A stretch of 64,000 nt of DNA from Candidatus Krumholzibacteriia bacterium (GTDB taxonomy: Bacteria; Krumholzibacteriota; Krumholzibacteriia; Krumholzibacteriales; Krumholzibacteriaceae): assembly GCA_025453655.1 (NCBI GenBank), contig JALOPX010000001.1:1376-65375 (forward strand). The letters are read 5' to 3'. Below, in pieces: positions 1-64,000 of this stretch. Positions within the stretch are counted from its first letter, which is position 1, and the number at the start of each line of letters is the position of its first letter. The translations under genes were made by a program, and so were the position numbers. The notes beneath the pieces are model-generated. The model did not search any database, was not told where the DNA came from, and saw only the letters and a list, made by a program, of their open reading frames with translations.

Positions 1-95
1 TCGTAACTCCTGTCATGATAGCCTGCAAGCGCTCGCCATGTTATCTGATAAGCATAGCGGGCACGGCGGGCGCTTCAGCCCCCGGCACATGTTTG

Positions 96-1151
96 CTACA
101 TGTCGTCCAGGGGACTCCTCACTCCCCTACCTCCCCGGTTCAACACGTGGGTATATATCATCGTCGTCTTCACGTCGCTGTGGCCGAGAAGCTCCTGGAT
201 CGTTCTGATATCGTACCCCTTCTCGAGAAGATGCGTCGCAAACGAATGTCTCATCGTATGACAGCTCGCCGGTTTGGCTACGCCCGCCTGCCTGACGGCG
301 CTTTTTACCGCCCGCTGCAGCACCGATTCATGAAGATGGTGACGCCGCGTCTCGCCGGTCTCCCGGTCGCGATAGAATCTCGTGGCCGGGAATACCCACT
401 GCCAGCCCCATTCCCGCGCCGCGTTCGGGTACTTGCGCGCGAGCGCGTCAGGGAGAGCGACGGCGCCGTATCCTTTTCGAAGATCCGCATCGTGCTGAAT
501 CCTGACGCGCGATATATGCTCGGCGAGCGGCCTTTTGAGGCTCGCCGGCAGGAGCGTCATCCGGTCCTTCTGCCCTTTTCCGTTTCGCACTGTGATTTCT
601 CCGCGGACAAAATCGACATCCTTGATCCTCAGCCGCGCGCACTCCAGGAGCCTCAGTCCCGACCCGTAGAGAATCGACGCCATGAGCCATGTGACGCCGT
701 GCAACTGCCCGAGAACCGCATGAACCTCGCTTTGCGTCAGCACGACGGGGAGCCTCACGGGCTTTTTGGCCCGCACAACATCGTCGAGCCAGTCGAGGTC
801 CTTTCTTAGCACTTCCCTGTAGAGGAACAGGATCGCGTTGAGAGCCTGGTTCTGCGTCGAGGCGCTGACCTGCCCTTTTGTCGCGAGATGAGAAAGGAAT
901 GCGGTGATCTCCTTCTCGCCCATGACGAGCGGGTGTTTCTTTCCGTGGAACAAAATGTATCGCCTGATCCACGCGACATAGGTTTTCTCGGTCCTTCGGC
1001 TGTAATGCCTCGCCTGAATGGCCCGGCTCACCAGTTCGAGAAGCCTCGGCTCGCGGCGGATATTATCCGGCCCTTCCCGCGCGAATATTATAGATGAATA
1101 AATCTTGCCGGTGCCCGACGGGCCCGCCTGTGGATAATGATTCATTGACAT
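96..1151 (-). CDS. intI: Integron-type integrase (tyrosine recombinase), apparently intact
   Basis: Near-colinear with class 1 IntI. The IntI-specific additional domain is present ([27 protein letters not shown]). C-terminal motifs [39 protein letters not shown] are present with an R..K..HxxR..Y catalytic set. The N-terminal ~20 aa of the ORF may be an over-extension; the true start could be an internal non-ATG codon. Confidence 0.85.
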
Positions 1152-1285
1152 CCCTGCACCCCAAACCGGATAGTGCCAGGCGCTCTGTAAAATCCCCGGA
1201 TCGCGCTGCCATTATATCCGGTTATGTGGTTGGATGTCAAGAAGATAGTCGCTTCGCTACTTCGAGGATCCCCTGTCTTCCCCGC

Positions 1286-2335
1286 CTACCTCTTCCCCTT
1301 CTCGAGGTCGAGCAGATATTTCTTTCGCCACAGCCCCCCGCCGTACCCGGTGAGCCTGCCGTCCGCGCCGATCACCCTGTGGCACGGGATGATGATCGCG
1401 ATCCTGTTGTCGCCGTTCGCCCTCGCCACCGCCCGCACCGCGGCGGGCATGCCGATCGCAGCGGCCTGCTCGCCGTAGGAGCGTGTCGCTCCGTAGGGGA
1501 TCTTTCGAAGCCCCGCCCAGACCTTCTCCTGAAACGGCGTCCCGGTCGTGATGAGGGGAAGGTCGAATGCCTTTCGCTTCCCGGCGAAATATTCCCCGAT
1601 CTGCGCGTTCAGAGCGTCGAAGTGCCTGCAGGGCCCGGGGACGCATTCGGCGCCGAGGAGTTTGTTGATCCGCCTGATCTGCGTCTCCAGCATCCTCCTG
1701 TCGGCGAACTCGAAGAGGCAGATCCCCTCGTCGGTCCCGCCGGCCAGCATCGGCCCGAGCGGAGTGAGGATCCTCGTCGTCGAGACGAGCCTCCCCTCGC
1801 GGCTTTTGACCGGAGAGAAGCCTGCCGCCTTTTTGAATGAATCGGTGAACCCGCTGAGCGATTCGTACCCCGAATCGAAGGCGGTGTCGACGACCTTTTC
1901 GCCGTGCCTTATCCTGCCGAAGGCCTGCCCGACCCGCAGCGAGCGAAGGTAAGCCTGGAATGTCATCCCGTGATACTTCTTGAACCAGTGCCTGACACGG
2001 CTGGGGTCGAGGCCGCGGGCGCGAAGTTCCGCGTCGCGCATCGTCAGGCCAGAGCCCACGGCGATCTCCTCGAGAAGGGGCGCGAGCCATTCCGGCGCGG
2101 CCCCCCTGTGCTCCATCGGCCGGCAGACCTTGCAGGGCCTGTACCCGTGATGAAGCGCTTCGCCCGCCGACCCGAAGAACTCGACGTTCTCCCGTTTCGG
2201 TTTCCGCGCGGTGCACGTCGGGCGGCAGAATATCCCCGTCGTTTTGACGCCCACGACGAATATTCCCTCGTAGCCGGTGTCCTTGTTCAGCAGCGCTTTA
2301 TACAATGTGTCGTCGTCCGGCAGTGAGCGTTCCAT
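1286..2335 (-). CDS. ada: Bifunctional Ada: N-terminal methylphosphotriester-DNA methyltransferase with AraC-type HTH, plus C-terminal O6-methylguanine-DNA methyltransferase
   Basis: N-terminal Cys4 Zn motif (FCRPTC...CKVC), a central AraC HTH and the C-terminal PCHRV active-site motif. A GGAAAGG Shine-Dalgarno sits 7 nt before the ATG. Confidence 0.9.
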   Translation of the reverse strand: MERSLPDDDTLYKALLNKDTGYEGIFVVGVKTTGIFCRPTCTARKPKRENVEFFGSAGEALHHGYRPCKVCRPMEHRGAAPEWLAPLLEEIAVGSGLTMRDAELRARGLDPSRVRHWFKKYHGMTFQAYLRSLRVGQAFGRIRHGEKVVDTAFDSGYESLSGFTDSFKKAAGFSPVKSREGRLVSTTRILTPLGPMLAGGTDEGICLFEFADRRMLETQIRRINKLLGAECVPGPCRHFDALNAQIGEYFAGKRKAFDLPLITTGTPFQEKVWAGLRKIPYGATRSYGEQAAAIGMPAAVRAVARANGDNRIAIIIPCHRVIGADGRLTGYGGGLWRKKYLLDLEKGKR

Positions 2336-2526
2336 GAATTCGCCTTTCCGTTACCGGAATTTCGGGGCGGCTCCGAAATCGGAGACCTCCCGTAACTTCC
2401 GGCTCTTTCGAAACCCCGGGCTTCCCGGGCTCGTTAAATGCCCCGGCTCACCGCCAACATGCCACCATCGGGAAAAGGCCGCAACCGAAAATCGAAGAAG
2501 CATTTTTTATCCTTAAAATATTTTCA

Positions 2527-2566
2527 CGGAAAAACGAAGCCCGGGAATAAATCCCCGGGCTTCGTT
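2527..2566 (-). terminator. Rho-independent terminator for the minus-strand OMP gene
   Basis: Perfect 13-bp stem AACGAAGCCCGGG / CCCGGGCTTCGTT with an 8-nt loop. On the minus strand it is followed by TTTTCCG. It lies ~30 nt past the stop at 2594. Confidence 0.6.
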
Positions 2567-2593
2567 GTGTCACGATATGGTGACGGCGATGGA

Positions 2594-3622
2594 TTAAAAC
2601 ATCTTCCCCAACACAAGCCCATAGACATGATCGTACTTGTTTTCGCCATAAAATTCATCGGTTCGGGCCGGATAATCCTTCCTCGCATAATCCAGCCTTG
2701 CCACGATCCCATTCTGAGGATGTCGGTACCCGATCCCAAAACCCAGATACGAATACTTTATGGAATTATAAGTATACGAAGTGCTGCGGGATCCGGTTCT
2801 GACATACAGTGTTTCAAACAATGAAGCTTCAAAGCCAAAGCGAAATCCACTGGCCTCCCTCAGATAATATCCGAGTTCACTGCTTCCGCCGACCTGATCG
2901 TAAAGAACGCGAACACCCACGCCCGGCACATCCCGCCCCAGGATTCTTGATGCCGATGCATGCGGCGGCGTGGAAATATCCATCCCGAATCCGAATCTGT
3001 TTTCCCGAAACTGCTCGATCGGGTCTGATTCACTGAAATATTCGATGTCTTTCCCGATATTTTTTAAACAGGTCCCTATCGTCGCGCGAAGAGCATACCC
3101 TTCCTGGGTCGTAACGGACCATGAGGCGATCGCTCCCATATCGAAGCTTGTATAGGCGACGGTATACTCCTCAACATGTTTGAACGCAACACCAAGGCCG
3201 ATCGAGTAGTTCCCCATGCGCCGGCCCACAGCCGCGGCCCCGGACAGGTAATAATTGAGGCGATCGCATTGGGCGGGGTCCGCGAAATAAGTGCAATCGA
3301 CATCAAGCGCTTCACTTGAATATCCGACAAGCCCGCCGAACAGGATATTCCCCTTCGATCCTCCCGCCGTAATTCTCATGTCGGTATATTTCAACTGCTC
3401 GAGGAGTTTATTATAGCTCGCTTCGAGGTATACGCCGTTCGTCCAGGCGAGGGCCGCCGGATTGTAATATCCGTTGACCGGCGCCGCGAGGTCCGCTGTT
3501 CCCGCCTCCCCCATCCCGATATTTCTTGTTCCCCGGGAGTATACCAGCACCTGGGAATGTGCGGGTGCGCCTGTCGCCCCGGCGATGCAAAAGACCAGCA
3601 GAAACGTTCCTGCCCTTTTCAT
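2594..3622 (-). CDS. FadL/TodX/PorV-like outer-membrane transport beta-barrel
   Basis: Signal peptide MKRAGTFLLVFCIAGATGAPAHS. Hatch-like N-terminus with GxGxAGxAD...NPAAL (NPA motif). Strand-alternating pattern and a C-terminal aromatic residue (..KMF). Start moved to the third in-frame ATG (3622), which has a GGAGG SD at 6-nt spacing; the track start at 3649 lacks an SD. Confidence 0.6.
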   Translation of the reverse strand: MKRAGTFLLVFCIAGATGAPAHSQVLVYSRGTRNIGMGEAGTADLAAPVNGYYNPAALAWTNGVYLEASYNKLLEQLKYTDMRITAGGSKGNILFGGLVGYSSEALDVDCTYFADPAQCDRLNYYLSGAAAVGRRMGNYSIGLGVAFKHVEEYTVAYTSFDMGAIASWSVTTQEGYALRATIGTCLKNIGKDIEYFSESDPIEQFRENRFGFGMDISTPPHASASRILGRDVPGVGVRVLYDQVGGSSELGYYLREASGFRFGFEASLFETLYVRTGSRSTSYTYNSIKYSYLGFGIGYRHPQNGIVARLDYARKDYPARTDEFYGENKYDHVYGLVLGKMF

Positions 3623-3664
3623 GTTTCCCCTCCTCATTTCATTACTCATCCCGCTTCGCGAACG

Positions 3665-4219
3665 TTAAAACCCGAACAGGACGCCCGCGGTGATGACGTA
3701 GAAATTGCTTTCCGTCTCCCCGCGGCCCGGGATCTCCTCGAAATCGTAATCGATGAAGACGTAGCGAATGTCGCCGGCCAGTATCACCGGGCCGGCCGGC
3801 AGCTCGACTCCGCCGCCGAAATGCCAGCCAATCTCCTGCACGGTGTCTTCCTCGAGAAGAGGCAGCACCGTCTCGTCATAATCGATCGTCGTGTTGTACC
3901 AGCCTATCCCCATGGCGCCGTAGACCTGGGGGATGGGGAAGATCATGCCGGTCACCATCACGGGCCAGCTTCTCACCGTCACGATATCGTCGCCGTACTT
4001 TTCCTCGCGATAATTGATCGACGCCTCGACGCCGATGACGGGCGTGAGCTTCATCCTGAAGGCGGCGCCGTACATCATCTCGCCGTCATCCGCTCCCTTC
4101 GCCTTGTAGTATCCGATCTGCGGGCCGAGACATATCCCGGCCGCCTCCGCCCGATCGGCGGCGGACACGGCGATGATCGAAACCAGGAGCGCTGGAATGA
4201 ACAACATTCTTTTAGTCAC
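3665..4219 (-). CDS. Small outer-membrane beta-barrel protein (8-strand OmpA/OmpW-like fold)
   Basis: Likely GTG start 8 nt after GAGGAGG, giving MTKRMLFIPALLVSIIAVSAADRAEA (signal peptide). Alternating hydrophobic pattern and C-terminal ..GVLFGF. The 5-prime 150 nt of the track ORF lack signal-peptide features. Confidence 0.6.
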   Translation of the reverse strand: MTKRMLFIPALLVSIIAVSAADRAEAAGICLGPQIGYYKAKGADDGEMMYGAAFRMKLTPVIGVEASINYREEKYGDDIVTVRSWPVMVTGMIFPIPQVYGAMGIGWYNTTIDYDETVLPLLEEDTVQEIGWHFGGGVELPAGPVILAGDIRYVFIDYDFEEIPGRGETESNFYVITAGVLFGF

Positions 4220-4376
4220 GATGTTTGCCTCCTCGAAGACAGGATTGAACAATTCTTTACGCCGCGGCGCCCTTATGCCGATTGGGTCGAGCAGCCCGGG
4301 GCGGCAGGCGGCCAACGTTCCACGGGGGGGAGCTGAGCGGGCCGCCGGCGGCCCGCTCTCTCCTTGCGACATCCCG

Positions 4377-5282
4377 TCACCGGTTGAATATCTTCTTGTA
4401 CCAGGGTTTCTTGACCGGCTCTTCAGGTTTTGTCACAACCTGTTTTTCGTCGATCTCCTTATATATGGAAACCGCGAGGTCGTCCCCCGACTCCCCCTCC
4501 TCCATCTTTCTTTCGATTAACCGGTCGAGTTCATCGTAATCGGTCCCCTTGTCCGCTCCGTACGACATCGCGCGGGTCATCTTCTCGATATCCTCCCCCC
4601 GCATATCCCTCGCGACGGCCCTGTCCACCGCCGATTCGACATGCCTTACCGGCACTCCAGCTCCGGCGGCATTCTCGATCGAAACCGCAGCGCTTTCCTC
4701 GTCTTCGCGCGACGCTTCCTTCCTCGCGCGGAGTCTCTCGAGGATCCTCGTCTTCGACTGCTCGACGCTCCCCTGCCACTCCTCTTTTTTGGCGGCATCC
4801 CAGTCGTCCGATCCCGGAGGATATTTGTGCGTCATCTCGCGATCCCGGACGCGGTCGCGATCGCCTTCCCCTTCCTTCGTCTTCCCCGGAGGAGCGCCCG
4901 CCCCTCCCCATCCCGTTTTTTCGCCATGCGACCATCCCGGAGGATTGCCGTCCGTCCATTCATTCATCCCCTCGTCGGAGATATGGCGGGGTCTGTATTT
5001 TTCCCCCTTGCCCCGGTCGCCTCTGTCCCTTTTTCCCTTTTCTTTGTCCCCCTTGTCCCTGCCGGTCGAGTCGGCCCTGCCGAACTCTGCGCCCGATTTT
5101 TCCTTCGCGCCCTTTTCTTTTACGACTTTTTCCCCGTCGACCTTCTGTTCGCTCTTCTTTTTGCCCTTGTCGGCGTTCTTCGTCTGCCCCTTCCCCTGAG
5201 CCTGCGCTCCGGCTGAAACGGTAAGGGCCCAGACGACGGCGAGGGCCAGCACGAATAGATTGAACTTTTTAATATTTTTCAT
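4377..5282 (-). CDS. Secreted low-complexity Lys/Gly/Asp/Glu-rich protein of unknown function
   Basis: ATG with AAGGGAG SD. Signal peptide MKNIKKFNLFVLALAVVWALTVSAGAQA followed by ~270 aa of charged repeats (DKGKKK, KGEKY). No recognisable domain. Confidence 0.55.
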   Translation of the reverse strand: MKNIKKFNLFVLALAVVWALTVSAGAQAQGKGQTKNADKGKKKSEQKVDGEKVVKEKGAKEKSGAEFGRADSTGRDKGDKEKGKRDRGDRGKGEKYRPRHISDEGMNEWTDGNPPGWSHGEKTGWGGAGAPPGKTKEGEGDRDRVRDREMTHKYPPGSDDWDAAKKEEWQGSVEQSKTRILERLRARKEASREDEESAAVSIENAAGAGVPVRHVESAVDRAVARDMRGEDIEKMTRAMSYGADKGTDYDELDRLIERKMEEGESGDDLAVSIYKEIDEKQVVTKPEEPVKKPWYKKIFNR

Positions 5283-5388
5283 GATCCAGTCTCCCTTTCC
5301 TCTTTCGTGAGATTGCCCGTTATCTTTGTCTCACCTCCTCCTTATATCTATGGTTCCGTTCGATCCCTCGCTTAATGTCCGGCGGCGA

Positions 5389-6039
5389 TCAGAATCCCAT
5401 CCCCGCCGATATGCACCAGGTGTTGTTTTTTACCCTGAAATTTTCTTCCGTCATGCAATTGTATGCCTCGTACTGCCAGAACGGTTCGTGGCTGTACATG
5501 AATTCGATCAGGAGCGTCCTGCCCGAAAACAACTTCTTTTCGACTCCGACACCCATGGTGAGTTCCAGCACCATGTCGGTCCACATATCCTCTATCCCCA
5601 TGTTAAAATGGTCGCCTTCCGCATACGAGATAAAATAACTGATCCTCGGGCCGAGCAGGATGTACGGGGACGCAAGCTCCCTTTCGACCGTGTACTTTGC
5701 CAGAATCGGCACGCTCAGGTAATGATAAAGGGAGTAATTGGTTCTTGTGCCGTCGGGAAATCCCCCCTCGTCGGTCACTTCGACCTCATACCCCATCCCC
5801 TTCGGAAAATAATCGAGCCCCGTGATCAGGCTGATGTTGTGGTAATCGAAGAACTCCGCGAAAACGCCAAAGTTAACTCCCCACCTTCTCGAGATATCGT
5901 CCTGGTCGATCCATTCGTGCTCCCATACCTGGACGGCGGAGGTATATCCGACCTTCACGCCCCACTGTTGGATGGCATTCGCCGAAGAGGCCGGAAGTAA
6001 CAGAGTCAGCGCCGCCGGAATAACATTGATGAGTTTGAT
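5389..6039 (-). CDS. Outer-membrane beta-barrel protein; the start is probably non-canonical
   Basis: The track start (GTG at 5958) gives no signal peptide. The in-frame upstream 27 codons encode IKLINVIPAALTLLLPASSANA (a signal peptide with an AxA cleavage site). They begin at an ATC codon (6037-6039) placed 5 nt after a GGAGGT SD. The C-terminus is ..SAGMGF. Confidence 0.55.
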   Translation of the reverse strand: MKLINVIPAALTLLLPASSANAIQQWGVKVGYTSAVQVWEHEWIDQDDISRRWGVNFGVFAEFFDYHNISLITGLDYFPKGMGYEVEVTDEGGFPDGTRTNYSLYHYLSVPILAKYTVERELASPYILLGPRISYFISYAEGDHFNMGIEDMWTDMVLELTMGVGVEKKLFSGRTLLIEFMYSHEPFWQYEAYNCMTEENFRVKNNTWCISAGMGF

Positions 6040-6409
6040 ATCGCACCTCCGTGGAATATTAAAAGGCTCCCCTATGAGCCTCGGTTATTGTACAGCCATT
6101 TGATGGAGGGGCTCAAGCCAAAACAGAATCTTTCCTGCCCGGATAATCCCTTGCCCGCCGGACGTCTCCTTATTATATTATTTGCGCAAGCCACCGATGA
6201 ATTCCCCACCAAAAGCGGCCGATACCGAACGCGATGTAATTATCCGACGTCAACTGGTCACGCGGGCCATTACGCGGGAGGTTCGGGATGCACAGGCCGA
6301 TAACGGTTGCGGAAAGACATTACGGGGCTGACGCCCTGAAAGCTTTTTTCGCCACCGCCGTTCTTCATCTTCTCGCTTTCCTTCTCATTCCGCCCTTCGA
6401 ATTCATCCC

Positions 6410-6700
6410 CTACAGGATGGGGCGCGACCCGCTTTCCGGACAATCTGCTTTCGAACCAGCGTTGCGGGGGGTGGCTCCTGTGCCGGCGACGATCCGGGTG
6501 CCGTACAGATACTCCCTGCGTTGAACGGTCCAGCCTCCGTTCACTCCTGAGACGAGCCCGGGCGAAAGTCCGGGCTCGAATCTTTTGCCCCCTGGCGCGG
6601 CGAAGATCCTGCCGGGCAGGCTTCCCTTCGTTTCGGCGCATACGTCCGGGGCTCCGCTTCTAATCACTTCAGCGGTTATGTCTCGAATTCCGCATTTCAT
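6410..6700 (-). CDS. Hypothetical 96-aa protein, possibly translationally coupled to the upstream small membrane protein
   Basis: ATGA start/stop overlap with 6697..6924. No recognisable domain and moderate GC3. It conflicts with a plus-strand ORF and terminator, so it may be spurious. Confidence 0.25.
   Translation of the reverse strand: MKCGIRDITAEVIRSGAPDVCAETKGSLPGRIFAAPGGKRFEPGLSPGLVSGVNGGWTVQRREYLYGTRIVAGTGATPRNAGSKADCPESGSRPIL
6554..6587 (+). terminator. Candidate plus-strand Rho-independent terminator
   Basis: GAGCCCGG-GCGAAAGU-CCGGGCUC (8-bp stem, 8-nt loop) followed by GAATCTTTTG. It sits 30 nt after the stop of the plus-strand 78-aa ORF 6288..6524. Confidence 0.35.
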
Positions 6701-6924
6701 CCCTTGCGCGGGGATGCCTTCGTGAAATAGCTCGATTTGATCCAGTTCCAGTTGAGGATCACGTGAAGCAGGATCGCGATCGCGAGAACGATCCCGCCCC
6801 CTTCGTGCCGTATCTCGAAAGCCGCGTGGGACATGCTGCCGCTGAAGAATCCGGAGAGAAGCTGATTGACGAGCAGGATCGCTATGATCGGGTTGAGCGT
6901 CTTCAGGGCCGAATTTCTTTTCAT
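6697..6924 (-). CDS. Small (75 aa) two-TM membrane protein, unknown function
   Basis: ATG with AAAGGAGG SD at 9-nt spacing. Two hydrophobic helices (NPIIAILLVNQLLSGFF and IVLAIAILLHVILNW). The 5-prime part of the track ORF (Arg-rich) is discarded. Confidence 0.5.
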   Translation of the reverse strand: MKRNSALKTLNPIIAILLVNQLLSGFFSGSMSHAAFEIRHEGGGIVLAIAILLHVILNWNWIKSSYFTKASPRKG

Positions 6925-7067
6925 GGGCCGCAACCTCCTTTTTAGATACCCCGGCCGATTATTGCAGAGACGAAGGCCCGCTGCCACAGAAAAGCCCCCT
7001 TCGCGGGAAGGGGGCTTCTGGATGAACGGGGCGCTGAGGCCCCGATAAAATTTCGCCGCCCGAAGGA

Positions 7068-7667
7068 TCACTGCTCCTTCAGATCGCTCGCCTGGTAGAT
7101 CGCCCATTTGTTCGTGTCGTTGTGATGAGGGCCGACGATGAACTGGACGTTCGCGAGGTCGCTCGTGAAGGACTTCAATTCGCCGTCCACGGTGATCTTG
7201 CATGTAAAGGAGTACTGCCTCGTGGTCGTATAGCAGTTTGCGCATACGTCCTCGACCAGTTCCCACACCGGAGCCCCTTCGAGCTTGAACTCGAGAAGGG
7301 AAGCATTCTTGAGAAGCCCCTCGGTCCCCGCGATATCCCTGGCTCTCGTCATGATCTGGTCGTCGCCCTGGGTGACGTCGACGATCGACATGTACCAGAC
7401 GTAGTCCTTGATATCGAGCGGATCGTCATAGAGGATAAGCTCGTAATGATCGGAGATCGCTTTCGATACGTCGCCCAGCCTGTTGTAGTTGTCGTAGAGA
7501 AGCAGGATCGTCTCGATGCAATCCTCTTTCTCGGTCAGGTCGGGCCAGTCGATATCCACGGGCTCGGGAGGCTTGTTGTCCTCCTCGGGGTTCAAAATAC
7601 ATCCCGATGCGCCGAGCATGAGGATCACCATCGCGGCGGCCATGGCGCGCCATATTTTAATCGTCAT
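7068..7667 (-). CDS. Lipoprotein of unknown function
   Basis: MTIKIWRAMAAAMVILMLGASGC signal with lipobox. AGGAGG SD 8 nt before this ATG. No known domain. Confidence 0.55.
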   Translation of the reverse strand: MTIKIWRAMAAAMVILMLGASGCILNPEEDNKPPEPVDIDWPDLTEKEDCIETILLLYDNYNRLGDVSKAISDHYELILYDDPLDIKDYVWYMSIVDVTQGDDQIMTRARDIAGTEGLLKNASLLEFKLEGAPVWELVEDVCANCYTTTRQYSFTCKITVDGELKSFTSDLANVQFIVGPHHNDTNKWAIYQASDLKEQ

Positions 7668-7781
7668 TTTCATTCCCTCCTTGAACACATTATACCACAA
7701 CGCCATAAGGGCGGCAAGTCATTATTAAAGAGTAAGGGCTTGCAGTATGTCTGATAAATCACGCTCCTTGCCCGGGGCAGA

Positions 7782-8345
7782 TCATTGCAATGTCCTTCTT
7801 AGATATGTCGATGTGGAATATGTCTCGTAAATGTCGACGTCCTCCCAGCTCACGAGCGCCCACCCCGTCGCCCCCTTCTCGACGATGAAGATCGCCTTTC
7901 CCGCGTATGTCTCGACCGGTTCCCCGCCCCCCGGGTCCAGGGTGATCACGTAGAGCCCCTCGTATTCCGCCCTCCCCACCTCGACATTCTCCCTCTCGAA
8001 GGTCATATTCTCGTCGCCGAAAAGGATCTCGCGCGCCGCGGGGTATTCCCCCTTGACCCTCGTGAGAAAATCGAGCTCCTCCGTCTTCCCCCATGCCGGG
8101 GCGTCGGGCCAGTCCTGGGGCCGGGCGATGAAGACGAACTCCTCCGCGAGGCTTCGTTCGTAATTCGAGTTGGCCGCGGAGCTGAATCCCGTCTGTAAAT
8201 TATAGAATATGCTCTTCGGCAGGATCGGCACGACCCAGGGATCCCCCTCCGCCAGCGGATCGTCGGCCGTGCGCGGCTCGAAGATGCACCCCGCGGCCGC
8301 GAAAGCCGCCGCCATGATCGCCGCCGAAAGTATTATTCTTCTCAT
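7782..8345 (-). CDS. Lipoprotein of unknown function
   Basis: MRRIILSAAIMAAAFAAAGC lipobox. Only 15 nt separate it from the upstream large OMP, so it is probably operonic. Confidence 0.55.
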   Translation of the reverse strand: MRRIILSAAIMAAAFAAAGCIFEPRTADDPLAEGDPWVVPILPKSIFYNLQTGFSSAANSNYERSLAEEFVFIARPQDWPDAPAWGKTEELDFLTRVKGEYPAAREILFGDENMTFERENVEVGRAEYEGLYVITLDPGGGEPVETYAGKAIFIVEKGATGWALVSWEDVDIYETYSTSTYLRRTLQ

Positions 8346-8360
8346 AACGATTCCCTTGCC

Positions 8361-10505
8361 TTAAAAACTCAGTTCGAGGTTCATGTTTACCTCCCAGTAC
8401 TGCTTCCTGTCCTCCGACAGGTAGGGAGCGAACTTCTTCACGTATGCGACATCCAGATCGATCTTCCCCGAATCGGTCAGCTTTCGCGACCTCTCGAACC
8501 CGGTCCTGAGGTCCCCCGAATCGGAGCCCGAGGAACCGACGACCCGCCTCTCCCCGTCCACCATGCCGAGGGTGTTGTTCTTCTGCGTCTTGTAGGTCGT
8601 CCGCACGAATAAGATCATGTCCTTGACCGGATTGTACTCGCAGTACATCCTCATCCTGTGCTCGAAATTCTCGTTGGTGCGGCCGTAGAGTTTTTCCCCG
8701 CCCGATTTCTGAAGGTAACTTCCCGTGTCCTTCATCTGGTAGCCGTGGCTGAGGGTGAGTTTCATCCGTTTATAGATCCTGAACGCCGCGTCCGTCTCGA
8801 GGGTCGTGTTCCTGTCGAGGTAGTTGCGGTCCGTGTTGAACGTGTATTCGGTGTAGTCGAACTTCATCTCGTATTTCTGCGAGAGTGTAATCCACGGCAC
8901 CGGGTCGAAGCTCAGCTTCGGGGAGAGGAGGTACTGGAAATTTGTCCTGTTGTCGTCGGAGAGCGAGGCGTCGATATTGACCGTCTCCGACTTCAGGGTC
9001 GAGAAGATGATGTCGGTCTTTATCCTCTTGAAGAGGTACCCGTTTAGCTTGCAGTCGAGGGAGGAGTTGAGGTAGTCGACGTCCCGCGGGTTCTGCTCCC
9101 TCTTCTTGAAAAATTTCTGCTTCAGGGACGTTGACGCCGTGACGGTGACGTACAGGGAATCGTGGATCGTCTGGGAGACTGTCCCGCTCAGGGAGTAATC
9201 CTTCGTCCTGTAGCTGGCGATCGAGGTCGGCCCGAGCTCGGTGTCGCTTTCGGCGCGCTTGAGATTCACGCTGAAGGTTCCCCGTTTGCTATATTTGAAG
9301 GAGACCGCGGCGCCCATCTCCTTGTTCTCGTATTCCTTGTTGCGCCTGTCCTCTATCATGAACCTCTCGTCGGAATAATCGCGGTTGAAGGTCAGGTCCA
9401 CCTGGATCCGGTCGGTGATCGAAGCGGAGGAGGCGAGCTTCAGCGTCTCGCCTTTGTTTTCATTTCTCTCCTGGTAGGCGGACTCGGGGTCGTCGAGGAT
9501 CTCCATCGAGTTCCCGTAGGGGGGCTGAATCTCCCTGATCGTCCCCATCTCCCTGCTGTAGCTGACGTCGAGGAGTTTCTTCTCCTCCGGCTTCCCGACG
9601 GCGAACCTCGCCTTCATCGTGTCGCTGTGGCTCGGCATCCAGTCGAACACGATGTACGACACGCTGCTCTCCTCCCGTCTGAAATTCGTCCCGATCCCGG
9701 CGCTCGCACTGACCATCTCGCCGAAGGAGTAATTGAAGTGCCCTCCCGCGTCGGCCTTCGCCGTAGTGTTGTACTTGAAATCCTGCTTTCCCCTCGATCC
9801 CTCGGCGGCGGCGTAGACCTGCGACTTCGACGCCCCGAGGATCGGTCTTGTGAGGGTGAAATTGAATCCCGCCGACTCCTTGTTGAAGACGATCTCCTTG
9901 CCGTACCTCGCCAGGGCGAGGCTCATCTGTTTGTTGTAGGTCTCGGCCAGCATGATATTCAGCATGTACCGGCCGGGGTCGATCTTCGCGGCCGAATTGG
10001 TGAACGACTCGATGATCACGTCCATGTCCCTTCCCCTGTAGCTCTTCTTCCCCACGCTCAGGTTGGAGTTGATCGCCCACCCGTCGCCGGTCAGATAGCT
10101 CATCCCGAACCCGGTCTCCGCGTACTTGTCGCTCTCCGTGAATGCGATTTTGGACCTGCTGGTGAAGGTCAGGTCGCCGACAGCAAGGGGGGCGGCAGGA
10201 ACTATCGCGGAGTCGGCCGGGGTGCCTGAGGAATCGGCCCGTGCCGCGGTCGAGTCGGAGAGGGTATCCGCGCCTTCGGCCGGGGCCGGGGGCCCTGCTT
10301 GCCCCGTTCCCGCCGGGGCCGGCTGCGGGGCAACATTGGGTGACGGCGAATTCGCTGCGGCGCCCGCCGAGCTCCCCGGCGCCGCTTCGGCCAGGACGGC
10401 CGGAGCCGCGACGAGAAGCATCAGCGCCGCGAGGAGCGCCGCCGCGCAAAGCGCGGGCGCCATCCGCCTCGCGAACCCAGTCGATATGCCGCGAAATCCC
10501 TTCAT
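8361..10505 (-). CDS. Large (714 aa) outer-membrane beta-barrel protein with an Ala/Pro/Gly-rich N-terminal linker
   Basis: Signal peptide (MAPALCAAALLAALMLLVAAPAVLA), then ~90 aa of low complexity (AAANSPSPNVAPQPAPAGTGQAGPPAPA). Then ~550 aa of alternating beta-strand pattern rich in Y/T/S/N/D, ending in ..NLELSF. Confidence 0.55.
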   Translation of the reverse strand: MKGFRGISTGFARRMAPALCAAALLAALMLLVAAPAVLAEAAPGSSAGAAANSPSPNVAPQPAPAGTGQAGPPAPAEGADTLSDSTAARADSSGTPADSAIVPAAPLAVGDLTFTSRSKIAFTESDKYAETGFGMSYLTGDGWAINSNLSVGKKSYRGRDMDVIIESFTNSAAKIDPGRYMLNIMLAETYNKQMSLALARYGKEIVFNKESAGFNFTLTRPILGASKSQVYAAAEGSRGKQDFKYNTTAKADAGGHFNYSFGEMVSASAGIGTNFRREESSVSYIVFDWMPSHSDTMKARFAVGKPEEKKLLDVSYSREMGTIREIQPPYGNSMEILDDPESAYQERNENKGETLKLASSASITDRIQVDLTFNRDYSDERFMIEDRRNKEYENKEMGAAVSFKYSKRGTFSVNLKRAESDTELGPTSIASYRTKDYSLSGTVSQTIHDSLYVTVTASTSLKQKFFKKREQNPRDVDYLNSSLDCKLNGYLFKRIKTDIIFSTLKSETVNIDASLSDDNRTNFQYLLSPKLSFDPVPWITLSQKYEMKFDYTEYTFNTDRNYLDRNTTLETDAAFRIYKRMKLTLSHGYQMKDTGSYLQKSGGEKLYGRTNENFEHRMRMYCEYNPVKDMILFVRTTYKTQKNNTLGMVDGERRVVGSSGSDSGDLRTGFERSRKLTDSGKIDLDVAYVKKFAPYLSEDRKQYWEVNMNLELSF

Positions 10506-10581
10506 CCTTCTTTTATCCTGCGCGGGAAGAGGGCCCGGGCCGCGACTGTTCCGTTCGCGCCATCCCTTCTCGCCGCTGAAC

Positions 10582-11433
10582 TCATTCCTTTATATCGCCG
10601 GGCCGCCCGAGCTGCTCGAACAGCCTGAACCATTCGTCGAGCCCGAGTTCCTCGGGCCTCTTCCCCGCGTCGACCCGCGCCGCGGCGAAGGCCTTCTCCG
10701 CGGCCTCCCGCCCGCCGGGGACGCCGACGTGACGGCCGGGACCGTCGCCGGAGCGAAAAACGTTGAGCAGCTTTTTCCGCCGCTGCGAAAAACCTTTTTT
10801 AACGAAGGCCAGGAACTCGCCGGGCTTCGCGGGGGCGCCGTCCTTCCTGCCGGGCCGGAATTCCAGGACGACGCTGTCCACCTTCGGCGGCGGCATGAAG
10901 GACCCCGCCTTAACCTTCGCCACCTCGGATATCCCGAGGTAGGCCTGCATAAAGACCGACAGGATACCACAATTCCTCTCGCCGGGCGAGGCCAGAATCC
11001 GTTCGCCGACCTCCTTCTGGACCATTATCACCGCTCCGTCGCAGCCCGCCGAGAAGGGAAGCTTCAGAAGTATGGTGCTGGTAAGAAGATACGGGATGTT
11101 GCCGGCGACCCTGTACCTTCGCCACCCCCTCTTCCCCGCCTCGGCGTCGAAGTCGACCTCCCTGATATCCGCCTCCACTATATCGACTTGCGGCCATCCG
11201 GCGCACGCTTCCCTGAGGAGCGCCGCCAGATCCCGGTCTATCTCGAACGCAGCAATTCTCGCGCCTTTTTCGGCGAGGGGGATCGTCAGCGCCCCCTTCC
11301 CCGGCCCTATCTCGAATATCGGCAGCCCCTCCCCGGGGCGCAGCGCCTCCACGATCTTCCTTATCGCCCCTTCCGAGACGAGGAAGTTCTGCCCGAGGCT
11401 CTTCCTGGCCCTCCCCGCCTGGAACTCCTTCAT
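10582..11433 (-). CDS. rsmA: 16S rRNA (adenine1518/1519-N6)-dimethyltransferase
   Basis: LGQNFL motif and a SAM-binding EIGPGKGALT segment. Start set at MKEFQ; the track ORF extends 52 codons upstream through Arg/Gly-rich sequence. Confidence 0.85.
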   Translation of the reverse strand: MKEFQAGRARKSLGQNFLVSEGAIRKIVEALRPGEGLPIFEIGPGKGALTIPLAEKGARIAAFEIDRDLAALLREACAGWPQVDIVEADIREVDFDAEAGKRGWRRYRVAGNIPYLLTSTILLKLPFSAGCDGAVIMVQKEVGERILASPGERNCGILSVFMQAYLGISEVAKVKAGSFMPPPKVDSVVLEFRPGRKDGAPAKPGEFLAFVKKGFSQRRKKLLNVFRSGDGPGRHVGVPGGREAAEKAFAAARVDAGKRPEELGLDEWFRLFEQLGRPGDIKE

Positions 11434-11751
11434 CGGTCGATCCTCCACCTGCGGGCCCTCCGGCAATTGAGGCCGCGCGGGCCGCTGTCCTCCCGGGACC
11501 GGTACCACTCGGGCGCTTCGCCCGCCCCCCGCCTTTGACACGCGGGCCGCATGATATCGCAATCCGCCACAAGGCAACAATATATACAATTCTTCGTCTA
11601 ATGTCCCGGTTGATTCCCGGATAGATAGCAGTAGGTTCTGTCGGTTCCTGCCTTCAGGGGAAGGTTCTTCGCTGATTGCTATAGATAATAACAGTTTTAT
11701 CCTTACAATTCAACAGGAGACGGCTCCCGCGTTTGCGCGCAACTCCCGGCA

Positions 11752-13140
11752 TTATCCGGAAGCCCCGGTGAAGTGGTACTTTCTCGCCCGGAACCGCGCG
11801 CCCGGGATGCTCTCGACGAGACGCCTCGCCGCCTCGATGTCGACGCCGGGGTAGTCGACAGCCGTGACCATGCATTCCATCCTCGAGGCGGCCGCCCTCC
11901 TTATGAAATCGAGGACCGCGTCGAAGGCCTTCTCCCCGGCGTCGGGCCTGCATATCGCCGTGTATGTGCCGCGGTCCGGGGCGTTGAGGCTTATCGACAC
12001 CCTGCTGAAACGCTCCTCGAGCTCGGGCACGATGTCCCTGCGGTTTATCATGTTCCCGTGGCCGTTCGTGTTTAGCCTGAGAGGGAGGCCGTGCCCCCGG
12101 AGCGCGTCGGCGGTCTCCTTTATAGCCTTCAGCCTCGCCGTCGGCTCGCCGTACCCGCAGAAAACGATCTCCTCGAATCGACCCGGGGCGAGAATCCCGT
12201 TCACCGCCGCGACCATCCGGTCGACCGGCGGATCGACGACGAGGTTGAGGTTGTACCCGTAAAGCTGGTTGTTCGACCGGAGCCTCGCGCAGAAGACGCA
12301 GTCGTTCGTGCAGCTCGCCGTGACGTTCAGATAGACGCTCTTCCTGAGGCCGTAGGCGACGCTGACCGGGCGCTCCTTCTCCCCGTGGAGCAGCGACATG
12401 TAGTTGTCGCTCGAGGCGCGCTCGATGTCGGCCGCGGCGACGCCGCGAAGCTCCGCGAGGCGCTCCGCCACGATGGCGACGTAGGCCGGCTCGTTGCGCT
12501 TCCCCCTGTGCGGTTCGGGCGGGAGGTAGGGGCAGTCGGTCTCGAGAACGAAGGCGCTGGAGGGGAGCCGCGTCGCGACGCCGGGAAGGGACGAATTTCT
12601 ATACGTGAGCGTGCCGCCGATCCCGATGAGGAACCCGAGATCGAGAACCTTCTCCGCCTCGCGGTCCCCGCCCGAGAAGGCGTGGAAGATCCCGCCGGTC
12701 TCCCGGGCCCCCTCCTCGTTCAGTATCCTTATGACATCGTCGAAGGCCTCGCGGCAATGGACCACGATCGGTTTTTTGAACCTCAGGGCGAGGCCGATCT
12801 GCTTTCTGAAAACCTCGCGCTGCGTGTCGCGCGGGGAGAGGTCGCGGTAGTAATCGAGACCGATCTCGCCGTACGCGATGACCTTTCTTCTGAGAAGGAG
12901 CTGCTTGATCTTCTCCTCGAGATCCGCGTTCCAGTCGGTGGCGTTGTGCGGGTGGATGCCGAGCGCCGCGTATATCGTGGGATATTCGTCGACGAGGGCG
13001 AGGGTCCCCTCGATCGATTCGGGATCGTATCCGACGTTCAGCATCTCGCCGATGCCGGCGAGGGAGGCGCGCTCGATGACTGCGGGAAGGTCCGCGTCGA
13101 ACTGCGTCATGTTCAGGTGCGCGTGAGAATCGACAAGCAT
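11752..13140 (-). CDS. Fusion: TatD-family metal-dependent hydrolase (N, ~260 aa) plus TatD-associated radical SAM domain (C, ~200 aa)
   Basis: N-terminus has TatD motifs (MLVDSHAHLN, ..GEIGLDYY.., ..HCREAF..). C-terminus has a CTNDCVFC (CX3CX2C) radical SAM cluster motif and a glycine-rich SAM site (FCGYGEP). Confidence 0.8.
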   Translation of the reverse strand: MLVDSHAHLNMTQFDADLPAVIERASLAGIGEMLNVGYDPESIEGTLALVDEYPTIYAALGIHPHNATDWNADLEEKIKQLLLRRKVIAYGEIGLDYYRDLSPRDTQREVFRKQIGLALRFKKPIVVHCREAFDDVIRILNEEGARETGGIFHAFSGGDREAEKVLDLGFLIGIGGTLTYRNSSLPGVATRLPSSAFVLETDCPYLPPEPHRGKRNEPAYVAIVAERLAELRGVAAADIERASSDNYMSLLHGEKERPVSVAYGLRKSVYLNVTASCTNDCVFCARLRSNNQLYGYNLNLVVDPPVDRMVAAVNGILAPGRFEEIVFCGYGEPTARLKAIKETADALRGHGLPLRLNTNGHGNMINRRDIVPELEERFSRVSISLNAPDRGTYTAICRPDAGEKAFDAVLDFIRRAAASRMECMVTAVDYPGVDIEAARRLVESIPGARFRARKYHFTGASG

Positions 13141-13146
13141 GCGGGA

Positions 13147-14685
13147 TCAGTCCTTGAAGATGTCCTCGGGTTTTTCCTGTATCCTCGGGAAGAGGGGCTC
13201 GGGCGGCCTCAGGCCGTCCGCTCCGGACGGCGCCGCGAGGAGCTCGTCGATCCCCGTCCCCCCGCCGCCGAGCTGCGACGCCATGTCGTTCATCTTTCCC
13301 GGCATGAAGGGCAGAAGAGCCGCGGCGGATACCCTCAGGACCATCAGCAGCTCCCTGAAGACCGCCTTGAGCTTCTCCCTGTTCGCCTCGTCCTTCGCGA
13401 GCGTCCACGGGGCCTTTTCCTCGATGAACCTGTTCGCCCCCTGGACGATCGTCCACCATGATCCGAGCGCCCGCGAGAATTCCATCCTCTCCATCGATTC
13501 CCTGTACCCGGCGAGCGCCTCGGTCAGCGCGCCGTGAAGCTCGCACCCCGAATCGAAGGGGGCCGGCTCGATCGTGCCGCCGAGATACTTGACGATCATC
13601 GCTACGGTGCGGCTGAAGAGATTCCCCAGCTCGTTCGCGAGATCGGAGTTGTACCTCGCCACCAGGGTCTCGACGGAGATGTCCCCGTCCTTGTCGAAGG
13701 GGACCTCCTTCAGGAGAAGGTATCGCAGCCCGTCGGCCCCGAAGATCCCGGCCATCTTGTCGGGATCGAGGATGTTCCCCCTGCTCTTGCTCATCTTCTC
13801 CCCGCCGAGCGAGATGAAGCCGTGGGCGAAGACGCTGCGGGGCGGCGCGACCCCGGCGGCCATCAGCATCGAGGGCCAGATGACGCAGTGGAAACGCGTT
13901 ATGTCCTTGCCGATGACGTGGCAGTCGGCGGGCCAGTACCTGTCGAAAAGCTCCGTGTCATCCCCGCCGTAGCCGAGGGCGGAGATATAATTGGTAAGCG
14001 CGTCGAACCAGACGTAGACGACGTGCCGCGGGTCTATCGGCAGCGGGATTCCCCAGTCGACCCCCGCCCTCGATATCGAGACGTCCTGCAGCCCGCCCTT
14101 TATCAGGCTGACGATCTCGTTCTCCCTCGTCTTCGGGCGGATGAACCCGGGATTCGACCGGATGTGGTCGAGGAGCTTATCTTCGAATTTCGAGAGGGCG
14201 AAGAACCAGTTCTCCTCGCTTATCCTTTTCGGAGGCGCCTTGTGCCGGGGGCAGAGCCCGTCGACGAGGTCCTTCTCGCTGATGAACTCCTCGCACGATT
14301 CGCAGTAGAGCCCCTCGTACTTTCCCTTATATATGTACCCGTTCTCGTGGATCTTCCCGAAAAGGGCGGTCACCGCCTTCAGGTGGCGCTCCTCGGTCGT
14401 GTGAATGAAGTCGTCGTAGGAGATGCCCAGGGACTTCCACGTGCCGGTGAAGACATCCGACATGCTCCTGCAGTAGTCGAGCGGGGCGAGCCCCCTCTTC
14501 TCGGCCTCGCGCTTCACGTTGGTGCTGTGCTCGTCATTCCCCATCAGGAAACGGGTGTCGTACCCGGCGAGCCTCATATACCTCGCCATGCAGTCGGCGC
14601 CTATCTTCTCGTAGGCCGTTCCGAGGTGCGGCTTCTGGTTGACGTAATCTATCGCCGTCGTTATGTAGAATCTTTTCCTCTCCAT
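13147..14685 (-). CDS. metG: Methionyl-tRNA synthetase (core, lacking the C-terminal tRNA-binding extension)
   Basis: Class I aaRS HIGH-type motif (AIDYVNQKPHLGTAYE), Zn knuckle CESCEEF..CPRH and KMSKS. Start set at MERKRFYIT; the track ORF is over-extended by 143 codons. Confidence 0.9.
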   Translation of the reverse strand: MERKRFYITTAIDYVNQKPHLGTAYEKIGADCMARYMRLAGYDTRFLMGNDEHSTNVKREAEKRGLAPLDYCRSMSDVFTGTWKSLGISYDDFIHTTEERHLKAVTALFGKIHENGYIYKGKYEGLYCESCEEFISEKDLVDGLCPRHKAPPKRISEENWFFALSKFEDKLLDHIRSNPGFIRPKTRENEIVSLIKGGLQDVSISRAGVDWGIPLPIDPRHVVYVWFDALTNYISALGYGGDDTELFDRYWPADCHVIGKDITRFHCVIWPSMLMAAGVAPPRSVFAHGFISLGGEKMSKSRGNILDPDKMAGIFGADGLRYLLLKEVPFDKDGDISVETLVARYNSDLANELGNLFSRTVAMIVKYLGGTIEPAPFDSGCELHGALTEALAGYRESMERMEFSRALGSWWTIVQGANRFIEEKAPWTLAKDEANREKLKAVFRELLMVLRVSAAALLPFMPGKMNDMASQLGGGGTGIDELLAAPSGADGLRPPEPLFPRIQEKPEDIFKD

Positions 14686-14705
14686 CCTTTTCCCCGGCCG
14701 TCCTT

Positions 14706-15587
14706 TCACTCCTCTTCCTCGTCTATGAAATCCTTCAGAAGCTCCTCCTCGTCGACCTCCTCCTCGTCCGCCGCGGAGACCACCTGGCACGCCCCGATCT
14801 CCTCCTTGAACTTCCTCAGCGGGATCTCGATATAATTCCCGTCCTCGTCGCTCAGCAGGACCGAGTCCTCGAAGAGATTCAGCTTTTCCACGCGGTGCTG
14901 CCCGCCGAAACATTTGATCTTGCTCCCGAGCTTGGGCACGCCGCGCATCAGCTCCTTGTAGTCGCAGAGCTCGTACGCGAGGCAGCACATCAGCCTGCCG
15001 CACGCCCCCGAGATCTTCGACGGGGTGAGCGGGAGATTCTGGTCCTTCGCCATCTTGAGGGTCACCGGCTCGAAGTCCTTGAGGAAGGTCGAGCAGCAGA
15101 GGCGCCGCCCGCACATCCCCATCCCGTCGAACCGCCGCGCCTCGTCCCTGACGCCGATCTGCCTCAGGTCTATCCTCGTCCGGAATATGCTCGCGAGGTC
15201 CTTGACGAGCGCCCTGAAATCTATCCTCCCGTCGGAGGTGAAGTAGAATGTTATCTTGTTGCCGTCGTACTGGTATTCCACGTCGACGAGCTTCATCTGG
15301 AGCTTGTGCTCGGCCGCCTTCTCCTGGCAGGTCGCGAGGGCGGACTTCTCCTTGACCCTGATCTCCCCCATCGCGGCGAGGTCCTTGTCGGTCGCGTGCC
15401 TCAGGACCTCCTTCGAGTTGGACGGGACGTCCCTGTCGTCGACCTGCGCGAGCGAGATGATCAGCCCCATGTCCTCGCCACGGTCGGCCTGGACGATGCA
15501 GTAATTGCCCGTTTTAAGGTAAAGAGCGCGGGAATTCCTGAAGATTTCCTTCCTCTGCGCCTTGAATTGGATTTCAGCTATTTCCAT
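14706..15587 (-). CDS. PSP1 C-terminal-domain protein (YaaT/RicT-like)
   Basis: PSP1 domain with a conserved Cys cluster (MCGRRLCC...CGRLMCC) and an acidic C-terminal tail. Conserved position between holB and metG. Confidence 0.75.
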   Translation of the reverse strand: MEIAEIQFKAQRKEIFRNSRALYLKTGNYCIVQADRGEDMGLIISLAQVDDRDVPSNSKEVLRHATDKDLAAMGEIRVKEKSALATCQEKAAEHKLQMKLVDVEYQYDGNKITFYFTSDGRIDFRALVKDLASIFRTRIDLRQIGVRDEARRFDGMGMCGRRLCCSTFLKDFEPVTLKMAKDQNLPLTPSKISGACGRLMCCLAYELCDYKELMRGVPKLGSKIKCFGGQHRVEKLNLFEDSVLLSDEDGNYIEIPLRKFKEEIGACQVVSAADEEEVDEEELLKDFIDEEEE

Positions 15588-15706
15588 ATCGCGGTGACAC
15601 CCCGATTCAGAGTTGGATCGCCCGTTTCATTGTGAAACAAGGCGGCTGGAATCTCCCGCCACGGGGGACATTCCATGATATTCGCCATATCTTGCGTCGA
15701 ATCAAT

Positions 15707-16849
15707 CTAATACCACTTCCCCGCCAAATCAAGCAGGAGTTGAACGAGGGTCAGTTCCAGGTCGACGTTGCGGGAGAGGTTCCTCGAAGAGGCCTCGATC
15801 TTCCTGATGTCCCGCGGCAGGTCGCGTTCCGCGGCGGCGGCGAGCGCTTCCGCCCCGAGCTCCTTCCCGAGCTCCGAGCGCCTCTGCGGCCCGAGCCGCC
15901 CCTCCCGGTCCAGCATCGCCGCGCGCATCAGGAAAACCATTTCCTCCATAAGCCGCGCCGTCTCCTCCCTCGTGTATTCCCTGGCGGCCGCCTCGGCCTC
16001 CGCGGGGAGCCGCGCGGCCTTTCCCGCGAGGACCAGCTTCAGCATCGATGCGGCGTCGGCCCTGATGCCGAGGTAGCGGGGGTCGAGAAGCCTTATCCCC
16101 CTTCTTATGTTCCCCTGCGCGATCGCGGCGAGCCTCGCCGCCTCCCTTTCCTCCACCGAGTAAAAGAGGGAGAGAAATTCCCCTGTCGCCTCGTCGGGGA
16201 GGGCGTCGAAACGGATCTCGTGGCATCTCGACCTGATCGTCGGAAGAAGCCTGTCGGGATGGTCGGTCGCGAGGATCAGCACGGTCGAGGGCGGCGGCTC
16301 CTCGAGGAGCTTAAGGAAGGCGTTCTGCGCCTCGACGGTCGCGAGGTGCGCCTCGGGCAGCATGGCGACGGAACGCTTCCCTTCGAAAGGCTGCTTTGAA
16401 GCCTCCCTGATCATCTCCCTGACCTGGTCGATCCCGATGCTTCGCGCCTTCCCCTCGAACTCGCCGGAGGCCATGAAATCGGCACGCCGGCTCTCGATTA
16501 TCTCCGGAACCGTTTTTTCCATCGGGCCCGACGGGAGGGGATAGACGATATGAATGTCGGGGTGCTCGAGCCTGCCGATCTTATCGCATGCCTGGCAGAC
16601 GGCCGCGCCTCGCGAATCGGGCGTCGCGGACGCCCCGCACGTGCCGGGCGCTTCGCAGTTGAGCCTCGCCGCCGTCCACATTGCTGCGAGCTCCTTCCCG
16701 GCCCCCTCGGGGCCGGTGAAGAGAAGGGAGGCGGGGAGTTTGCCGGCGGCGAGCATCGCGCCGGCCAGCCCCGCCACGCGGGGCTGCCCCTTCATTACGA
16801 GCGCCGCTGCCGCGAGGATGTCTATTACAGCCCTCCGTTCAAAAGCCAC
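15707..16849 (-). CDS. holB: DNA polymerase III delta-prime subunit
   Basis: AAA+ P-loop LLFTGPEGAGK and a Zn module CEAPGTCGASATPDSRGAAVCQAC. An alternative start at 16795 (MKGQPRV) would remove the 25-nt overlap with envC. Confidence 0.75.
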   Translation of the reverse strand: MAFERRAVIDILAAAALVMKGQPRVAGLAGAMLAAGKLPASLLFTGPEGAGKELAAMWTAARLNCEAPGTCGASATPDSRGAAVCQACDKIGRLEHPDIHIVYPLPSGPMEKTVPEIIESRRADFMASGEFEGKARSIGIDQVREMIREASKQPFEGKRSVAMLPEAHLATVEAQNAFLKLLEEPPPSTVLILATDHPDRLLPTIRSRCHEIRFDALPDEATGEFLSLFYSVEEREAARLAAIAQGNIRRGIRLLDPRYLGIRADAASMLKLVLAGKAARLPAEAEAAAREYTREETARLMEEMVFLMRAAMLDREGRLGPQRRSELGKELGAEALAAAAERDLPRDIRKIEASSRNLSRNVDLELTLVQLLLDLAGKWY

Positions 16850-18033
16850 TGCGCGGGATCGAGGGCCTTTTTCGACTGCCTTACCTCGAAATGGAGCATG
16901 CCGCCGCTCCCGTCGGCCGCCTCGCCCGCTTCCGCTATGAGATTCCCGTGCTCGACCTGCGCCCCCTGCTCGACGAAGACGCGCGAGGCGTGAGCGTAAA
17001 GGGTGTAATACCCCTCGCCGTGATTGATGATGATGCAGTTCCCGTATCCGGGAAGCTCGCCGGAAAATTCCACCCTGCCCCTCGCCACCGCCCGCACCGG
17101 CTCTCCGGGGCGCGTCTTTATGTCTATCCCCGTGTTATAGGTCACGGTGCCGTACTCCGGGTGCTTGAAGCTCCCGAATTTCCTCGACACAGATCCGTCG
17201 ACCGGCTTGGACATCCTCCCCCTGAGCGACGCGAAGTCCCCCTCCCCGTAATCGCCCCAGGCCCCGGGCCGTTCCTTCCTCGCCTTCTCCATCTCCCCAA
17301 TGATGTCCTGCAGTTTCTTTTCCGCGGCGGCCAGCTCTTCGACGCGCTTCTCGTACTTTTTCCTGTCCGACTTGACGCCTTCCAGCGCCTTTCTCCTCTT
17401 GCGCTCGTTCTCCGTCAGCTTCCCGAGCTCCCTTTCCTTCTCGCTTTTCGATATGGTGACCTCGTGAAGGACCTCCGTTATCCCGGCTTCCTGCTTTTCC
17501 ACGATCAGCTTGCGCTCCCTGATGTCCTCGACGAGCCCCGCGTCCCTCTCGGCGATGAGGGCGAGGAACTTGTACCTCTGGAGAAGGTCGGAGAAATTTT
17601 CGGCGTCGAGAAGCTCCATCCATTCCTGCCTCGAGCCGTTCTTGTACATCTCCCTGAGGCGTTTCGAGAGGATCTCCATCCTCCGTGCGTATTCGGCCTC
17701 GCTCGCCGAAAGCTCCGACCTCAGCTCCGAGACCTGCTGCTCGAGCATCCCCTTCTTCTCGTCGAGCCCCCCGAGGAGCCTCTTCGTCAGGCGTTCCTCG
17801 TCCTCGAGCTTCCTCAGGTAATCGGACTCCACCTTTTCCTTCTTCTCGAGGTCCTTTATCTTTTTCCTCTGTTCCTCGATCTGCCTGCGAAGGTCGTTGA
17901 GCTCGCTTTCCTTTTTGGAGATCTTCTCGTTGATTTTGGTGTCGTCCTCCTCCTGGGCGGGCGAGCGCCCGGCCGCCCCCGTGAGGGCGAGGAGAAGAAA
18001 GGCGGTTATCGCTGTCCTGACGCTGTTTCTCAT
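16825..18033 (-). CDS. envC: Murein hydrolase activator EnvC-like (coiled coil plus degenerate/active M23 domain)
   Basis: Signal peptide, ~250 aa of coiled coil (KK/EE heptads) and a C-terminal LytM/M23 domain (GIDIKTRPGEPVRAVARGRV...YYTLYAHAS..). Lies directly downstream of ftsEX. Confidence 0.8.
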   Translation of the reverse strand: MRNSVRTAITAFLLLALTGAAGRSPAQEEDDTKINEKISKKESELNDLRRQIEEQRKKIKDLEKKEKVESDYLRKLEDEERLTKRLLGGLDEKKGMLEQQVSELRSELSASEAEYARRMEILSKRLREMYKNGSRQEWMELLDAENFSDLLQRYKFLALIAERDAGLVEDIRERKLIVEKQEAGITEVLHEVTISKSEKERELGKLTENERKRRKALEGVKSDRKKYEKRVEELAAAEKKLQDIIGEMEKARKERPGAWGDYGEGDFASLRGRMSKPVDGSVSRKFGSFKHPEYGTVTYNTGIDIKTRPGEPVRAVARGRVEFSGELPGYGNCIIINHGEGYYTLYAHASRVFVEQGAQVEHGNLIAEAGEAADGSGGMLHFEVRQSKKALDPAQWLLNGGL

Positions 18034-18057
18034 TGTTCTTCGTTCCGGCCGGCGCGA

Positions 18058-18927
18058 TCACATCTTAAGGAACCTGCGCAGGGCGGCCATGCTTCCCAGA
18101 GCGCCGATAACGGCGCAGAGAACGACGAAAACCGCGATCGCGTCGACCCTGATGAAAGCCACGCCGGGAAGGTATTGCAGGGTGAACCGGTGGATGATCG
18201 CGAGCATCCCTATCGCGAGCAGGGACGAAACGACCCCCTGCAGCGCCCCTTCGAGGATGAAAGGTATCTGTATATAGGTATTGGTCGCTCCGACGAGCTT
18301 GAGTATCTCGATCGTCCTGCTGCTTCCGAGTATCGTCAGCCTCACCGTGTTCGATATGACGAATACGACCGAGAGAAAGACTATCAGCCCGAGAACGAGG
18401 TCGATCATGTAAAAGCTCCTGACCAGTTTTTCGCCCCGCTCGAACCATTTCCTCCCGTAGACGACCTCCTCCACCCCCTCCCACTGCCCCACGCGGCCCG
18501 CCATCGCCTCCAGGACGCCCGACCGTATGTATTCCTGCTTCATGCGGATCCTGTATGAGTCGGGAAGGGGATTCTGCTCGACCGCGTTGAGAAGCTCGCT
18601 GTTCTCTCCGAGCGTCTCCCTGAAATCCTCGAGGGCCTCCTCCTTCGAGATGTAGGCGACCTCGTCGACCCCTTGCTCCGACATCAGCCTTATCTGGATA
18701 TCCCTCGAAAGCTCCCCGCTCACCCCGTCGTCGAGATAGACGTAGACCCTCAGCTCCTCGCTCGTCTTCTCGATGAGGCTCGCGATGTTCAGCGTGACGG
18801 CGAGAAAGGTTATCAATATGAGCAGGGAGAGCGCCATGATGATCACGGAGATCAGGTTGGGGACCTTCCTTCTCCAGAGCATCCCCGTCGATTCGTGCCA
18901 GATGTACCTCAGCTCTCCGGGTTTCAT
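18058..18927 (-). CDS. ftsX: Cell-division ABC transporter permease FtsX
   Basis: Four-TM topology with a large periplasmic loop. Adjacent to ftsE. Confidence 0.85.
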   Translation of the reverse strand: MKPGELRYIWHESTGMLWRRKVPNLISVIIMALSLLILITFLAVTLNIASLIEKTSEELRVYVYLDDGVSGELSRDIQIRLMSEQGVDEVAYISKEEALEDFRETLGENSELLNAVEQNPLPDSYRIRMKQEYIRSGVLEAMAGRVGQWEGVEEVVYGRKWFERGEKLVRSFYMIDLVLGLIVFLSVVFVISNTVRLTILGSSRTIEILKLVGATNTYIQIPFILEGALQGVVSSLLAIGMLAIIHRFTLQYLPGVAFIRVDAIAVFVVLCAVIGALGSMAALRRFLKM

Positions 18928-19706
18928 TCCTCTTCACCGCCCGTGATATCGTACTCCGAGAGGCGCGACGCGCTTTCGCTCACGCTCGAGCCGCCGATCC
19001 TGTCGCGGATGTCGCCGACGAAGATCATCTCCTTGTCGAGCGCCACCCTGCCTTCCTCCAGATAGATGATCCTCTGCCCGAAGCTGCGGACCAGCTCGAT
19101 GTCGTGAGTCGCCATGAGGACGGCCGTCCCCCCGGCGTTGATCTTGAAGAGAAGCTCGAGGATGTTCTTCGTGGCGACAGGGTCGAGGTTGCCGGTCGGC
19201 TCGTCGGCAAAGAGTATGGCAGGCCTGTTCGCCACGGCCCTCGCGATCGCGACCCGCTGCTGTTCCCCCCCCGAAAGCGCCGGCGGATAATCGTAACGCT
19301 TGTGGTAGAGGCCTACCCTCGTGAGGATGTCCGTTATCTGCTTCTTGATCTCGGGCATGCCCGCCCCGGTCACCTTCATGGCGAGGGCCACGTTCTCGAA
19401 AACGGTCCGGTCCTCGAGAAGCCTGAAGTCCTGGAAGATTATCCCTATCTTCCGGCGAAGGTCGGGTATCGATTTCCTCTTCATCCTGGTGGAGACGAAC
19501 TGGCCGACCACGACCTGCCCCTTGTCGGGGAAGTCGTCCATGTACATGAGTTTCAGCAGCGTGCTCTTGCCGGCTCCGCTCGGCCCGACAAGGAAGACGA
19601 ATTCCCCGTTGGCCACCTGCAGATTGATGTCCTCCAGGCTGAAATGTTTCCCCAGCCCTCTCGACACGTGATAAACGCCGGCGATTATTCTTTTTTCCTG
19701 GTTCAT
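18924..19706 (-). CDS. ftsE: Cell-division ABC transporter ATPase FtsE
   Basis: Walker A GPSGAGKST, signature LSGGEQQRVAIARA and Walker B ILFADEPT. Stop overlaps the ftsX start. Confidence 0.9.
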   Translation of the reverse strand: MNQEKRIIAGVYHVSRGLGKHFSLEDINLQVANGEFVFLVGPSGAGKSTLLKLMYMDDFPDKGQVVVGQFVSTRMKRKSIPDLRRKIGIIFQDFRLLEDRTVFENVALAMKVTGAGMPEIKKQITDILTRVGLYHKRYDYPPALSGGEQQRVAIARAVANRPAILFADEPTGNLDPVATKNILELLFKINAGGTAVLMATHDIELVRSFGQRIIYLEEGRVALDKEMIFVGDIRDRIGGSSVSESASRLSEYDITGGEEE

Positions 19707-19722
19707 CTTCCGAATCGCCCCG

Positions 19723-20751
19723 TCAGGCGCCCGCCTTTTTTTTCGGGTTTTCCCTGTTCCGCCTGGCGCGGGCGCACCCTTCCGCGAGGTCGAGGGCCGC
19801 GGAGAGGCTCCCTGTGCCCGCGATTCCCCTGCCCGCTATGTCGTAGGCCGTGCCGTGGCAGACCGACGTCCGCACCACGGGGAGCCCTATCGTCATGTTC
19901 ACTCCCTGGTCGAACCCGCCGAACTTGAACGGTATCATCCCCTGGTCGTGATACAGGGCGATGAAGGCGTCGCACTTTTTGTCGTGCCACTTCTGGAACA
20001 TCGTGTCGGCGGGAACGGGCCCGGCGACGTTGAACCCTTCGTACCTGAGGGAGCTCAGCGCCGGCGCGATCGTCGTTATCTCCTCGGTCCCGTTTATCCC
20101 GCCGTCCCCGCCGTGCGGGTTGAGCGCCGCCACCATCATGGAGGGCTCCTCGATCCCCCAGAATTCCTTCAGCGCCTCCGCCGTCACCCTCACCCCCGTC
20201 ATGATCCTCTCCCTGGTCACGGCGTCCGGCACGTCCTTGAGCGCGATGTCGCGCGTGAGTATGACGACGCGGAAATCCCCCGACACCATCATCATCTGGC
20301 AGTCGGGGGCGCCTAGCAGGTAGCCGAACATCGAGGTGTGGCCCTTGTAGGGATAGCCGGCCATAGCGAGCGCCTCCTTCGATATCGGGCCCGTCACGAT
20401 CCCGTCGACGAGCCCCCTCTTCGCGAGGTCCGCCGCGATCTCGATGGCGCGCCCGGAGATCCTGCCCCCGGCCGCGCTCGGCCCTCCCGTCGGGACATCC
20501 TCCCCGCCCGCGACGTCGATGATCGCGGGTAGGCGTTCCGGGAGTTTTTCCATTCCTTCCCCGGCGGGGATCGTCTCCCACCGTTCGACGTTTTCGGCGC
20601 CCATCGTTCTCTTCAGCGCCGCGGCGGAGCCGATGAGAACGACCCCCCGGCCGTCGAGGCTGCCGCTTTCGAGTTTCGACGCCGCGAGCTCCGGGCCGAT
20701 CCCGGCGGGATCCCCGATGGTCAGGGCTATGCTGATATCCTTTTTAGGCAC
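19723..20751 (-). CDS. pdxA: 4-hydroxythreonine-4-phosphate dehydrogenase
   Basis: PdxA family motifs (IALTIGDPAGIGPEL, NPHGGDGG, HGTAYDIAG). Confidence 0.85.
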   Translation of the reverse strand: MPKKDISIALTIGDPAGIGPELAASKLESGSLDGRGVVLIGSAAALKRTMGAENVERWETIPAGEGMEKLPERLPAIIDVAGGEDVPTGGPSAAGGRISGRAIEIAADLAKRGLVDGIVTGPISKEALAMAGYPYKGHTSMFGYLLGAPDCQMMMVSGDFRVVILTRDIALKDVPDAVTRERIMTGVRVTAEALKEFWGIEEPSMMVAALNPHGGDGGINGTEEITTIAPALSSLRYEGFNVAGPVPADTMFQKWHDKKCDAFIALYHDQGMIPFKFGGFDQGVNMTIGLPVVRTSVCHGTAYDIAGRGIAGTGSLSAALDLAEGCARARRNRENPKKKAGA

Positions 20752-21028
20752 TCCATCCCTCCCCGTCGCCGTACAGCGGCGATTCCCTTATAATCCTGTA
20801 GTGCGCCGCCCTGTCCTTCTTCGATACCTGGCGCGCCGGGATCCCGGTCAGCTCCAGGACGAGGAGCCTGTCGGGGTACCTTATTTCGATGACGTCCCCC
20901 TCCCTCACCTCGCGTGAGGGTTTCACCTCGGCTCCGTTCACCTTCACGCTTCCCGAATCGCATCCCCTTTTCGCGATCTCGCGCGTCCTGGCGAGGCAAA
21001 GCGTCTTCAGAAGAAGGTCGATCCTCAT
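20744..21028 (-). CDS. S4-domain RNA-binding protein (Hsp15/YabO-like)
   Basis: S4 alpha-L motif MRIDLLLKTLCLARTREIAKR...VKVNGAEVKPS. Overlaps pdxA by 8 nt. Confidence 0.65.
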   Translation of the reverse strand: MRIDLLLKTLCLARTREIAKRGCDSGSVKVNGAEVKPSREVREGDVIEIRYPDRLLVLELTGIPARQVSKKDRAAHYRIIRESPLYGDGEGWSA

Positions 21029-22335
21029 ATCGTTATCTTGACGTCCACGTGGTAGATCTTTTTCAGGGATTCGACGTAGCCGTCGTATTTTTCCTGAAGC
21101 TTCCGCCGTTCGATGAGCTCCCGCAGCCCGTCCCTCGCTTCGTCCAGGGTATAGGGCCGCTCCTCGGCGTGCCCGAGCACCTTTATGATCCTGAACCCTT
21201 TCGGCTCCCTTATCAGCGGGGCTATCTGGCCGTCGGCAAGGTCCTTTATCGCCTCGAGGAAGAAATCGGGAAGCTTGGTCAGCTCCACCTCGCCCACCAG
21301 CCCGCCGTTTTCCTTGCTGCTCCAGTCCTCCGAATACAGCAGCGCCATCTCGCCGAAATCGGCCCCGTCAATTATCTGTCTCCTGATCCCCTCGGCGAAC
21401 GCCTCGGTGGTCGCTTCGTCGATTTCCCTCTGAACGAGTATGTGGCGGAGCCTGACCTCGTCGCCCCTGACCTCTTCGAGCTTGATAAGGTGGTATCCGT
21501 GCTCTGTCAGGACCGGGCCGCTGACCTGGCCGACGAAAAGGCCGCGGACAGCCTCCTCGAACTGCGGATTCTCGAGGTCCTCGAGCTTTATGTAGCCGAG
21601 GTTCCCCCCGAACTGCGCGCTCGGGCCGTCCGACATCGCCTTCGCCGTCTCGGCGAAATCGGCGCCTTCGGCGAGAACCTTCTCTATCGCCGCGATCCTC
21701 TCGCGGGCCTTGAGGTCGGCGCTCTCCGGCGCCCTCATCAGGACCAGTATCTGGGCGAGCGATATCGTCTCCGGTCGTTTCTCGAGCTGGTCGAGGTTCG
21801 CCCTGTAATAATCCCTTATCTCGTTGTCCGTAACCTGCTCGCTTCCCCGGATCTCGGTCCTGAGCAGGCCGTCGACGAGCCGCATCGACCTGACCTTTTC
21901 CTTCCACATCGCCTTGAGCTGTTCCAGCGTGATCCCGGCCTTCTCCAGCTCCTTGATGAAAGCTCCCTCTCCCCCGAGGGCCTGCATGTTTTCCTCGACG
22001 GCCCGTTCGACCTCCCCGTCCACCTCGGCCTCGGGGACCTCGATCCCAGTCTTCTCCGCGTGTATCGACAGAAGCAGGTTGGCGACGAGCGCGTCCATCA
22101 CCTCGAGGCGCTTTTCCCTCTCCTCGGCCGGCGGCAGGCTTTCCTTCTGCTGCTGCATGAGGATCCTCTGGTACTCCATGTCGAACTCGCTCTGAAGGAT
22201 CGCCTTGTCCTCCACCACGGCCACAACCCTGTCGATGACCTCCCCGCTCCTGTCCTCGCCGGGGGCCCCGTATACGGCGGCGGCGAGAACGGCCGCGGCG
22301 GCGGCCGTCGAAAATATTATTTTAGAGCCCTTCAC
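21025..22335 (-). CDS. surA: Periplasmic chaperone / peptidyl-prolyl isomerase SurA (two parvulin domains)
   Basis: Signal peptide, an N-terminal SurA chaperone domain and two parvulin PPIase domains (..AQILV.., ..RHILV.. signatures). Confidence 0.8.
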   Translation of the reverse strand: MKGSKIIFSTAAAAAVLAAAVYGAPGEDRSGEVIDRVVAVVEDKAILQSEFDMEYQRILMQQQKESLPPAEEREKRLEVMDALVANLLLSIHAEKTGIEVPEAEVDGEVERAVEENMQALGGEGAFIKELEKAGITLEQLKAMWKEKVRSMRLVDGLLRTEIRGSEQVTDNEIRDYYRANLDQLEKRPETISLAQILVLMRAPESADLKARERIAAIEKVLAEGADFAETAKAMSDGPSAQFGGNLGYIKLEDLENPQFEEAVRGLFVGQVSGPVLTEHGYHLIKLEEVRGDEVRLRHILVQREIDEATTEAFAEGIRRQIIDGADFGEMALLYSEDWSSKENGGLVGEVELTKLPDFFLEAIKDLADGQIAPLIREPKGFRIIKVLGHAEERPYTLDEARDGLRELIERRKLQEKYDGYVESLKKIYHVDVKITI

Positions 22336-23257
22336 CCGTTTCCTCCCTGGACAGGGTGTCCGTCCGGCCGGAAGTGTCCCCCGTCGTGTAAGCGGCCCCG
22401 GGCGATGACGCCCGCTCGTTTCCCGGTTCGTAGATCTTATTGTAATACTCGATGTCGCCCGAGCGCGTCAGGGATTCGAAAAATTCCCTGTACGCCTCCT
22501 TCCTCTTTTCCATCAGAAGGGTGCTCACGATCTGTTCCCTGACTTCGGCGGGGGATACGCTCACCCGCGCCTCCCTCACCTCCGTGAGCTGAATGATGTG
22601 GTACCCGAGGGCCGACTGGACGATCCCGCTCGTCTCGCCGGGCTGCATCCCGAAAACAACGCCCTCGAATTCGGGGATCATGTTCCCCTTGGTCAGGTAC
22701 CCGAGATCTCCCCCTCTTTTCGCGACGGGGTCTATCGAATGCCTGTTCGCCACCCAGGCGAAGGTGTTCGTCTTCAGCAGCTCCAGCGCGGTCTCCGCCT
22801 CTTCCTCGGTGTTCACGAGGATATGGCTGACCCTGAACTCGCAGGTATATTCCCTCTCGTTTTTCCTGAAATATTCCTCGATCTCCCGCTCCGTCACCTT
22901 CACGCGCTCCTGGAGCTCGAGGAAAACGAGCTGGTCTGCGAGCAGTTCCTTTCTGAGCATCAGGAGCCTCGATTTTATCGCCGGATCGTTTTGAAGGCCT
23001 CGTTTTACCGCCTCGTTGTGGAGAAGCTCCACCTCGACCCAGTTTTGAACGAGGGCGGCCTTTTCCTCGATGGAAAAGGCCGTCCTGTCCGAATCCTGGA
23101 TCATCGACTCGAGCTGCGCCGCGGAAAGAATCTCGTTGCCGACCCTGACGATGCGGTCGGGGGCGGCGCCGGGGTCGTCACCCCCCCCGCTCTTCCCGCA
23201 ACCCGACAACTGCAGGGATACGAGAAGAGACACGAGGAAGAGACAACGCACCCTCAT
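22322..23257 (-). CDS. Parvulin-type PPIase lipoprotein (PrsA/SurA-like, single parvulin domain)
   Basis: Lipobox MRVRCLFLVSLLVSLQLSGC and a parvulin signature (FRVSHILV...GGDLGY). Start moved to the ATG at 23257. Confidence 0.7.
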   Translation of the reverse strand: MRVRCLFLVSLLVSLQLSGCGKSGGGDDPGAAPDRIVRVGNEILSAAQLESMIQDSDRTAFSIEEKAALVQNWVEVELLHNEAVKRGLQNDPAIKSRLLMLRKELLADQLVFLELQERVKVTEREIEEYFRKNEREYTCEFRVSHILVNTEEEAETALELLKTNTFAWVANRHSIDPVAKRGGDLGYLTKGNMIPEFEGVVFGMQPGETSGIVQSALGYHIIQLTEVREARVSVSPAEVREQIVSTLLMEKRKEAYREFFESLTRSGDIEYYNKIYEPGNERASSPGAAYTTGDTSGRTDTLSREETGEGL

Positions 23258-23283
23258 CCCTTTCAAAAGGCCACCAGCTTCCG

Positions 23284-24981
23284 CTATAACCTGGTCCTTT
23301 TCATCTCGGCTTTGGCCAGGTTCTTTTCGTTGATCTTGATCTCGTACTCTTCGGCCCATTTCTTAAGCTTCTCCTGCAGCAGGGCTTCGCCCTTCTTCTC
23401 GGTCAGGTCCTGCTTGATGGTCGAGGAAGCTTCTTCGAACGAGGGCAGCCTGCCCGGCTCTATCTGGAGCAGCTTCACGACGGCCCACCCGCGCGATATC
23501 TGGAAGGCGTCGGAGACGTCACCCTCGGCCCCAAGAGCAAACGCGACCCCGTCATATTCGAGATAATTCCCCGGATATACGAGCCCCGTCTTGCCCATGT
23601 TTTCCTTGACCGATGGATCCTTCGAAAAATCCCTGACCAGCTTGTCGAAATTCTCCCCTTCTTTCGCCCTTTTTTCGACTATCCTGGCGGCATCCTCCTT
23701 CTCGAGGACGATGACCTGGAAGTTTCGGCGTTCCTTCGTGAAGATGAAATCCTTGTTGTTGTCGTAGAAATCCTGCATCTCCCTGATGGTGACCGTGATC
23801 TCGTCCTCGATCTGATCCTGGTAGAGCCTGTAGACGAGATACTGTTCCCTCCGGTTGTCGTAGTTCTTCTTCACCTCGGGGATCTCCAGCACGCGCGCGA
23901 CCTCTTCGGCGTACACGGGCAGGATCTTGTCGTAGATGACCTTCTTGAGAAGCTGAACGATGTTCTCGCGCCCATACTGGCGCCGCGGCCTTTCGACGAG
24001 GGAGGCGGCGTTATAGAGATCTATGAAATCCTTTATCGTGTATGAGCCGTCGTCATACTGGCAGATCATCATGTCGAGATACTGCTCCTCGATGTTCAGC
24101 GCGGGGGCGTTATCCCTCGTGACCTTGTAATTCACGATATCCTCGAACGGCACGTCCTCCGGAAGGGCGTTGTACACGAGGTTGACGGCGTCGGTGAAGA
24201 TCTGAAGATTTATGTCGCGCTCTATCTGTTCCTTGAGGACGTCGCGCCCCTTGTATTCCTTTATCCCCCTGACCCTGCGCGTCGCGTATTCCCTGTCCTC
24301 GTCGGGAACGATCTTCCTCTTCTTCATGATCTTGATGAGCGTCCACCCCGAGTCGGTCCTGACCGGCTGCGAAATTTCGTCTTCCTTCATCGTAAAGAGC
24401 ATTTCCTCGACCCACCAGTGGATCTTGCCGACGGGGGAGCTGCCGACGAACCCTCCGTTCTCGGCGCCGGGGCCGAGCGAATAGTCCTTCGCGAGCTGCG
24501 CGAAGTCCTCGCCCGCGAGGGCCCTCTCCCTGAGCGAAAGGGCGTCCTGCTCGTTGGCGACGACGATCTGGCTCAGGGTGTATTCGTAATGCATCTCCTC
24601 CCAGTATTTGTCTATCTCCGCCTCGGTGACCGTTACCGATTTCGAGATCTTCTGGTCCCAGAGCGCCGTAATCAGGAAGGGGCCCCGGAACTGGGTCCAG
24701 AATCTGTTGAAGGCCTCTTCATTCTGATACCCCAGCGCCTCCGCCTTCAGCGCCATGATCTCCTTGTTGATCATGTGCTGGAGAAGATCCTTCTTCCCCG
24801 CCATGTCGCTGGTCTCGGGAAGGTACTTGTTTTCGAGGGTCTCGGCCGTGGTCTCGAATTCGCCGATCGTGATCGTTTTCGTCGCGACCTCGGCCACGAT
24901 GAGATCCTTCCTGTCGGTTTTCGAACATCCCGCCGCCACGATCACCGCCAATCCCGCGATGATCAACGCTGATTTCCTCAC
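23284..24981 (-). CDS. SurA/PpiD-like periplasmic chaperone lipoprotein
   Basis: GTG start with AAAGGAG SD at 7-nt spacing. The product begins MRKSALIIAGLAVIVAAGC (lipobox). SurA_N-like chaperone region plus a parvulin-like domain (YTLSQIVV). Confidence 0.65.
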   Translation of the reverse strand: MRKSALIIAGLAVIVAAGCSKTDRKDLIVAEVATKTITIGEFETTAETLENKYLPETSDMAGKKDLLQHMINKEIMALKAEALGYQNEEAFNRFWTQFRGPFLITALWDQKISKSVTVTEAEIDKYWEEMHYEYTLSQIVVANEQDALSLRERALAGEDFAQLAKDYSLGPGAENGGFVGSSPVGKIHWWVEEMLFTMKEDEISQPVRTDSGWTLIKIMKKRKIVPDEDREYATRRVRGIKEYKGRDVLKEQIERDINLQIFTDAVNLVYNALPEDVPFEDIVNYKVTRDNAPALNIEEQYLDMMICQYDDGSYTIKDFIDLYNAASLVERPRRQYGRENIVQLLKKVIYDKILPVYAEEVARVLEIPEVKKNYDNRREQYLVYRLYQDQIEDEITVTIREMQDFYDNNKDFIFTKERRNFQVIVLEKEDAARIVEKRAKEGENFDKLVRDFSKDPSVKENMGKTGLVYPGNYLEYDGVAFALGAEGDVSDAFQISRGWAVVKLLQIEPGRLPSFEEASSTIKQDLTEKKGEALLQEKLKKWAEEYEIKINEKNLAKAEMKRTRL

Positions 24982-25092
24982 TTCGGACTCCTTTCTGTCG
25001 CCGTCTGCATTGATAATATCCTTTGAGCCGGCCGGCCGCTCCCCCGGCCGGGAGCATATGCCGGGCATCATAGCCTTCCAAGGCTAACCCCA

Positions 25093-28000
25093 TTAATTAA
25101 CATAAAATTCCAACAATTTCAACAAACTTTCAAGATCGGCCGTCCCGGGCAGCGTCTTGCAGGAGTCGAAACCGGCCTTCCCCGCTTCGTTCGAAGGGGC
25201 TTCCCCGGTTCGTACCGTCATCGAGAACCCGTTTTCCGTGTGAAAGGTCAGCCGGCCTTCAAATGCGGCCGCGAGATCGGAGAGCAGTTTCCGCCCCGGG
25301 CTGCTCCCGGCCGCGAACCCGGCCCTCATCGCCCTTTTCGTGATCTCCACCGTCTCGAGGCCCGCGCGCGCGGCCCTCGCCTTGAGCTCCACCATCATGA
25401 GGAGGTTGCCGGCCGGAACCGGAGGAGGCCCGAATCTGTCGACCAGCTCATCCATCATCGATGATACCTCCGCGGCGTTCGCGACCCTCGTGAGGCGCCG
25501 GTAAATATCCATCCTCTCCTCCGAGTCGGTGATGTAACCTTCGGGAAGGTAGGCGGGGACCGGTATCGATATCTTCGCCTCCCTCTCCTCCTCGGGAGCC
25601 TCGCCCTTCAGCCTCGCGACCTCCTCGCGTATCATCCTCGAATACATGTCGAGCCCCACGGCGTTTATCTGGCCCGACTGCTGGTGCCCGAGGAGGTTCC
25701 CCGCCCCCCTTATCTCCAGGTCCCTCATCGCTATCCTGTACCCGGCCCCGAGGTAGTCGAATTCGCTTATCGCCTGGAGCCTCTTCACGGCTGTCGGGGC
25801 GAGGGCGCGGTCCCTCGGGACGAGCATGTAGGCGTAGGCCTTCCTGTCCGACCTCCCCACCCTTCCCCGCAGCTGATAGAGCTGCGCGAGGCCGAAACGG
25901 TCGGAGCGGTTTATTATGATCGTGTTGACGTTGGGAAAATCGAGCCCCGCCTCGATGATCATCGTGCAGAGAAGCAGGTCGAACCGCCTTTCGAGGAAAT
26001 CGATCATTATCCTCTCCAGGTCGCGCTCGTTCATCTGCCCGTGCGCGTGGGCGATCCTGACCCTGGGAGGCAGGAGCCTGTGCAGGTACCCCTCCATCAC
26101 CTCGATCGACTGGACCCTGTTATGCACGAAAAAGACCTGCCCTCCCCTGTCTATCTCGCGCATGATCGCGTCCCTTATCGCCCCGTCGTCGAAGGGGAGA
26201 ATCTCCGTATGTATGGGAAGCCTGTTGCGAGGCGCCGTATCGATGACCGATATGTCGCGAATCCCCGAGATCGCCATCGAGAGGGTCCGCGGTATGGGGG
26301 TGGCCGTCATGCTGAGCACGTCGACGCTTTTCTTCATCATTTTGAAGATCTCCTTGTGCCTGACGCCGAACCTGTGCTCCTCGTCGATGACGACAAGGCC
26401 GAGATCCTTGAATGCTACATCCTTCGAGAGCAGCCTGTGCGTGCCGACGAGGATGTCGACCTTCCCTTCGGCGGCCTCGGCCGCGATCTTCTTCTGCCGG
26501 GCGGGGGAAACGAATCTGCTGAGCATCTCGGTCCGTACCGGGAACCCGGCGAGCCGGTCGGTCAGGGTGGCGAGATGCTGCATCGCGAGCACCGTCGTCG
26601 GAACGAGGATCGCCACCTGTTTCCCTTCGAGCACGACCTTGAAAGCCGCCCTGAGCGCCACTTCGGTCTTGCCGAATCCCACGTCGCCGCACAAAAGCCG
26701 GTCCATCGGCCTTGCCGATTCGAGATCCGCCTTCACCTCCGCCGACGCCTTGAGCTGGTGGGGCGTCTCCTCCCAGGGGAAGGACGCCTCCATCTCGCTC
26801 TGCCACGGCTTGTCCGGCCCGAAGGCGTACCCCCTGACGAGCTGCCGCGCCGCGTATATCTCCAGCAATTCGCCGGCAATCCGGCTCGCGCTTTTCCTGG
26901 CGCCCTCCCTGATCCTGTTCCACGCCCTGCTCCCGAGGTCGGCAAGCTGCGGCGCGACTCCGTCGGCCGCGACGTATTTCTCGACCATCCTGAGCTGCGT
27001 GACCGGGATGAAAAGCCTGTTCGCCCCCTCGTACCTTATATCGAGGCACTCGGTCCTGCCCCCTTCGATATCGAGGACCCGCATCCCCATGTAGCGCCCT
27101 ATCCCGTGATTGACGTGAACGACGAAATCGCCGGGCTGAAAATGCGAAGGGTCGTAGGTGAGGGAACGGTTCCTCGCACGGGGGGACTGCAGGCTCCTGT
27201 GGTATCTCCCGAAGATCTCCTCCTCGCTGAGGAAGACCACCCCGGCGCCGGGCCACCTGAATCCGTTCGAAATGAATCCGGACGGGAAATCGACGTCGAG
27301 GGCGACGTCGGACAGTATCTCCTCGGCCCGCTCCCTCTGCGCGTCGCTCGAGCAGAATATGAGCACCTGCTGTTTCCCCGCGACATCCTTCGCGATATCG
27401 GCGGCGAGCCCCTTGAGGTTGCGCCTGTAATCCCCCGGGCTCGACGTCGAGAATACGACGGCGTTCTCCGCGGGAAGCCGCCTGAAGTCTATCCTCTTCT
27501 TTCCCTCGAGGAACCTTTCCATCTCCGGGCCGGTCACATAGACGGCGTCCGGCTCCGGGTAGCGATGTTCCTTTTCCAGTGACTGCCCGTGCCGCCGGGC
27601 CGTCTCCTCCCTGAATTCCTCCGTGACCGTATCGACGTCCTCGGTGTCGAAGGTGACGACGACGGGGGGGCGGTCGAAATATTCGAAGACCGGAACGACG
27701 TCGTGGACGACGGAGGCGTAATGCTCCATGCCGTAAAACAGGATCCCCTCCTCCATCCTGTCGGCGGCGAGCATCCTGCGCTTCAGCTCCTCCCCGTCGA
27801 CGGCCCCCTCTGCGAGAAAGGCCCTCAGCCGCTTCATCCCGGCGGGGTCGGGGGCCAGGTGGTGGAGCGGCCGGATCCTGATCCTCTGCAGGTTCCCGAT
27901 CGACCGCTGCGTCTCTATGTCGAAGCGCCTTATCGTCGCTATCTCGTCCGAATCGAATTCAATCCTGACCGGATCCTCCGAGGCGACCTCGAAAATGTCG

Positions 28001-28542
28001 AGGATGGCGCCCCTGATCGCGAATTGCCCCTTCGACTCCACCGTCCCGTGCCTTTCGTATCCGAGGCGCACGAGTTTCTCCGCCGCCGCCTGCGGGTCCT
28101 CGCGCCCGCCGACAGCGAGGTCGAAGAGAAGGGCCCTGAAAAGCGATGGGGGGAAGACCTTTTTAAGGATCGCCCTGGGGGTCGAGACGAGCACCCTGCA
28201 TTCCCCTTCGGTCAGCCTCTCCAGCGCGAGCATCTGCTGCCCCGTAAGGTTCCTGTCCGGGTCGTGATAATCGTATGGGAGGATCTCGTCCTCGGGGTAG
28301 GAGACGACTCCCGTCAGGCCGAATTCCTCGAGGTCGGCCGCGATATCCCTCGCGCTTACGGGGTCGGCGGCCAGCACGAGGGCCGGATCGGCGAATTTTC
28401 CGGCGAGAATCGAGAGAACGAGCGATCTCGAGCTTCCGACGAGGCCCGTCGCCGGCGCGGCTCCGCCCTCCTCCCCGAGCCTTCCCTCAAGGGAGCGAAA
28501 GGCGGGGAGGGATTCTATCTTTTCCTTGAGCCTGTCCCACAC
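25093..28542 (-). CDS. mfd: Transcription-repair coupling factor
   Basis: 1149 aa. UvrB-homology N-terminus, an RNAP-interaction domain and superfamily 2 helicase motifs (GDVGFGKTEVALRAAF, DEEHRFG) followed by a TRCF C-terminus. Confidence 0.9.
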   Translation of the reverse strand: MWDRLKEKIESLPAFRSLEGRLGEEGGAAPATGLVGSSRSLVLSILAGKFADPALVLAADPVSARDIAADLEEFGLTGVVSYPEDEILPYDYHDPDRNLTGQQMLALERLTEGECRVLVSTPRAILKKVFPPSLFRALLFDLAVGGREDPQAAAEKLVRLGYERHGTVESKGQFAIRGAILDIFEVASEDPVRIEFDSDEIATIRRFDIETQRSIGNLQRIRIRPLHHLAPDPAGMKRLRAFLAEGAVDGEELKRRMLAADRMEEGILFYGMEHYASVVHDVVPVFEYFDRPPVVVTFDTEDVDTVTEEFREETARRHGQSLEKEHRYPEPDAVYVTGPEMERFLEGKKRIDFRRLPAENAVVFSTSSPGDYRRNLKGLAADIAKDVAGKQQVLIFCSSDAQRERAEEILSDVALDVDFPSGFISNGFRWPGAGVVFLSEEEIFGRYHRSLQSPRARNRSLTYDPSHFQPGDFVVHVNHGIGRYMGMRVLDIEGGRTECLDIRYEGANRLFIPVTQLRMVEKYVAADGVAPQLADLGSRAWNRIREGARKSASRIAGELLEIYAARQLVRGYAFGPDKPWQSEMEASFPWEETPHQLKASAEVKADLESARPMDRLLCGDVGFGKTEVALRAAFKVVLEGKQVAILVPTTVLAMQHLATLTDRLAGFPVRTEMLSRFVSPARQKKIAAEAAEGKVDILVGTHRLLSKDVAFKDLGLVVIDEEHRFGVRHKEIFKMMKKSVDVLSMTATPIPRTLSMAISGIRDISVIDTAPRNRLPIHTEILPFDDGAIRDAIMREIDRGGQVFFVHNRVQSIEVMEGYLHRLLPPRVRIAHAHGQMNERDLERIMIDFLERRFDLLLCTMIIEAGLDFPNVNTIIINRSDRFGLAQLYQLRGRVGRSDRKAYAYMLVPRDRALAPTAVKRLQAISEFDYLGAGYRIAMRDLEIRGAGNLLGHQQSGQINAVGLDMYSRMIREEVARLKGEAPEEEREAKISIPVPAYLPEGYITDSEERMDIYRRLTRVANAAEVSSMMDELVDRFGPPPVPAGNLLMMVELKARAARAGLETVEITKRAMRAGFAAGSSPGRKLLSDLAAAFEGRLTFHTENGFSMTVRTGEAPSNEAGKAGFDSCKTLPGTADLESLLKLLEFYVN

Positions 28543-28549
28543 CGCTCCA

Positions 28550-30583
28550 TCATCCTTCCGTCGCCATCTCTTTTCTCTGCGCTATCAGAAGCTCGGCCGC
28601 GAGGAGCGCCAGCGCCGCCACAACGAGGGGGGTCGATATCTCCCTTCCCTCCCGTGCCGTCCTTATGCCGGCCTCGAACCGGTCTCCCTCGCCGACCGCC
28701 GCCCAGTTCTTCAGCCCGAGCGAATCGGCCGCCTCTTCCGGGCCCATGAACGAAAGATCCGATTCTACCCCGCAATCGGGGTTGACCGCCATCCTGAAAA
28801 CGGTCTCAGCCCCGTCGAGAAGATCGACGAAGCCCGGCAGGTCGCCTGCGGGGATGGCCACGGTCCCGTTCGCCTCCGGCTTGAACTGCGATCCCCCCGG
28901 AAGGACGACGGTATAATCGGCTCCGCTCCTTCCTTTCCGGGAGATCTGGCTTCCGACGAGAGCCCCTTCCCCGGCGGCCGCGCCGTCATCGGTCGCCGTA
29001 ACCGCCTGCTGGACGAGGGGCAGGAAGAGGGGGGAGAGGACGAAGTCGCCTCCCCTGGGGCCCGGGTCGAAAACGGCGAAGATCGCGAGACCCTCTCCCC
29101 TCGCCGTTTTCCACATGAATGGGGTGCCGTCACGATACGACATGAGCCTCTCCTCGGGGGGCACCCCCCCGATCTCGGGAACACGGGCGAAGCGGACACG
29201 CGAAAGGCTCTCGAGATCCTCCCTTCCGAATGGAGAGAGGAACGGGGGCGCCTCGGCGCCAGGATCGAGGCTTCCCCAGGCTCCGCTTCCCTTCCCGAAC
29301 GAGACGCGCGCCTTTTTCCCGCTGAGCCTCCAGACCCTCTCCTCCGCCCCTTCCGTCACGAAGGCGAGGATCCTCCCGCCGCCGGTCACGAACCCTTCGA
29401 GCAGGCCGATGTCGGCCTCCCGCGGCCCCGGGCCGGTCCCCAGCACCACCGCGTCCGCCCATTCGAGGTCGGCCGTGACGAGCTCCCCCCATCCCTTCGA
29501 ACGAAGCGATATGTCGCCCTCCGTCCCCTCGGGGCTCAGGGCCTGTTCGAGCCAGAAGGAATCGGCGCCCGAGAGCAGCAGCACCTTGACCTTTTCCCTT
29601 ACCAGTATGCTGAAGTACCTTCTGTCGTCCGCGGCGAGACGGTCCCCGCTTTTCGAGACCTCCCCCCTGATCCAGCCGGCCCTCTCCATCGGGATATCGA
29701 TCCTCTCCGTCCTGGCCGCCCCGGGGCCGAGATCGATCTCCCTTTCGATGACGACCGTGCCGTCCAGGGCCACCCTGACCGGGAATTTCGCCGCCATCTC
29801 CGGCGAATGGTTCACGAGGGTCACGACGAGCCGGGCCGTCTCCGAACGGTGCACGGCGGCCCTCGGAGTCAGCACCGACGATACGGCGGCGTTCGGCCCC
29901 GGCTCCGGCCGGATCGGCATCAGGAAGGTCCTGACGGGGAAGTCGTACCTTCTCGTCCCGCCCCCTCCGGCGCCGCCGCGTTGAAAATCCGAGACGATGT
30001 AGAGCTCCTTCGCGCCGATCCTCGAAGCGCCAAGGATCGACATGGCGTCGTCGACCGCCCCGCGAAGATCGGTCCCGTAGTGGGACGGCTCGAGATCCCC
30101 CAGCATGTCGAGCGCAGGCCCGGGAGTGAATCGCCTTCCCTCGTAGAGCTTTTCCCTGCGGCCGTCGAAGAGAAGGATCGTCACCTCGTCCTCCTCTCCG
30201 AGGACCGAGGCGATCCTTTCCACCTGCTTCTTCGCCCTCTCGAAAACGGTCCCCCCTCCCCCGCCGACCCCCATGCTGTAGCTGCGGTCGAGAAGGACGC
30301 AGGCGGCCCTCGGCCCCCCGCCGGGGAAAAGGGCTGCCGGCCCGCCGGTAATGACGGGGCGCGCGAAGGCGAGCGCGACAAGGGCGATCGCCGCCATTCT
30401 CAGCGCGAGAAGAATGAGCCTGCGAAGGTTTATCCTGCGCATGCTCCTCCGGTCGGAGAGCGCGAGGAACCTCAGCGTGCTGAAGCGGACCTCCCGCACC
30501 CTGCGGCGGCTGAACAGATGTATCACCAGCGGGATGGCCGCCGCCGCGAGAAGGGCGAGAAAGAGCGGATTGAGGAAATTCAT
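28550..30583 (-). CDS. BatA-like protein: N-terminal double-TM anchor plus von Willebrand factor A domain
   Basis: N-terminal MNFLNPLFLALLAAAAIPLVIHLF..RR motif and a vWA MIDAS motif (LLDRSYSM). Confidence 0.7.
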   Translation of the reverse strand: MNFLNPLFLALLAAAAIPLVIHLFSRRRVREVRFSTLRFLALSDRRSMRRINLRRLILLALRMAAIALVALAFARPVITGGPAALFPGGGPRAACVLLDRSYSMGVGGGGGTVFERAKKQVERIASVLGEEDEVTILLFDGRREKLYEGRRFTPGPALDMLGDLEPSHYGTDLRGAVDDAMSILGASRIGAKELYIVSDFQRGGAGGGGTRRYDFPVRTFLMPIRPEPGPNAAVSSVLTPRAAVHRSETARLVVTLVNHSPEMAAKFPVRVALDGTVVIEREIDLGPGAARTERIDIPMERAGWIRGEVSKSGDRLAADDRRYFSILVREKVKVLLLSGADSFWLEQALSPEGTEGDISLRSKGWGELVTADLEWADAVVLGTGPGPREADIGLLEGFVTGGGRILAFVTEGAEERVWRLSGKKARVSFGKGSGAWGSLDPGAEAPPFLSPFGREDLESLSRVRFARVPEIGGVPPEERLMSYRDGTPFMWKTARGEGLAIFAVFDPGPRGGDFVLSPLFLPLVQQAVTATDDGAAAGEGALVGSQISRKGRSGADYTVVLPGGSQFKPEANGTVAIPAGDLPGFVDLLDGAETVFRMAVNPDCGVESDLSFMGPEEAADSLGLKNWAAVGEGDRFEAGIRTAREGREISTPLVVAALALLAAELLIAQRKEMATEG

Positions 30584-30650
30584 CGCCGCCCCCCCGTCGT
30601 CCCTCCGGGAGAGCGGGCACCCGGTGCGCCTCCGGGCCGCGCCGATATAT

Positions 30651-31556
30651 TCATCGCATCCTCTGTCTTTTGCTCAGATACGAAAAGAGAGCCTTGTCGA
30701 AAGGGGTGTCCGTTGTTATCAGGTTGTAATCGATCCCGTTTTCCTTGCTGCTTCTTTCGAGCTCCGCCGCCCACAGCCCGACCTCGCGCCTGTATTCCTT
30801 TTTAACCAGCCAGGGGCGCGAGCGAAGCTTCTCCCCGGTCTCGAGGTCGACGAAGCGGACCTCCCCCCTGTAGTCGAGAGAAAGCTCCATGGGGTCGAGC
30901 AGGTGAAAGACGATCATCTCGTGCCCCCTGTGCCTGAAGTGCTTCAGGCCGTTGATTATCCTGGCGGGCTCGTCGAACAGGTCGCTCACCAGGACGATCA
31001 GCCCCTTTCTCCTTATCCTCTCGGCCATCTCGTGAAGGGTGCCGCTGATCTCGGTCTTCGCCCCGGGGACCGTCTCCCCGAGGGTCTTCATCAGGTGGAA
31101 AAGCTGGCGCCTCACCGACCTGTGGGGGATCATCGTGTTGATCCTCTCGTCGAAGACGGCGAGGCCGACTGCGTCGCGCTGTTTTATCATGAGGTACGCG
31201 AGCGCCGCGCAGAGAAGGGTCCCGTAGCGAAGCTTCGTCACCCCGCCGCTTTCGAACCCCATCGACGCGCTCCTGTCCAGCAGGAGGGTCGCCTTCAGAT
31301 TCGTCTCGTCCTCGAAGATCCTCGTATAGTACCTGTCGGTCTTGGCGAATATCTTCCAGTCGATGTTCCTCGTCGATTCTCCGTCGTCGTACTGCCTGTA
31401 CTCGGCGAATTCGACGGAGAAGCCGTGGTACGGCGACCTGTGCAGCCCCGCGATGAATCCCTCGACGATGAGCCGGGCGAGAAGATCCATGTTCGCCAGG
31501 CGGCTCACCGTCTCGGGGCGAAGGAATTCGTTTATCTGCGCTTTTTCCGGTGGCAT
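30651..31556 (-). CDS. DUF58 (vWA-like, MoxR-associated) protein
   Basis: DUF58 signature (HRSPYHGFSVEFAEYRQY...LLLDRSASMGF). Lies immediately downstream of moxR. Confidence 0.75.
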   Translation of the reverse strand: MPPEKAQINEFLRPETVSRLANMDLLARLIVEGFIAGLHRSPYHGFSVEFAEYRQYDDGESTRNIDWKIFAKTDRYYTRIFEDETNLKATLLLDRSASMGFESGGVTKLRYGTLLCAALAYLMIKQRDAVGLAVFDERINTMIPHRSVRRQLFHLMKTLGETVPGAKTEISGTLHEMAERIRRKGLIVLVSDLFDEPARIINGLKHFRHRGHEMIVFHLLDPMELSLDYRGEVRFVDLETGEKLRSRPWLVKKEYRREVGLWAAELERSSKENGIDYNLITTDTPFDKALFSYLSKRQRMR

Positions 31557-31597
31557 TTTCGGGCTCCGCCGCTCGCCGGTCCGTCAGGCCCGCCGGC

Positions 31598-32581
31598 TCA
31601 CGGCTGAACGAGTTCCAGCAGGCGGCCGACGAGCTCCTCCGTCGTGACCCCGTCCGCCTCGGCGTGAAAGTTCGTCACCAGCCTGTGCCGGAGGACCGGA
31701 CGGGCGACGGCGCGGACATCCTCGATATCGGGGGTCGTCCTTCCCGCCATGATGGCGCGCGTCTTCGCTCCGAGAATCAGGTATTGCCCGGCCCTCGGCC
31801 CCGCGCCCCACGAGAGATATTGTCCCACGTCCGGGAAATCCCCGCCCCTGCTCGCCCTCACGAGCCTCACGGCGTAGGAGAGTATCCTCTCCGAGACGGG
31901 AACCTTCATGATCATCTTCTGTATGCCGAGTATCTCGGCCCCACCGAGAACCTTCGCGGGTTTCGACGGGGGAAGGGATGTGGTCGTGTCCACGATCCGC
32001 ATCTCCTCGCTCTCGGTCGGATAATCCACCTTTATGTTGAACATGAACCTGTCGAGCTGCGCCTCGGGAAGGGGGTATGTCCCCTCGAGCTCGATCGGGT
32101 TCTGCGTCGCGAGGACGAAGAAGGGGCGTTCGAGAAGGTGCGTCCCTCCGCCGACCGTCACGGAGAACTCCTGCATCGCCTGAAGGAGGGCCGCCTGCGT
32201 CTTGGGCGGCGTCCTGTTTATCTCGTCGGCCAGAACGATGTTCGCGAAGACCGGTCCCCGGATGAACCTGAAGACCCTCGTGCTCGTCGTCCTGTCCTCC
32301 TCGAGCACCTCCGTCCCCATTATGTCGCTCGGCATCAGGTCGGGGGTGAACTGTATCCTCGAAAATTTCAGCCCCAGGCATTCGGCGACCGTCGACACCA
32401 TGAGCGTCTTCGCAAGGCCCGGCACCCCGACGAGCAGGCAGTGCCCTCCGGAGAAAAGGGCCATCGCCAGCTCGTCGACGACCCTGTCCTGCCCCACGAT
32501 CACGCGGGCGATCTCGGTCTTGAGCTGCCCGTACGCCTCGCCGAAGCGTTCGAGCATCCTTTCTTCGCCGTAAGTCTCCAT
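31598..32581 (-). CDS. moxR: MoxR-family AAA+ ATPase
   Basis: Walker A GVPGLAKT, Walker B VLADEINR and a MoxR C-terminus. Confidence 0.85.
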   Translation of the reverse strand: METYGEERMLERFGEAYGQLKTEIARVIVGQDRVVDELAMALFSGGHCLLVGVPGLAKTLMVSTVAECLGLKFSRIQFTPDLMPSDIMGTEVLEEDRTTSTRVFRFIRGPVFANIVLADEINRTPPKTQAALLQAMQEFSVTVGGGTHLLERPFFVLATQNPIELEGTYPLPEAQLDRFMFNIKVDYPTESEEMRIVDTTTSLPPSKPAKVLGGAEILGIQKMIMKVPVSERILSYAVRLVRASRGGDFPDVGQYLSWGAGPRAGQYLILGAKTRAIMAGRTTPDIEDVRAVARPVLRHRLVTNFHAEADGVTTEELVGRLLELVQP

Positions 32582-32604
32582 GCGGCCCCTTCCCCCGATC
32601 GTTA

Positions 32605-34515
32605 CTATGCTCCGCCGCGGTCTTCCCTCAGGTGCCTGTCGAGAAATTCCAGGATGGCCCCGTAGCCGGCCATCCTGTTCTTTCTCTTTAAAAATCCATG
32701 CCCCTCGTCCTCGAAGATCATGTACTCGACCTGCGCCCCGTTATCTCTCGCGGCCTTGACGATTTCATCCGATTCGACCTTGAGCACCTGCGGGTCGTTC
32801 CACCCCTGCAGAACCATGAGCGGCTTCGTGATCCTCTCGGCGTGGAAAAGGGGCGAAATGCTCCTGAGATATTCCGCGTCCCTTTCGGGATGCCCCATCT
32901 CCCTGTACATCGCCTCCCTGTAGCTTTCCCTCCAGGCCGGGAGGCTCTGCAGGGTCCTGAGCCAGTTCGATATGCCGAACAGGTCGACGCCGGCCGCGAA
33001 TTCCTCCGGGGCGAAGGTCAGGGCCGCGAGCGCCATGTACCCTCCGTAGCTCGCCCCGAGTATCGCGACCCGGTGCGGGTCGACGTACCCGGTCATCACC
33101 AGCCAGTTCTTTCCCTCGATGCAGTCGCGCAGATCGTCCTGCCCGTGCCTCATGTCGTCGAGGGCGAGAAATCTTTTGCCGTACCCCGAGCTTCCCCTGT
33201 TGTTCACGGAGAGAACCGCGTAGCCGTGATTTACAAAGTATTGGATGGCGTCGCTGTAGGTTTTTCTCGCCTGCCCCCCGGGGCCGCCGTGAACGTGGAT
33301 GATCGCGGGAATGCTGTCGCCCGGCCTGATATTTTTCGGCTTGTAGTAGTTCGCCGGTATGACCTCCCCGTCGAAGGAGCGGTACCTGACCACCTGGGCG
33401 TCGACGAGATCGTCCCGGTCTATCGCGGGGTTCAGCGAATTCGTTATGCGGTGGGATTTACGGGTCTGGAAATCGTAGACGTGGATGTCCGTCGGGGAGC
33501 TGGCGCTGCCGTGATAGAATCTCATGTACCTGTCGCTTCTCGAAAAATATATCGCCGTGATCTCGCCGCCCGGAAGATCCGGAAGTTCCACGGGGGCGCC
33601 GCCCGCCGCGTCGCGCACAATTATCTCGATCGACCCGTCATTGTTGATCCCCGTGACCTTGTATTTCCCTTTCCATGAAAAATGCGAATAGACGATATCC
33701 CACTGCGCCTTCTCTACGGTTTCGGCAGAGCCCGTGCCGATCTCGATCCTTTTGACGTAGAGATACTCGCTCCCCTCGTCGGTCAGATAGTACAGGTATC
33801 TGGAATCGGGAGAGAAGTCGTTCGGCAGAAAATTGACCTCGCCCTCATGCGGGGAAAGGTGCGTCGTCACCCCCGTCTCCCTGTCGTAGAGGTACATTTC
33901 CGAATTGTGTTCCGTGATGGTCCGCGTGAAGGCCAGGTAGCGGTCGTCGTTCGACATCGCCCCCAGGCTGTATCCCGCGTCGTTGAGGTAGATCATCCTC
34001 GGCTCCAGGGTCCTGACATCCATCACGTAAACGTCCATGAATCTCTGGTCTCTTTTATTCGAGCCGAAAACGAAGTGGTCCCTGACCGAAGTCCACCCGT
34101 AAAAGACCGACTTCGCGTTTTTCCATGGGGTAAGATCCCTGACGCTTCCGTCGAGTTCCCGCAAATAAATATGATGTATCTCGTTCCCGCCCTCGTCGCT
34201 CAGGTAGAGGATGCGGTCGTCGTCCGGGAAATACGAAAGGGCGAAGATCGAGTTTTTCCTGGAGTCGGTCAGTTGCACGGCCTCCCCGCCCAGGACGGGG
34301 GCGGAATAGATGTTGAATATCCCCGTATTGTCCGCGGTGAAGAGGATCCTGCTCTCGTCGTGGGAGAAGACCCCGCCGCTCACGAGGTTGTTCCCCATGA
34401 ATTCTTCTATAGTGTATCGCCTGTTCTCTCCGCCGCCGCATCCGGCAACGATGGTCGCCAGCATAATCGCGGCCGGCAGAATCAAAGAAAGAACGGCCGT
34501 ATTCCTCTTCTTCAT
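32605..34515 (-). CDS. S9-family serine peptidase lipoprotein (beta-propeller plus alpha/beta hydrolase; prolyl oligopeptidase / acylaminoacyl peptidase-like)
   Basis: Lipobox LATIVAGC, an N-terminal propeller region and the C-terminal nucleophile elbow GASYGGYMA with catalytic-triad context (..DDMRHGQDD.., ..EDEGHGF). Confidence 0.8.
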   Translation of the reverse strand: MKKRNTAVLSLILPAAIMLATIVAGCGGGENRRYTIEEFMGNNLVSGGVFSHDESRILFTADNTGIFNIYSAPVLGGEAVQLTDSRKNSIFALSYFPDDDRILYLSDEGGNEIHHIYLRELDGSVRDLTPWKNAKSVFYGWTSVRDHFVFGSNKRDQRFMDVYVMDVRTLEPRMIYLNDAGYSLGAMSNDDRYLAFTRTITEHNSEMYLYDRETGVTTHLSPHEGEVNFLPNDFSPDSRYLYYLTDEGSEYLYVKRIEIGTGSAETVEKAQWDIVYSHFSWKGKYKVTGINNDGSIEIIVRDAAGGAPVELPDLPGGEITAIYFSRSDRYMRFYHGSASSPTDIHVYDFQTRKSHRITNSLNPAIDRDDLVDAQVVRYRSFDGEVIPANYYKPKNIRPGDSIPAIIHVHGGPGGQARKTYSDAIQYFVNHGYAVLSVNNRGSSGYGKRFLALDDMRHGQDDLRDCIEGKNWLVMTGYVDPHRVAILGASYGGYMALAALTFAPEEFAAGVDLFGISNWLRTLQSLPAWRESYREAMYREMGHPERDAEYLRSISPLFHAERITKPLMVLQGWNDPQVLKVESDEIVKAARDNGAQVEYMIFEDEGHGFLKRKNRMAGYGAILEFLDRHLREDRGGA

Positions 34516-34863
34516 CGATCCTCCTCGAACGAACGTCTTGCGGCCCCGTGGCGGGATGGAAGCCCCGCATCACTTCTAAACGCAGGCCGCCCGCTGGTTC
34601 CATTCTTTTTTATCATGTTATGGCTTTTTTTTCAAGCGTTTGCGATGGGTTTCCTTGGTTTTTGATTCAGGATGAACCGGCAGGCTCACGGCAAGGCTGC
34701 CATTGCCTCGCGCCAATATGGCGGGTTTTGTGTGCCATCGCACCGAGCAAATGGCAGTCCATTTGTTGTTTTCTGGCAGGCACCGGCGCGGAGAGGGGCG
34801 CGCGAGGCCCGATCTCACGCTTAACACGCTGTCAATTTTGATGTTGCAAAACCACACAAATTC

Positions 34864-34880
34864 TGGCATGCAGGATGCAA
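34864..34880 (+). promoter_or_regulatory. Candidate sigma-54 (-24/-12) promoter upstream of hsp20
   Basis: TGGCATG-N4-ATGCA against the consensus TGGCACG-N4-TTGCA. GG-to-GC spacing is exactly 12. It lies ~90 nt upstream of the hsp20 start. Several TGGCA/TGCCA inverted motifs lie 80-170 nt further upstream. Confidence 0.45.
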
Positions 34881-34971
34881 TATCGTCGATAGAGTCCGGA
34901 CAAAGAGGTTTCAAAATTTCAACAATAGTGAGCCTTTTGGGGTTGGCTGGTATAAAACAAGGAGGTTGGTC

Positions 34972-35421
34972 GTGAAACTTATGAAGTGGTATCCCGGAGT
35001 TACAGGAGTGACCACGTTCCAGGACGAGGTCGAGGATCTTTTCAACAACCTGTTTCTTGCGAACAGGCGCAGGGTAGATCTGGGGAGCGGGGTATGGATT
35101 CCCAGGGTAAACATCAGGGAACACGAAGACAAGTACGAGCTTACGGCCGAAATCCCCGGGATGAACAAGGATGAGATCAGCATCGAGCTGCAGGACAACA
35201 ACCTGACCATCCGCGGCGAAAAGAAGGCCGAATCGGAAGCGAAGGACGAGAATTTCCATATATGCGAAAGAGTATACGGGAAGTTCGAGAGGTCCTTCCT
35301 CCTTCCCGAAGACACATCGGCCGAAGGAGTCGAGGCCGAGTACAAGGATGGGATTCTTGCGGTTTCCATCCCCAAGACCGAAAAGCAGAAACCCAAAGAG
35401 ATCAAGGTCAGGGTGAAGTAG
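34972..35421 (+). CDS. Small heat-shock protein, Hsp20/alpha-crystallin family
   Basis: Alpha-crystallin domain (DIREHEDKYELTAEIPG...ELQDNNLTIRGEK...GILAVSIPK). GTG start 6 nt after GGAGG; an alternative ATG lies at 34981. Confidence 0.85.
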   Translation: MKLMKWYPGVTGVTTFQDEVEDLFNNLFLANRRRVDLGSGVWIPRVNIREHEDKYELTAEIPGMNKDEISIELQDNNLTIRGEKKAESEAKDENFHICERVYGKFERSFLLPEDTSAEGVEAEYKDGILAVSIPKTEKQKPKEIKVRVK

Positions 35422-35537
35422 CCGGACTACGATCCGCAAAAGAAAGGGAGCCGCGTCATGCGCGGCTCCCTTTTTCTATATATCCCGCACCCTGTGCGAA
35501 GCCGGATACCCTGCGCCGGGCCTGCGGCCCGCCGCCG

Positions 35538-36026
35538 TTACCGCGACCACGTGCCCGCGTGTTCCCTTTTCTCCTTCGACTTGTCGTCCTGCCCCTGCAT
35601 CCCCTGCTGAATCGCAGCGGGCTGGTTGTGGCTTTTGCCGTCGGGGCTCATCTTGCAGGAGCCTTCGAAGAAGACCCCCTCATCGATGACGAGCCGGATC
35701 GTCTTGATATCCCCCTCGAGCCTCGACCCGGCCTGAAGCTCTATCTTCTCCCTGGCATCTATATTCCCCTTGACCTTCCCGCCTATGACGGCGCTCGTGA
35801 CGGATATGTCGGCCTTGACGCTGCCATCCTTGCCGACCACGAGGGTTCCCGGGCAATTTATCGTGCCCTCGAAATCCCCGTCGATTCTCAGGGTTCCTTC
35901 CTTGACATCTATGGTCCCTTTTACCGTGCATCCCTGTCCGAGTATCGAGTTCATTTTACCCTCCGTTATCATCTTTTCACCCTCTTTCCCGAATATCGCG
36001 ATCCCTTTCGACTGGCTTTTTTTCAT
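35538..36026 (-). CDS. Bactofilin (CcmA-like polymer-forming cytoskeletal protein)
   Basis: Bactofilin beta-helix repeats (GCTVKGTIDVKEGTLRIDGDFEGTINCPGTLVVGKDGSVKADI..) and a disordered Q/K-rich C-terminal tail. Confidence 0.8.
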   Translation of the reverse strand: MKKSQSKGIAIFGKEGEKMITEGKMNSILGQGCTVKGTIDVKEGTLRIDGDFEGTINCPGTLVVGKDGSVKADISVTSAVIGGKVKGNIDAREKIELQAGSRLEGDIKTIRLVIDEGVFFEGSCKMSPDGKSHNQPAAIQQGMQGQDDKSKEKREHAGTWSR

Positions 36027-36036
36027 ATCTATTACC

Positions 36037-36840
36037 TCATTTTAAAAGGTATTTTAAAGGGTCGACAGAAATATTGTTCTGTATGACCTCGAAATGAAGG
36101 TGCGGCGCCGAGCTTGTCCCCGTGTTCCCTGAATACGCGATCGTCTGTCCGCGCCCCACTCTTTCGTCCTTAACTACTACCACCCTGTCGTTATGCCCGT
36201 AAAGGGTTTTTATTCCATATCCATGATCGACCGTCACAAGATATCCGTAAGTATCGTCCCATCCGGCCTCTATGACATATCCAGCCGCGGCGGCCCTGAT
36301 CGGCACCCCCCGTTCCAGCGCGATGTCGATTCCCGGATGATGTTCGGGGCCAGACCTCCCGCTCGTCACGCTGAACCCCCTCGTGATGTGTCCCCGTGCC
36401 GGCCAGAAACTTGGAAATGCGAGAAGCATCTGCGTTTTTTCGTTTTCCACCTCCTGTGTTCCGGTTTCACCCGCCTCCGTCGCTCCGGCGGTCCATGTCG
36501 TGTCCCCCCGGGCGGCGCCGAGCAGTCTCCTTACCTTTATTTCCATCACGTTGAGCTCGGCCAGGTCCCTCATCAGGATCCCTATCTTTTCGTTTCTCCT
36601 GGTCAGCTCTTCGACCTGCCTTTCGAGCATCACGATCTCCCGCGCCTTCAGGAGCAGATTCCCATATGTCGCCAGAAAGATCGTCAGCCCCACGATCCCC
36701 ACGGCAAGAACCCCGACGAATACGTAGAAAAACATGTACGATATCTTGTAGGTCCTCGTTTTCTGTATGTCGTGAGGCACTATGATTACCGAGAACTTCT
36801 CGTTTTTATTTATCCGCCGGATTATCCACCCCCGGAACAA
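36037..36840 (-). CDS. Membrane-anchored M23 (LytM) metalloendopeptidase
   Basis: N-terminal TM helix, a coiled-coil segment and an M23 domain with HPGIDIA and GHNDRVVV..HLHFEV motifs. There is a 7-nt gap after parB and an 11-nt gap before the bactofilin. Confidence 0.8.
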   Translation of the reverse strand: MFRGWIIRRINKNEKFSVIIVPHDIQKTRTYKISYMFFYVFVGVLAVGIVGLTIFLATYGNLLLKAREIVMLERQVEELTRRNEKIGILMRDLAELNVMEIKVRRLLGAARGDTTWTAGATEAGETGTQEVENEKTQMLLAFPSFWPARGHITRGFSVTSGRSGPEHHPGIDIALERGVPIRAAAAGYVIEAGWDDTYGYLVTVDHGYGIKTLYGHNDRVVVVKDERVGRGQTIAYSGNTGTSSAPHLHFEVIQNNISVDPLKYLLK

Positions 36841-36847
36841 CCGAACC

Positions 36848-37705
36848 TTACGCCAGTATGTCGATCCCCATGCGCGAGAGTATCCCCTCGAGCTCGTCCC
36901 CCGAATAATACTCGATGAGGATCGCTCCTCCCTTTTTCCTCGGCACGATGCGGGCCCTCGTGCCGAGCAGCAGTTCGAGCCTTTCCTCCAGCGCCGCGAT
37001 CTGCGGATCGGCTTTTCTATGCCCTCTCGGTTTTTTTCTTTTGCCGTGAGGCCTCGCGGCGTCTTCCACCTCGCGCACGGTGAACCCGTCCTCGACCACC
37101 CGCCGCGCCCACTCTATCTGTTCCTTCTCTCCCTCGATCGAGAGGATCGCCCTCGCGTGACCGGCGCGGAGCTTGCCCTGTTCCAGAAGCGCTATCACCT
37201 CGGCGGGGAGGTTGAGAAGCCTGATCGTGTTCGCGACCGTGCTTCTCTCCTTTCCCAGAATATCCGCTATCTCCCTGGCGGGGATGTCGAACTCCTCCTG
37301 CAGGGCCACATACCCGCGCGCTTCCTCGATCGGGTTGAGATCCTCTCGCTGAAGATTCTCCAGGAGGGCGAACTTGAGCGAGTTGTCGTCGTCGACCCTT
37401 CTTACGATCGCCGGCACCGTCGCTTTTCCCGCGAGCTTCGAAGCCCTGAACCTGCGCTCTCCCACGACGAGCTGGTAACGCGCGCCGACCCTCCTTACCA
37501 CCACGGGCTGAAGAACGCCATGTTTCTTTATCGAAGCGGCGAGCTCGCGCAGTTGCTTCTCGTCGAAATGTTCCCTGGGCTGATTCGGATTCGGATCGAT
37601 CTCGTCGAGTTCGATATCCATGACCCGTTCCGTCTCGGATACGCTCTCCTTGAGGTTTTGTGGAATAAGAGCTTCCAACCCCCTCCCGAGAACCTTTTTT
37701 CTCAT
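36848..37705 (-). CDS. parB: Chromosome partitioning protein ParB (Spo0J)
   Basis: ParB box GERRFRA, an HTH region and the N-terminal LGRGLEALIP. Confidence 0.9.
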   Translation of the reverse strand: MRKKVLGRGLEALIPQNLKESVSETERVMDIELDEIDPNPNQPREHFDEKQLRELAASIKKHGVLQPVVVRRVGARYQLVVGERRFRASKLAGKATVPAIVRRVDDDNSLKFALLENLQREDLNPIEEARGYVALQEEFDIPAREIADILGKERSTVANTIRLLNLPAEVIALLEQGKLRAGHARAILSIEGEKEQIEWARRVVEDGFTVREVEDAARPHGKRKKPRGHRKADPQIAALEERLELLLGTRARIVPRKKGGAILIEYYSGDELEGILSRMGIDILA

Positions 37706-37706
37706 G

Positions 37707-38507
37707 TCACTCCGCCCTTCCGCGCCGGACGGGCTCTTTTTCCGAGCCTCCGTTTTGTTTGGAGATAAGTTCCCTGGCGAGTTCCAGATAACTTTTCGCG
37801 CCGGAACTTTCTATATCATAAAGGACGATCGGTTTCCCGAAACTCGGAGACTCGCTGAGCCTCACGTTGCGGGGAATGATGCTGTCGTAGACCTTCTCCC
37901 CGAAATACGAGATCGCCTCGCTGGCGACCTGGCTCGACAGCCTGAGCCTCTTGTCGAACATCGTCAGCAGCACCCCTTCTATCTTGAGATCGGGGTTGAG
38001 GTGTTTCTGAACCATCCTGATCGTGCTTAGAAGCTGGCTCAGCCCTTCCAGGGCGTAATATTCGCACTGTATCGGGATCAGCACCGAATCGGCCGCCGTC
38101 AGCGTGTTGACGGTGAGCAGCCCCAGGCTCGGCGGGCAGTCTATTATAAGGTAATCGTACCTGTCCCTGATTCCCGCAAGGGCCGCCTTCAATTTTCTCT
38201 CCCTTGCGATCTGGGATACGAGCTCTATCTCCGCCCCATTTAGTCGTGGATGAGAGGGGATAAGATCGACGAGGTCGGTTTTCCTGACCACCCCGGCCGC
38301 GTCCATTTCGCCTATAAGTACTTCATAAATAGTAGGTTCCCCTTCTTCCACCCTTATGCCCAGGCCGCTGCTGGCGTTCGCCTGCGGGTCGACGTCCACG
38401 AGCAGCACCTTCGCCTCCGCAACGCCGAGGCTGGCGCTGAGATTCACGGCTGTCGTCGTCTTGCCGACTCCGCCCTTCTGATTCGCTATGGCAATGATCT
38501 TTCCCAT
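37707..38507 (-). CDS. parA: Chromosome partitioning ATPase ParA (Soj)
   Basis: Deviant Walker [14 protein letters not shown]. Only 1 nt separates it from parB. Confidence 0.9.
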
Positions 38508-38555
38508 AAAATGTGGAGATTCTTTCTCCCCGTGATCCTTCCCTGCGAGACTCTC

Positions 38556-39755
38556 CTAGTAGGTGACTGGAGAGGCCGTAAGCCATGGATTGAAAAGGAC
38601 TTTCGGACCCGTCGCGACGTCGTCGCCGTCGAGTATGTAGTCCGCTATCTCGGTGCTGGTGATGTATCCCCAATAGTTCTCGGTGAAATCGAGATTTTCG
38701 TCGGCGAAATATTCGCTGAGGTAGGCACCGTACTGGTTCAGATAGATCGCGCAATTTTTCACCTGGGGAACCGAGCGCCCCGAAACCCTGAATCCGCCGA
38801 AGTATGTATTGTTGGATACGTTACAGTATTGGATGTCGGCCTGCGGCGAGTTCCCGCCTCCACCTATCCACACTCCGTAATTCCCGTTGTAGCGCACGGT
38901 CGAATTTCTAATTATGGTATGTGAATCGTTCGTCCTGATTCCACCGCCGTTTTCCCATATCTTGCATCCGGTTATATCGACCGAGGCGCTGTCTGCGGCC
39001 AGTATCCCGAGATCGCACGATACTATCGTGCATGTATCTATCTCGACGCTTGCGTTGTTCTCGACGCTGATCGCGGTGATGGCTCCGCTGATATTGGCGT
39101 GCCTTATGATCCCGGCCGCGTCCGCCCCGGCGAAGTAGATCCCGGTCCATGCGCCGGCCGTTATCTGGCAGGAATTCGACTTGATTGTCACCGGGTTCGA
39201 TTCCGTCCCGAGGATCTGCATGGTGCCGGCGACGGAGAATCCTCCGTTCTCATTGGCGAATACGATCGTCACGCCGTCATGCAGGATCAGGGTCGTGCGA
39301 AACCCGACCTGCAGCGGAACCAGGGAGCTGACTATGTAAAAAGAGCCGTTATCGTCGATTTCGGCATCCCCTGGAAGAAGAACAAGTTCTTGTCCTACAA
39401 CAAGATCTTCCGTTATTGTGCTCTCCTCGATCTCGTCGGTCACAATCAGCGTGACCTTGTATATCCCCGCCGTCTGAGGGGCCACCCATTGCACGCACTG
39501 GCCGGCCCCGTCGGACGGGGTGAATGTCCCGTGCGCGGAGGTCCACCTGTAGGAGATCGGGTCCCCGTCCGCGTCCTCGCCCGAGCCACACAATGTAATC
39601 GGTTTCCCGGTACCCAGATAGCAGACATTCTTTTCGATTTCGAGATTCCCCGGAGGGGTGTTCTTGAAATCGAGGCTCTCATCGCAGCCCGCAATAACCG
39701 CCAGGATTGCCGGCAAAACCCATAACCGCTTTAATATGAATGTGATGGATCGCAT
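38556..39755 (-). CDS. Lipoprotein with a PKD-like domain and right-handed parallel beta-helix (PbH1) repeats
   Basis: Lipobox MRSITFILKRLWVLPAILAVIAGC. A PKD-like segment (ISYRWTSAHGTFTP..YKVTLIVTDE). Repeated NxSGxxxxI, Asn-ladder beta-helix repeats (NISGAITAISVENNASVEID..). Confidence 0.65.
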   Translation of the reverse strand: MRSITFILKRLWVLPAILAVIAGCDESLDFKNTPPGNLEIEKNVCYLGTGKPITLCGSGEDADGDPISYRWTSAHGTFTPSDGAGQCVQWVAPQTAGIYKVTLIVTDEIEESTITEDLVVGQELVLLPGDAEIDDNGSFYIVSSLVPLQVGFRTTLILHDGVTIVFANENGGFSVAGTMQILGTESNPVTIKSNSCQITAGAWTGIYFAGADAAGIIRHANISGAITAISVENNASVEIDTCTIVSCDLGILAADSASVDITGCKIWENGGGIRTNDSHTIIRNSTVRYNGNYGVWIGGGGNSPQADIQYCNVSNNTYFGGFRVSGRSVPQVKNCAIYLNQYGAYLSEYFADENLDFTENYWGYITSTEIADYILDGDDVATGPKVLFNPWLTASPVTY

Positions 39756-39943
39756 TTCTTTCTCCTTGTCAACCGGCGGGGCTTGCCTCATTATAGGAAG
39801 GAGTGCGGCGGAAAGCAATCAAAAACTGCTCGGGAGCTGGGCGCTCCTGCGGCCCGCCGATGAAGCACAATCGAAATAATGCCTTTCGCGACAAAGTGTT
39901 CCGGAGATCCTGAAAGATTTCAGCGCCGGCTGTTCGAGGAAAA

Positions 39944-39959
39944 AGTTTCACGTGAAACG
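39944..39959. promoter_or_regulatory. parS centromere-like site 1
   Basis: AGTTTCACGTGAAACG matches the canonical parS TGTTTCACGTGAAACA at 14 of 16 positions, with a perfect 14-bp palindromic core. It lies between rsmG and the parAB-side operon. Confidence 0.75.
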
Positions 39960-40029
39960 GCTTTGTCCGTTATGCGAAATGAAGAAACGGGGGCGTGGGG
40001 ATTATCTTTGCGGAGGCGGATGGAGCCTT

Positions 40030-40051
40030 CGCCGTTTCACGTGAAACGGCG
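40030..40051. promoter_or_regulatory. parS centromere-like site 2
   Basis: CGCCGTTTCACGTGAAACGGCG is a 22-bp perfect palindrome containing the parS core GTTTCACGTGAAAC. It lies 75 bp from site 1. Confidence 0.75.
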
Positions 40052-40074
40052 AAGGCCGGGATTCGGCCCGGGAA

Positions 40075-40737
40075 TTATTTTCTGAATGCGACGAGAGCCC
40101 CCCTGTTCCCTTCGATCGTCTCCTCTTTCAGGAATTTCATCCCGGGGGCTTCTTCCTTCTCGAGCTCCCATCTCCAGTCCTTTTCCTTGACCGTGATGTA
40201 GAGTCCGCCCGGCTCGAGGAGTTTCGCGGCTATGGGAAGCATCTTCCCGAGTCTCCCCGCCGCCTTCGACGTCACGATGCGGTATAACCCCGGGATCTCG
40301 TCCTTTTCGGCGTCGCGCCGGACGATTTCCAGGCCGTCGAGCTTCAGCGAAAGGGCAAGCCTTTCGAGAAATGTGGCGGCTTTTTCTTTTCTCTCGACGA
40401 GGGTGACGGGAAGGCCGTCATCTACGATTTTCCAGACGAAGCCCGGGAAGCCGAATCCGGTCCCGATATCTATAACGGGGCCCGCGAATGCTCCCGGCCC
40501 TTTCTTCTCTGCAAGGAGTTCCCTGGCGAACAGCAGCATCGCGAGAGAATCGCTTATCTGGTCTGCAATGGTCTTTTCGGTATCATTCCTTCCGAATATA
40601 TGAATGACTTTGTTCCACTTTACTTGTTCGCCGATAAAGAGATGCAGCTTCCCGAGCGCCCCGGGGGAAAGTTCGCCGGGCCAGCGGGAAAGGACTGTAT
40701 CAAGGACTTTCCTGATTGTTTCGTCCCGCTCCATCAT
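40075..40737 (-). CDS. rsmG: 16S rRNA (guanine527-N7)-methyltransferase
   Basis: GidB family with a SAM-binding motif (IDIGTGFGFPG). ATGA overlap with the mnmG stop. Confidence 0.85.
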   Translation of the reverse strand: MMERDETIRKVLDTVLSRWPGELSPGALGKLHLFIGEQVKWNKVIHIFGRNDTEKTIADQISDSLAMLLFARELLAEKKGPGAFAGPVIDIGTGFGFPGFVWKIVDDGLPVTLVERKEKAATFLERLALSLKLDGLEIVRRDAEKDEIPGLYRIVTSKAAGRLGKMLPIAAKLLEPGGLYITVKEKDWRWELEKEEAPGMKFLKEETIEGNRGALVAFRK

Positions 40738-42692
40738 CCTCTCCCCTGCTCCTGTGGCTCAGCGTCTCCCGGCCAGTCCCTTGCCGGCCGATCCGATTTT
40801 CTCCCGAGGAAAACCATCAGGATCGAGAGATCGGAATTTCTGACCCCTGATATCCTCGAGGCCTGACCGAGGGTTTCCGGCCTGAACTTCCTCAATTTTT
40901 CCCTCGCCTCCGTGCTGAGCGCCCCGATATCGTAATTGAAATCTTCAGGGATCCTCATCTTGTCCATCACCACGATCCTCTGAGCCGTTCTTTTCTGCCT
41001 TTTTATGTATCCATCGTACTTTATGCCGATATTCAGCATCTCGATCTCGCGCGGCTCCAGCCCCAGAAGCCCGCCGGGCAATGCTTTTTCCACCTCTCCG
41101 AGGCTCACTCCCGGCCTTTGAAGGAGCCTGATGGCTCTGCTCGTCTCGATCGCGGCCCCCTTTTCTTCCCCGTCCCCTCCCGGGAGCCCCTCCGCGGCCC
41201 TCCGCAATATGCCGGCTGCATCGGCTGCCTGAACCTGCTCGCGTACCAGCCTTCTTCGGGCAGCTTCGACCCTTTTCCTTCTTCTCATCATCCCGGCCCA
41301 CAAATCCCTGTCGATCAGGCCGAACCTCACGCCGAATCTGAAGAGCCTCTCGTCGGCGTTATCCTGCCTGAGAAGGAGCCGGTGCTCCGCCCTCGATGTA
41401 AACATCCTGTAAGGTTCGTCAATTTCCTTGGTTATAAGGTCGTCGATCAGGACTCCGGCATACGCCTGGTGCCTTCCGGGCGCGAACGGGGCCTCTCCGC
41501 GCAGCGAGAGGACCGCGTTTATCCCCGCTATGATCCCCTGCGCGGCGGCCTCCTCGTACCCCGAGGTCCCGTTCACCTGTCCGGCCATGTAAAGGCCTGT
41601 TATCCTTCGCGATTCCATTGTCGAGTGTATCTGGTGGGGCGGGAAGAAATCATATTCGATGGCGTAGCCGTACCTGACGATCTCCGCAGCCTCGAGGCCG
41701 GGAACGGTCCTCAGCATCCCCATCTGTACGTCGCGCGGGAGGCTCGTGGAAAGCCCGTTTACATATATCTCTTCGCTGTCGAGCCCCTCCGGCTCAAGAA
41801 ATACCTGGTGCCGGTTCTTGTGCGCGAATCTTACTACCTTATCCTCTATCGAGGGGCAATATCTCGGCCCGATACCCTTGATCTGCCCGGAAAAGAGTGG
41901 AGATCTTCCTATGTTCTTTCTGATTATTTCGTGCGTATCGGTGTTAGTGTATGTGATATAACAAGATACCTGCTTGACATCCAGCCTTTCCGTGCGGAAG
42001 GAAAAGGGCTCCGGATTCTCGTCCCCCGGCTGTTCCTCGCATCTCGAAAAGTCGATGCTGCGCTTTGCCAGCCTTGCGGGGGTCCCGGTCTTGAGCCTCT
42101 TCCTTTCGATCCCGAGGGCCGCGAGATCGTCGGACAATCTGCAGGAGGGCGGTTCGCCCTCCCTTCCCCCCTGAATCTTCGTTTCCCCAATGTGCATCAG
42201 GCCGTTCGGGAATGTGCCGAGCCCCAGGATCACCCTCTTTGCCTTTATGAATCCGCCCCCCGAAACGCCGATCCCGCGCACCGATCCTCCCTCGACGACG
42301 AGCTTCTCCACCTCGGCCTCGAGGATATCGAGCCCTGCCTGCTCCTCGAGAGCCCTGAGCATCCTGATGTGATACCGTTTCTTATCCGCCTGCGCGCGGG
42401 GCGACCATACGGCCGGGCCCTTCGCCCTGTTCAGCATCCTGAATTGTATCCCGGCATGGTCGATACAAAGCCCCATCTCTCCCCCGAGGGCGTCGACCTC
42501 CCTGACGAGCTGCCCCTTGGCGAGCCCCCCGATTGCGGGATTGCAAGGCATTCGCGCGATATCGGAGATATGGATCGTCGCCAGCAGGGTCGTCATTCCC
42601 ATCCTGGCCGACGCAAGAGCCGCCTCGCAGCCGGCATGCCCCGCTCCCACCACGGCAACATCATATTCACCATCCGTCCTATCGATAATCAT
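40734..42692 (-). CDS. mnmG: tRNA uridine 5-carboxymethylaminomethyl modification enzyme MnmG (GidA)
   Basis: FAD-binding GxGxxG (DVAVVGAGHAGCEAA) and a conserved GidA C-terminus. Confidence 0.9.
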   Translation of the reverse strand: MIIDRTDGEYDVAVVGAGHAGCEAALASARMGMTTLLATIHISDIARMPCNPAIGGLAKGQLVREVDALGGEMGLCIDHAGIQFRMLNRAKGPAVWSPRAQADKKRYHIRMLRALEEQAGLDILEAEVEKLVVEGGSVRGIGVSGGGFIKAKRVILGLGTFPNGLMHIGETKIQGGREGEPPSCRLSDDLAALGIERKRLKTGTPARLAKRSIDFSRCEEQPGDENPEPFSFRTERLDVKQVSCYITYTNTDTHEIIRKNIGRSPLFSGQIKGIGPRYCPSIEDKVVRFAHKNRHQVFLEPEGLDSEEIYVNGLSTSLPRDVQMGMLRTVPGLEAAEIVRYGYAIEYDFFPPHQIHSTMESRRITGLYMAGQVNGTSGYEEAAAQGIIAGINAVLSLRGEAPFAPGRHQAYAGVLIDDLITKEIDEPYRMFTSRAEHRLLLRQDNADERLFRFGVRFGLIDRDLWAGMMRRRKRVEAARRRLVREQVQAADAAGILRRAAEGLPGGDGEEKGAAIETSRAIRLLQRPGVSLGEVEKALPGGLLGLEPREIEMLNIGIKYDGYIKRQKRTAQRIVVMDKMRIPEDFNYDIGALSTEAREKLRKFRPETLGQASRISGVRNSDLSILMVFLGRKSDRPARDWPGDAEPQEQGRG

Positions 42693-42746
42693 TCTTGATA
42701 TGCTTTCATATTGTTATGGTTCAGATGGTTATAATAGTTTTCCACG

Positions 42747-44225
42747 TCATTTCCCGATGCAGAATCGCGAAAATATCGTATCGAGAAGGTCTGCCGCGGT
42801 TGACCTGCCCGTCACCCTCCCGCATGCGTCGATCGCCTCCCTGAGCTCGAGGCTTATGATCTCCGCCCCCTTTTCGCCGGAAAGCTCCTTCTCCACCCTG
42901 CCGAGCGCCTCCATCGCCTCTCTCAGGGCCGCTGCCTGCCGCGCGTTAAGAGCGATCCTCTCCCCGCCGATCCTGGACACCTCTCTCCCAACCGTTCTTT
43001 CGAAGATCATCCTTTTCAGCTCTTCGAGCCCCTCTCCGGTGAGCGCAGAGACGGAGACGATCCTCGTCGGATCGATCCCTGCCCCCGCCTCCGCCGCGGG
43101 GAAATTATCCCCCGGCGCCTTTCGCGGAGCTTCGGAGGCCGGAACCTTCGAGCCCGCAGCCTTGTGGCCCGCGGCCTCAGGAGAGGAATCCTTCTCCCCG
43201 GCAACCCGATGCGGACCGGGGACGAGATCCGCCTTGTTGAGCACCGTTATGCTCTCCCTGCCGCCCGCGAGGGCGAGCTCCCTCGCCGTGCCCTCGTCGA
43301 TCTCCACGCTTCCGTCGATGACGAAGAGAACAAGATCGGCGTCCTCGGCCGCCCTCCTTCCCATCGATATCCCGCGCGCCTCGATCTCGCACCCCGTCTC
43401 CGCGATCCCTGCCGTGTCCTCCAGGTAATATGTGAAGCCCCCCATGTGAATCCGTTCCCGGAGAAGATCCCGGGTCGTCCCCGGGACGGGGGAGACGATC
43501 GCCCTCTCCTCCCCGATCAGCGCGTTGTAGAGGCTGCTCTTCCCGGCGTTTCTCGGGCCGAGGATCGTGATTCGTATGCCGCGCCTCAATTTCTTCCCCG
43601 CGACCTCCGACTCGAGGAGGCCGGCCAGGCTTCTTTTCGCCCCGGCCACGATCGCGCCGAGGCCGGCCCCGTCCCACGTCTCGATCTTCTCTTCCGAGAA
43701 ATCGATCGACACCTCGACCAGCGCGAGCTGCTCCATGAGAATCTTTTCGATCCCCGCGATCCTCTCCGACAGCGCCCCCTCTAGGTGTTCCAGGGCCACG
43801 ATGCTCTGAAGCCTCGTCTCGGATGATATTAGATCGGCGACCGCCTCGGCCTGAACGAGATCGAGGCGGCCGTTGAGATAGGCTCTTTTGGTGAATTCCC
43901 CGGGGCCCGCCGGGACGGCTCCCCTGGCGAGTGCGTCCTCGATGATCGCGGACACGACCTGCATGCTGCCGTGGCAGTATATCTCCGCCACATCCTCGCC
44001 CGTATATGAATCGGGAGCCTTCATGATGACGGCGAGGGCGTCATCCATCGGCTCCCTTTCGATGTTTCTCAGTATCGCCCGGTGGATCGTGTGCGATTCC
44101 CAGCGCCCTGCGGCCGTCGCCATGGCGCGCATGATCGGCGCCGCTTCCGGGCCGGAAATCCTGATCACCGCGATCCCCGATTCCCCGGGGGGCGTGCTCA
44201 GGGCCACAACCGTGTCGCCGTTCAT
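42747..44225 (-). CDS. mnmE: tRNA modification GTPase MnmE (TrmE)
   Basis: G1 GPRNAGKSSL, G4 NKAD and C-terminal CIGK. Contains a ~40-aa Ala/Pro/Gly-rich insertion between G4 and G5. Confidence 0.9.
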   Translation of the reverse strand: MNGDTVVALSTPPGESGIAVIRISGPEAAPIMRAMATAAGRWESHTIHRAILRNIEREPMDDALAVIMKAPDSYTGEDVAEIYCHGSMQVVSAIIEDALARGAVPAGPGEFTKRAYLNGRLDLVQAEAVADLISSETRLQSIVALEHLEGALSERIAGIEKILMEQLALVEVSIDFSEEKIETWDGAGLGAIVAGAKRSLAGLLESEVAGKKLRRGIRITILGPRNAGKSSLYNALIGEERAIVSPVPGTTRDLLRERIHMGGFTYYLEDTAGIAETGCEIEARGISMGRRAAEDADLVLFVIDGSVEIDEGTARELALAGGRESITVLNKADLVPGPHRVAGEKDSSPEAAGHKAAGSKVPASEAPRKAPGDNFPAAEAGAGIDPTRIVSVSALTGEGLEELKRMIFERTVGREVSRIGGERIALNARQAAALREAMEALGRVEKELSGEKGAEIISLELREAIDACGRVTGRSTAADLLDTIFSRFCIGK

Positions 44226-44935
44226 GACCTTTCTTTTGGCTTGCTGAAGCGGTTTTTTCGTTCGCCGCCGTGCTCCGGCGAGACGAAGACCTTCCTCATC
44301 TCCCCGTTCCCCACCGTGTAAGTCGAAATCCCCTCGATCTCCGAGAGGGCCATATGCACGATTCTTCTCTCCGAGGCCTTCATCGGCTCGAGGCCGACCT
44401 CCCTCTTCGATTTTTTCGCTCTTTCGGCGGCCTTTACCGCCTTCTGCTTCAGGATCTCCTGGCGGTTCTTGAGGTACCCGCCGACGTCGAGGGTCAGGCG
44501 CTGATACCCGCCGAGCTTGCGCGACACTATCCTGCCGACAAGGTGCTGGAGGGAATTGAGCGTATCCCCCTTGCGCCCGATCAGGAGCCCGTCTACCCCC
44601 GCCGTCTCGATATTGATGTATGTCGTGTCGTCGAGCGTGTCGGAAAATATCCTGTAGTTTATGTCGAGGCAGTCCATGATAAGCTTCGTGACGCTGTCGG
44701 CGACCTCTTCGACCCCTGCCGAGCCTTTTTTAAGGGCGACCCGTATCTTCGCCTCTTTCGATCCGAAGATGCCGAGAACCCCCTTCTGCCCAGGCTCGAG
44801 GATCTCGATGTCGACCTCCTCGACCTTTGCCCCGAGCTCCTCCAGGGCCGTCTCGAGCGCCTTTTCGACCGTCTTGCCCGTCGCTTCCGTGGATTTCTTT
44901 CGCTGCTCCGTTCTGGCTGTTTTGATCATATCCAT
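44222..44935 (-). CDS. jag: Jag/KhpB RNA-binding protein (Jag_N, KH, R3H)
   Basis: Jag N-terminal domain, KH-like region and C-terminal R3H. The yidC-jag-mnmE arrangement is conserved. Confidence 0.8.
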   Translation of the reverse strand: MDMIKTARTEQRKKSTEATGKTVEKALETALEELGAKVEEVDIEILEPGQKGVLGIFGSKEAKIRVALKKGSAGVEEVADSVTKLIMDCLDINYRIFSDTLDDTTYINIETAGVDGLLIGRKGDTLNSLQHLVGRIVSRKLGGYQRLTLDVGGYLKNRQEILKQKAVKAAERAKKSKREVGLEPMKASERRIVHMALSEIEGISTYTVGNGEMRKVFVSPEHGGERKNRFSKPKERS

Positions 44936-45051
44936 CCTTCAGCTCCTGTTCCCGTGGGTGATATTGTAGAATTTCATATTCCACCGGCTTCGTCGATCTT
45001 CCCCTGCCGGCGGCCGCACCCATACGGCCGTCGGGGGCTTCATTCGTTTTC

Positions 45052-46848
45052 TCATTCCGCTGGCGACGCGGCTTCGCCGGCCGCTTTTTCCTCCGCGTCG
45101 ATCGCTTTGTGCACGTAGTACTGCTGGACGATCGAAAGAACGTTGTTGACCAGCCAGTACAACACCAGGCCCGAGGGCATGCCGTAAAAGACGAAGGTGA
45201 AGACGATCGGCATCATCCACTGCATCATCTTCGTCTGGGCGTTCGGCAGATCCCCGCCCCCCATCCTCGACTGCACCACCATCGCCGCCCCCATCAATAT
45301 CGGAAGGAGGCGGAACTCGCTGCCCAGCAGGGGCAGGTTCAGCCCGAAATCAAAGAGTGCATCGGGCATCGACAGGTCGTTGATCCAGAGGGCAAACGGG
45401 GCGCCGCGAAGCTCGACCATGTTGCTGAGCACATTGAACAGCGCGATGAAGACGGGCATCTGCAGGAGCAGGGGCAGGCATCCCCCGAGGGGATTCACCC
45501 CCGACTCCTTGTACATCCTCATCGTTTCCTGGTTCAGCTTCTGCTTGTCGTTTTTGTACTTCTCCTGGATCTCCTTGAGCTTCGGCTGAAGCTTCTGCAT
45601 GTCCTTCATCGATTTGAGGCTCTTGTGAGTCAGCCTGTAGAAGACGACCTTGGTGAGGATCGACAGGATGATTATGATCCAGCCGTAATTCGGGATGAAC
45701 CTGTACATCCACGTCATCATCTTCAGGACGGGCACGCTGAAGAATCTCATGTGGCCGAGATCGATCGCCTTCTCGAGCCCCACCCCGTACCCCTTGAGCG
45801 CGTCCATCTCCTGGGGACCGAAATAGCATCGGAAGGATTCCTCGACCCTTTCGGGATCCCCGCGGAAAGGATATCGAAGCGAGTACCCGGTCTTTCCCGC
45901 CGCCCTGTCTCCCGTCGTCACGAGCGTGCCGCTGCGCTGCGCCCCGGGGATCAGGGCGCTGATGAAGTACCTCGACCTCGCGGCTCCCCAGAACACCGTG
46001 CCGTCATGTTCGAACATGCCGGTCTTGGCGAACTTGCCCGTGTCCTCCTTGTAGTATTCGTCCCCGACCCTTCCGAGGGAGGCGATCTTCTGCTTTTCCT
46101 GTTTTTCATTCTTTTCGTTCAGGGCGAGGCCCGGCTCCCAGGAAACGGCGTATCCGGCCGTGCGTGCCAGCTCTCCGTTTCTCTCCATGGCCACGGTCAA
46201 TTCCGCGTCGCCGGCGTCCCTTGAAAAGACGAACCTCTTGTCGACCGCTTCGCCGCCTCCCCCTCTCTTCGAAAAGAGGATCTCGGCCCGCGGCTCTCCT
46301 TCCGAAAGGACGATCTCCTCCCCGCCCGTCGCCGGCCTTCCGTTTATCGTGAGGTCGAAAATCGTTTCGGAAAAGCTTTTCCATTCGCCGTCCTTCTCGA
46401 CGGCAAGCGCCATCCCCCCACGCGCGCCCACGGGGACCAGCTCCACCGCGCCGCCGGCGGGCTTCTCGAATCCGGGGAGGCGCACGCTGGAAATCTCCGC
46501 GCCGCGGCTCGTCAGCGATACGATCATCCTGCCCGTGTCGACGGTGATTATTTTTTCCCGGGTGCCGGGGTCGTTCGCGAAGAAATCCGCCGATTCGGGC
46601 GGGGCGGCGTTCGTGCCCACCCCTTCGGTCGAATCGGCCGCGCCCGCGGTGTCGCCTTCCGCGGCTTCGGCCCTCGTCTCATCTCCGCGCCGTTCAGTGG
46701 CGGCGATCGAATCGGCCCGCGCTTTTTCGACCATCGCGGCCGACCTTCTCGCGGTCACTTCCTTCTGTCTCGGCCCGAGATAAAGGATCTGCCACGCGAG
46801 GAGGATTACGAAAGTAACGGCGATCGCCAGAAATGAACGTTTGTCCAT
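45052..46848 (-). CDS. yidC: Membrane protein insertase YidC
   Basis: N-terminal TM helix (MDKRSFLAIAVTFVILLAWQ), a large periplasmic domain and the C-terminal five-TM YidC/Oxa1 core (..GCLPLLLQMPVFIALF..). Start trimmed from 46914 to remove the overlap with yidD. Confidence 0.85.
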   Translation of the reverse strand: MDKRSFLAIAVTFVILLAWQILYLGPRQKEVTARRSAAMVEKARADSIAATERRGDETRAEAAEGDTAGAADSTEGVGTNAAPPESADFFANDPGTREKIITVDTGRMIVSLTSRGAEISSVRLPGFEKPAGGAVELVPVGARGGMALAVEKDGEWKSFSETIFDLTINGRPATGGEEIVLSEGEPRAEILFSKRGGGGEAVDKRFVFSRDAGDAELTVAMERNGELARTAGYAVSWEPGLALNEKNEKQEKQKIASLGRVGDEYYKEDTGKFAKTGMFEHDGTVFWGAARSRYFISALIPGAQRSGTLVTTGDRAAGKTGYSLRYPFRGDPERVEESFRCYFGPQEMDALKGYGVGLEKAIDLGHMRFFSVPVLKMMTWMYRFIPNYGWIIIILSILTKVVFYRLTHKSLKSMKDMQKLQPKLKEIQEKYKNDKQKLNQETMRMYKESGVNPLGGCLPLLLQMPVFIALFNVLSNMVELRGAPFALWINDLSMPDALFDFGLNLPLLGSEFRLLPILMGAAMVVQSRMGGGDLPNAQTKMMQWMMPIVFTFVFYGMPSGLVLYWLVNNVLSIVQQYYVHKAIDAEEKAAGEAASPAE

Positions 46849-46885
46849 CAACGACTTCCCTTCTGAAAAAGGCGTATCGGGCTTT

Positions 46886-47116
46886 TCAGCGAAGCGGGTC
46901 GTGCCCGCCGGCATTGAAGGGGTGGCATCTCAGGATGCGCCACAGCGCCAGGCGCGAGCCCCTGAAGAATCCGTAACGACTCAGGGCCTCCTCGGCGTAC
47001 TGTGAACAGGAAGGCGTGAACCTGCAGGCCGGTGCGTGATACGGGGAGATAGCTGTTCTGTATAGTCTGACGGCCAAGAGGCCGACCCGCGTCAGAATCC
47101 TGGATATCATCCGCAA
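46886..47116 (-). CDS. yidD: Membrane protein insertion efficiency factor YidD
   Basis: YidD signature YRTAISPY...CRFTPSCSQYA. Confidence 0.85.
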   Translation of the reverse strand: MRMISRILTRVGLLAVRLYRTAISPYHAPACRFTPSCSQYAEEALSRYGFFRGSRLALWRILRCHPFNAGGHDPLR

Positions 47117-47454
47117 TTTGATATCAGTCCGGCCCTCACGAGAGAGCGTTCCACATCTTCCAACAGTTCCTGAAATGACGTCTCCTCAGGACGAAATGAG
47201 GCAATAAACACTATCCAGATATTTTTCTCGTTGATCCTGTCCCGCAGCTTTCTGAATATTTCCCTCATCAGCCTTTTCGCCCTGTTTCGCTGACAAGCCT
47301 TGCCCACTCTTTTTTTGCTCGCAACAAAACCTGCGGACGGCCCTTCGCATTCTGCTCTGAGATAGAGAACGGTGATCCTTTTGCCGGCTTCCCTTCGCCC
47401 TTCGCGGTATACGAGCCTGAACTGGCTGTCCTTCTTCAGTCCTTCGGCCGCCAT
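47107..47454 (-). CDS. rnpA: RNase P protein component
   Basis: RnpA motif region (..RNRAKRLMRE..). Confidence 0.85.
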   Translation of the reverse strand: MAAEGLKKDSQFRLVYREGRREAGKRITVLYLRAECEGPSAGFVASKKRVGKACQRNRAKRLMREIFRKLRDRINEKNIWIVFIASFRPEETSFQELLEDVERSLVRAGLISNCG

Positions 47455-47494
47455 CGGGCTGGGCCTTCCTTCCGGTCCGCGCCGGACGCCCGGC

Positions 47495-47629
47495 CTATAC
47501 GGTAAGGCGCTTTCTTCCCCTGGTTCTTCTTCTCTTCAGAACATCGCGGCCCGTGGCCGTGCTCATTCTTTTCCTGAACCCGTGAGTTTTTTTCCGTCTC
47601 TTGTTATGCGGTTGAAATGTGCGTTTCAT
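47495..47629 (-). CDS. rpmH: 50S ribosomal protein L34
   Basis: [44 protein letters not shown]. Start set at the internal ATG; the track ORF is over-extended. Confidence 0.9.
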
Positions 47630-48053
47630 CGGTCCAACCTCTTGTTGATATATATCCCGGCGCTTTATACATAAACAACAAAGAATAGAAACCGGGCCCC
47701 TCCTTGTCAAGTCTTTTATGCCCCCCTCGGATAACTCTTTTGTTTCCGGCCTGTTCCGGCACGCCATTTCGCGAATTAATTCAGCCCTTCACGATCGGGA
47801 TGCTTTTACCTCCGCCGCCTTTGTCGTATCTGCTTGCCCGGCTGGATATTATAAATATTTTCCCCCTTTGTGCAAAAAATTCTTGATATGCATTTTTCCC
47901 TATGATACATTACCGTCCGCGGGATGGGGGGAGTATCAAAACCGGGGGCCTTTCTACCGGATCACATTGTTCCCCTGCTTGGAGATTGTGGAAAAAGCTC
48001 TGACATCATATTAACAAGCCCGCCGTTTTTGTTGTAATAATTGAAATTGCCGA

Positions 48054-48075
48054 GTTATCCACAATTGTGGATAAC
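48054..48075. promoter_or_regulatory. Two inverted perfect DnaA boxes forming a 22-bp palindrome in the dnaA promoter / leader
   Basis: GTTATCCACAATTGTGGATAAC contains TTATCCACA and TGTGGATAA (both 9 of 9). It lies ~60 nt upstream of the dnaA ATG. An AT-rich tract at 47845-47915 and partial boxes at 47976 (TGTGGAAAA) and 47730 (GGATAAC) lie upstream. Confidence 0.7.
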
Positions 48076-48135
48076 CTGGATTTTTGGAGAGCGCCTGTCT
48101 TTCCACGGGGATATTTTTTTCTTGTGCGGGGCTCG

Positions 48136-49500
48136 ATGAGCGCGGAAAAAGAACTGAACGCGATCGATCTTTCCAGGATCTGGGCGGAGATTCTCGCCCT
48201 TTTGAAGGATAAGGTCAACGCCCAGAGTTACCAGACCTGGTTCGAGCCGACACGTCTCGTCAGCTTCGAGCAGGGTGTCATCGTGATCCAGGGCCCGAAT
48301 TCCTTTTTCATAGACTGGCTGGCCGAGCATCACGTCGACAGAATAAGCTCCGCCGCCGCCACGGTGCTGGGAGAACCCGTCGCCGTGGAGTTCACATCTC
48401 CTTCTCCCGCAAGGAGTTCGCGTATTCACGCTCCGCTCGAGCGGTCGACCCTGGTCAGAAACCCCGTCATTCTCCCCAACAAGGTTCAGCTCAACGGCAG
48501 GTATACCTTCGGCGAATTCGTCGTGGGAAACGGCAACCGGCTCGCCCACGCGGCGGCCCTCGCCGTGGCCGAAAAGCCGGCTAAAACCTATAACCCGCTC
48601 TTCATCTACGGGGGGCCCGGGCTCGGCAAGACCCATTTAATACAGGCGATAGGCCATTTCGTCCTTCAGGAGCATCCGGGCATGCGAATCTCTTACGTCT
48701 CGACGGAGAGCTTCGTCAACGAGCTTATCCACGCCATCAGGACGGGCGTAACTCTCGAATTCAAAGAAAGATACAGGAACGTCGACATTCTCTTGATCGA
48801 CGACATACATTTCCTTGCCGGCAAGGAAAGGACCCAGGAGGAGTTCTTTTTCACCTTCAACGCCCTGCACGACTCCAACAAGCAGATCGTCTGCACGAGC
48901 GACAGGCCCCCGAAGGAGATCCCGACCCTCCAGGAGCGCCTCACCTCGAGGTTCGAATGGGGCCTTATAACCGACATACAGCCTCCCGACTTCGAGACGC
49001 GCGTCGCGATCCTCCGGAAAAAGATCGAGAACGAGCATATTCCCATCCCCGACAGCGTCATCACGCTGATAGCGGAGAACGTCAAGAGCAACACGCGCGA
49101 GCTCGAGGGCTCCCTTATCAGGATCCTCGCGTGCGCCAGCCTCACGAACAGGGACATAAACGTCGACATGGCCCGGGAGATCATCCAGGACATCGTCAAG
49201 GGCCCGGAAAAGAACCTGACGATCCAGACGATTCAAAACGCCGCCGCCAGATGCTTCGACGTCCCCGCCGACAGCCTCCGCGCGAAGACGAGGATCGGAA
49301 GGGTCGTCGTCGCGAGGCACGTAGCCATCTATCTCTCGCGCGAGCTCACCTCCTTCTCCCTCGTTCAGATCGGCGCAAAATTCGGCGGACGCGACCACAG
49401 CACGGTCCTGCATTCGTGCAGGAAGATAGAGCGCGAATGCGCCACCGACGCCTCCCTCGCGAGAAAGATCGAGAATCTCCGCGAAGAGCTCTCTTCGTGA
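48136..49500 (+). CDS. dnaA: Chromosomal replication initiator DnaA
   Basis: N-terminus MSAEKELNAIDLSRIWAEIL, AAA+ Walker A GGPGLGKTHL, sensor motifs and a C-terminal DNA-binding domain IV. Start set at the ATG at 48136; the track start (GTG 48067) lies inside the DnaA-box palindrome. Confidence 0.9.
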   Translation: MSAEKELNAIDLSRIWAEILALLKDKVNAQSYQTWFEPTRLVSFEQGVIVIQGPNSFFIDWLAEHHVDRISSAAATVLGEPVAVEFTSPSPARSSRIHAPLERSTLVRNPVILPNKVQLNGRYTFGEFVVGNGNRLAHAAALAVAEKPAKTYNPLFIYGGPGLGKTHLIQAIGHFVLQEHPGMRISYVSTESFVNELIHAIRTGVTLEFKERYRNVDILLIDDIHFLAGKERTQEEFFFTFNALHDSNKQIVCTSDRPPKEIPTLQERLTSRFEWGLITDIQPPDFETRVAILRKKIENEHIPIPDSVITLIAENVKSNTRELEGSLIRILACASLTNRDINVDMAREIIQDIVKGPEKNLTIQTIQNAAARCFDVPADSLRAKTRIGRVVVARHVAIYLSRELTSFSLVQIGAKFGGRDHSTVLHSCRKIERECATDASLARKIENLREELSS

Positions 49501-49894
49501 ACCGTCGCGACGCTTCCCCGGAACCCTTTTCGCCCCCGCCCCGTTATCCACAAATCGATGTTGATGGATTGTTGAGACGCGCGGACAACCCGGGGGTTGT
49601 TTGCCGATGTTCACAACCCGGGCCTTTTCCACCATCCCCTCAACATGCCCCGGGAGAGGTTTTCAGCCCCGGCGCGGCGCCTTTCGCGACGTTCCATAAA
49701 CATATCCACACACCCTTCCACTTCTTCTGTTTTTATATTAACCGTACCGAAGCAGGGAACCGGTTGTTGACAATTTTCGTCAGACCAATTTTTCTTGTAA
49801 ATGTCCCTTGTTTGGCTTATCCTCATTTTCTCCGAAGAAGTCACGGAGTTAAAAAATATCGAAACATGGAAAAAGGGCACCAGGAGGTAGTGGT
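49501..49894. other. Candidate oriC (dnaA-dnaN intergenic): DnaA-box cluster plus AT-rich unwinding element
   Basis: Boxes TTATCCACA at 49544-49552 (9 of 9), ATATCCACA at 49702-49710 (8 of 9) and TTATCCTCA at 49817-49825 (8 of 9). AT-rich tracts at 49730-49800 and 49850-49880. A repeated ACAACCCGGG motif at 49585-49622. Confidence 0.5.
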
Positions 49895-51001
49895 GTGAAG
49901 ATCACAGTCCCGCTGGCGGAATTGAGCAGGAAGATGAACGCGATTTCGACGGTCGTTCCCAACAGGACGACCATGCCGATACTTTCAATGGCCCTCGTGT
50001 CGGCGGACGAAACCGGAATTTCATTTTCCGCGACGGACCTCGACATATCCGTTACGTCGAGGGTCAACGGGACGATCGACGAAAACGGCAGGCTTGCCGT
50101 GCCGGCGAAGAAGATCGCGGAGATAGTCAAATCGCTTCAGGGCGGCGACGTGAAGATGGAGGCGGAAGGGGAGAAGCTCACGATAAAATGCGGCAAAAGC
50201 AAATTTGTGGTCAATGGAAGAAGCGCTGACGATTTCCCCAAGCTGCCGAAACAGGACGGAAAGACGGAGTTCACCATCGCCTCCGGAGTCCTGGGGAAAC
50301 TCATACACAAGACGATATACGCCGTGTCGACGGATCTGACGAGACCGGCCCTTTGCGGGGTCAAATGGGAGGTCGACAAGTCGGGCCTCGTGATGGTCTC
50401 GACGGACGGGCACAGGCTGGCGAAGGTGGAGATGAAAAGCTCCCTCGGAGACATCCAGAGGGCCGACGTCATCGTCCCGCCGAAAGCCCTCGCGACCTTC
50501 AGGGCGTACTCGGAAAAGGAAGAGTCGATCAAAATCAACATCGGGGACAACAGCATCTCCTTCGACATGGACGAGGTGATGATCTACTCGAGGCTTCTCG
50601 AGGGGCCATTCCCGAATTATCAGAAGGTCATCCCCTCGAAAAACGCGAAGGAGCTTCTCGTGTCGAGGGAATCCCTGTCGGCCGCGACGAAAAGAGTCTC
50701 GATCCTCTCCGACGCCCTGACGCACCAGGTCATCTTCTCGCTTAAGAAGAATCTTCTCACGCTGCACGTGACGACTCAGGATCTCGGGGAGGCGAGGGAG
50801 GAGATAGACGCGACGTGGTCCGACGACGAGATGGAGATAGCCTACAACGCCGCGTACGTGCAGGACATCCTGAGGACGATCGAAGCCGAGGAAATAGCCT
50901 TCAATCTCGACAGGCCGGACAACGCGGCGGTCGTGATGCCGGTGGAACAGGGCGGGGATATAAAGCAACTCTGCATCGTCATGCCGTTGAGAATAAATTG
51001 A
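49895..51001 (+). CDS. dnaN: DNA polymerase III beta sliding clamp
   Basis: Three-domain clamp. GTG start 6 nt after AGGAGGT. Confidence 0.9.
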   Translation: MKITVPLAELSRKMNAISTVVPNRTTMPILSMALVSADETGISFSATDLDISVTSRVNGTIDENGRLAVPAKKIAEIVKSLQGGDVKMEAEGEKLTIKCGKSKFVVNGRSADDFPKLPKQDGKTEFTIASGVLGKLIHKTIYAVSTDLTRPALCGVKWEVDKSGLVMVSTDGHRLAKVEMKSSLGDIQRADVIVPPKALATFRAYSEKEESIKINIGDNSISFDMDEVMIYSRLLEGPFPNYQKVIPSKNAKELLVSRESLSAATKRVSILSDALTHQVIFSLKKNLLTLHVTTQDLGEAREEIDATWSDDEMEIAYNAAYVQDILRTIEAEEIAFNLDRPDNAAVVMPVEQGGDIKQLCIVMPLRIN

Positions 51002-51035
51002 GGCGCGGGACGGGCGGGAAGTGCGGTGAGAGGGC

Positions 51036-52187
51036 GTGATCGTAAAAAGCCTCCATGCCGGTAATTTTCGAAACATCCGTTCAGCGGACGTGGAATTTTC
51101 CGAGACCTTCAATTTCATCGTCGGGGGCAACGCGCAGGGGAAAACCAACCTGCTCGAGGCCCTTCACATGTTTTCCCTCGGAAGATCCTTCAGGACTAGG
51201 CGCTCCGACGAGCTGATAGCCTTCGGGGAGGATTTCCTCTTTCTGAAGCTCCGGGGGCTGAGCGACTCGGGGGTCGGGTTCACGCTCGACCTGGGGCTGG
51301 AGAGGGGCGGAAGGGTGACGGCCTCCGCGAACGGAGGGAGGCTGCCGGGGCTTTCGGAGATCATCGGGATGATACCCTCCGTGATCTTCGCGCCGGGCGA
51401 CGTCGAGCTTTCGAGCGGGCCGCCGGCGGGGCGTAGGCTCTACATGGATTACACCGCGGCGCAGGTTTCGCCGCCCTTCCTTTCCGACCTGAAGGAATAC
51501 AGGAGGGCGCTGGGGCAGAGAAACGTGCTGCTGAAAAGGATGCAGGGGGAGGCCCGGGAAAGGCGCGACCCGGAGGACGGCCGGTCGCGGCGGGCGCAGC
51601 TCGATGCCTGGGACGCGATGCTCGCGGAGAAGGGGGCCGGCGTGGTGGCGGGGCGAAGGGAGATCCTCTCGGCGGTGGCGCCGGCGGCGCGCGGGATATT
51701 CGCCGAGATGGCGCCGGGCGCGGGCGACCTCGGGCTTTCGTACCATTGCTCCTTCGACGAGGGGGAAGGGGGCCGGCCTTCTGTCAGGGAAGCCCTTTCC
51801 GCGGCCCTTTTGCGCGGCCGCGAGGCGGACAGGCGGAAGGGGTTCACGGGAACCGGGCCCCATTGCGACGACATGACGATACGGCTGGGGGACGTCGACC
51901 TCAGAAGGTTCGGCTCGCAGGGCCGGAAGAGGCTCGCGGCGATAGCGCTGAAGCTCGCCCAGGCGGAGGTCATAATGGAGCGGCGGTCGGAAAGGCCGGT
52001 CGTGCTTCTCGACGACATCTTCTCGGAGCTGGATTCGGCGACGGCATGCAGGGTCCGGGGGCTCCTTTCGGGCAGATACCAGAGCTTCGTCACCTCTCCG
52101 AAACTGTCCGATCTCGGGGAATGCCCCGGCGGAGGGATCGTGATAAAGGTCGAAAACGGCGCCCTGAGCACAGGGGTACGGGCCTGA
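51036..52187 (+). CDS. recF: DNA replication and repair protein RecF
   Basis: Walker A GGNAQGKTNLLEAL, an SMC-like signature and Walker B VVLLDDIFSELD. GTG start. Confidence 0.9.
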   Translation: MIVKSLHAGNFRNIRSADVEFSETFNFIVGGNAQGKTNLLEALHMFSLGRSFRTRRSDELIAFGEDFLFLKLRGLSDSGVGFTLDLGLERGGRVTASANGGRLPGLSEIIGMIPSVIFAPGDVELSSGPPAGRRLYMDYTAAQVSPPFLSDLKEYRRALGQRNVLLKRMQGEARERRDPEDGRSRRAQLDAWDAMLAEKGAGVVAGRREILSAVAPAARGIFAEMAPGAGDLGLSYHCSFDEGEGGRPSVREALSAALLRGREADRRKGFTGTGPHCDDMTIRLGDVDLRRFGSQGRKRLAAIALKLAQAEVIMERRSERPVVLLDDIFSELDSATACRVRGLLSGRYQSFVTSPKLSDLGECPGGGIVIKVENGALSTGVRA

Positions 52188-52357
52188 CGAAAGGGGGGGC
52201 GCTCGGGCGGCGGACGGGATGCCCCCGCGGGGCGAAACCGCCGGTCGCCCCGGGGGGAAAAGGCCAGGCGCGCGGGCGCAAAATAGCGGCTTTTTTTGTT
52301 TATTTCCGCGCCCGTTAGTAATAGACTTCGTGGACGCGCAAACAGAGGGAGAGCGTC

Positions 52358-54596
<2,239 letters not shown>

Positions 54597-54703
54597 CGGG
54601 ATGGCGCAAGAATAACACGGCGTAAAGGGCGGCATTCGCGGGCTCTGAAGGAATGGTCTGAAGGCCGCGGGCCCGCGGAGGGAACCGGAGGAGGAACAGC
54701 TCG

Positions 54704-57289
<2,586 letters not shown>

Positions 57290-57380
57290 TTTCCCGGGAT
57301 CCGATCCAACCCCCCGAACGTCGCCGGCCCCGTATCTGTCGCGGGGTCGGCGCGAGGCGCGAAAGGCGCCATAGGCCAGG

Positions 57381-58712
57381 ATGCCCTTGTTTATTTCCAA
57401 TACAAGACAACCGGACGAGAAGGCGTGCCTTGTCGGCGTCAAGCTCCCGGGCTCGACGATGGATGAGGAGTGGAGAAACCTCAGGGAGCTCGAACAGCTC
57501 GCCCATGCCGCCGGCGCCGAGGTCGTGATGTCGACGGTCCAGCAGCGCACCAGAATCGACGGAACCAGCTACATAGGCAAGGGGAAGCTCGCCTGGCTCG
57601 CGGAAGAGATCCCCGCCAGGCAGATCAACCTGGTCATTTTCGACGATGACCTATCGCCCGCCCAGGCGAGGAATATCGAGGAATCCCTGAAGGTGAACGT
57701 CGTCGACAGGACCGAGCTCATCCTCGACATATTTTCAAGGCGCGCGAAAACAAAGCAGGCGAGCATACAGGTCGAGATCGCGCAACTGACCTACGCGCTG
57801 CCGAGGCTGACGCGGTTGTGGGAGCATCTCTCCCGCCAGGCGGGGGGGATCGGGACCAGGGGCCCGGGGGAGACGCAGCTCGAGGTGGACCGCAGAAAGA
57901 TCCGCGAAAGGATATCCCACCTGAAGAAGGAGCTTAAGAAGATCGAGGCGCAGGTCGTCCAGGGGCGAAAACAGCGCCGCGAAGCCTTTAACGTGACTCT
58001 GGCGGGATACACTAACGCCGGGAAATCGACCCTGCTGAACAGGCTTTCGGGAAGCGAAGTCCGCGCCGACGCCCAGCTTTTCTCGACCCTCGATTCCACG
58101 TCGCGGCGGGTCGAGCCCGAAGGCGGGGCGGCGTTCGTCCTGACCGACACGATCGGGTTCATCAGAAAGCTTCCGCCCCACCTGGTGGCGGGGTTCCGGG
58201 CGACGCTGATGGATGTCGAGGAGGCCGACCTTCTGCTGCATCTCGTCGACGCCTCGGAGCCGGGCAGCGAGGAACGGATAGCGGTGGTGAACGAGGTCCT
58301 GGGGGGCGTGATCGGGGGGCGGGACGGCGGCGGGAAGAAGGCGGGCGAGGCCGGGCTCATCCCGACCATTCTTGTTTTCAACAAGGCGGATAATCTCCCC
58401 GAAGGAATTTCGGCCGACAACCTGAGGGCGCGGCACCCCGGGGCCGTAGTCATCAGCGCCGCCACCGGCGAGGGGACGGGCGAGCTCCTCGCCGCGATCA
58501 AGGCCGAGATGGAAAAGGAGATGATCACCGCCGTGATCAGGATTCCCGCCGGGGACGGCAGGACGATAGCCATGCTTGAAGCCAACTCCACCGTCCGCCG
58601 GAGGGAGCTCGACGGGGAGACGATGGTCTTCGAGGCGAGCCTGAGAAGAAGGGACCTCGGAAGGATCGAAAGCTCGGGGGAGGCGGAGATCAGCATCGGC
58701 CGCGCGCAATGA
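57381..58712 (+). CDS. hflX: GTPase HflX
   Basis: HflX N-domain, G1 GYTNAGKSTL and G4 NKAD. Gly-rich insertion (GGVIGGRDGGGKKAGEAG) between G3 and G4. Confidence 0.85.
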   Translation: MPLFISNTRQPDEKACLVGVKLPGSTMDEEWRNLRELEQLAHAAGAEVVMSTVQQRTRIDGTSYIGKGKLAWLAEEIPARQINLVIFDDDLSPAQARNIEESLKVNVVDRTELILDIFSRRAKTKQASIQVEIAQLTYALPRLTRLWEHLSRQAGGIGTRGPGETQLEVDRRKIRERISHLKKELKKIEAQVVQGRKQRREAFNVTLAGYTNAGKSTLLNRLSGSEVRADAQLFSTLDSTSRRVEPEGGAAFVLTDTIGFIRKLPPHLVAGFRATLMDVEEADLLLHLVDASEPGSEERIAVVNEVLGGVIGGRDGGGKKAGEAGLIPTILVFNKADNLPEGISADNLRARHPGAVVISAATGEGTGELLAAIKAEMEKEMITAVIRIPAGDGRTIAMLEANSTVRRRELDGETMVFEASLRRRDLGRIESSGEAEISIGRAQ

Positions 58713-58820
58713 CGCCGCCTCTCCGCTCCGGGCGCGATTAGCACGAGAACGAAGGCCATCCGAAGCCATCCGAAGCCATGCGGACGCCGGCGCCTTCCGG
58801 CGCGGCAATTCAGGGGCGCC

Positions 58821-60101
58821 TTATTTCTTCATCTCCAGGCGGTTTTCCCTCAACTCGACAGCCGGGAACTTGTCCGCCAGCAGCCGGGCCCTCTCGTGGG
58901 TCAGGCGGCTCGAGACATTCCTTTCATAGCTGCGGTCGAGCTGGGTGACGATGAATCGCGACATCAATATGAAAAAGAGCGGAACGACGTAGGGCACCAG
59001 CCTTTTCCAGCGCTGGGACGCGATCAGGCGCGAGCAGTAAACCGCGCCCGCCGCGATCACCGACACGAATCCGATGGAAACGAGGTAGAGGTGCCTCATG
59101 TTGAGCCAGTCGTAGGGGAACTGGATGAAGGCGAAGGGGAGTATCATGATATACGTCCACGCTATGAAGAAGCGGATCGTCCTGTTGCCGAAGATGAACC
59201 CGAAGAACGAGTATGAAAGCACCGTCAACGCCAGCAGGATTCGTATTGTCGTGGCGAAACCGTAGACGAACCTCACCGCGCCCCCCGCCTCGGCCACGAG
59301 GCTCGAGGTGTGTATCGGGAAGATCATCCTGACGATGTAGTTGATCAGGTTCTTCCCCGAATAGAATATGAATTTCGCCGCGCCCGGATGGCTGCTGTAG
59401 AGCGGCGGGAAATAACCGAAAACCGCCGCCTTGAATATCAGGGAGGATACGGCGATGATAAGGAGCAGCAGCAGGTCCCTCCGGAAGACGGGCCGGCCGA
59501 TCTCCTTCCTGAAGAAATAATTGAACGCGGCGAGGGAACCGAGAATGGTGAAACTGTTGCTCCCGGTCAGCAGCGTGGCGACGAAAAAGAGGAGGGCCAG
59601 CATGTAATCGGCCGACAGCATGCGCCCCTTGTCCCGAAGCGCGGCGCGGAAATAGAAGATCATCGCGAGAAGAATCAGCGTCGTGGGGATCAAATCCTCG
59701 GACCCCGAGGAGATCATCACCGATTTGCCGTAGCTGCCGACGGTAAAGGCGAAAAGAAGCCCGGAGAGAAAAGAGACCACGCGATCCTTTAGAAGGGTGA
59801 TGACCAGCAGGTAGACGAGCAGGGAATTCAGGGCGTGCAGAAGTATGTTGAAAAGCATGTACCCCCTGGAGTCGAAAAGGAGCGATTTGAAAAGGAGGTA
59901 ATGCACGACGTTGACGAGCGGCTGGAAGATGAACGGGCCGTCGCAGGCGAACGCGGCGGACGGGTCGTCCATCATCATCAGGCTGTTCTCGAGCTTGATG
60001 TAATCCCTGCTGTTCCAGAACCCGTTGTCGAGCGAGAGCCCGAAGAAGAGCAGGCTGACGGCGATAAAGCACAAAAATACGAGCGCGGTTTTCCAAAGCA
60101 T
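58821..60101 (-). CDS. Polytopic integral membrane protein (~11-13 TM), possibly a GT-C-fold glycosyltransferase or polymerase; function unknown
   Basis: Highly hydrophobic with many predicted TM helices. No confident motif. Confidence 0.45.
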   Translation of the reverse strand: MLWKTALVFLCFIAVSLLFFGLSLDNGFWNSRDYIKLENSLMMMDDPSAAFACDGPFIFQPLVNVVHYLLFKSLLFDSRGYMLFNILLHALNSLLVYLLVITLLKDRVVSFLSGLLFAFTVGSYGKSVMISSGSEDLIPTTLILLAMIFYFRAALRDKGRMLSADYMLALLFFVATLLTGSNSFTILGSLAAFNYFFRKEIGRPVFRRDLLLLLIIAVSSLIFKAAVFGYFPPLYSSHPGAAKFIFYSGKNLINYIVRMIFPIHTSSLVAEAGGAVRFVYGFATTIRILLALTVLSYSFFGFIFGNRTIRFFIAWTYIMILPFAFIQFPYDWLNMRHLYLVSIGFVSVIAAGAVYCSRLIASQRWKRLVPYVVPLFFILMSRFIVTQLDRSYERNVSSRLTHERARLLADKFPAVELRENRLEMKK

Positions 60102-60204
60102 AATCGGTTTCCCCTCCGGCGGCTTCGGTGAATTATTTGAAACGGCGCAAGTATATCACCCCATGCTTCTGAAAGTGAATACCAATCAGAAACGGCGGAC
60201 AAAA

Positions 60205-61452
60205 TTAACCGTTAAGGAAAAGATTGGCCAGAACCTTCGAATCCCCGGCCATCCCCTCTATCGTGGTGTATTCGTTCGGCTGGTGGCAGGTGTCGTCGAT
60301 CTTCGACCAGACGACGGCATTGTACCCGTTACGCCTGAAGAAGGCGGCGACGGTCCCCCCGCCGATCCCCATCGGTTTCGGCTCGACGGCGTAAACCTCC
60401 CGGATCGCCTTCGACAGCGCGACGACGACCGGGGAATCCACCGGCGTGGCGGGCGCGGCGACCTCTTTCTGCACCGGCGCCGTCTCGATCTTCACGCCGA
60501 ATTCCTTTTCCACGCCGTCCGCAATCTTCCTGATCTCGCGGTCGACCTCGGCGAGGTCGATTCCCGGAAGGACGCGCATGTCGAGATAGAAGACGTCCTC
60601 GCCCGGGATCGTGTTCACGTTCGGGACGTTGGCCTCCTTCTTGGTCGCTTCGAAGGTGCTGATCGGCGGGTCGAAAACCTTGTCGCTCCTGTTGAAAATC
60701 CCGTAAAGGGCGTGAAGCCGGGTGATCAGGTGCGCCGCCGCGTAGTGGGCGTTGACGCCGGCGGCGGGGGTGGAGGCGTGGCACTGTTTCCCCTTCGTCA
60801 CGAATTTGAGCCAGTAGATCGATTTCTCGGCGACCTCTATCATCGCGCCGCTCGGCTCCCCGGCGTCCGGAACGACGACGAAATCGTCCTTCCCGAAATA
60901 TTCGCATTTTTCGAGCATGTAGCCGATGCCGTGCTCGCTCCCCGTCTCCTCGTCGGACACCAGGGCCACGCCGACGTCATACGGGAGCTCGAGCCCGGCC
61001 TCCTTTATCGCCTTGAGGGCGAAAAGGGCGATCACGATGGCGTGCTGATTGTCTTCCGTCCCGCGCCCGAACACCTTCCCGTCCTTCTCGACCACCTTGT
61101 AGGGATCGGTATCCCACTTGGCGAGGTCTCCCGGGGGGACGATGTCGATATGCCCCATGACCCAGATCCTCTTTTTATGGGAGGCGCCCTTCATTATCGC
61201 GGCGATGTTGGGGCGGACCCCCGAGGGGACCCTTCCGTCGGGCGCGTCGTAATGCGTTACGATGTCGAACCCGATCTCCCTGCTCATCCATTTTTCGATA
61301 TATGCCGCTTTCTCGGATTCCCCCAGGCCGTCGTTTTCCGGGCCGAGCGCGGGAATGGCCGTCATCCCGGCCTGAAGAGAGACCATCGCGGACTTGTAAC
61401 CGTCGATGAGACCATATACTTTTTTCATTTTCGAATCCATGGGCCCCCCCAA
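60205..61452 (-). CDS. M20-family metallopeptidase (ArgE/DapE/succinyl-diaminopimelate desuccinylase-like)
   Basis: Metal-binding motifs (GHIDIVP, ..DDKG.. context, HASTP) and a dimerisation domain. Confidence 0.75.
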   Translation of the reverse strand: MGGPMDSKMKKVYGLIDGYKSAMVSLQAGMTAIPALGPENDGLGESEKAAYIEKWMSREIGFDIVTHYDAPDGRVPSGVRPNIAAIMKGASHKKRIWVMGHIDIVPPGDLAKWDTDPYKVVEKDGKVFGRGTEDNQHAIVIALFALKAIKEAGLELPYDVGVALVSDEETGSEHGIGYMLEKCEYFGKDDFVVVPDAGEPSGAMIEVAEKSIYWLKFVTKGKQCHASTPAAGVNAHYAAAHLITRLHALYGIFNRSDKVFDPPISTFEATKKEANVPNVNTIPGEDVFYLDMRVLPGIDLAEVDREIRKIADGVEKEFGVKIETAPVQKEVAAPATPVDSPVVVALSKAIREVYAVEPKPMGIGGGTVAAFFRRNGYNAVVWSKIDDTCHQPNEYTTIEGMAGDSKVLANLFLNG

Positions 61453-61600
61453 TCTTCATGTCCGTTCGGGCGGCAGGCTCGCAAGCCGCCGCCGGCCGCC
61501 GATCTTCACAAGCGAATAATTATCATGGTCCTGCGCGGCGGTCAAGTTGTTTCGGGCCCGCGGTGGACGGAGGCGGCCAAGGGAGAAATTATTTTCACTA

Positions 61601-61630
61601 TTGACTTGCCGCACCCAAATCTGGTTTAAT
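61601..61630 (+). promoter_or_regulatory. Sigma-70-type promoter for the histidine kinase gene
   Basis: TTGACT, an 18-nt spacer and TTTAAT, ~40 nt upstream of the ATG at 61673. Confidence 0.45.
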
Positions 61631-61672
61631 ACAGCCTGACCGAACCAAGCGGGACAGGGGATTTAAATCAAC

Positions 61673-63223
61673 ATGAAAGACCAGCCCGGTAATGGAATAT
61701 GGCCCGACACCGTGGACTGCCGCGTTCTGATCGATTCGATCCTCGGCAGCGACGCCGCGGGGATAGCGGTGCTGGACGCGAAGGGCAGATACCTTTTATT
61801 CAACCGTGGCGCAGAAGCCCTCACCGGGTACGACCGGGATGAGGTCATGGGAAAGAAGGCCCCCGACGCGCTTTACCGCCCCGGGGACAGGGAGGCTGTG
61901 GAAACCGCCCTCTCCTCCGCGACTCCCGTGATAAACAGGGAGATAAGGATTCGGAGAAAGGACGGCAGCGAAAAGGACCTGATCCTTTCGATATCGCGCC
62001 GGAGCGGCGGAGAGGGGGCCCCGGATTATTTCCTCCAGGTATTCATCGACAACAGCGAGAGGAAGCATCTCGACCAGCTTCTCCTTCAGTCCCAGAAGAT
62101 GGAGACGATAGGAGACATGGCGGGCGGGATAGCCCACGACTTCAACAATCTTCTCGAGGGGATCCTCGGGTATACGACATTCATGAAGGAGCTCGTGCCG
62201 GAAGGCCACGAGCTTAGGTCCTACCTCGAAATCATCGAGCGGTCGGCCGGGAAGGCCTCCGAGTTCACCGAAAGGCTTCTGACCCTGTCGAACGGTAAAG
62301 AGAGGGACGAGAATCTCGTCAACTGCAACGTGCTTCTTCGCGGCGTGACGAAGCTGCTGGAGAAGACGGTGGACAAGAATATCACGCTGGAACTCAACCT
62401 CAAGAAGGACCTCAAGGCGGTCAGGGGGTCGGCGGGGATGCTCGAACAGGCCTTTCTGAACATATGCATGAATGCCAGGGACGCGATGCCCGGGGGCGGC
62501 AAACTGGTCATATCGAGCGATAATGTCCGGGTCGACGAAACCTTCCCCAGGATGAGCCTCAAGATGGAAACCGGCGAATATGTACGCATATCGATCTCGG
62601 ACACCGGGATAGGGATGGACTCGCGAACGGTCAACAGGATCTTCAAGCCCTTCTTCACGACCAAGCGGCGCGGGGAGGGGGCGGGCCTGGGCCTCAACGT
62701 GGTTTATGGAATCGTCGACAGCCACGGGGGATTCATAAACGTCTACAGCGAGATCGGGCAGGGGACGACCTTCAACATATATCTGCGCGCCGAGAGCACC
62801 GAGGTCCCGGAGGAGGACTGGACGATGGAGCATCGCGAATCGCCCCGCGGCAACGGGGAGACGGTGCTCGTCATAGACGACGAGCCGATGATCATCGATA
62901 TCGGCAGGGCCATGCTGAGCAAGCTCGGGTACAAGGTCATCACCGCGGGGGAGGTCGACCTCGGGCTCGAGTATTTCAACGACCGGAAGGACGAGATAGA
63001 CATCGTCATCCTCGACGTCGTAATGCCGGGCGCGAACGGCAGGGATATTCTCCGGGAGATAAGAAGGGTAAAACCCCTGGTTCCCGTCATCCTCTCCAGC
63101 GGGTACGACAGGTCGGTAATCGAGGAGGATTTCTCCGCCGACTGCAACCTCTTCTTCATGCAGAAACCCTACTCGATGGACGATCTCGGGAGGAATGTCC
63201 ACAAGAGCCTTCACGGCACATAA
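61673..63223 (+). CDS. Hybrid sensor histidine kinase (PAS, HisKA, HATPase_c, C-terminal receiver)
   Basis: PAS domain, H-box GGIAHDFNNLL, N/G boxes and a receiver with VLVIDDE...ILDVVMPG..GRD. Confidence 0.85.
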   Translation: MKDQPGNGIWPDTVDCRVLIDSILGSDAAGIAVLDAKGRYLLFNRGAEALTGYDRDEVMGKKAPDALYRPGDREAVETALSSATPVINREIRIRRKDGSEKDLILSISRRSGGEGAPDYFLQVFIDNSERKHLDQLLLQSQKMETIGDMAGGIAHDFNNLLEGILGYTTFMKELVPEGHELRSYLEIIERSAGKASEFTERLLTLSNGKERDENLVNCNVLLRGVTKLLEKTVDKNITLELNLKKDLKAVRGSAGMLEQAFLNICMNARDAMPGGGKLVISSDNVRVDETFPRMSLKMETGEYVRISISDTGIGMDSRTVNRIFKPFFTTKRRGEGAGLGLNVVYGIVDSHGGFINVYSEIGQGTTFNIYLRAESTEVPEEDWTMEHRESPRGNGETVLVIDDEPMIIDIGRAMLSKLGYKVITAGEVDLGLEYFNDRKDEIDIVILDVVMPGANGRDILREIRRVKPLVPVILSSGYDRSVIEEDFSADCNLFFMQKPYSMDDLGRNVHKSLHGT

Positions 63224-63232
63224 TGCATCCGA

Positions 63233-63362
63233 GGGGGGGGGGGATGTCATCAGTCCCCCGCTCAGACAGGTCCTCGCGCACCCGCCGGCTTTTTTGCAGA
63301 CGAGAGGTGCCGCCTGGGCGCGCTGCGGAACTCGCGGGTCGGACTGATGACATCCCCCCCTC
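63233..63362. repeat. Structured inverted-repeat element, copy 1 (about 130 nt including a G11/C7 outer stem)
   Basis: Outer stem GGGGGGGGGGATGTCATCA / TGATGACATCCCCCCC. It encloses conserved module A (GTCCCCCGCTCAGACAGGTCCTCGCGC), a ~40-nt spacer and module B (GCGCTGCGGAACTCGCGGGTCGGAC). Confidence 0.7.
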
Positions 63363-63430
63363 TATTTTGGGAAGCGGTCCTGATATCGGCAGGGTGCCTG
63401 AGTCAGACAGGGATTCGCGTGGCGCCGGTC

Positions 63431-63539
63431 AAACGGCAGTCCCCCGCTCAGACAGGTCCTCGCGCACCCATGGACTTTTACGGCAGTTGAGCGGCCCAGC
63501 CTGGGTGCGCTGCGGAACTCGCGGGTCGGACTGCCGTTT
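63431..63539. repeat. Structured inverted-repeat element, copy 2 (direct orientation)
   Basis: Identical modules A and B with a different spacer. Copy-specific outer stem CCGGTCAAACGGCA / TGCCGTTTAACCGG. Confidence 0.7.
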
Positions 63540-63719
63540 AACCGGCATGAATGGTTAAAGTCATGTTGCATCACGACAATAATATAGGCCAGGCATCCCC
63601 CCCTCTTTTTGTAGAAGCGGTCCGTATGCTCGCGGGCATTTTCGGCGGATGAGAGGCGCTGCCTGAACAATCGCGCCACGCCGCGAAGAATTTCTTAACC
63701 CACTAAAAACATAATACTG

Positions 63720-63812
63720 CCCGTCATGCGTCAGTCCGACCCGCGAGTTCCGCAGCGCGGCGCGGAGCGACGCGCGAGGACCTGTCTGAGCGGGGGACTG
63801 ACGCATGACGGG
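63720..63812. repeat. Structured inverted-repeat element, copy 3 (inverted orientation, short 13-nt spacer)
   Basis: Reverse complements of modules B then A. Outer stem CCCGTCATGCGTCA / TGACGCATGACGGG. Confidence 0.7.
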
Positions 63813-63929
63813 CGATGACCGCATCTCCTGCTTGAACGATTCGCCGCCTTCTGCAATAATCCCCCCGGGGAACGGAGGCCATCTGATCGAACGAATCGGT
63901 GCCGCATGCGGCAGCGGAGAGGAGATGTA

Positions 63930-64000
63930 ATGGGAACGAGAAAATCAGCGGCCCTGGGGATATGTTTTCTCGCGTTGATATGCGCGGCCTGCGCGCAGAA
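63930..64000 (+). CDS. 5-prime end of a signal-peptide / lipoprotein-like ORF (truncated by the window edge)
   Basis: GGAGAGGAG SD 5 nt before the ATG. Product begins MGTRKSAALGICFLALICAACAQ. A 14-bp perfect palindrome TGCCGCATGCGGCA lies ~25 nt upstream. Confidence 0.35.
   Translation, partial: MGTRKSAALGICFLALICAACAQ

Follow-up and report, generated by a model that had tools for sequence, protein, structure and literature searches.

The platform of a probable reverse-type chromosomal integron in Candidatus Krumholzibacteria

The integrase gene at the left end of the window (the whole 64-kb stretch of DNA that was analysed) is very probably part of a sedentary chromosomal integron platform of reverse, or inverted-integrase, type in Candidatus Krumholzibacteria. 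This layout has been described before, but the bacterial lineage is a new one for it. The apparent anomaly of the locus, an intact integrase without cassettes, resolves as an edge effect of this known but under-appreciated architecture.

Results

The window encodes an intact integron integrase

The features of the locus are listed in Table 1. The open reading frame at the left end of the window is a genuine and intact integron integrase gene, intI, which encodes 351 aa when counted from the ATG at 1151 by ORF calling on the window. A database protein of 349 aa (P0001), which begins at the second ATG (1145), is 100% identical to the window IntI; it originates from a Candidatus Krumholzibacteria MAG and is named integron integrase by both NCBI and JGI. 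An exact database look-up of the 351-aa form returned no record, as did that of Ada. The ATG at 1145 has a better-spaced AGGG ribosome-binding site than that at 1151.

The protein scored 486.3 bits against the NCBIfam model TIGR02249 'integron integrase' (cutoff 265) and fell below the cutoffs for XerC (138 versus 335 bits) and XerD (136.5 versus 329.6 bits). Residues 41-349 align with VchIntIA (PDB 2a3v; E=1.4e-94), a stretch that includes the IntI-specific insertion (query ~222-270). All catalytic residues are present (R167, K195, H298, R301, H324 and Y333). The first-pass annotation had read the product as carrying the IntI-specific extra domain and a full catalytic set, and as no generic XerCD, and both readings were borne out by the alignment, the residues and the model scores. 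An XerC or XerD identity was rejected, with scores far under both cutoffs and the IntI-specific insertion present. The enzyme is probably active in recombination.

Table 1. Features of the locus, in window coordinates.
Feature	Position	Strand	Evidence
Candidate attI, intI-proximal part	1..95	-	comparison of eight intI-downstream regions (alignment A2); overlap with L081
intI, integron integrase	96..1151	-	TIGR02249; VchIntIA alignment; catalytic residues
intI 5' leader	1152..1210	-	conserved in alignments A4 and A5
P_intI, sigma-70 promoter facing intI	1211..1240	-	12/12 consensus; conserved block
ada, bifunctional Ada regulator / O6-methylguanine methyltransferase	1286..2335	-	Pfam Ada_Zn_binding, HTH_18, DNA_binding_1
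oriC region	47600..48075		GC-skew minimum; gene-strand switch; DnaA boxes

The intI promoter and the neighbouring ada gene

The promoter P_intI consists of the hexamers TTGACA (-35, 1240-1235) and TATAAT (-10, 1216-1211), separated by an 18-nt spacer and matching the consensus at all 12 positions. The block is conserved in the related loci L082, L083 and L084 (alignment A4), and CTTGACG-18-TATGAT occupies the same position in relatives in which intI follows tatA (L085, L087 and L002; alignment A5). The leader contains GGGGA(C) ~14 nt past the -10, together with CCGGAT/ATCCGG repeats. In Vibrio and class 1 integrons P_intI is under LexA control; the canonical LexA palindrome, which may not be the motif used by this host, was not recognised among the conserved elements of the leader.

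Two motifs in the spacer between ada and intI had been put forward earlier as candidate integron features. The TTGACA hexamer is real, but its plus-strand copy is at 1145-1150 and not at ~1157. The GTTGGAT motif was correctly placed at 1229-1235, but it sits inside P_intI, where its reverse strand, ATCCAAC, is directly 3' of the -35 hexamer. The TTGACA/GTTGGAT candidates were rejected as attI on their location at the -35 region of the promoter.

The ada product (349 aa) combines an MGMT domain with Ada_Zn_binding and HTH_18 domains. The gene was described in the first-pass annotation as co-directional with intI across a spacer of ~135 bp, which is accurate; the spacer (1152-1285) measures 134 bp. 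The ada-intI order is common to the window, L082, L083 and L084, and in L085, L086, L087 and L002 tatA and a strong terminator are found upstream of intI instead. The same promoter-intI-attI module follows tatA in close relatives, so the co-direction and adjacency of ada and intI look incidental, and ada is the upstream chromosomal neighbour of the platform, outside the platform itself. Transcription could read through from ada into intI, since the spacer contains no predicted terminator. A second chromosomal context for the platform, after tatA, was observed in the sister group.

A candidate attI lies 3' of intI

Sequence beyond the left edge was provided by L081, a JGI contig (3300037461) of the same genome, with 2 mismatches in the 2163-nt overlap with the window. 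Window position 1 corresponds to L081 2163, from where L081 runs a further 352 nt. The relatives compared 3' of intI were L082 (94% IntI identity) and L083, L085, L087 and L002 (75-79%). About 200-215 nt 3' of the intI stop are conserved among relatives with 75-94% IntI identity, and the conserved region ends in CGTT, where 6/6 distinct relatives diverge (alignment A2). Over the last ~130 aligned columns ahead of this point L081 and L082 share 96% identity (114/119), which falls to 28% (7/25) past it.

The divergence point and the cassette boundaries in L085 and L083 place a putative G|TT crossover at L081 2282-2284. The putative attI would then end in TACATTACG|TTAG and continue ~119 nt past window position 1. 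By this comparison, attI appears to be adjacent to intI on its 3' side, with G|TT where the first cassette begins. The part of the site within the window contains a 19-nt motif, GCTATGCTTATCAGATAAC (58-40, minus strand), which is duplicated in L082, a conserved box, GCTTGCAGGCTATCA (30-16, minus strand), and GTTACGA (7-1, minus strand). In the clade a 9-10-bp palindrome precedes the crossover box TACATTACGTTAG by 13 nt. The attI of L083 is without the left arm of this palindrome, and therefore not every conserved box is essential; the boxes are candidates for the exact sites of IntI binding.

In L081 the crossover is followed by TTAGCC, and past ACATTACGTT the GC content falls to 0.395, versus 0.59 in intI, 0.505 in attI and 0.60 in the genome. 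The sequence known past the inferred crossover amounts to 233 nt. Its first ORF, on the intI strand, is cut by the contig end at 68 aa and had no database homologue. Beyond the 233 nt seen, this genome probably carries cassettes bounded by attC sites.

A promoter-like pair on the minus strand, ATAACA (44-39) and TATCAT (20-15), faces the cassettes and is weak (9/12). The corresponding pair in L085 (10/12) is at a different position, and no convincing cassette promoter was conserved between relatives in the intI-attI interval. Read-through from P_intI into the cassettes is possible, because no terminator was predicted in window 1-95.

Cassette arrays of relatives begin at the homologous point

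In L083, L085 and L087 an array of cassettes with attC sites begins at the conserved divergence point, on the strand of intI. Two sites were counted in L083, five in L085, one in L087 and nine in L092, and sites were also present in L093/L095. L083, L085 and L087 have in common the GC-rich attC family of the clade, ~100 nt in length (CGCTTGCAGCTG...CAGCTGAAGC), and each R'' box in the relatives complements the TTRRRY that opens its own cassette. The five ~100-nt sites of L085 (75% IntI identity) lie downstream of intI on its strand, with R'' boxes that are the reverse complement of TTAGRY at their own cassette starts; the homologous attI site, ACATTACG|TTAGAC, is where the first cassette begins, and it matches the R'' of attC1, GTCTAAC. 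In L083, which has 79% IntI identity and the ada-intI order, the attI crossover is CTATACG|TTAGGCC, and past it are an attC with the R'' box GGCCTAAC and then a second cassette, TTAGCCAG...CTGGCTAAC. Cassette turnover is visible between L093 and L095, which encode identical IntIs and differ by a 1.87-kb block of two cassettes. Toxin-antitoxin cassettes accompany the homogeneous, lineage-specific attC family in the relatives.

The window contains no attC site

Early attC scanners, based on R''/R' complementarity within a site or on AAC:GTT closure in the MFE fold, were dropped in favour of an inner-hairpin scan with a chain test; as R' is part of the following cassette, they were too noisy or missed every true site. 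A covariance model, R1, was built from six ~100-nt attC sites only (alignment A6), L083_2 being left out because this short attC was misaligned in MAFFT (alignment A3). The model is strand-specific (~100 versus ~45 bits).

That no cassette array is visible had been noted from the sequence at the outset, and this held: the 64-kb window contained 0 attC sites, with no repeat family and 0 chain links from the scanner. The clade-specific covariance model gave no match in the window at E<=1 with default filters. With filters off there was one match, a GC-rich hairpin at 63719-63813. It was not accepted as an attC, because AAC/GTT boxes are absent, its scores on the two strands are close (25.8 bits on the plus, 19.9 on the minus) and it belongs to a set of three palindromic repeats with no ORFs between the copies. 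Nor was any attC found in the 352 nt of L081 past the window edge or in L082; for L081 this means little, because the downstream sequence available is shorter than one typical cassette. A metagenome scan with the attI pattern recovered L091 alone, which duplicates L085, and did not extend the array of this genome. Scanning the window for Rfam families and tRNAs gave no matches.

Downstream arrays suggested by the chain test in L027, L045 and L077 were rejected as chance links between GAAC/GTTC hairpins in GC-rich coding DNA. They were unconfirmed by the covariance model, and the true attC sites of L077 are upstream on the opposite strand.

Array side follows two IntI super-clades

With model R1, attC sites were found downstream of intI on the same strand at 14 loci, plus L092 and L093/L095, and upstream on the opposite strand at nine; no locus was of mixed class. 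The side of the array matches two IntI super-clades exactly (14/14 in the reverse, 9/9 in the other; Fisher p=1.2e-6, uncorrected for relatedness). These super-clades come from an NJ tree of 85 IntIs, midpoint-rooted and without outgroup or support values, in which L092 and L093/L095 are not placed. The window IntI sits in the reverse super-clade. Grouping with inverted-type integrases had been suggested as a check, and the window IntI does group with the 14 loci of reverse architecture, in a tree that omits the reference reverse IntIs of Treponema, Chlorobium and Blastopirellula. Within the sample the reverse super-clade comprises Krumholzibacteria, Acidobacteriota classes, Gemmatimonadota, Elusimicrobiota, 'Deltaproteobacteria' and one Actinomycetes MAG.

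Contig ends were distributed in a similar fashion. In the reverse super-clade 28 breaks were just 3' of intI versus one upstream, and in the other super-clade 14 were upstream (5') versus three downstream (Fisher p=4e-8, kinship ignored). With the variable array beginning immediately 3' of intI, short-read assemblies would break right after attI. The ends of the window, L081 and L082 conform to the reverse-clade pattern.

Chromosomal context

The cumulative GC-skew has its minimum at ~48 kb, where the gene strand switches, and paired DnaA boxes are found at 48055-48074 (TTATCCACA, 48055-48063; TGTGGATAA, 48066-48074). On the plus strand are dnaA (48067-49500), dnaN, recF, gyrB and gyrA, and on the minus strand is yidC. 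The earlier description of the locus as origin-proximal is therefore upheld, oriC being ~47 kb from intI and the locus being surrounded by core genome. The minus-strand direction of intI and the cassettes is co-directional with the leftward replication fork, which predicts that the attC bottom strands are on the leading-strand template; 25 of 30 sedentary chromosomal integrons share this orientation (PMC5371416). No transposase adjoins intI in the window. The shared location, the homogeneous attC family of the relatives and the lack of flanking transposition genes are those of a sedentary chromosomal integron, not a mobile one.

Discussion

We propose that the strong promoter of the integrase gene drives intI and that the primary recombination site, attI, would be immediately 3' of the gene, formed by window 95-1 and the ~119 nt to its left. 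Strand exchange by IntI would take place at the crossover, between G and TT, and cassettes would be inserted there in the orientation of intI, in an array extending leftward past the window. No cassette would be visible because the array runs off that edge. Cassette transcription may come from P_intI by read-through, from a promoter in the intI-attI interval, or from both. Such an array would run in the direction of replication and have its attC bottom strands on the leading-strand template, as is typical of stable chromosomal arrays.

The first-pass annotation had offered three explanations for the missing array, and of these an inverted-type integron with its array left of the edge has stood, on the conserved 3' region up to CGTT, the same-strand arrays in L083, L085 and L087 and the 14/14 loci of the super-clade; the other two were not supported. 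One was a cassette-less (In0-type) chromosomal integron, in which P_intI, intI and attI are intact and the low-GC DNA after GTT is ordinary flank. No attC was found in the 64-kb window, in the 352 nt of L081 beyond it or in L082, as this would require, and such elements are common in genome surveys (51/215 IntI loci; PMC4889954). However, past the crossover L081 and L082 are wholly different, despite 96% identity over the 119 aligned nt that precede it; at that point GC drops to 0.395 against a genome value of 0.60 and a same-strand orphan ORF begins. Cassettes are present at the homologous point in the syntenic L083 and in all other informative relatives, and the downstream sequence known is less than one typical cassette. 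We therefore consider an In0 element unlikely.

The other was a domesticated or relic IntI, which would no longer move cassettes and would have been co-opted, perhaps being co-expressed with ada after alkylation damage. The conservation of the ada-intI order in the window, L082 and L083/L084, and the possible read-through in the absence of a predicted terminator, would suit such a role. The intact catalytic set and IntI-specific insertion do not, nor does a 12/12 promoter of its own that is conserved also in relatives behind tatA and a strong terminator; attI is conserved, first cassettes differ between close strains, and L093 and L095 are polymorphic for cassettes under an identical IntI, all of which makes domestication very unlikely. 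We attach hardly any credence to a canonical divergent integron in which a rearrangement removed or displaced attI and the array and so placed ada at the 5' end of intI. The 5' position expected for attI does hold only the 134-bp spacer and ada, but that spacer is a conserved promoter and leader and not a scar, an att-like region with a cassette junction is conserved 3' of intI, and upstream opposite-strand arrays were found at 0/14 loci in the super-clade of the window versus 9/9 in the other.

Read as a reverse integron platform, the locus supplies a concrete candidate attI for a Krumholzibacteria-type integron, with boxes in window 95-1 and L081, a defined crossover and a consensus intI promoter. 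Surveys of this IntI super-clade should seek the array 3' of intI on the same strand, and 'In0' calls at contig ends are to be distrusted, as 28/29 informative contigs of the clade break just downstream of intI. The reverse layout, no mere oddity of a few genera on this view, may be general in a deep IntI super-clade found across many non-proteobacterial phyla, a generalisation to which we give somewhat less than an even chance. If it were true, such integrons would be systematically scored as cassette-less 'In0' elements or orphan integrases in MAG surveys, and the intI promoter could read into the first cassettes, coupling cassette and integrase expression in a manner that differs from the canonical divergent Pc/P_intI arrangement. 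The understanding of how integrons work is unchanged by this locus.

Comparison with known integrons

In canonical integrons attI is 5' of intI, intI is divergent from attI and the cassettes, and Pc is in or near the 5' end of intI. Here, in contrast, the candidate attI and the cassettes would be 3' of intI on the same strand, and for this reason intI itself is co-directional with replication. Likenesses to the canonical systems are found in the integrase fold and catalytic residues shared with VchIntIA of the Vibrio cholerae superintegron (E=1.4e-94) and, for sedentary integrons, in the homogeneous lineage-specific attCs and toxin-antitoxin cassettes of the relatives and the predicted placing of the attC bottom strand on the leading-strand template.

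The In0 class of IntegronFinder comprises intI without attC within 4 kb (PMC4889954), and the window falls under this operational definition, having no attC within 4 kb on its assembled side. It differs from In0 in that the absence of attC is attributed to an edge effect, the candidate attI points off the window and the cassette starts of L081 and L082 differ. Archaeal integrons have a putative attI immediately downstream of intI, semi-conserved across lineages and with a canonical G|TT insertion point (Ghaly et al. 2022; PMC9668308); the candidate site described here is likewise just 3' of intI with G|TT, in an element that is bacterial.

Reverse integrons are carried by Treponema, Chlorobium phaeobacteroides and Blastopirellula marina (PMC3607928, PMC4909258, 10.1101/427781). 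The inverted group of integron integrases has been reported as paraphyletic (PMC4889954), and therefore grouping with known reverse IntIs may not be defining; the window element is likened to those of Treponema denticola and other Treponema, C. phaeobacteroides and B. marina by architecture, as chromosomal and sedentary. As in these integrons, attC boxes (RYYYAAC/GTTRRRY) bound the cassettes in its relatives, and the first cassettes vary between strains. It differs from them in its Krumholzibacteria host, in a clade-specific candidate attI of ~215 nt with a palindrome near TACATTACGTTAG, and in the ~100-nt GC-rich attC family of the Krumholzibacteria-type clade.

The integrase gene and its promoter

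The integrase gene of the window, intI, and the neighbouring ada run in the same direction with 134 bp between them, and both open reading frames lie where the first-pass annotation had placed them. Its description of the product as an intact integron integrase, and not a generic XerCD recombinase, was also borne out. The window IntI scored 486 bits against TIGR02249 (NCBIfam, cutoff 265), while the XerC and XerD equivalogs gave 138 and 136.5 bits respectively, far under their cutoffs of 335 and 330. The Pfam domains Phage_int_SAM_4 and Phage_integrase were present, alignment with VchIntIA (PDB 2a3v) was end to end (E=1.4e-94) and covered the IntI-specific insertion between the two catalytic-domain halves, and the catalytic set was complete (R167, K195, H298, R301, H324 and Y333). 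NCBI and JGI list a 349-aa form beginning at the second ATG (P0001), which they name "integron integrase", on a 65,928-nt contig of a Candidatus Krumholzibacteria MAG; database look-up found no record of the 351-aa form or of Ada.

Features of the window
Feature	Position	Strand	Description
intI	96-1151	minus	351-aa ORF, integron integrase
ada	1286-2335	minus	349-aa ORF: Ada_Zn_binding, AraC-type HTH and methyltransferase DNA-binding domain
P_intI (intI promoter)	TTGACA 1240-1235, 18 nt, TATAAT 1216-1211	minus	12/12 sigma-70 match toward intI
DnaA boxes, paired	48055-48063; 48066-48074		TTATCCACA; TGTGGATAA
yidC		minus	ahead of DnaA boxes
dnaA, dnaN, recF, gyrB, gyrA		plus	after DnaA boxes
Palindrome, 3 copies	63240-63345; 63428-63542; 63719-63813 (inverted)		GC-rich, imperfect, ~95-115 nt; intergenic, after ORF 61673-63223

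P_intI and the leader following it are kept in L082 (IntI 94% identical to that of the window) and L083/L084 (79%; alignment A4). Relatives with tatA and a strong terminator upstream carry CTTGACG-18-TATGAT at the same position, followed by a common GGGGGAC (alignment A5). Homology between the ada and tatA chromosomal contexts starts at the -35 and the promoter is conserved, therefore the promoter is part of the integron platform and ada is merely a neighbour at the place of insertion. The spacer was consequently rejected as attI, being the conserved promoter of intI; GTTGGAT (1229-1235), suggested earlier as an attI core, becomes ATCCAAC on the opposite strand, where it immediately follows the -35. 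The TTGACA reported at ~1157 does exist on the plus strand, at 1145-1150, overlapping the intI start. Two further elements are candidate operator or leader sequences. One is GGGGGA(C), ~14 nt past the -10 (minus strand of window 1152-1210; ~9961-10000 in L085) and common to ada- and tatA-context relatives; the other consists of CCGGAT/ATCCGG repeats on both sides of the -10 and is confined to the window lineage.

A conserved region downstream of intI

The JGI contig L081 (2515 nt) differs from the window by 2 mismatches in 2163 nt and reaches 352 nt past window position 1. After the intI stop, L081 and L082 (a Logan contig) have a common non-coding region terminating in ACATTACGTT, with 96% identity (114/119) ahead of its end and 28% (7/25) beyond. 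Alignment of the sequence following intI in eight contigs (six distinct; IntI 75-100% identical to that of the window; A2) gave four recurrent blocks: GCTTGCAG(G/T)CTATCA, TTGATT, the palindrome ATATTRGAT(AC)-N-ATCYAATAT, which in L002 carries a compensatory G>A / C>T change, and, 13 nt after the palindrome, TAC(ATTA/TATA/ATCT)CGTT. Beyond the CGTT block all the sequences differ. GC content in L081 was 0.59 in intI, 0.505 in the conserved region and 0.395 past the break, where a same-strand ORF begins that has a signal-peptide-like N-terminus and no homologue in the databases.

These sequence comparisons suggest that the break point is the attI crossover. By homology, the attI of the window genome would lie ~215 nt leftward from the intI stop (window 96), placing the predicted exchange point 119 nt outside window position 1, and an attC with the R'' box GGCTAAC is expected to close the first cassette. 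Candidate sources of cassette transcription are a 9/12 promoter-like match at window 44-15, a 10/12 match that L085 has at another position, or read-through from P_intI; no terminator was predicted in window 1-95.

Close behind the intI stop (window 40-58) is a 19-nt motif, GCTATGCTTWTCAGATARC. The window genome has one copy, and L082 (2345-2445), with an insertion of ~60 nt at this place, has two, ~65 nt apart; the motif may be a repeat of attI to which a protein binds, or it may have arisen by slippage. The box GCTTGCAG(G/T)C (window 16-30, minus strand) is identical to the L'' arm start, CGCTTGCAGCTG, of the ~100-nt attCs in L085 and L083; the box could be a recognition element for IntI common to both kinds of site, or an attC arm left as a relic and fused to attI. 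L001 (10997-11260), a Krumholzibacteriia MAG contig whose IntI is 72% identical, has a Phd/YefM-type antitoxin (PF02604, 55 bits) as the first ORF past intI. With GTTAGAG no more than a few bases from the intI stop, attI would seem to be much shorter in this lineage.

Cassette arrays in close relatives

In L085, an 87-kb ENA scaffold (IntI 75% identical) and the only relative found again by a metagenome scan, the homologous site is ACATTACG|TTAGAC. Beyond it the intI strand carries five ORFs, and a ~100-nt repeat, present five times, separates them. The repeat forms a long, imperfect hairpin whose 5' arm has bulged bases and whose ends are RYCTAAC and GTTAGRY. In every case the R'' box exactly reverse-complements the TTAGRY opening its own cassette (GTTAGAC/GTCTAAC, GTTAGAT/ATCTAAC, GTTAGGC/GCCTAAC and GTTAGGT/ACCTAAC), and TTAGAC at the conserved site agrees with the first attC. 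This matching is the signature of circular cassettes inserted at G|TT.

L083, an NCBI MAG contig, has the ada-intI order of the window; its crossover, CTATACG|TTAGGCC, is followed by an ORF and a ~100-nt attC of the same family (R'' GGCCTAAC), and the second cassette, TTAGCCAG to CTGGCTAAC, closes with a 60-nt attC. Arrays of at least 10 kb on the intI strand were present in L092 (72% identity, 368-kb contig, nine model matches) and L093-L095 (71%, contigs up to 359 kb), both with toxin-antitoxin cassettes. L093 and L095 have identical IntIs and differ by a 1.87-kb two-cassette block: L093 (11855-14790) carries cassette A (159 aa), B (207 aa) and A again, and L095 (4448-5514) carries A once. 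The difference, with attCs at its limits, is the product of cassette duplication or insertion, and arrays in this clade therefore turn over.

Array side and the absence of attC sites

The attC covariance model R1, built on six ~100-nt attCs (A6), was strand specific on its own family (~100 bits on the ORF strand versus ~45 on the other). Searching 88 loci, all oriented with intI as plus, returned two classes only: plus-strand attCs downstream of intI in 14 loci (L085, L087, L083, L031, L005, L036, L057, L007, L012, L008, L003, L018, L024 and L058) and minus-strand attCs upstream, the canonical arrangement, in nine (L065, L022, L032, L039, L077, L037, L021, L056 and L061). When 85 IntIs were placed in a midpoint-rooted NJ tree, the classes corresponded to two super-clades with no exceptions (Fisher p=1.2e-6, relatedness ignored and indicative only). 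Contig ends gave independent support for the split: within 1.5 kb of intI, the reverse super-clade had 28 on the 3' side and one on the 5' side, the other three and 14 (p=4e-8, with the same limit). Chain-test arrays in L027, L045 and L077 were false, representing GC-rich coding DNA. L012 (~2900-3000 and 10884-10913) may have two integron integrases, a second integrase-like segment lying ~8 kb upstream of the matched intI, as judged from the 30-nt repeat TGATTTAYACCCAYGT, the conserved C-terminal IntI motif.

Within the 64-kb window itself no repeat family was found, the attC scanner gave no chain links and the clade-specific covariance model gave zero matches with default filters, in agreement with the earlier report of no visible array. 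With filters off, the model matched only the third palindrome copy (63719-63813; 25.8 bits). This was rejected as attC: AAC/GTT boxes are absent, both strands score alike, and it is one of three repeats with no ORFs between copies, the trio looking like a REP/MITE-type element.

The first-pass annotation had offered three readings of such a locus: a cassette-less chromosomal integron of In0 type (intI without attC), a domesticated IntI, or an inverted-type integron with its array left of the window edge. The lack of attC in 64 kb is what the In0 reading describes; the conserved attI 3' of intI and the same-strand arrays of relatives argue for the inverted type. On the NJ tree the window IntI grouped, as had been proposed for checking, with reverse-array loci, beside L082, L083, L085, L087 and L002. 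Domestication must be set against the same attI and arrays, and against the complete catalytic set. Both it and the In0 reading were judged unlikely. The locus is very probably a reverse-type chromosomal integron, its attI straddling the window edge.

Replication context

The origin-proximal location noted previously was upheld. Cumulative GC skew has its minimum at ~48 kb, and an AT-rich intergenic stretch separates yidC from the DnaA boxes (origin region, 47600-49500); the skew minimum, boxes and gene order place the integron ~47 kb from oriC on the left replichore. Because the listed dnaA start (GTG 48067) overlaps the boxes, translation probably begins further downstream; the first residue of the DnaA_N domain is 37. 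intI is co-directional with the replication fork and its cassettes would be too; the leading-strand template would contain the bottom strand of attC (the plus strand of the window). Among sedentary chromosomal integrons, 25/30 had this orientation according to Loot et al., who linked it to arrays that are large and stable (PMC5371416).

Comparison with known integrons

No paper on integrons of Krumholzibacteria was found. New locally are an attI defined by comparison, a consensus P_intI, the correspondence of the attI box to the start of the L'' arm in clade attCs, and a clean clade-level architecture split within the sample. The locus offers a clean, well-anchored example of a probable reverse integron from an uncultivated lineage, and in practical terms it urges caution with 'In0' calls made at the ends of contigs. 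As a type of system it is not new, the reverse architecture being already known from Treponema denticola and other Treponema (PMC3607928, PMC4909258) and from Chlorobium phaeobacteroides and Blastopirellula marina (10.1101/427781); Cury et al. described a paraphyletic 'inverted integron-integrase group' (PMC4889954). Archaeal attIs are likewise reported to lie immediately downstream of intI (PMC9668308), directly 3' of the gene, as attI is placed here.

Follow-up and report, generated by a model that had tools for sequence, protein, structure and literature searches.

Does the placing of a peptidoglycan peptidase gene and a bactofilin gene directly behind parAB mean that origin segregation is physically coupled to cell-wall remodelling, or are these functions linked mostly through shared expression? 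This question was raised by four genes on the minus strand of a 64,000-nucleotide stretch of DNA (the window) from a Krumholzibacteriota bacterium. The first gene, parA (37707-38507), encodes a Soj-type partition ATPase with deviant Walker-A features (KGGVGKT; Pfam AAA_31, 6.8e-68, and CbiA, 2.8e-29). It is followed by parB (36848-37705), whose product contains ParB_N (3e-34) with the GERRFRA sequence, HTH_ParB (4e-33) and the C-terminal dimerisation domain ParB_C (7e-12), and also matches NCBIfam parB_part (1.6e-55). The third gene (36037-36840) starts with TTG and encodes a bitopic M23 metallopeptidase (Pfam Peptidase_M23, E 6e-31, residues 167-261), and the fourth (35538-36026) encodes a bactofilin (PF04519, Bactofilin, DUF583; E 4.7e-29, residues 27-125). 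The four gene identities and the tight spacing of the original prediction were confirmed by these matches and by the gaps read from the sequence. The gaps of 1 nt between parA and parB and 7 nt between parB and the M23 gene were as first given, whereas the gap between the M23 gene and the bactofilin gene is 10 nt and not 11 nt. The 7-nt gap is firm, because no canonical start other than the TTG at 36840 lies 5' of the invariant residue F16 of the M23 protein. Ahead of the M23 and bactofilin starts stand SD-like motifs, AAGG and GAGG, that overlap the upstream stop codons.

The locus is a chromosomal, origin-proximal ParABS locus. The dnaA gene lies about 9.5 kb away, with dnaA, dnaN, recF, gyrB, and gyrA at 48-57 kb and the GC-skew minimum near 49-50 kb of the window. 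A motif scan found two parS-like palindromes (no strand), compared with 0.02 expected by chance. The first, CGTTTCACGTGAAACG at 40033-40048, lies in the intergenic region between rsmG and a lipoprotein gene and has two mismatches to TGTTTCACGTGAAACA with a perfect core 14-mer, and the second, AGTTTCACGTGAAACG, is at 39944-39959. Both sites are 1.4-1.5 kb upstream of parA, and the parS copies of related loci are likewise always upstream of parA. The parS sites are upstream, as in the original prediction, though not immediately so: the 1.2-kb lipoprotein gene intervenes before parA. This gene (38556-39755, minus strand; Pfam Beta_helix, NosD, and PKD) encodes a lipoprotein with a PKD domain and a right-handed beta-helix, and may open the transcription unit. 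Its longest ORF starts at 39818, the product probably begins MRSITF..., with the lipobox IAGC after it, and a homolog in locus L005 was called at 399 aa. Flank clustering placed the gene ahead of parA in 16 loci of the Krumholzibacteriota type; it overlaps parA in loci L001 and L002, and it was undetected in the Gemmatimonadota loci examined.

Transcription signals were then considered. An intrinsic terminator hairpin was found 3' of the bactofilin gene (35437-35478, minus strand), with a 13-bp GC-rich stem, a 5-nt loop and a U-run, and the RNA fold of 35425-35540 had an energy of -59.3 kcal/mol (z = -4.3). An hsp20 gene (34966-35421, plus strand) is convergent with the bactofilin gene, and the terminator is probably bidirectional and shared by the two genes, since it has an A-run and a T-run on its flanks. 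Between the four genes, a consensus terminator scan, which missed even this obvious terminator, returned nothing terminator-like on the coding strand. The sigma-70 consensus scan gave two sites compared with 3.2 expected; the counts of both scans did not exceed those of shuffled sequences, and the promoter consensus may not be that of this phylum. With shared order and strand and gaps of only 1, 7, and 10 nt, co-transcription of the four genes, as first proposed, still stands as the expectation.

The architecture of the M23 protein was read from an AlphaFold model of moderate confidence (mean pLDDT 62.7), in which the coiled coil was assigned from the model helices. The predicted layout comprises a cytoplasmic tail, a hairpin (residues 15-34), a TM helix (about 36-58), a coiled coil (about 59-106), a linker and the M23 domain (about 165-265). 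Residues 36-58 form a hydrophobic, helical stretch (pLDDT 82-93) within a continuous helix of residues 35-106, which bears out the N-terminal TM helix and coiled coil of the original prediction, and a second helix spans residues 121-141. The predicted cytoplasmic beta-hairpin is formed by strands 15-20 and 29-34 (pLDDT 67-82). The tail is rich in basic residues. Among 27 homologs, the motif FSVIIVPHDxxKTRTY in this region was the best-conserved part of the protein outside the catalytic domain, and such conservation fits a binding determinant. Among 81 sequences, the Zn-binding and catalytic residues H168, D172, H247, and H249 were invariant and H216 was at least 90% conserved. The best solved relative of the M23 domain was Csd1 of Helicobacter pylori (5j1l_A, E 4.7e-20). 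The periplasmic domain is probably a catalytically competent endopeptidase.

The bactofilin has a beta-helical polymer-forming domain (residues 27-125) between a Lys-rich N-terminus and a charged C-terminal tail. The membrane-targeting consensus of bactofilins is MFSKKKK at the extreme N-terminus (PMC12448750). In many related bactofilins the sequence MFGKEG stands at the start or within the protein, and in the window bactofilin IFGKEGE is found at residues 11-17, with ATA replacing ATG, behind a Lys-rich MKKSQSKG leader.

Csd1 is an M23 endopeptidase that is functionally paired with the bactofilin CcmA in giving H. pylori its helical form. The pair studied here likewise joins an M23 protein to a bactofilin, with Csd1 as the best structure match, but no inactive Csd2-like M23 gene is adjacent and the N-terminal architecture differs. 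A second known module is BacA-LmdC of Hyphomonas neptunium and Rhodospirillum rubrum, in which a cytoplasmic hairpin of LmdC binds BacA (Pohl et al., 2024; PMC10945521). LmdC-type proteins begin with a short tail in the cytoplasm that contains a beta-hairpin, cross the membrane by a TM helix and continue in the periplasm as a coiled coil and an intact M23 domain, and pairs of M23 and bactofilin genes were reported from 226 species (PMC10945521). The bactofilin gene in the window also adjoins a bitopic M23 gene, whose product has this architecture according to the model and an intact catalytic site, and the M23-then-bactofilin order with tiny gaps is found in many entries of the 226-species table (PMC10945521). 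The pair is of the published BacA-LmdC and CcmA-Csd1 kind, in line with the earlier view of such pairs as known cell-shape modules. The suggestion that an M23 protein with a TM helix and a coiled coil is an unusual partner for a bactofilin needs correction, because this is the published LmdC type (PMC10945521).

There are differences from BacA-LmdC. Firstly, the pair in the window stands behind parAB, whereas R. rubrum has a bacA-lmdC operon and many of the published M23-bactofilin pairs occur without parAB (226-species table, PMC10945521). ParB is absent from the main text of that study, and its species table has no entries for Gemmatimonas, Gemmatimonadetes, Gemmatirosa, Longimicrobium, or Myxococcus (PMC10945521). 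Secondly, the N-terminal tail of the window M23 protein has no detectable sequence homology to the LmdC tail (DUF5930). The LmdC N-terminal peptide retrieved DUF5930 fragments (up to 119 aa), but the window protein had no DUF5930 match in Pfam at E up to 10, and this family was outside the 25 most-matched Pfam families of the 81 M23 homologs (E up to 1). The hhalign comparison of the N-termini was not significant, with a probability of 0.3% for 3 sequences and 1.2% (P 0.04) for 20. The weak alignment shares its register with the alignment made by eye (T28, Y31, and the TM helix), and a gapless comparison with the LmdC peptide gave only F16, H23, T28, and Y31 as shared residues.

The conservation of the locus was evaluated in the best 80 species-level genomes by M23 profile, that is, those with the closest M23 genes. 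These genomes span Krumholzibacteriota, Gemmatimonadota (44 genomes), Eisenbacteria, and Raymondbacteria, and the M23 identity across the conserved loci falls to about 30%. In this sample the gene next upstream of the M23 gene was parB in 76 of the 78 informative loci, and the gene next downstream encoded a bactofilin in 79 of 80. Measured from the parB stop, the F16 codon was a median of 23 nt away, and at most 60 nt away in 63 of 82 loci, which indicates that the parB and M23 genes usually abut or overlap. Order and orientation are kept across phyla, and since the flanking genes vary by lineage, the four-gene block is the conserved unit. The original prediction had named absence of the adjacency from every related genome as the result that would speak against it; the order was instead kept in at least four phylum-level lineages. 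In several lineages the parB-M23 spacer is enlarged, to 114-406 nt, and TTGACA-type -35-like elements were read in some of these spacers. At loci L036 and L055, M23-bactofilin pairs that belong to the same clade stand without parAB.

Bactofilins are encoded with partition genes in other phyla. In M. xanthus, parA-parB-bacM-MXAN_7474 form one operon (PMC3899335), and bacNOP-padC is an operon separate from parAB (PMC5703909). The earlier statement that BacNOP are encoded with parAB was thus mistaken, as the gene downstream of parAB is bacM (PMC5703909, PMC3899335). Like bacM, the window bactofilin gene lies downstream of parAB on the same strand, here with short gaps; it differs by the M23 gene intercalated after parB, as none has been reported between parB and bacM. 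The fourth gene there, MXAN_7474, encodes an uncharacterised lipoprotein, and the phylum is different. In B. bacteriovorus, RT-PCR showed that parA, parB, and the bactofilin gene of the parA3-parB-bd3904 cluster are co-transcribed (PMC7186360; map in PMC10547168). This cluster also brings parA, parB, and bactofilin together but is without an M23 gene. A search of the literature on bactofilins in Gemmatimonadota or Krumholzibacteria, and on operons of bactofilin, parB, and M23, found no description of the cluster. Co-transcription of the parA-parB-bactofilin part had already been published.

We consider that the locus is best explained as a wall-remodelling module of the BacA-LmdC or CcmA-Csd1 kind that is co-expressed with parAB, expression being the most likely level of the link (probability roughly 0.6). 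By analogy with those modules, the bactofilin would polymerise at the inner membrane, on its cytoplasmic side, and bind the bitopic M23 protein by the beta-hairpin of its short cytoplasmic tail. It would thereby confine the periplasmic endopeptidase domain to particular sites, where the enzyme would cut peptidoglycan cross-links and shape growth. The link to parAB would consist of a promoter in common, the gene dosage of an origin-proximal position and timing in the cell cycle, to which ParB spreading from the upstream parS sites may add. Expression-level linkage has a precedent in M. xanthus, where parA, parB, and bacM share one operon, yet BacM is dispensable for segregation and has its role in cell shape rather than in positioning ParABS (PMC3899335, PMC5703909). 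On the other side, the deep linkage to parB, together with the parAB-bactofilin operons in two other phyla, could reflect more than co-expression.

A physical complex with ParABS seems a less likely explanation than this expression-level link, and a rather unlikely one. It would take the form of a bactofilin scaffold that anchors ParB-parS, ParA, or both at a polar or subpolar site and positions the M23 enzyme there, which we regard as unlikely. Such a machine is favored by the parB-M23-bactofilin order, which has outlasted divergence between phyla (M23 identity down to about 30%; 76 of 78 loci) with frequent overlaps, and by the co-transcription that joins bactofilin to parAB in both M. xanthus and B. 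bacteriovorus. Myxococcus bactofilins do organise ParB-parS and ParA, through BacNOP-PadC (PMC5703909). However, that system depends on PadC, a ParB-like adaptor, and on three bactofilin paralogs, and both are missing here. As the original prediction had noted, no PadC-like adaptor with a ParB-like domain was found in the cluster, where the only ParB-domain protein is ParB itself (Pfam); as for several co-assembling paralogs, the 64-kb window holds a single bactofilin gene and no second one. BacM, the one studied bactofilin linked to parAB, is not localised as BacNOP are, and segregation can do without it (PMC5703909, PMC3899335). The pairs without parAB, at L036 and L055 and in many published genomes, also argue against the machine, as do the enlarged parB-M23 spacers, which suggest independent promoters. 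Moreover, the physical coupling of segregation to wall remodelling was proposed from gene order, and synteny is weak evidence for interaction here, since the neighbourhood order mnmG-rsmG-parAB is also conserved and these genes are functionally unrelated. The fullest version, in which parS-parA-parB-M23-bactofilin would be an ancient operon of Gemmatimonadota, Krumholzibacteriota, Eisenbacteria, and Raymondbacteria whose bactofilin landmark tethers ParB-parS (or sequesters ParA) and positions the endopeptidase, appears decidedly unlikely.

The M23 protein might instead act in division or cell separation in the manner of EnvC, NlpD, or DipM, either activating a septal amidase or serving as a septal hydrolase in time with segregation, with the bactofilin as a mere neighbour. 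The coiled-coil and M23 layout does resemble EnvC, and the TM and coiled-coil part gave weak DivIC-like matches in 17 of 81 homologs. The partial NCBIfam matches include DipM, ActS, NlpD, and EnvC, but all are far below the cut-offs and cover the M23 domain only. The activator reading was rejected because the active site is intact, unlike that of degenerate activators. Besides, a membrane anchor and a conserved tail in the cytoplasm set the protein apart from a secreted or lipoprotein activator, and bactofilin adjoins it in 79 of the best 80 genomes. We consider a division role quite improbable.

Fortuitous adjacency, with the M23-bactofilin pair driven by its own promoter inside the parB 3' end and no shared regulation, would suit the long spacers with promoter-like elements in some relatives and is compatible with the consensus scan, but is highly improbable given the 7- and 10-nt gaps, the SD motifs overlapping upstream stops, the 23-nt median distance to F16 (82 loci) and the order and orientation kept across phyla despite changing flanks, and chance was rejected because relatives keep the order (parB in 76 of 78, bactofilin in 79 of 80).

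The four-gene block unites two associations that had earlier been described apart from each other, the morphogenetic bactofilin-M23 module and the parAB-bactofilin operon of Myxococcus and Bdellovibrio. The block has long been kept in several poorly studied, mostly uncultured phyla, of which Gemmatimonadota are widespread and abundant in soils, and it offers a testable handle on why bactofilins are often encoded with partition genes. Cultured Gemmatimonadota are possible test organisms, provided that a cultured strain carries the cluster. If the coupling were true, this would be the first partition system hard-wired to a wall-remodelling enzyme, and it could explain why bactofilins recur beside parAB in Myxococcota and Bdellovibrionota. 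If there is co-expression only, the result is a tidy comparative-genomics note that helps to annotate these genomes. The M23 is currently annotated as "MepM/NlpD" or plainly as "M23 family metallopeptidase".

The four genes parA, parB, M23 peptidase and bactofilin were all located on the minus strand, and the identities assigned to them in the original prediction were borne out by Pfam. The parA gene (38507-37707) matched AAA_31 (6.8e-68), parB (37705-36848) matched ParB_N, HTH_ParB and ParB_C, the M23 gene (36840-36037) matched Peptidase_M23 at residues 167-261 (5.7e-31), and the bactofilin gene (36026-35538) matched Bactofilin at residues 27-125 (4.7e-29). The successive gaps, previously given as 1, 7 and 11 nt, were 1, 7 and 10 nt, so that only the last value was off by one. 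The 7-nt gap between parB and the M23 gene is firm because no canonical start codon other than the TTG at 36840 precedes the invariant F16. In addition, Shine-Dalgarno-like AAGG and GAGG motifs could be read in the sequence overlapping the stop codons of the preceding genes. A consensus scan of the coding strand reported no terminator-like sites between the four genes, and the same scan also passed over a hairpin at 35437-35478, about 60 nt past the bactofilin stop codon, in which a 13-bp GC-rich stem is followed by a U-run. The region folded with -59.3 kcal/mol (z = -4.3). This hairpin is common to the bactofilin gene and the convergent hsp20, and it is probably bidirectional since an A-run and a T-run flank it. 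The four genes form a tightly packed, co-directional block that is closed by a strong terminator.

Upstream of parA, the same-strand order was mnmG, rsmG, a 256-nt intergenic region and a lipoprotein gene with PKD and right-handed beta-helix (NosD-like) domains (38556-39818, minus strand), which ends 48 nt before parA. Two parS-like palindromes (39944-39959 and 40033-40048) were found in the rsmG-lipoprotein intergenic region, against 0.02 expected by chance. The sites had been predicted just upstream of the operon; from this location, however, they lie 1.4-1.5 kb from parA and thus not directly next to it. The neighbourhood is a canonical origin-proximal region (42747-57289), with yidC, jag, mnmE, mnmG and rsmG on the minus strand, dnaA (48067-49500), dnaN, recF, gyrB and gyrA on the plus strand, and a GC-skew minimum near 49-50 kb of the window. 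An ORF at 48637-49635 (minus strand), which overlaps dnaA and has no Pfam match, is probably spurious. The lipoprotein gene was found upstream of parA in the Krumholzibacteriota-type loci (16 loci by flank clustering; counterparts at 3003-4274 in the related locus L001 and 2969-4201 in L002); the survey described below detected none in Gemmatimonadota. Because it overlaps the parA start in some loci, the putative operon may begin with the lipoprotein gene.

The structural model of the M23 protein was of moderate confidence (mean pLDDT 62.7; 67-93 over residues 11-60). It predicted a cytoplasmic beta-hairpin (residues 15-20 and 29-34), a single long helix comprising a hydrophobic transmembrane segment (36-58) and a coiled coil up to residue 106, and then a linker and the M23 domain. 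Across 27 close homologs and 81 distant ones, the residues for Zn binding and catalysis (H168, D172, H216, H247 and H249) were invariant or nearly so. The intact site indicates that the protein is probably an enzyme and no degenerate LytM-type activator. The best-conserved stretch outside the catalytic domain was the hairpin motif FSVIIVPHDxxKTRTY. The predicted order of parts corresponds to that published for LmdC, whose short cytoplasmic part holds a conserved beta-hairpin that binds the bactofilin BacA and is followed by a transmembrane helix, then a coiled coil, and finally an M23 domain active as a DD-endopeptidase (PMC10945521). Furthermore, the best solved-structure match of the M23 domain was Csd1 of H. 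pylori (5j1l_A, E = 4.7e-20), whose bactofilin partner is CcmA. The published LmdC N-terminal peptide (PMC10945521) used as a query matched only Pfam DUF5930 fragments; DUF5930 gave no match in the window protein and was outside the 25 most-matched families among the 81 homologs. Profile-profile comparisons of the N-termini of this clade and LmdC were not significant (probability 0.3 and 1.2%), with the register of the weak alignment equal to a gapless alignment made by eye, sharing F16, H23, T28 and Y31. By eye, Gemmatimonadales tails (for example VTIVIHRDGDLESKQYRFP) also resemble RQIYHRSGGTVRY of LmdC. Since the N-terminal comparisons were not significant, we call the protein LmdC-like by architecture and context only. 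A second M23-family ORF (16825-18033, minus strand; 402 aa) matched the M23 protein of the block in phmmer (1.4e-17).

Many related bactofilins (L001, L008, L009, L021-L025) start with MFGKEG or have it within the sequence, a motif that resembles the membrane-targeting consensus MFSKKKK of bactofilins (PMC12448750). In the window (35976-36026, minus strand), the Met position is occupied by ATA, giving IFGKEGE, and the protein has to start 10 codons upstream, at the Lys-rich leader MKKSQSKG. The same Met was lost in L007, L010 and L018, which have a Lys-rich leader instead. Membrane targeting of the window bactofilin is thus plausible from its sequence, not certain. The Krumholzibacteriota bactofilins end in a K/E-rich stretch and a conserved small-residue-x-K/R terminus (AWTK, HAGTK; TWSR in the window). 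There was no second bactofilin within the 64-kb window.

M23 homologs of 56-97% identity, from one 4.1-Mb genome and several metagenome contigs, shared the context mnmG-rsmG-lipoprotein-parA-parB-M23-bactofilin followed by convergent hsp20. For a wider survey, an M23 profile was run against a single genome for each GTDB species. Of at least 583 matches the best 80 were taken, and homologs of the window proteins were placed in each locus by phmmer and tblastn. By record title, these loci include 12 from Krumholzibacteriota as well as further relatives, 44 from Gemmatimonadota (both Gemmatimonadales and Longimicrobiales, with M23 identities of only 31-39%), 2 from Eisenbacteria, and 1 each from Raymondbacteria and Thermoanaerobacter. 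Adjacency in relatives had been chosen beforehand as the point at which the original prediction could fail. It held: among these best 80 of at least 583 matches, 76 of the 78 loci long enough to judge had a same-strand parB directly upstream of the M23 gene, and 79 of 80 had a bactofilin directly downstream. These frequencies apply to this M23 clade only, as parB loci were sampled through the 80 closest M23 genes and hence with bias. Wherever parS copies were found, they were upstream of parA. The lipoprotein gene and convergent hsp20 were limited to Krumholzibacteriota-type loci, while a Nif3-like gene usually follows the bactofilin in Gemmatimonadota; since the flanking genes differ between lineages, the four-gene block is the conserved unit. 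The single bactofilin exception, a Gemmatimonadales locus (L077, 5992-7732), kept parA-parB-M23 and continued directly with the Nif3-like gene, an apparent lineage-specific loss. The order parA-parB-M23-bactofilin is deeply conserved.

Between the parB stop and the conserved F16 codon of the M23 gene there was a median of 23 nt, and at most 60 nt in 63 of 82 loci, so the M23 start abuts or overlaps parB in most genomes. This distance exceeded 200 nt in 5 of the 82 (maximum 406 nt). Among enlarged spacers of 114-406 nt, several contained TTGACA-type -35-like elements as read by eye against a consensus that may not be that of the phylum; they include those of L033, L037, L038, L041, L044 and L074 (130-406 nt), with a near-consensus TTGACA-N17-TATATT in L074. 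These elements suggest that M23-bactofilin has its own promoter in some lineages. Moreover, the two loci without parB, from Thermoanaerobacter thermocopriae (L036, 6010-7327) and L055 (5983-7288), kept the same-clade M23-bactofilin pair but had neither parA nor parB within 6 kb, which shows that the pair also occurs on its own, as a free-standing module. Both observations argue against a bactofilin physically linked to ParA or ParB that would also position the M23 enzyme. Gene order is the one point in favor of such a link, but unrelated genes, mnmG and rsmG among them, are kept together in this neighbourhood too. In addition, no PadC-like adaptor is encoded in the cluster, and BacM, which is encoded behind parAB in Myxococcus, is dispensable for segregation. 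We consider this coupling unlikely.

The reading we prefer, with a probability of about 60%, is a co-expressed LmdC-like M23-bactofilin module behind parAB. By analogy with characterised relatives, the bactofilin would form membrane-associated polymers that hold the bitopic M23 enzyme by its cytoplasmic hairpin; the hold would localise the periplasmic endopeptidase and direct the cutting of peptidoglycan cross-links to defined places. From its context, expression of the module may be tied to parAB by a common promoter in the region that holds the parS sites and by origin-proximal dosage and timing, and ParB spreading could provide a further link. The original observation was confirmed, and its interpretation was supported in part.

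Each component of this arrangement is already on record. Co-transcription of parA3-parB-bd3904 (bactofilin) in Bdellovibrio was demonstrated by RT-PCR (PMC7186360; PMC10547168). M23-bactofilin neighbours were reported in 226 species, and the supplementary table lists the M23-then-bactofilin order with tiny gaps, e.g., in Thermoanaerobacter (PMC10945521); no entry for Gemmatimonas, Gemmatimonadetes, Gemmatirosa, Longimicrobium or Myxococcus was found in it. The Myxococcus bacNOP genes, given in the original prediction as encoded with parAB, in fact form a separate operon with padC. The bactofilin gene downstream of parAB in M. xanthus is bacM, which is co-transcribed with them (PMC3899335) and acts in cell shape (PMC5703909). 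The three-way arrangement parAB-M23-bactofilin, or its conservation in these phyla, was not found in the searchable literature. Our verdict is that the locus is a probable parAB-bactofilin operon into which an LmdC-like M23 gene is inserted, notable mainly through its deep conservation in under-studied phyla.

Three survey loci showed irregularities. In L012 (4331-6805), the nearest GTDB representative of the window (M23 97% identical), parA, parB and the M23 gene were each split into two ORFs, probably by assembly frameshift errors rather than as pseudogenes. Two loci titled Methanobacteriota archaeon (L048) and Patescibacteria group (L011) both carried the bacterial mnmG-parA-parB-M23-bactofilin order. 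The M23 N-terminus of L048 was close to that of the Gemmatimonadales locus L050, with equal gene order and coordinates, and both titles probably reflect mis-binning or mislabelling.
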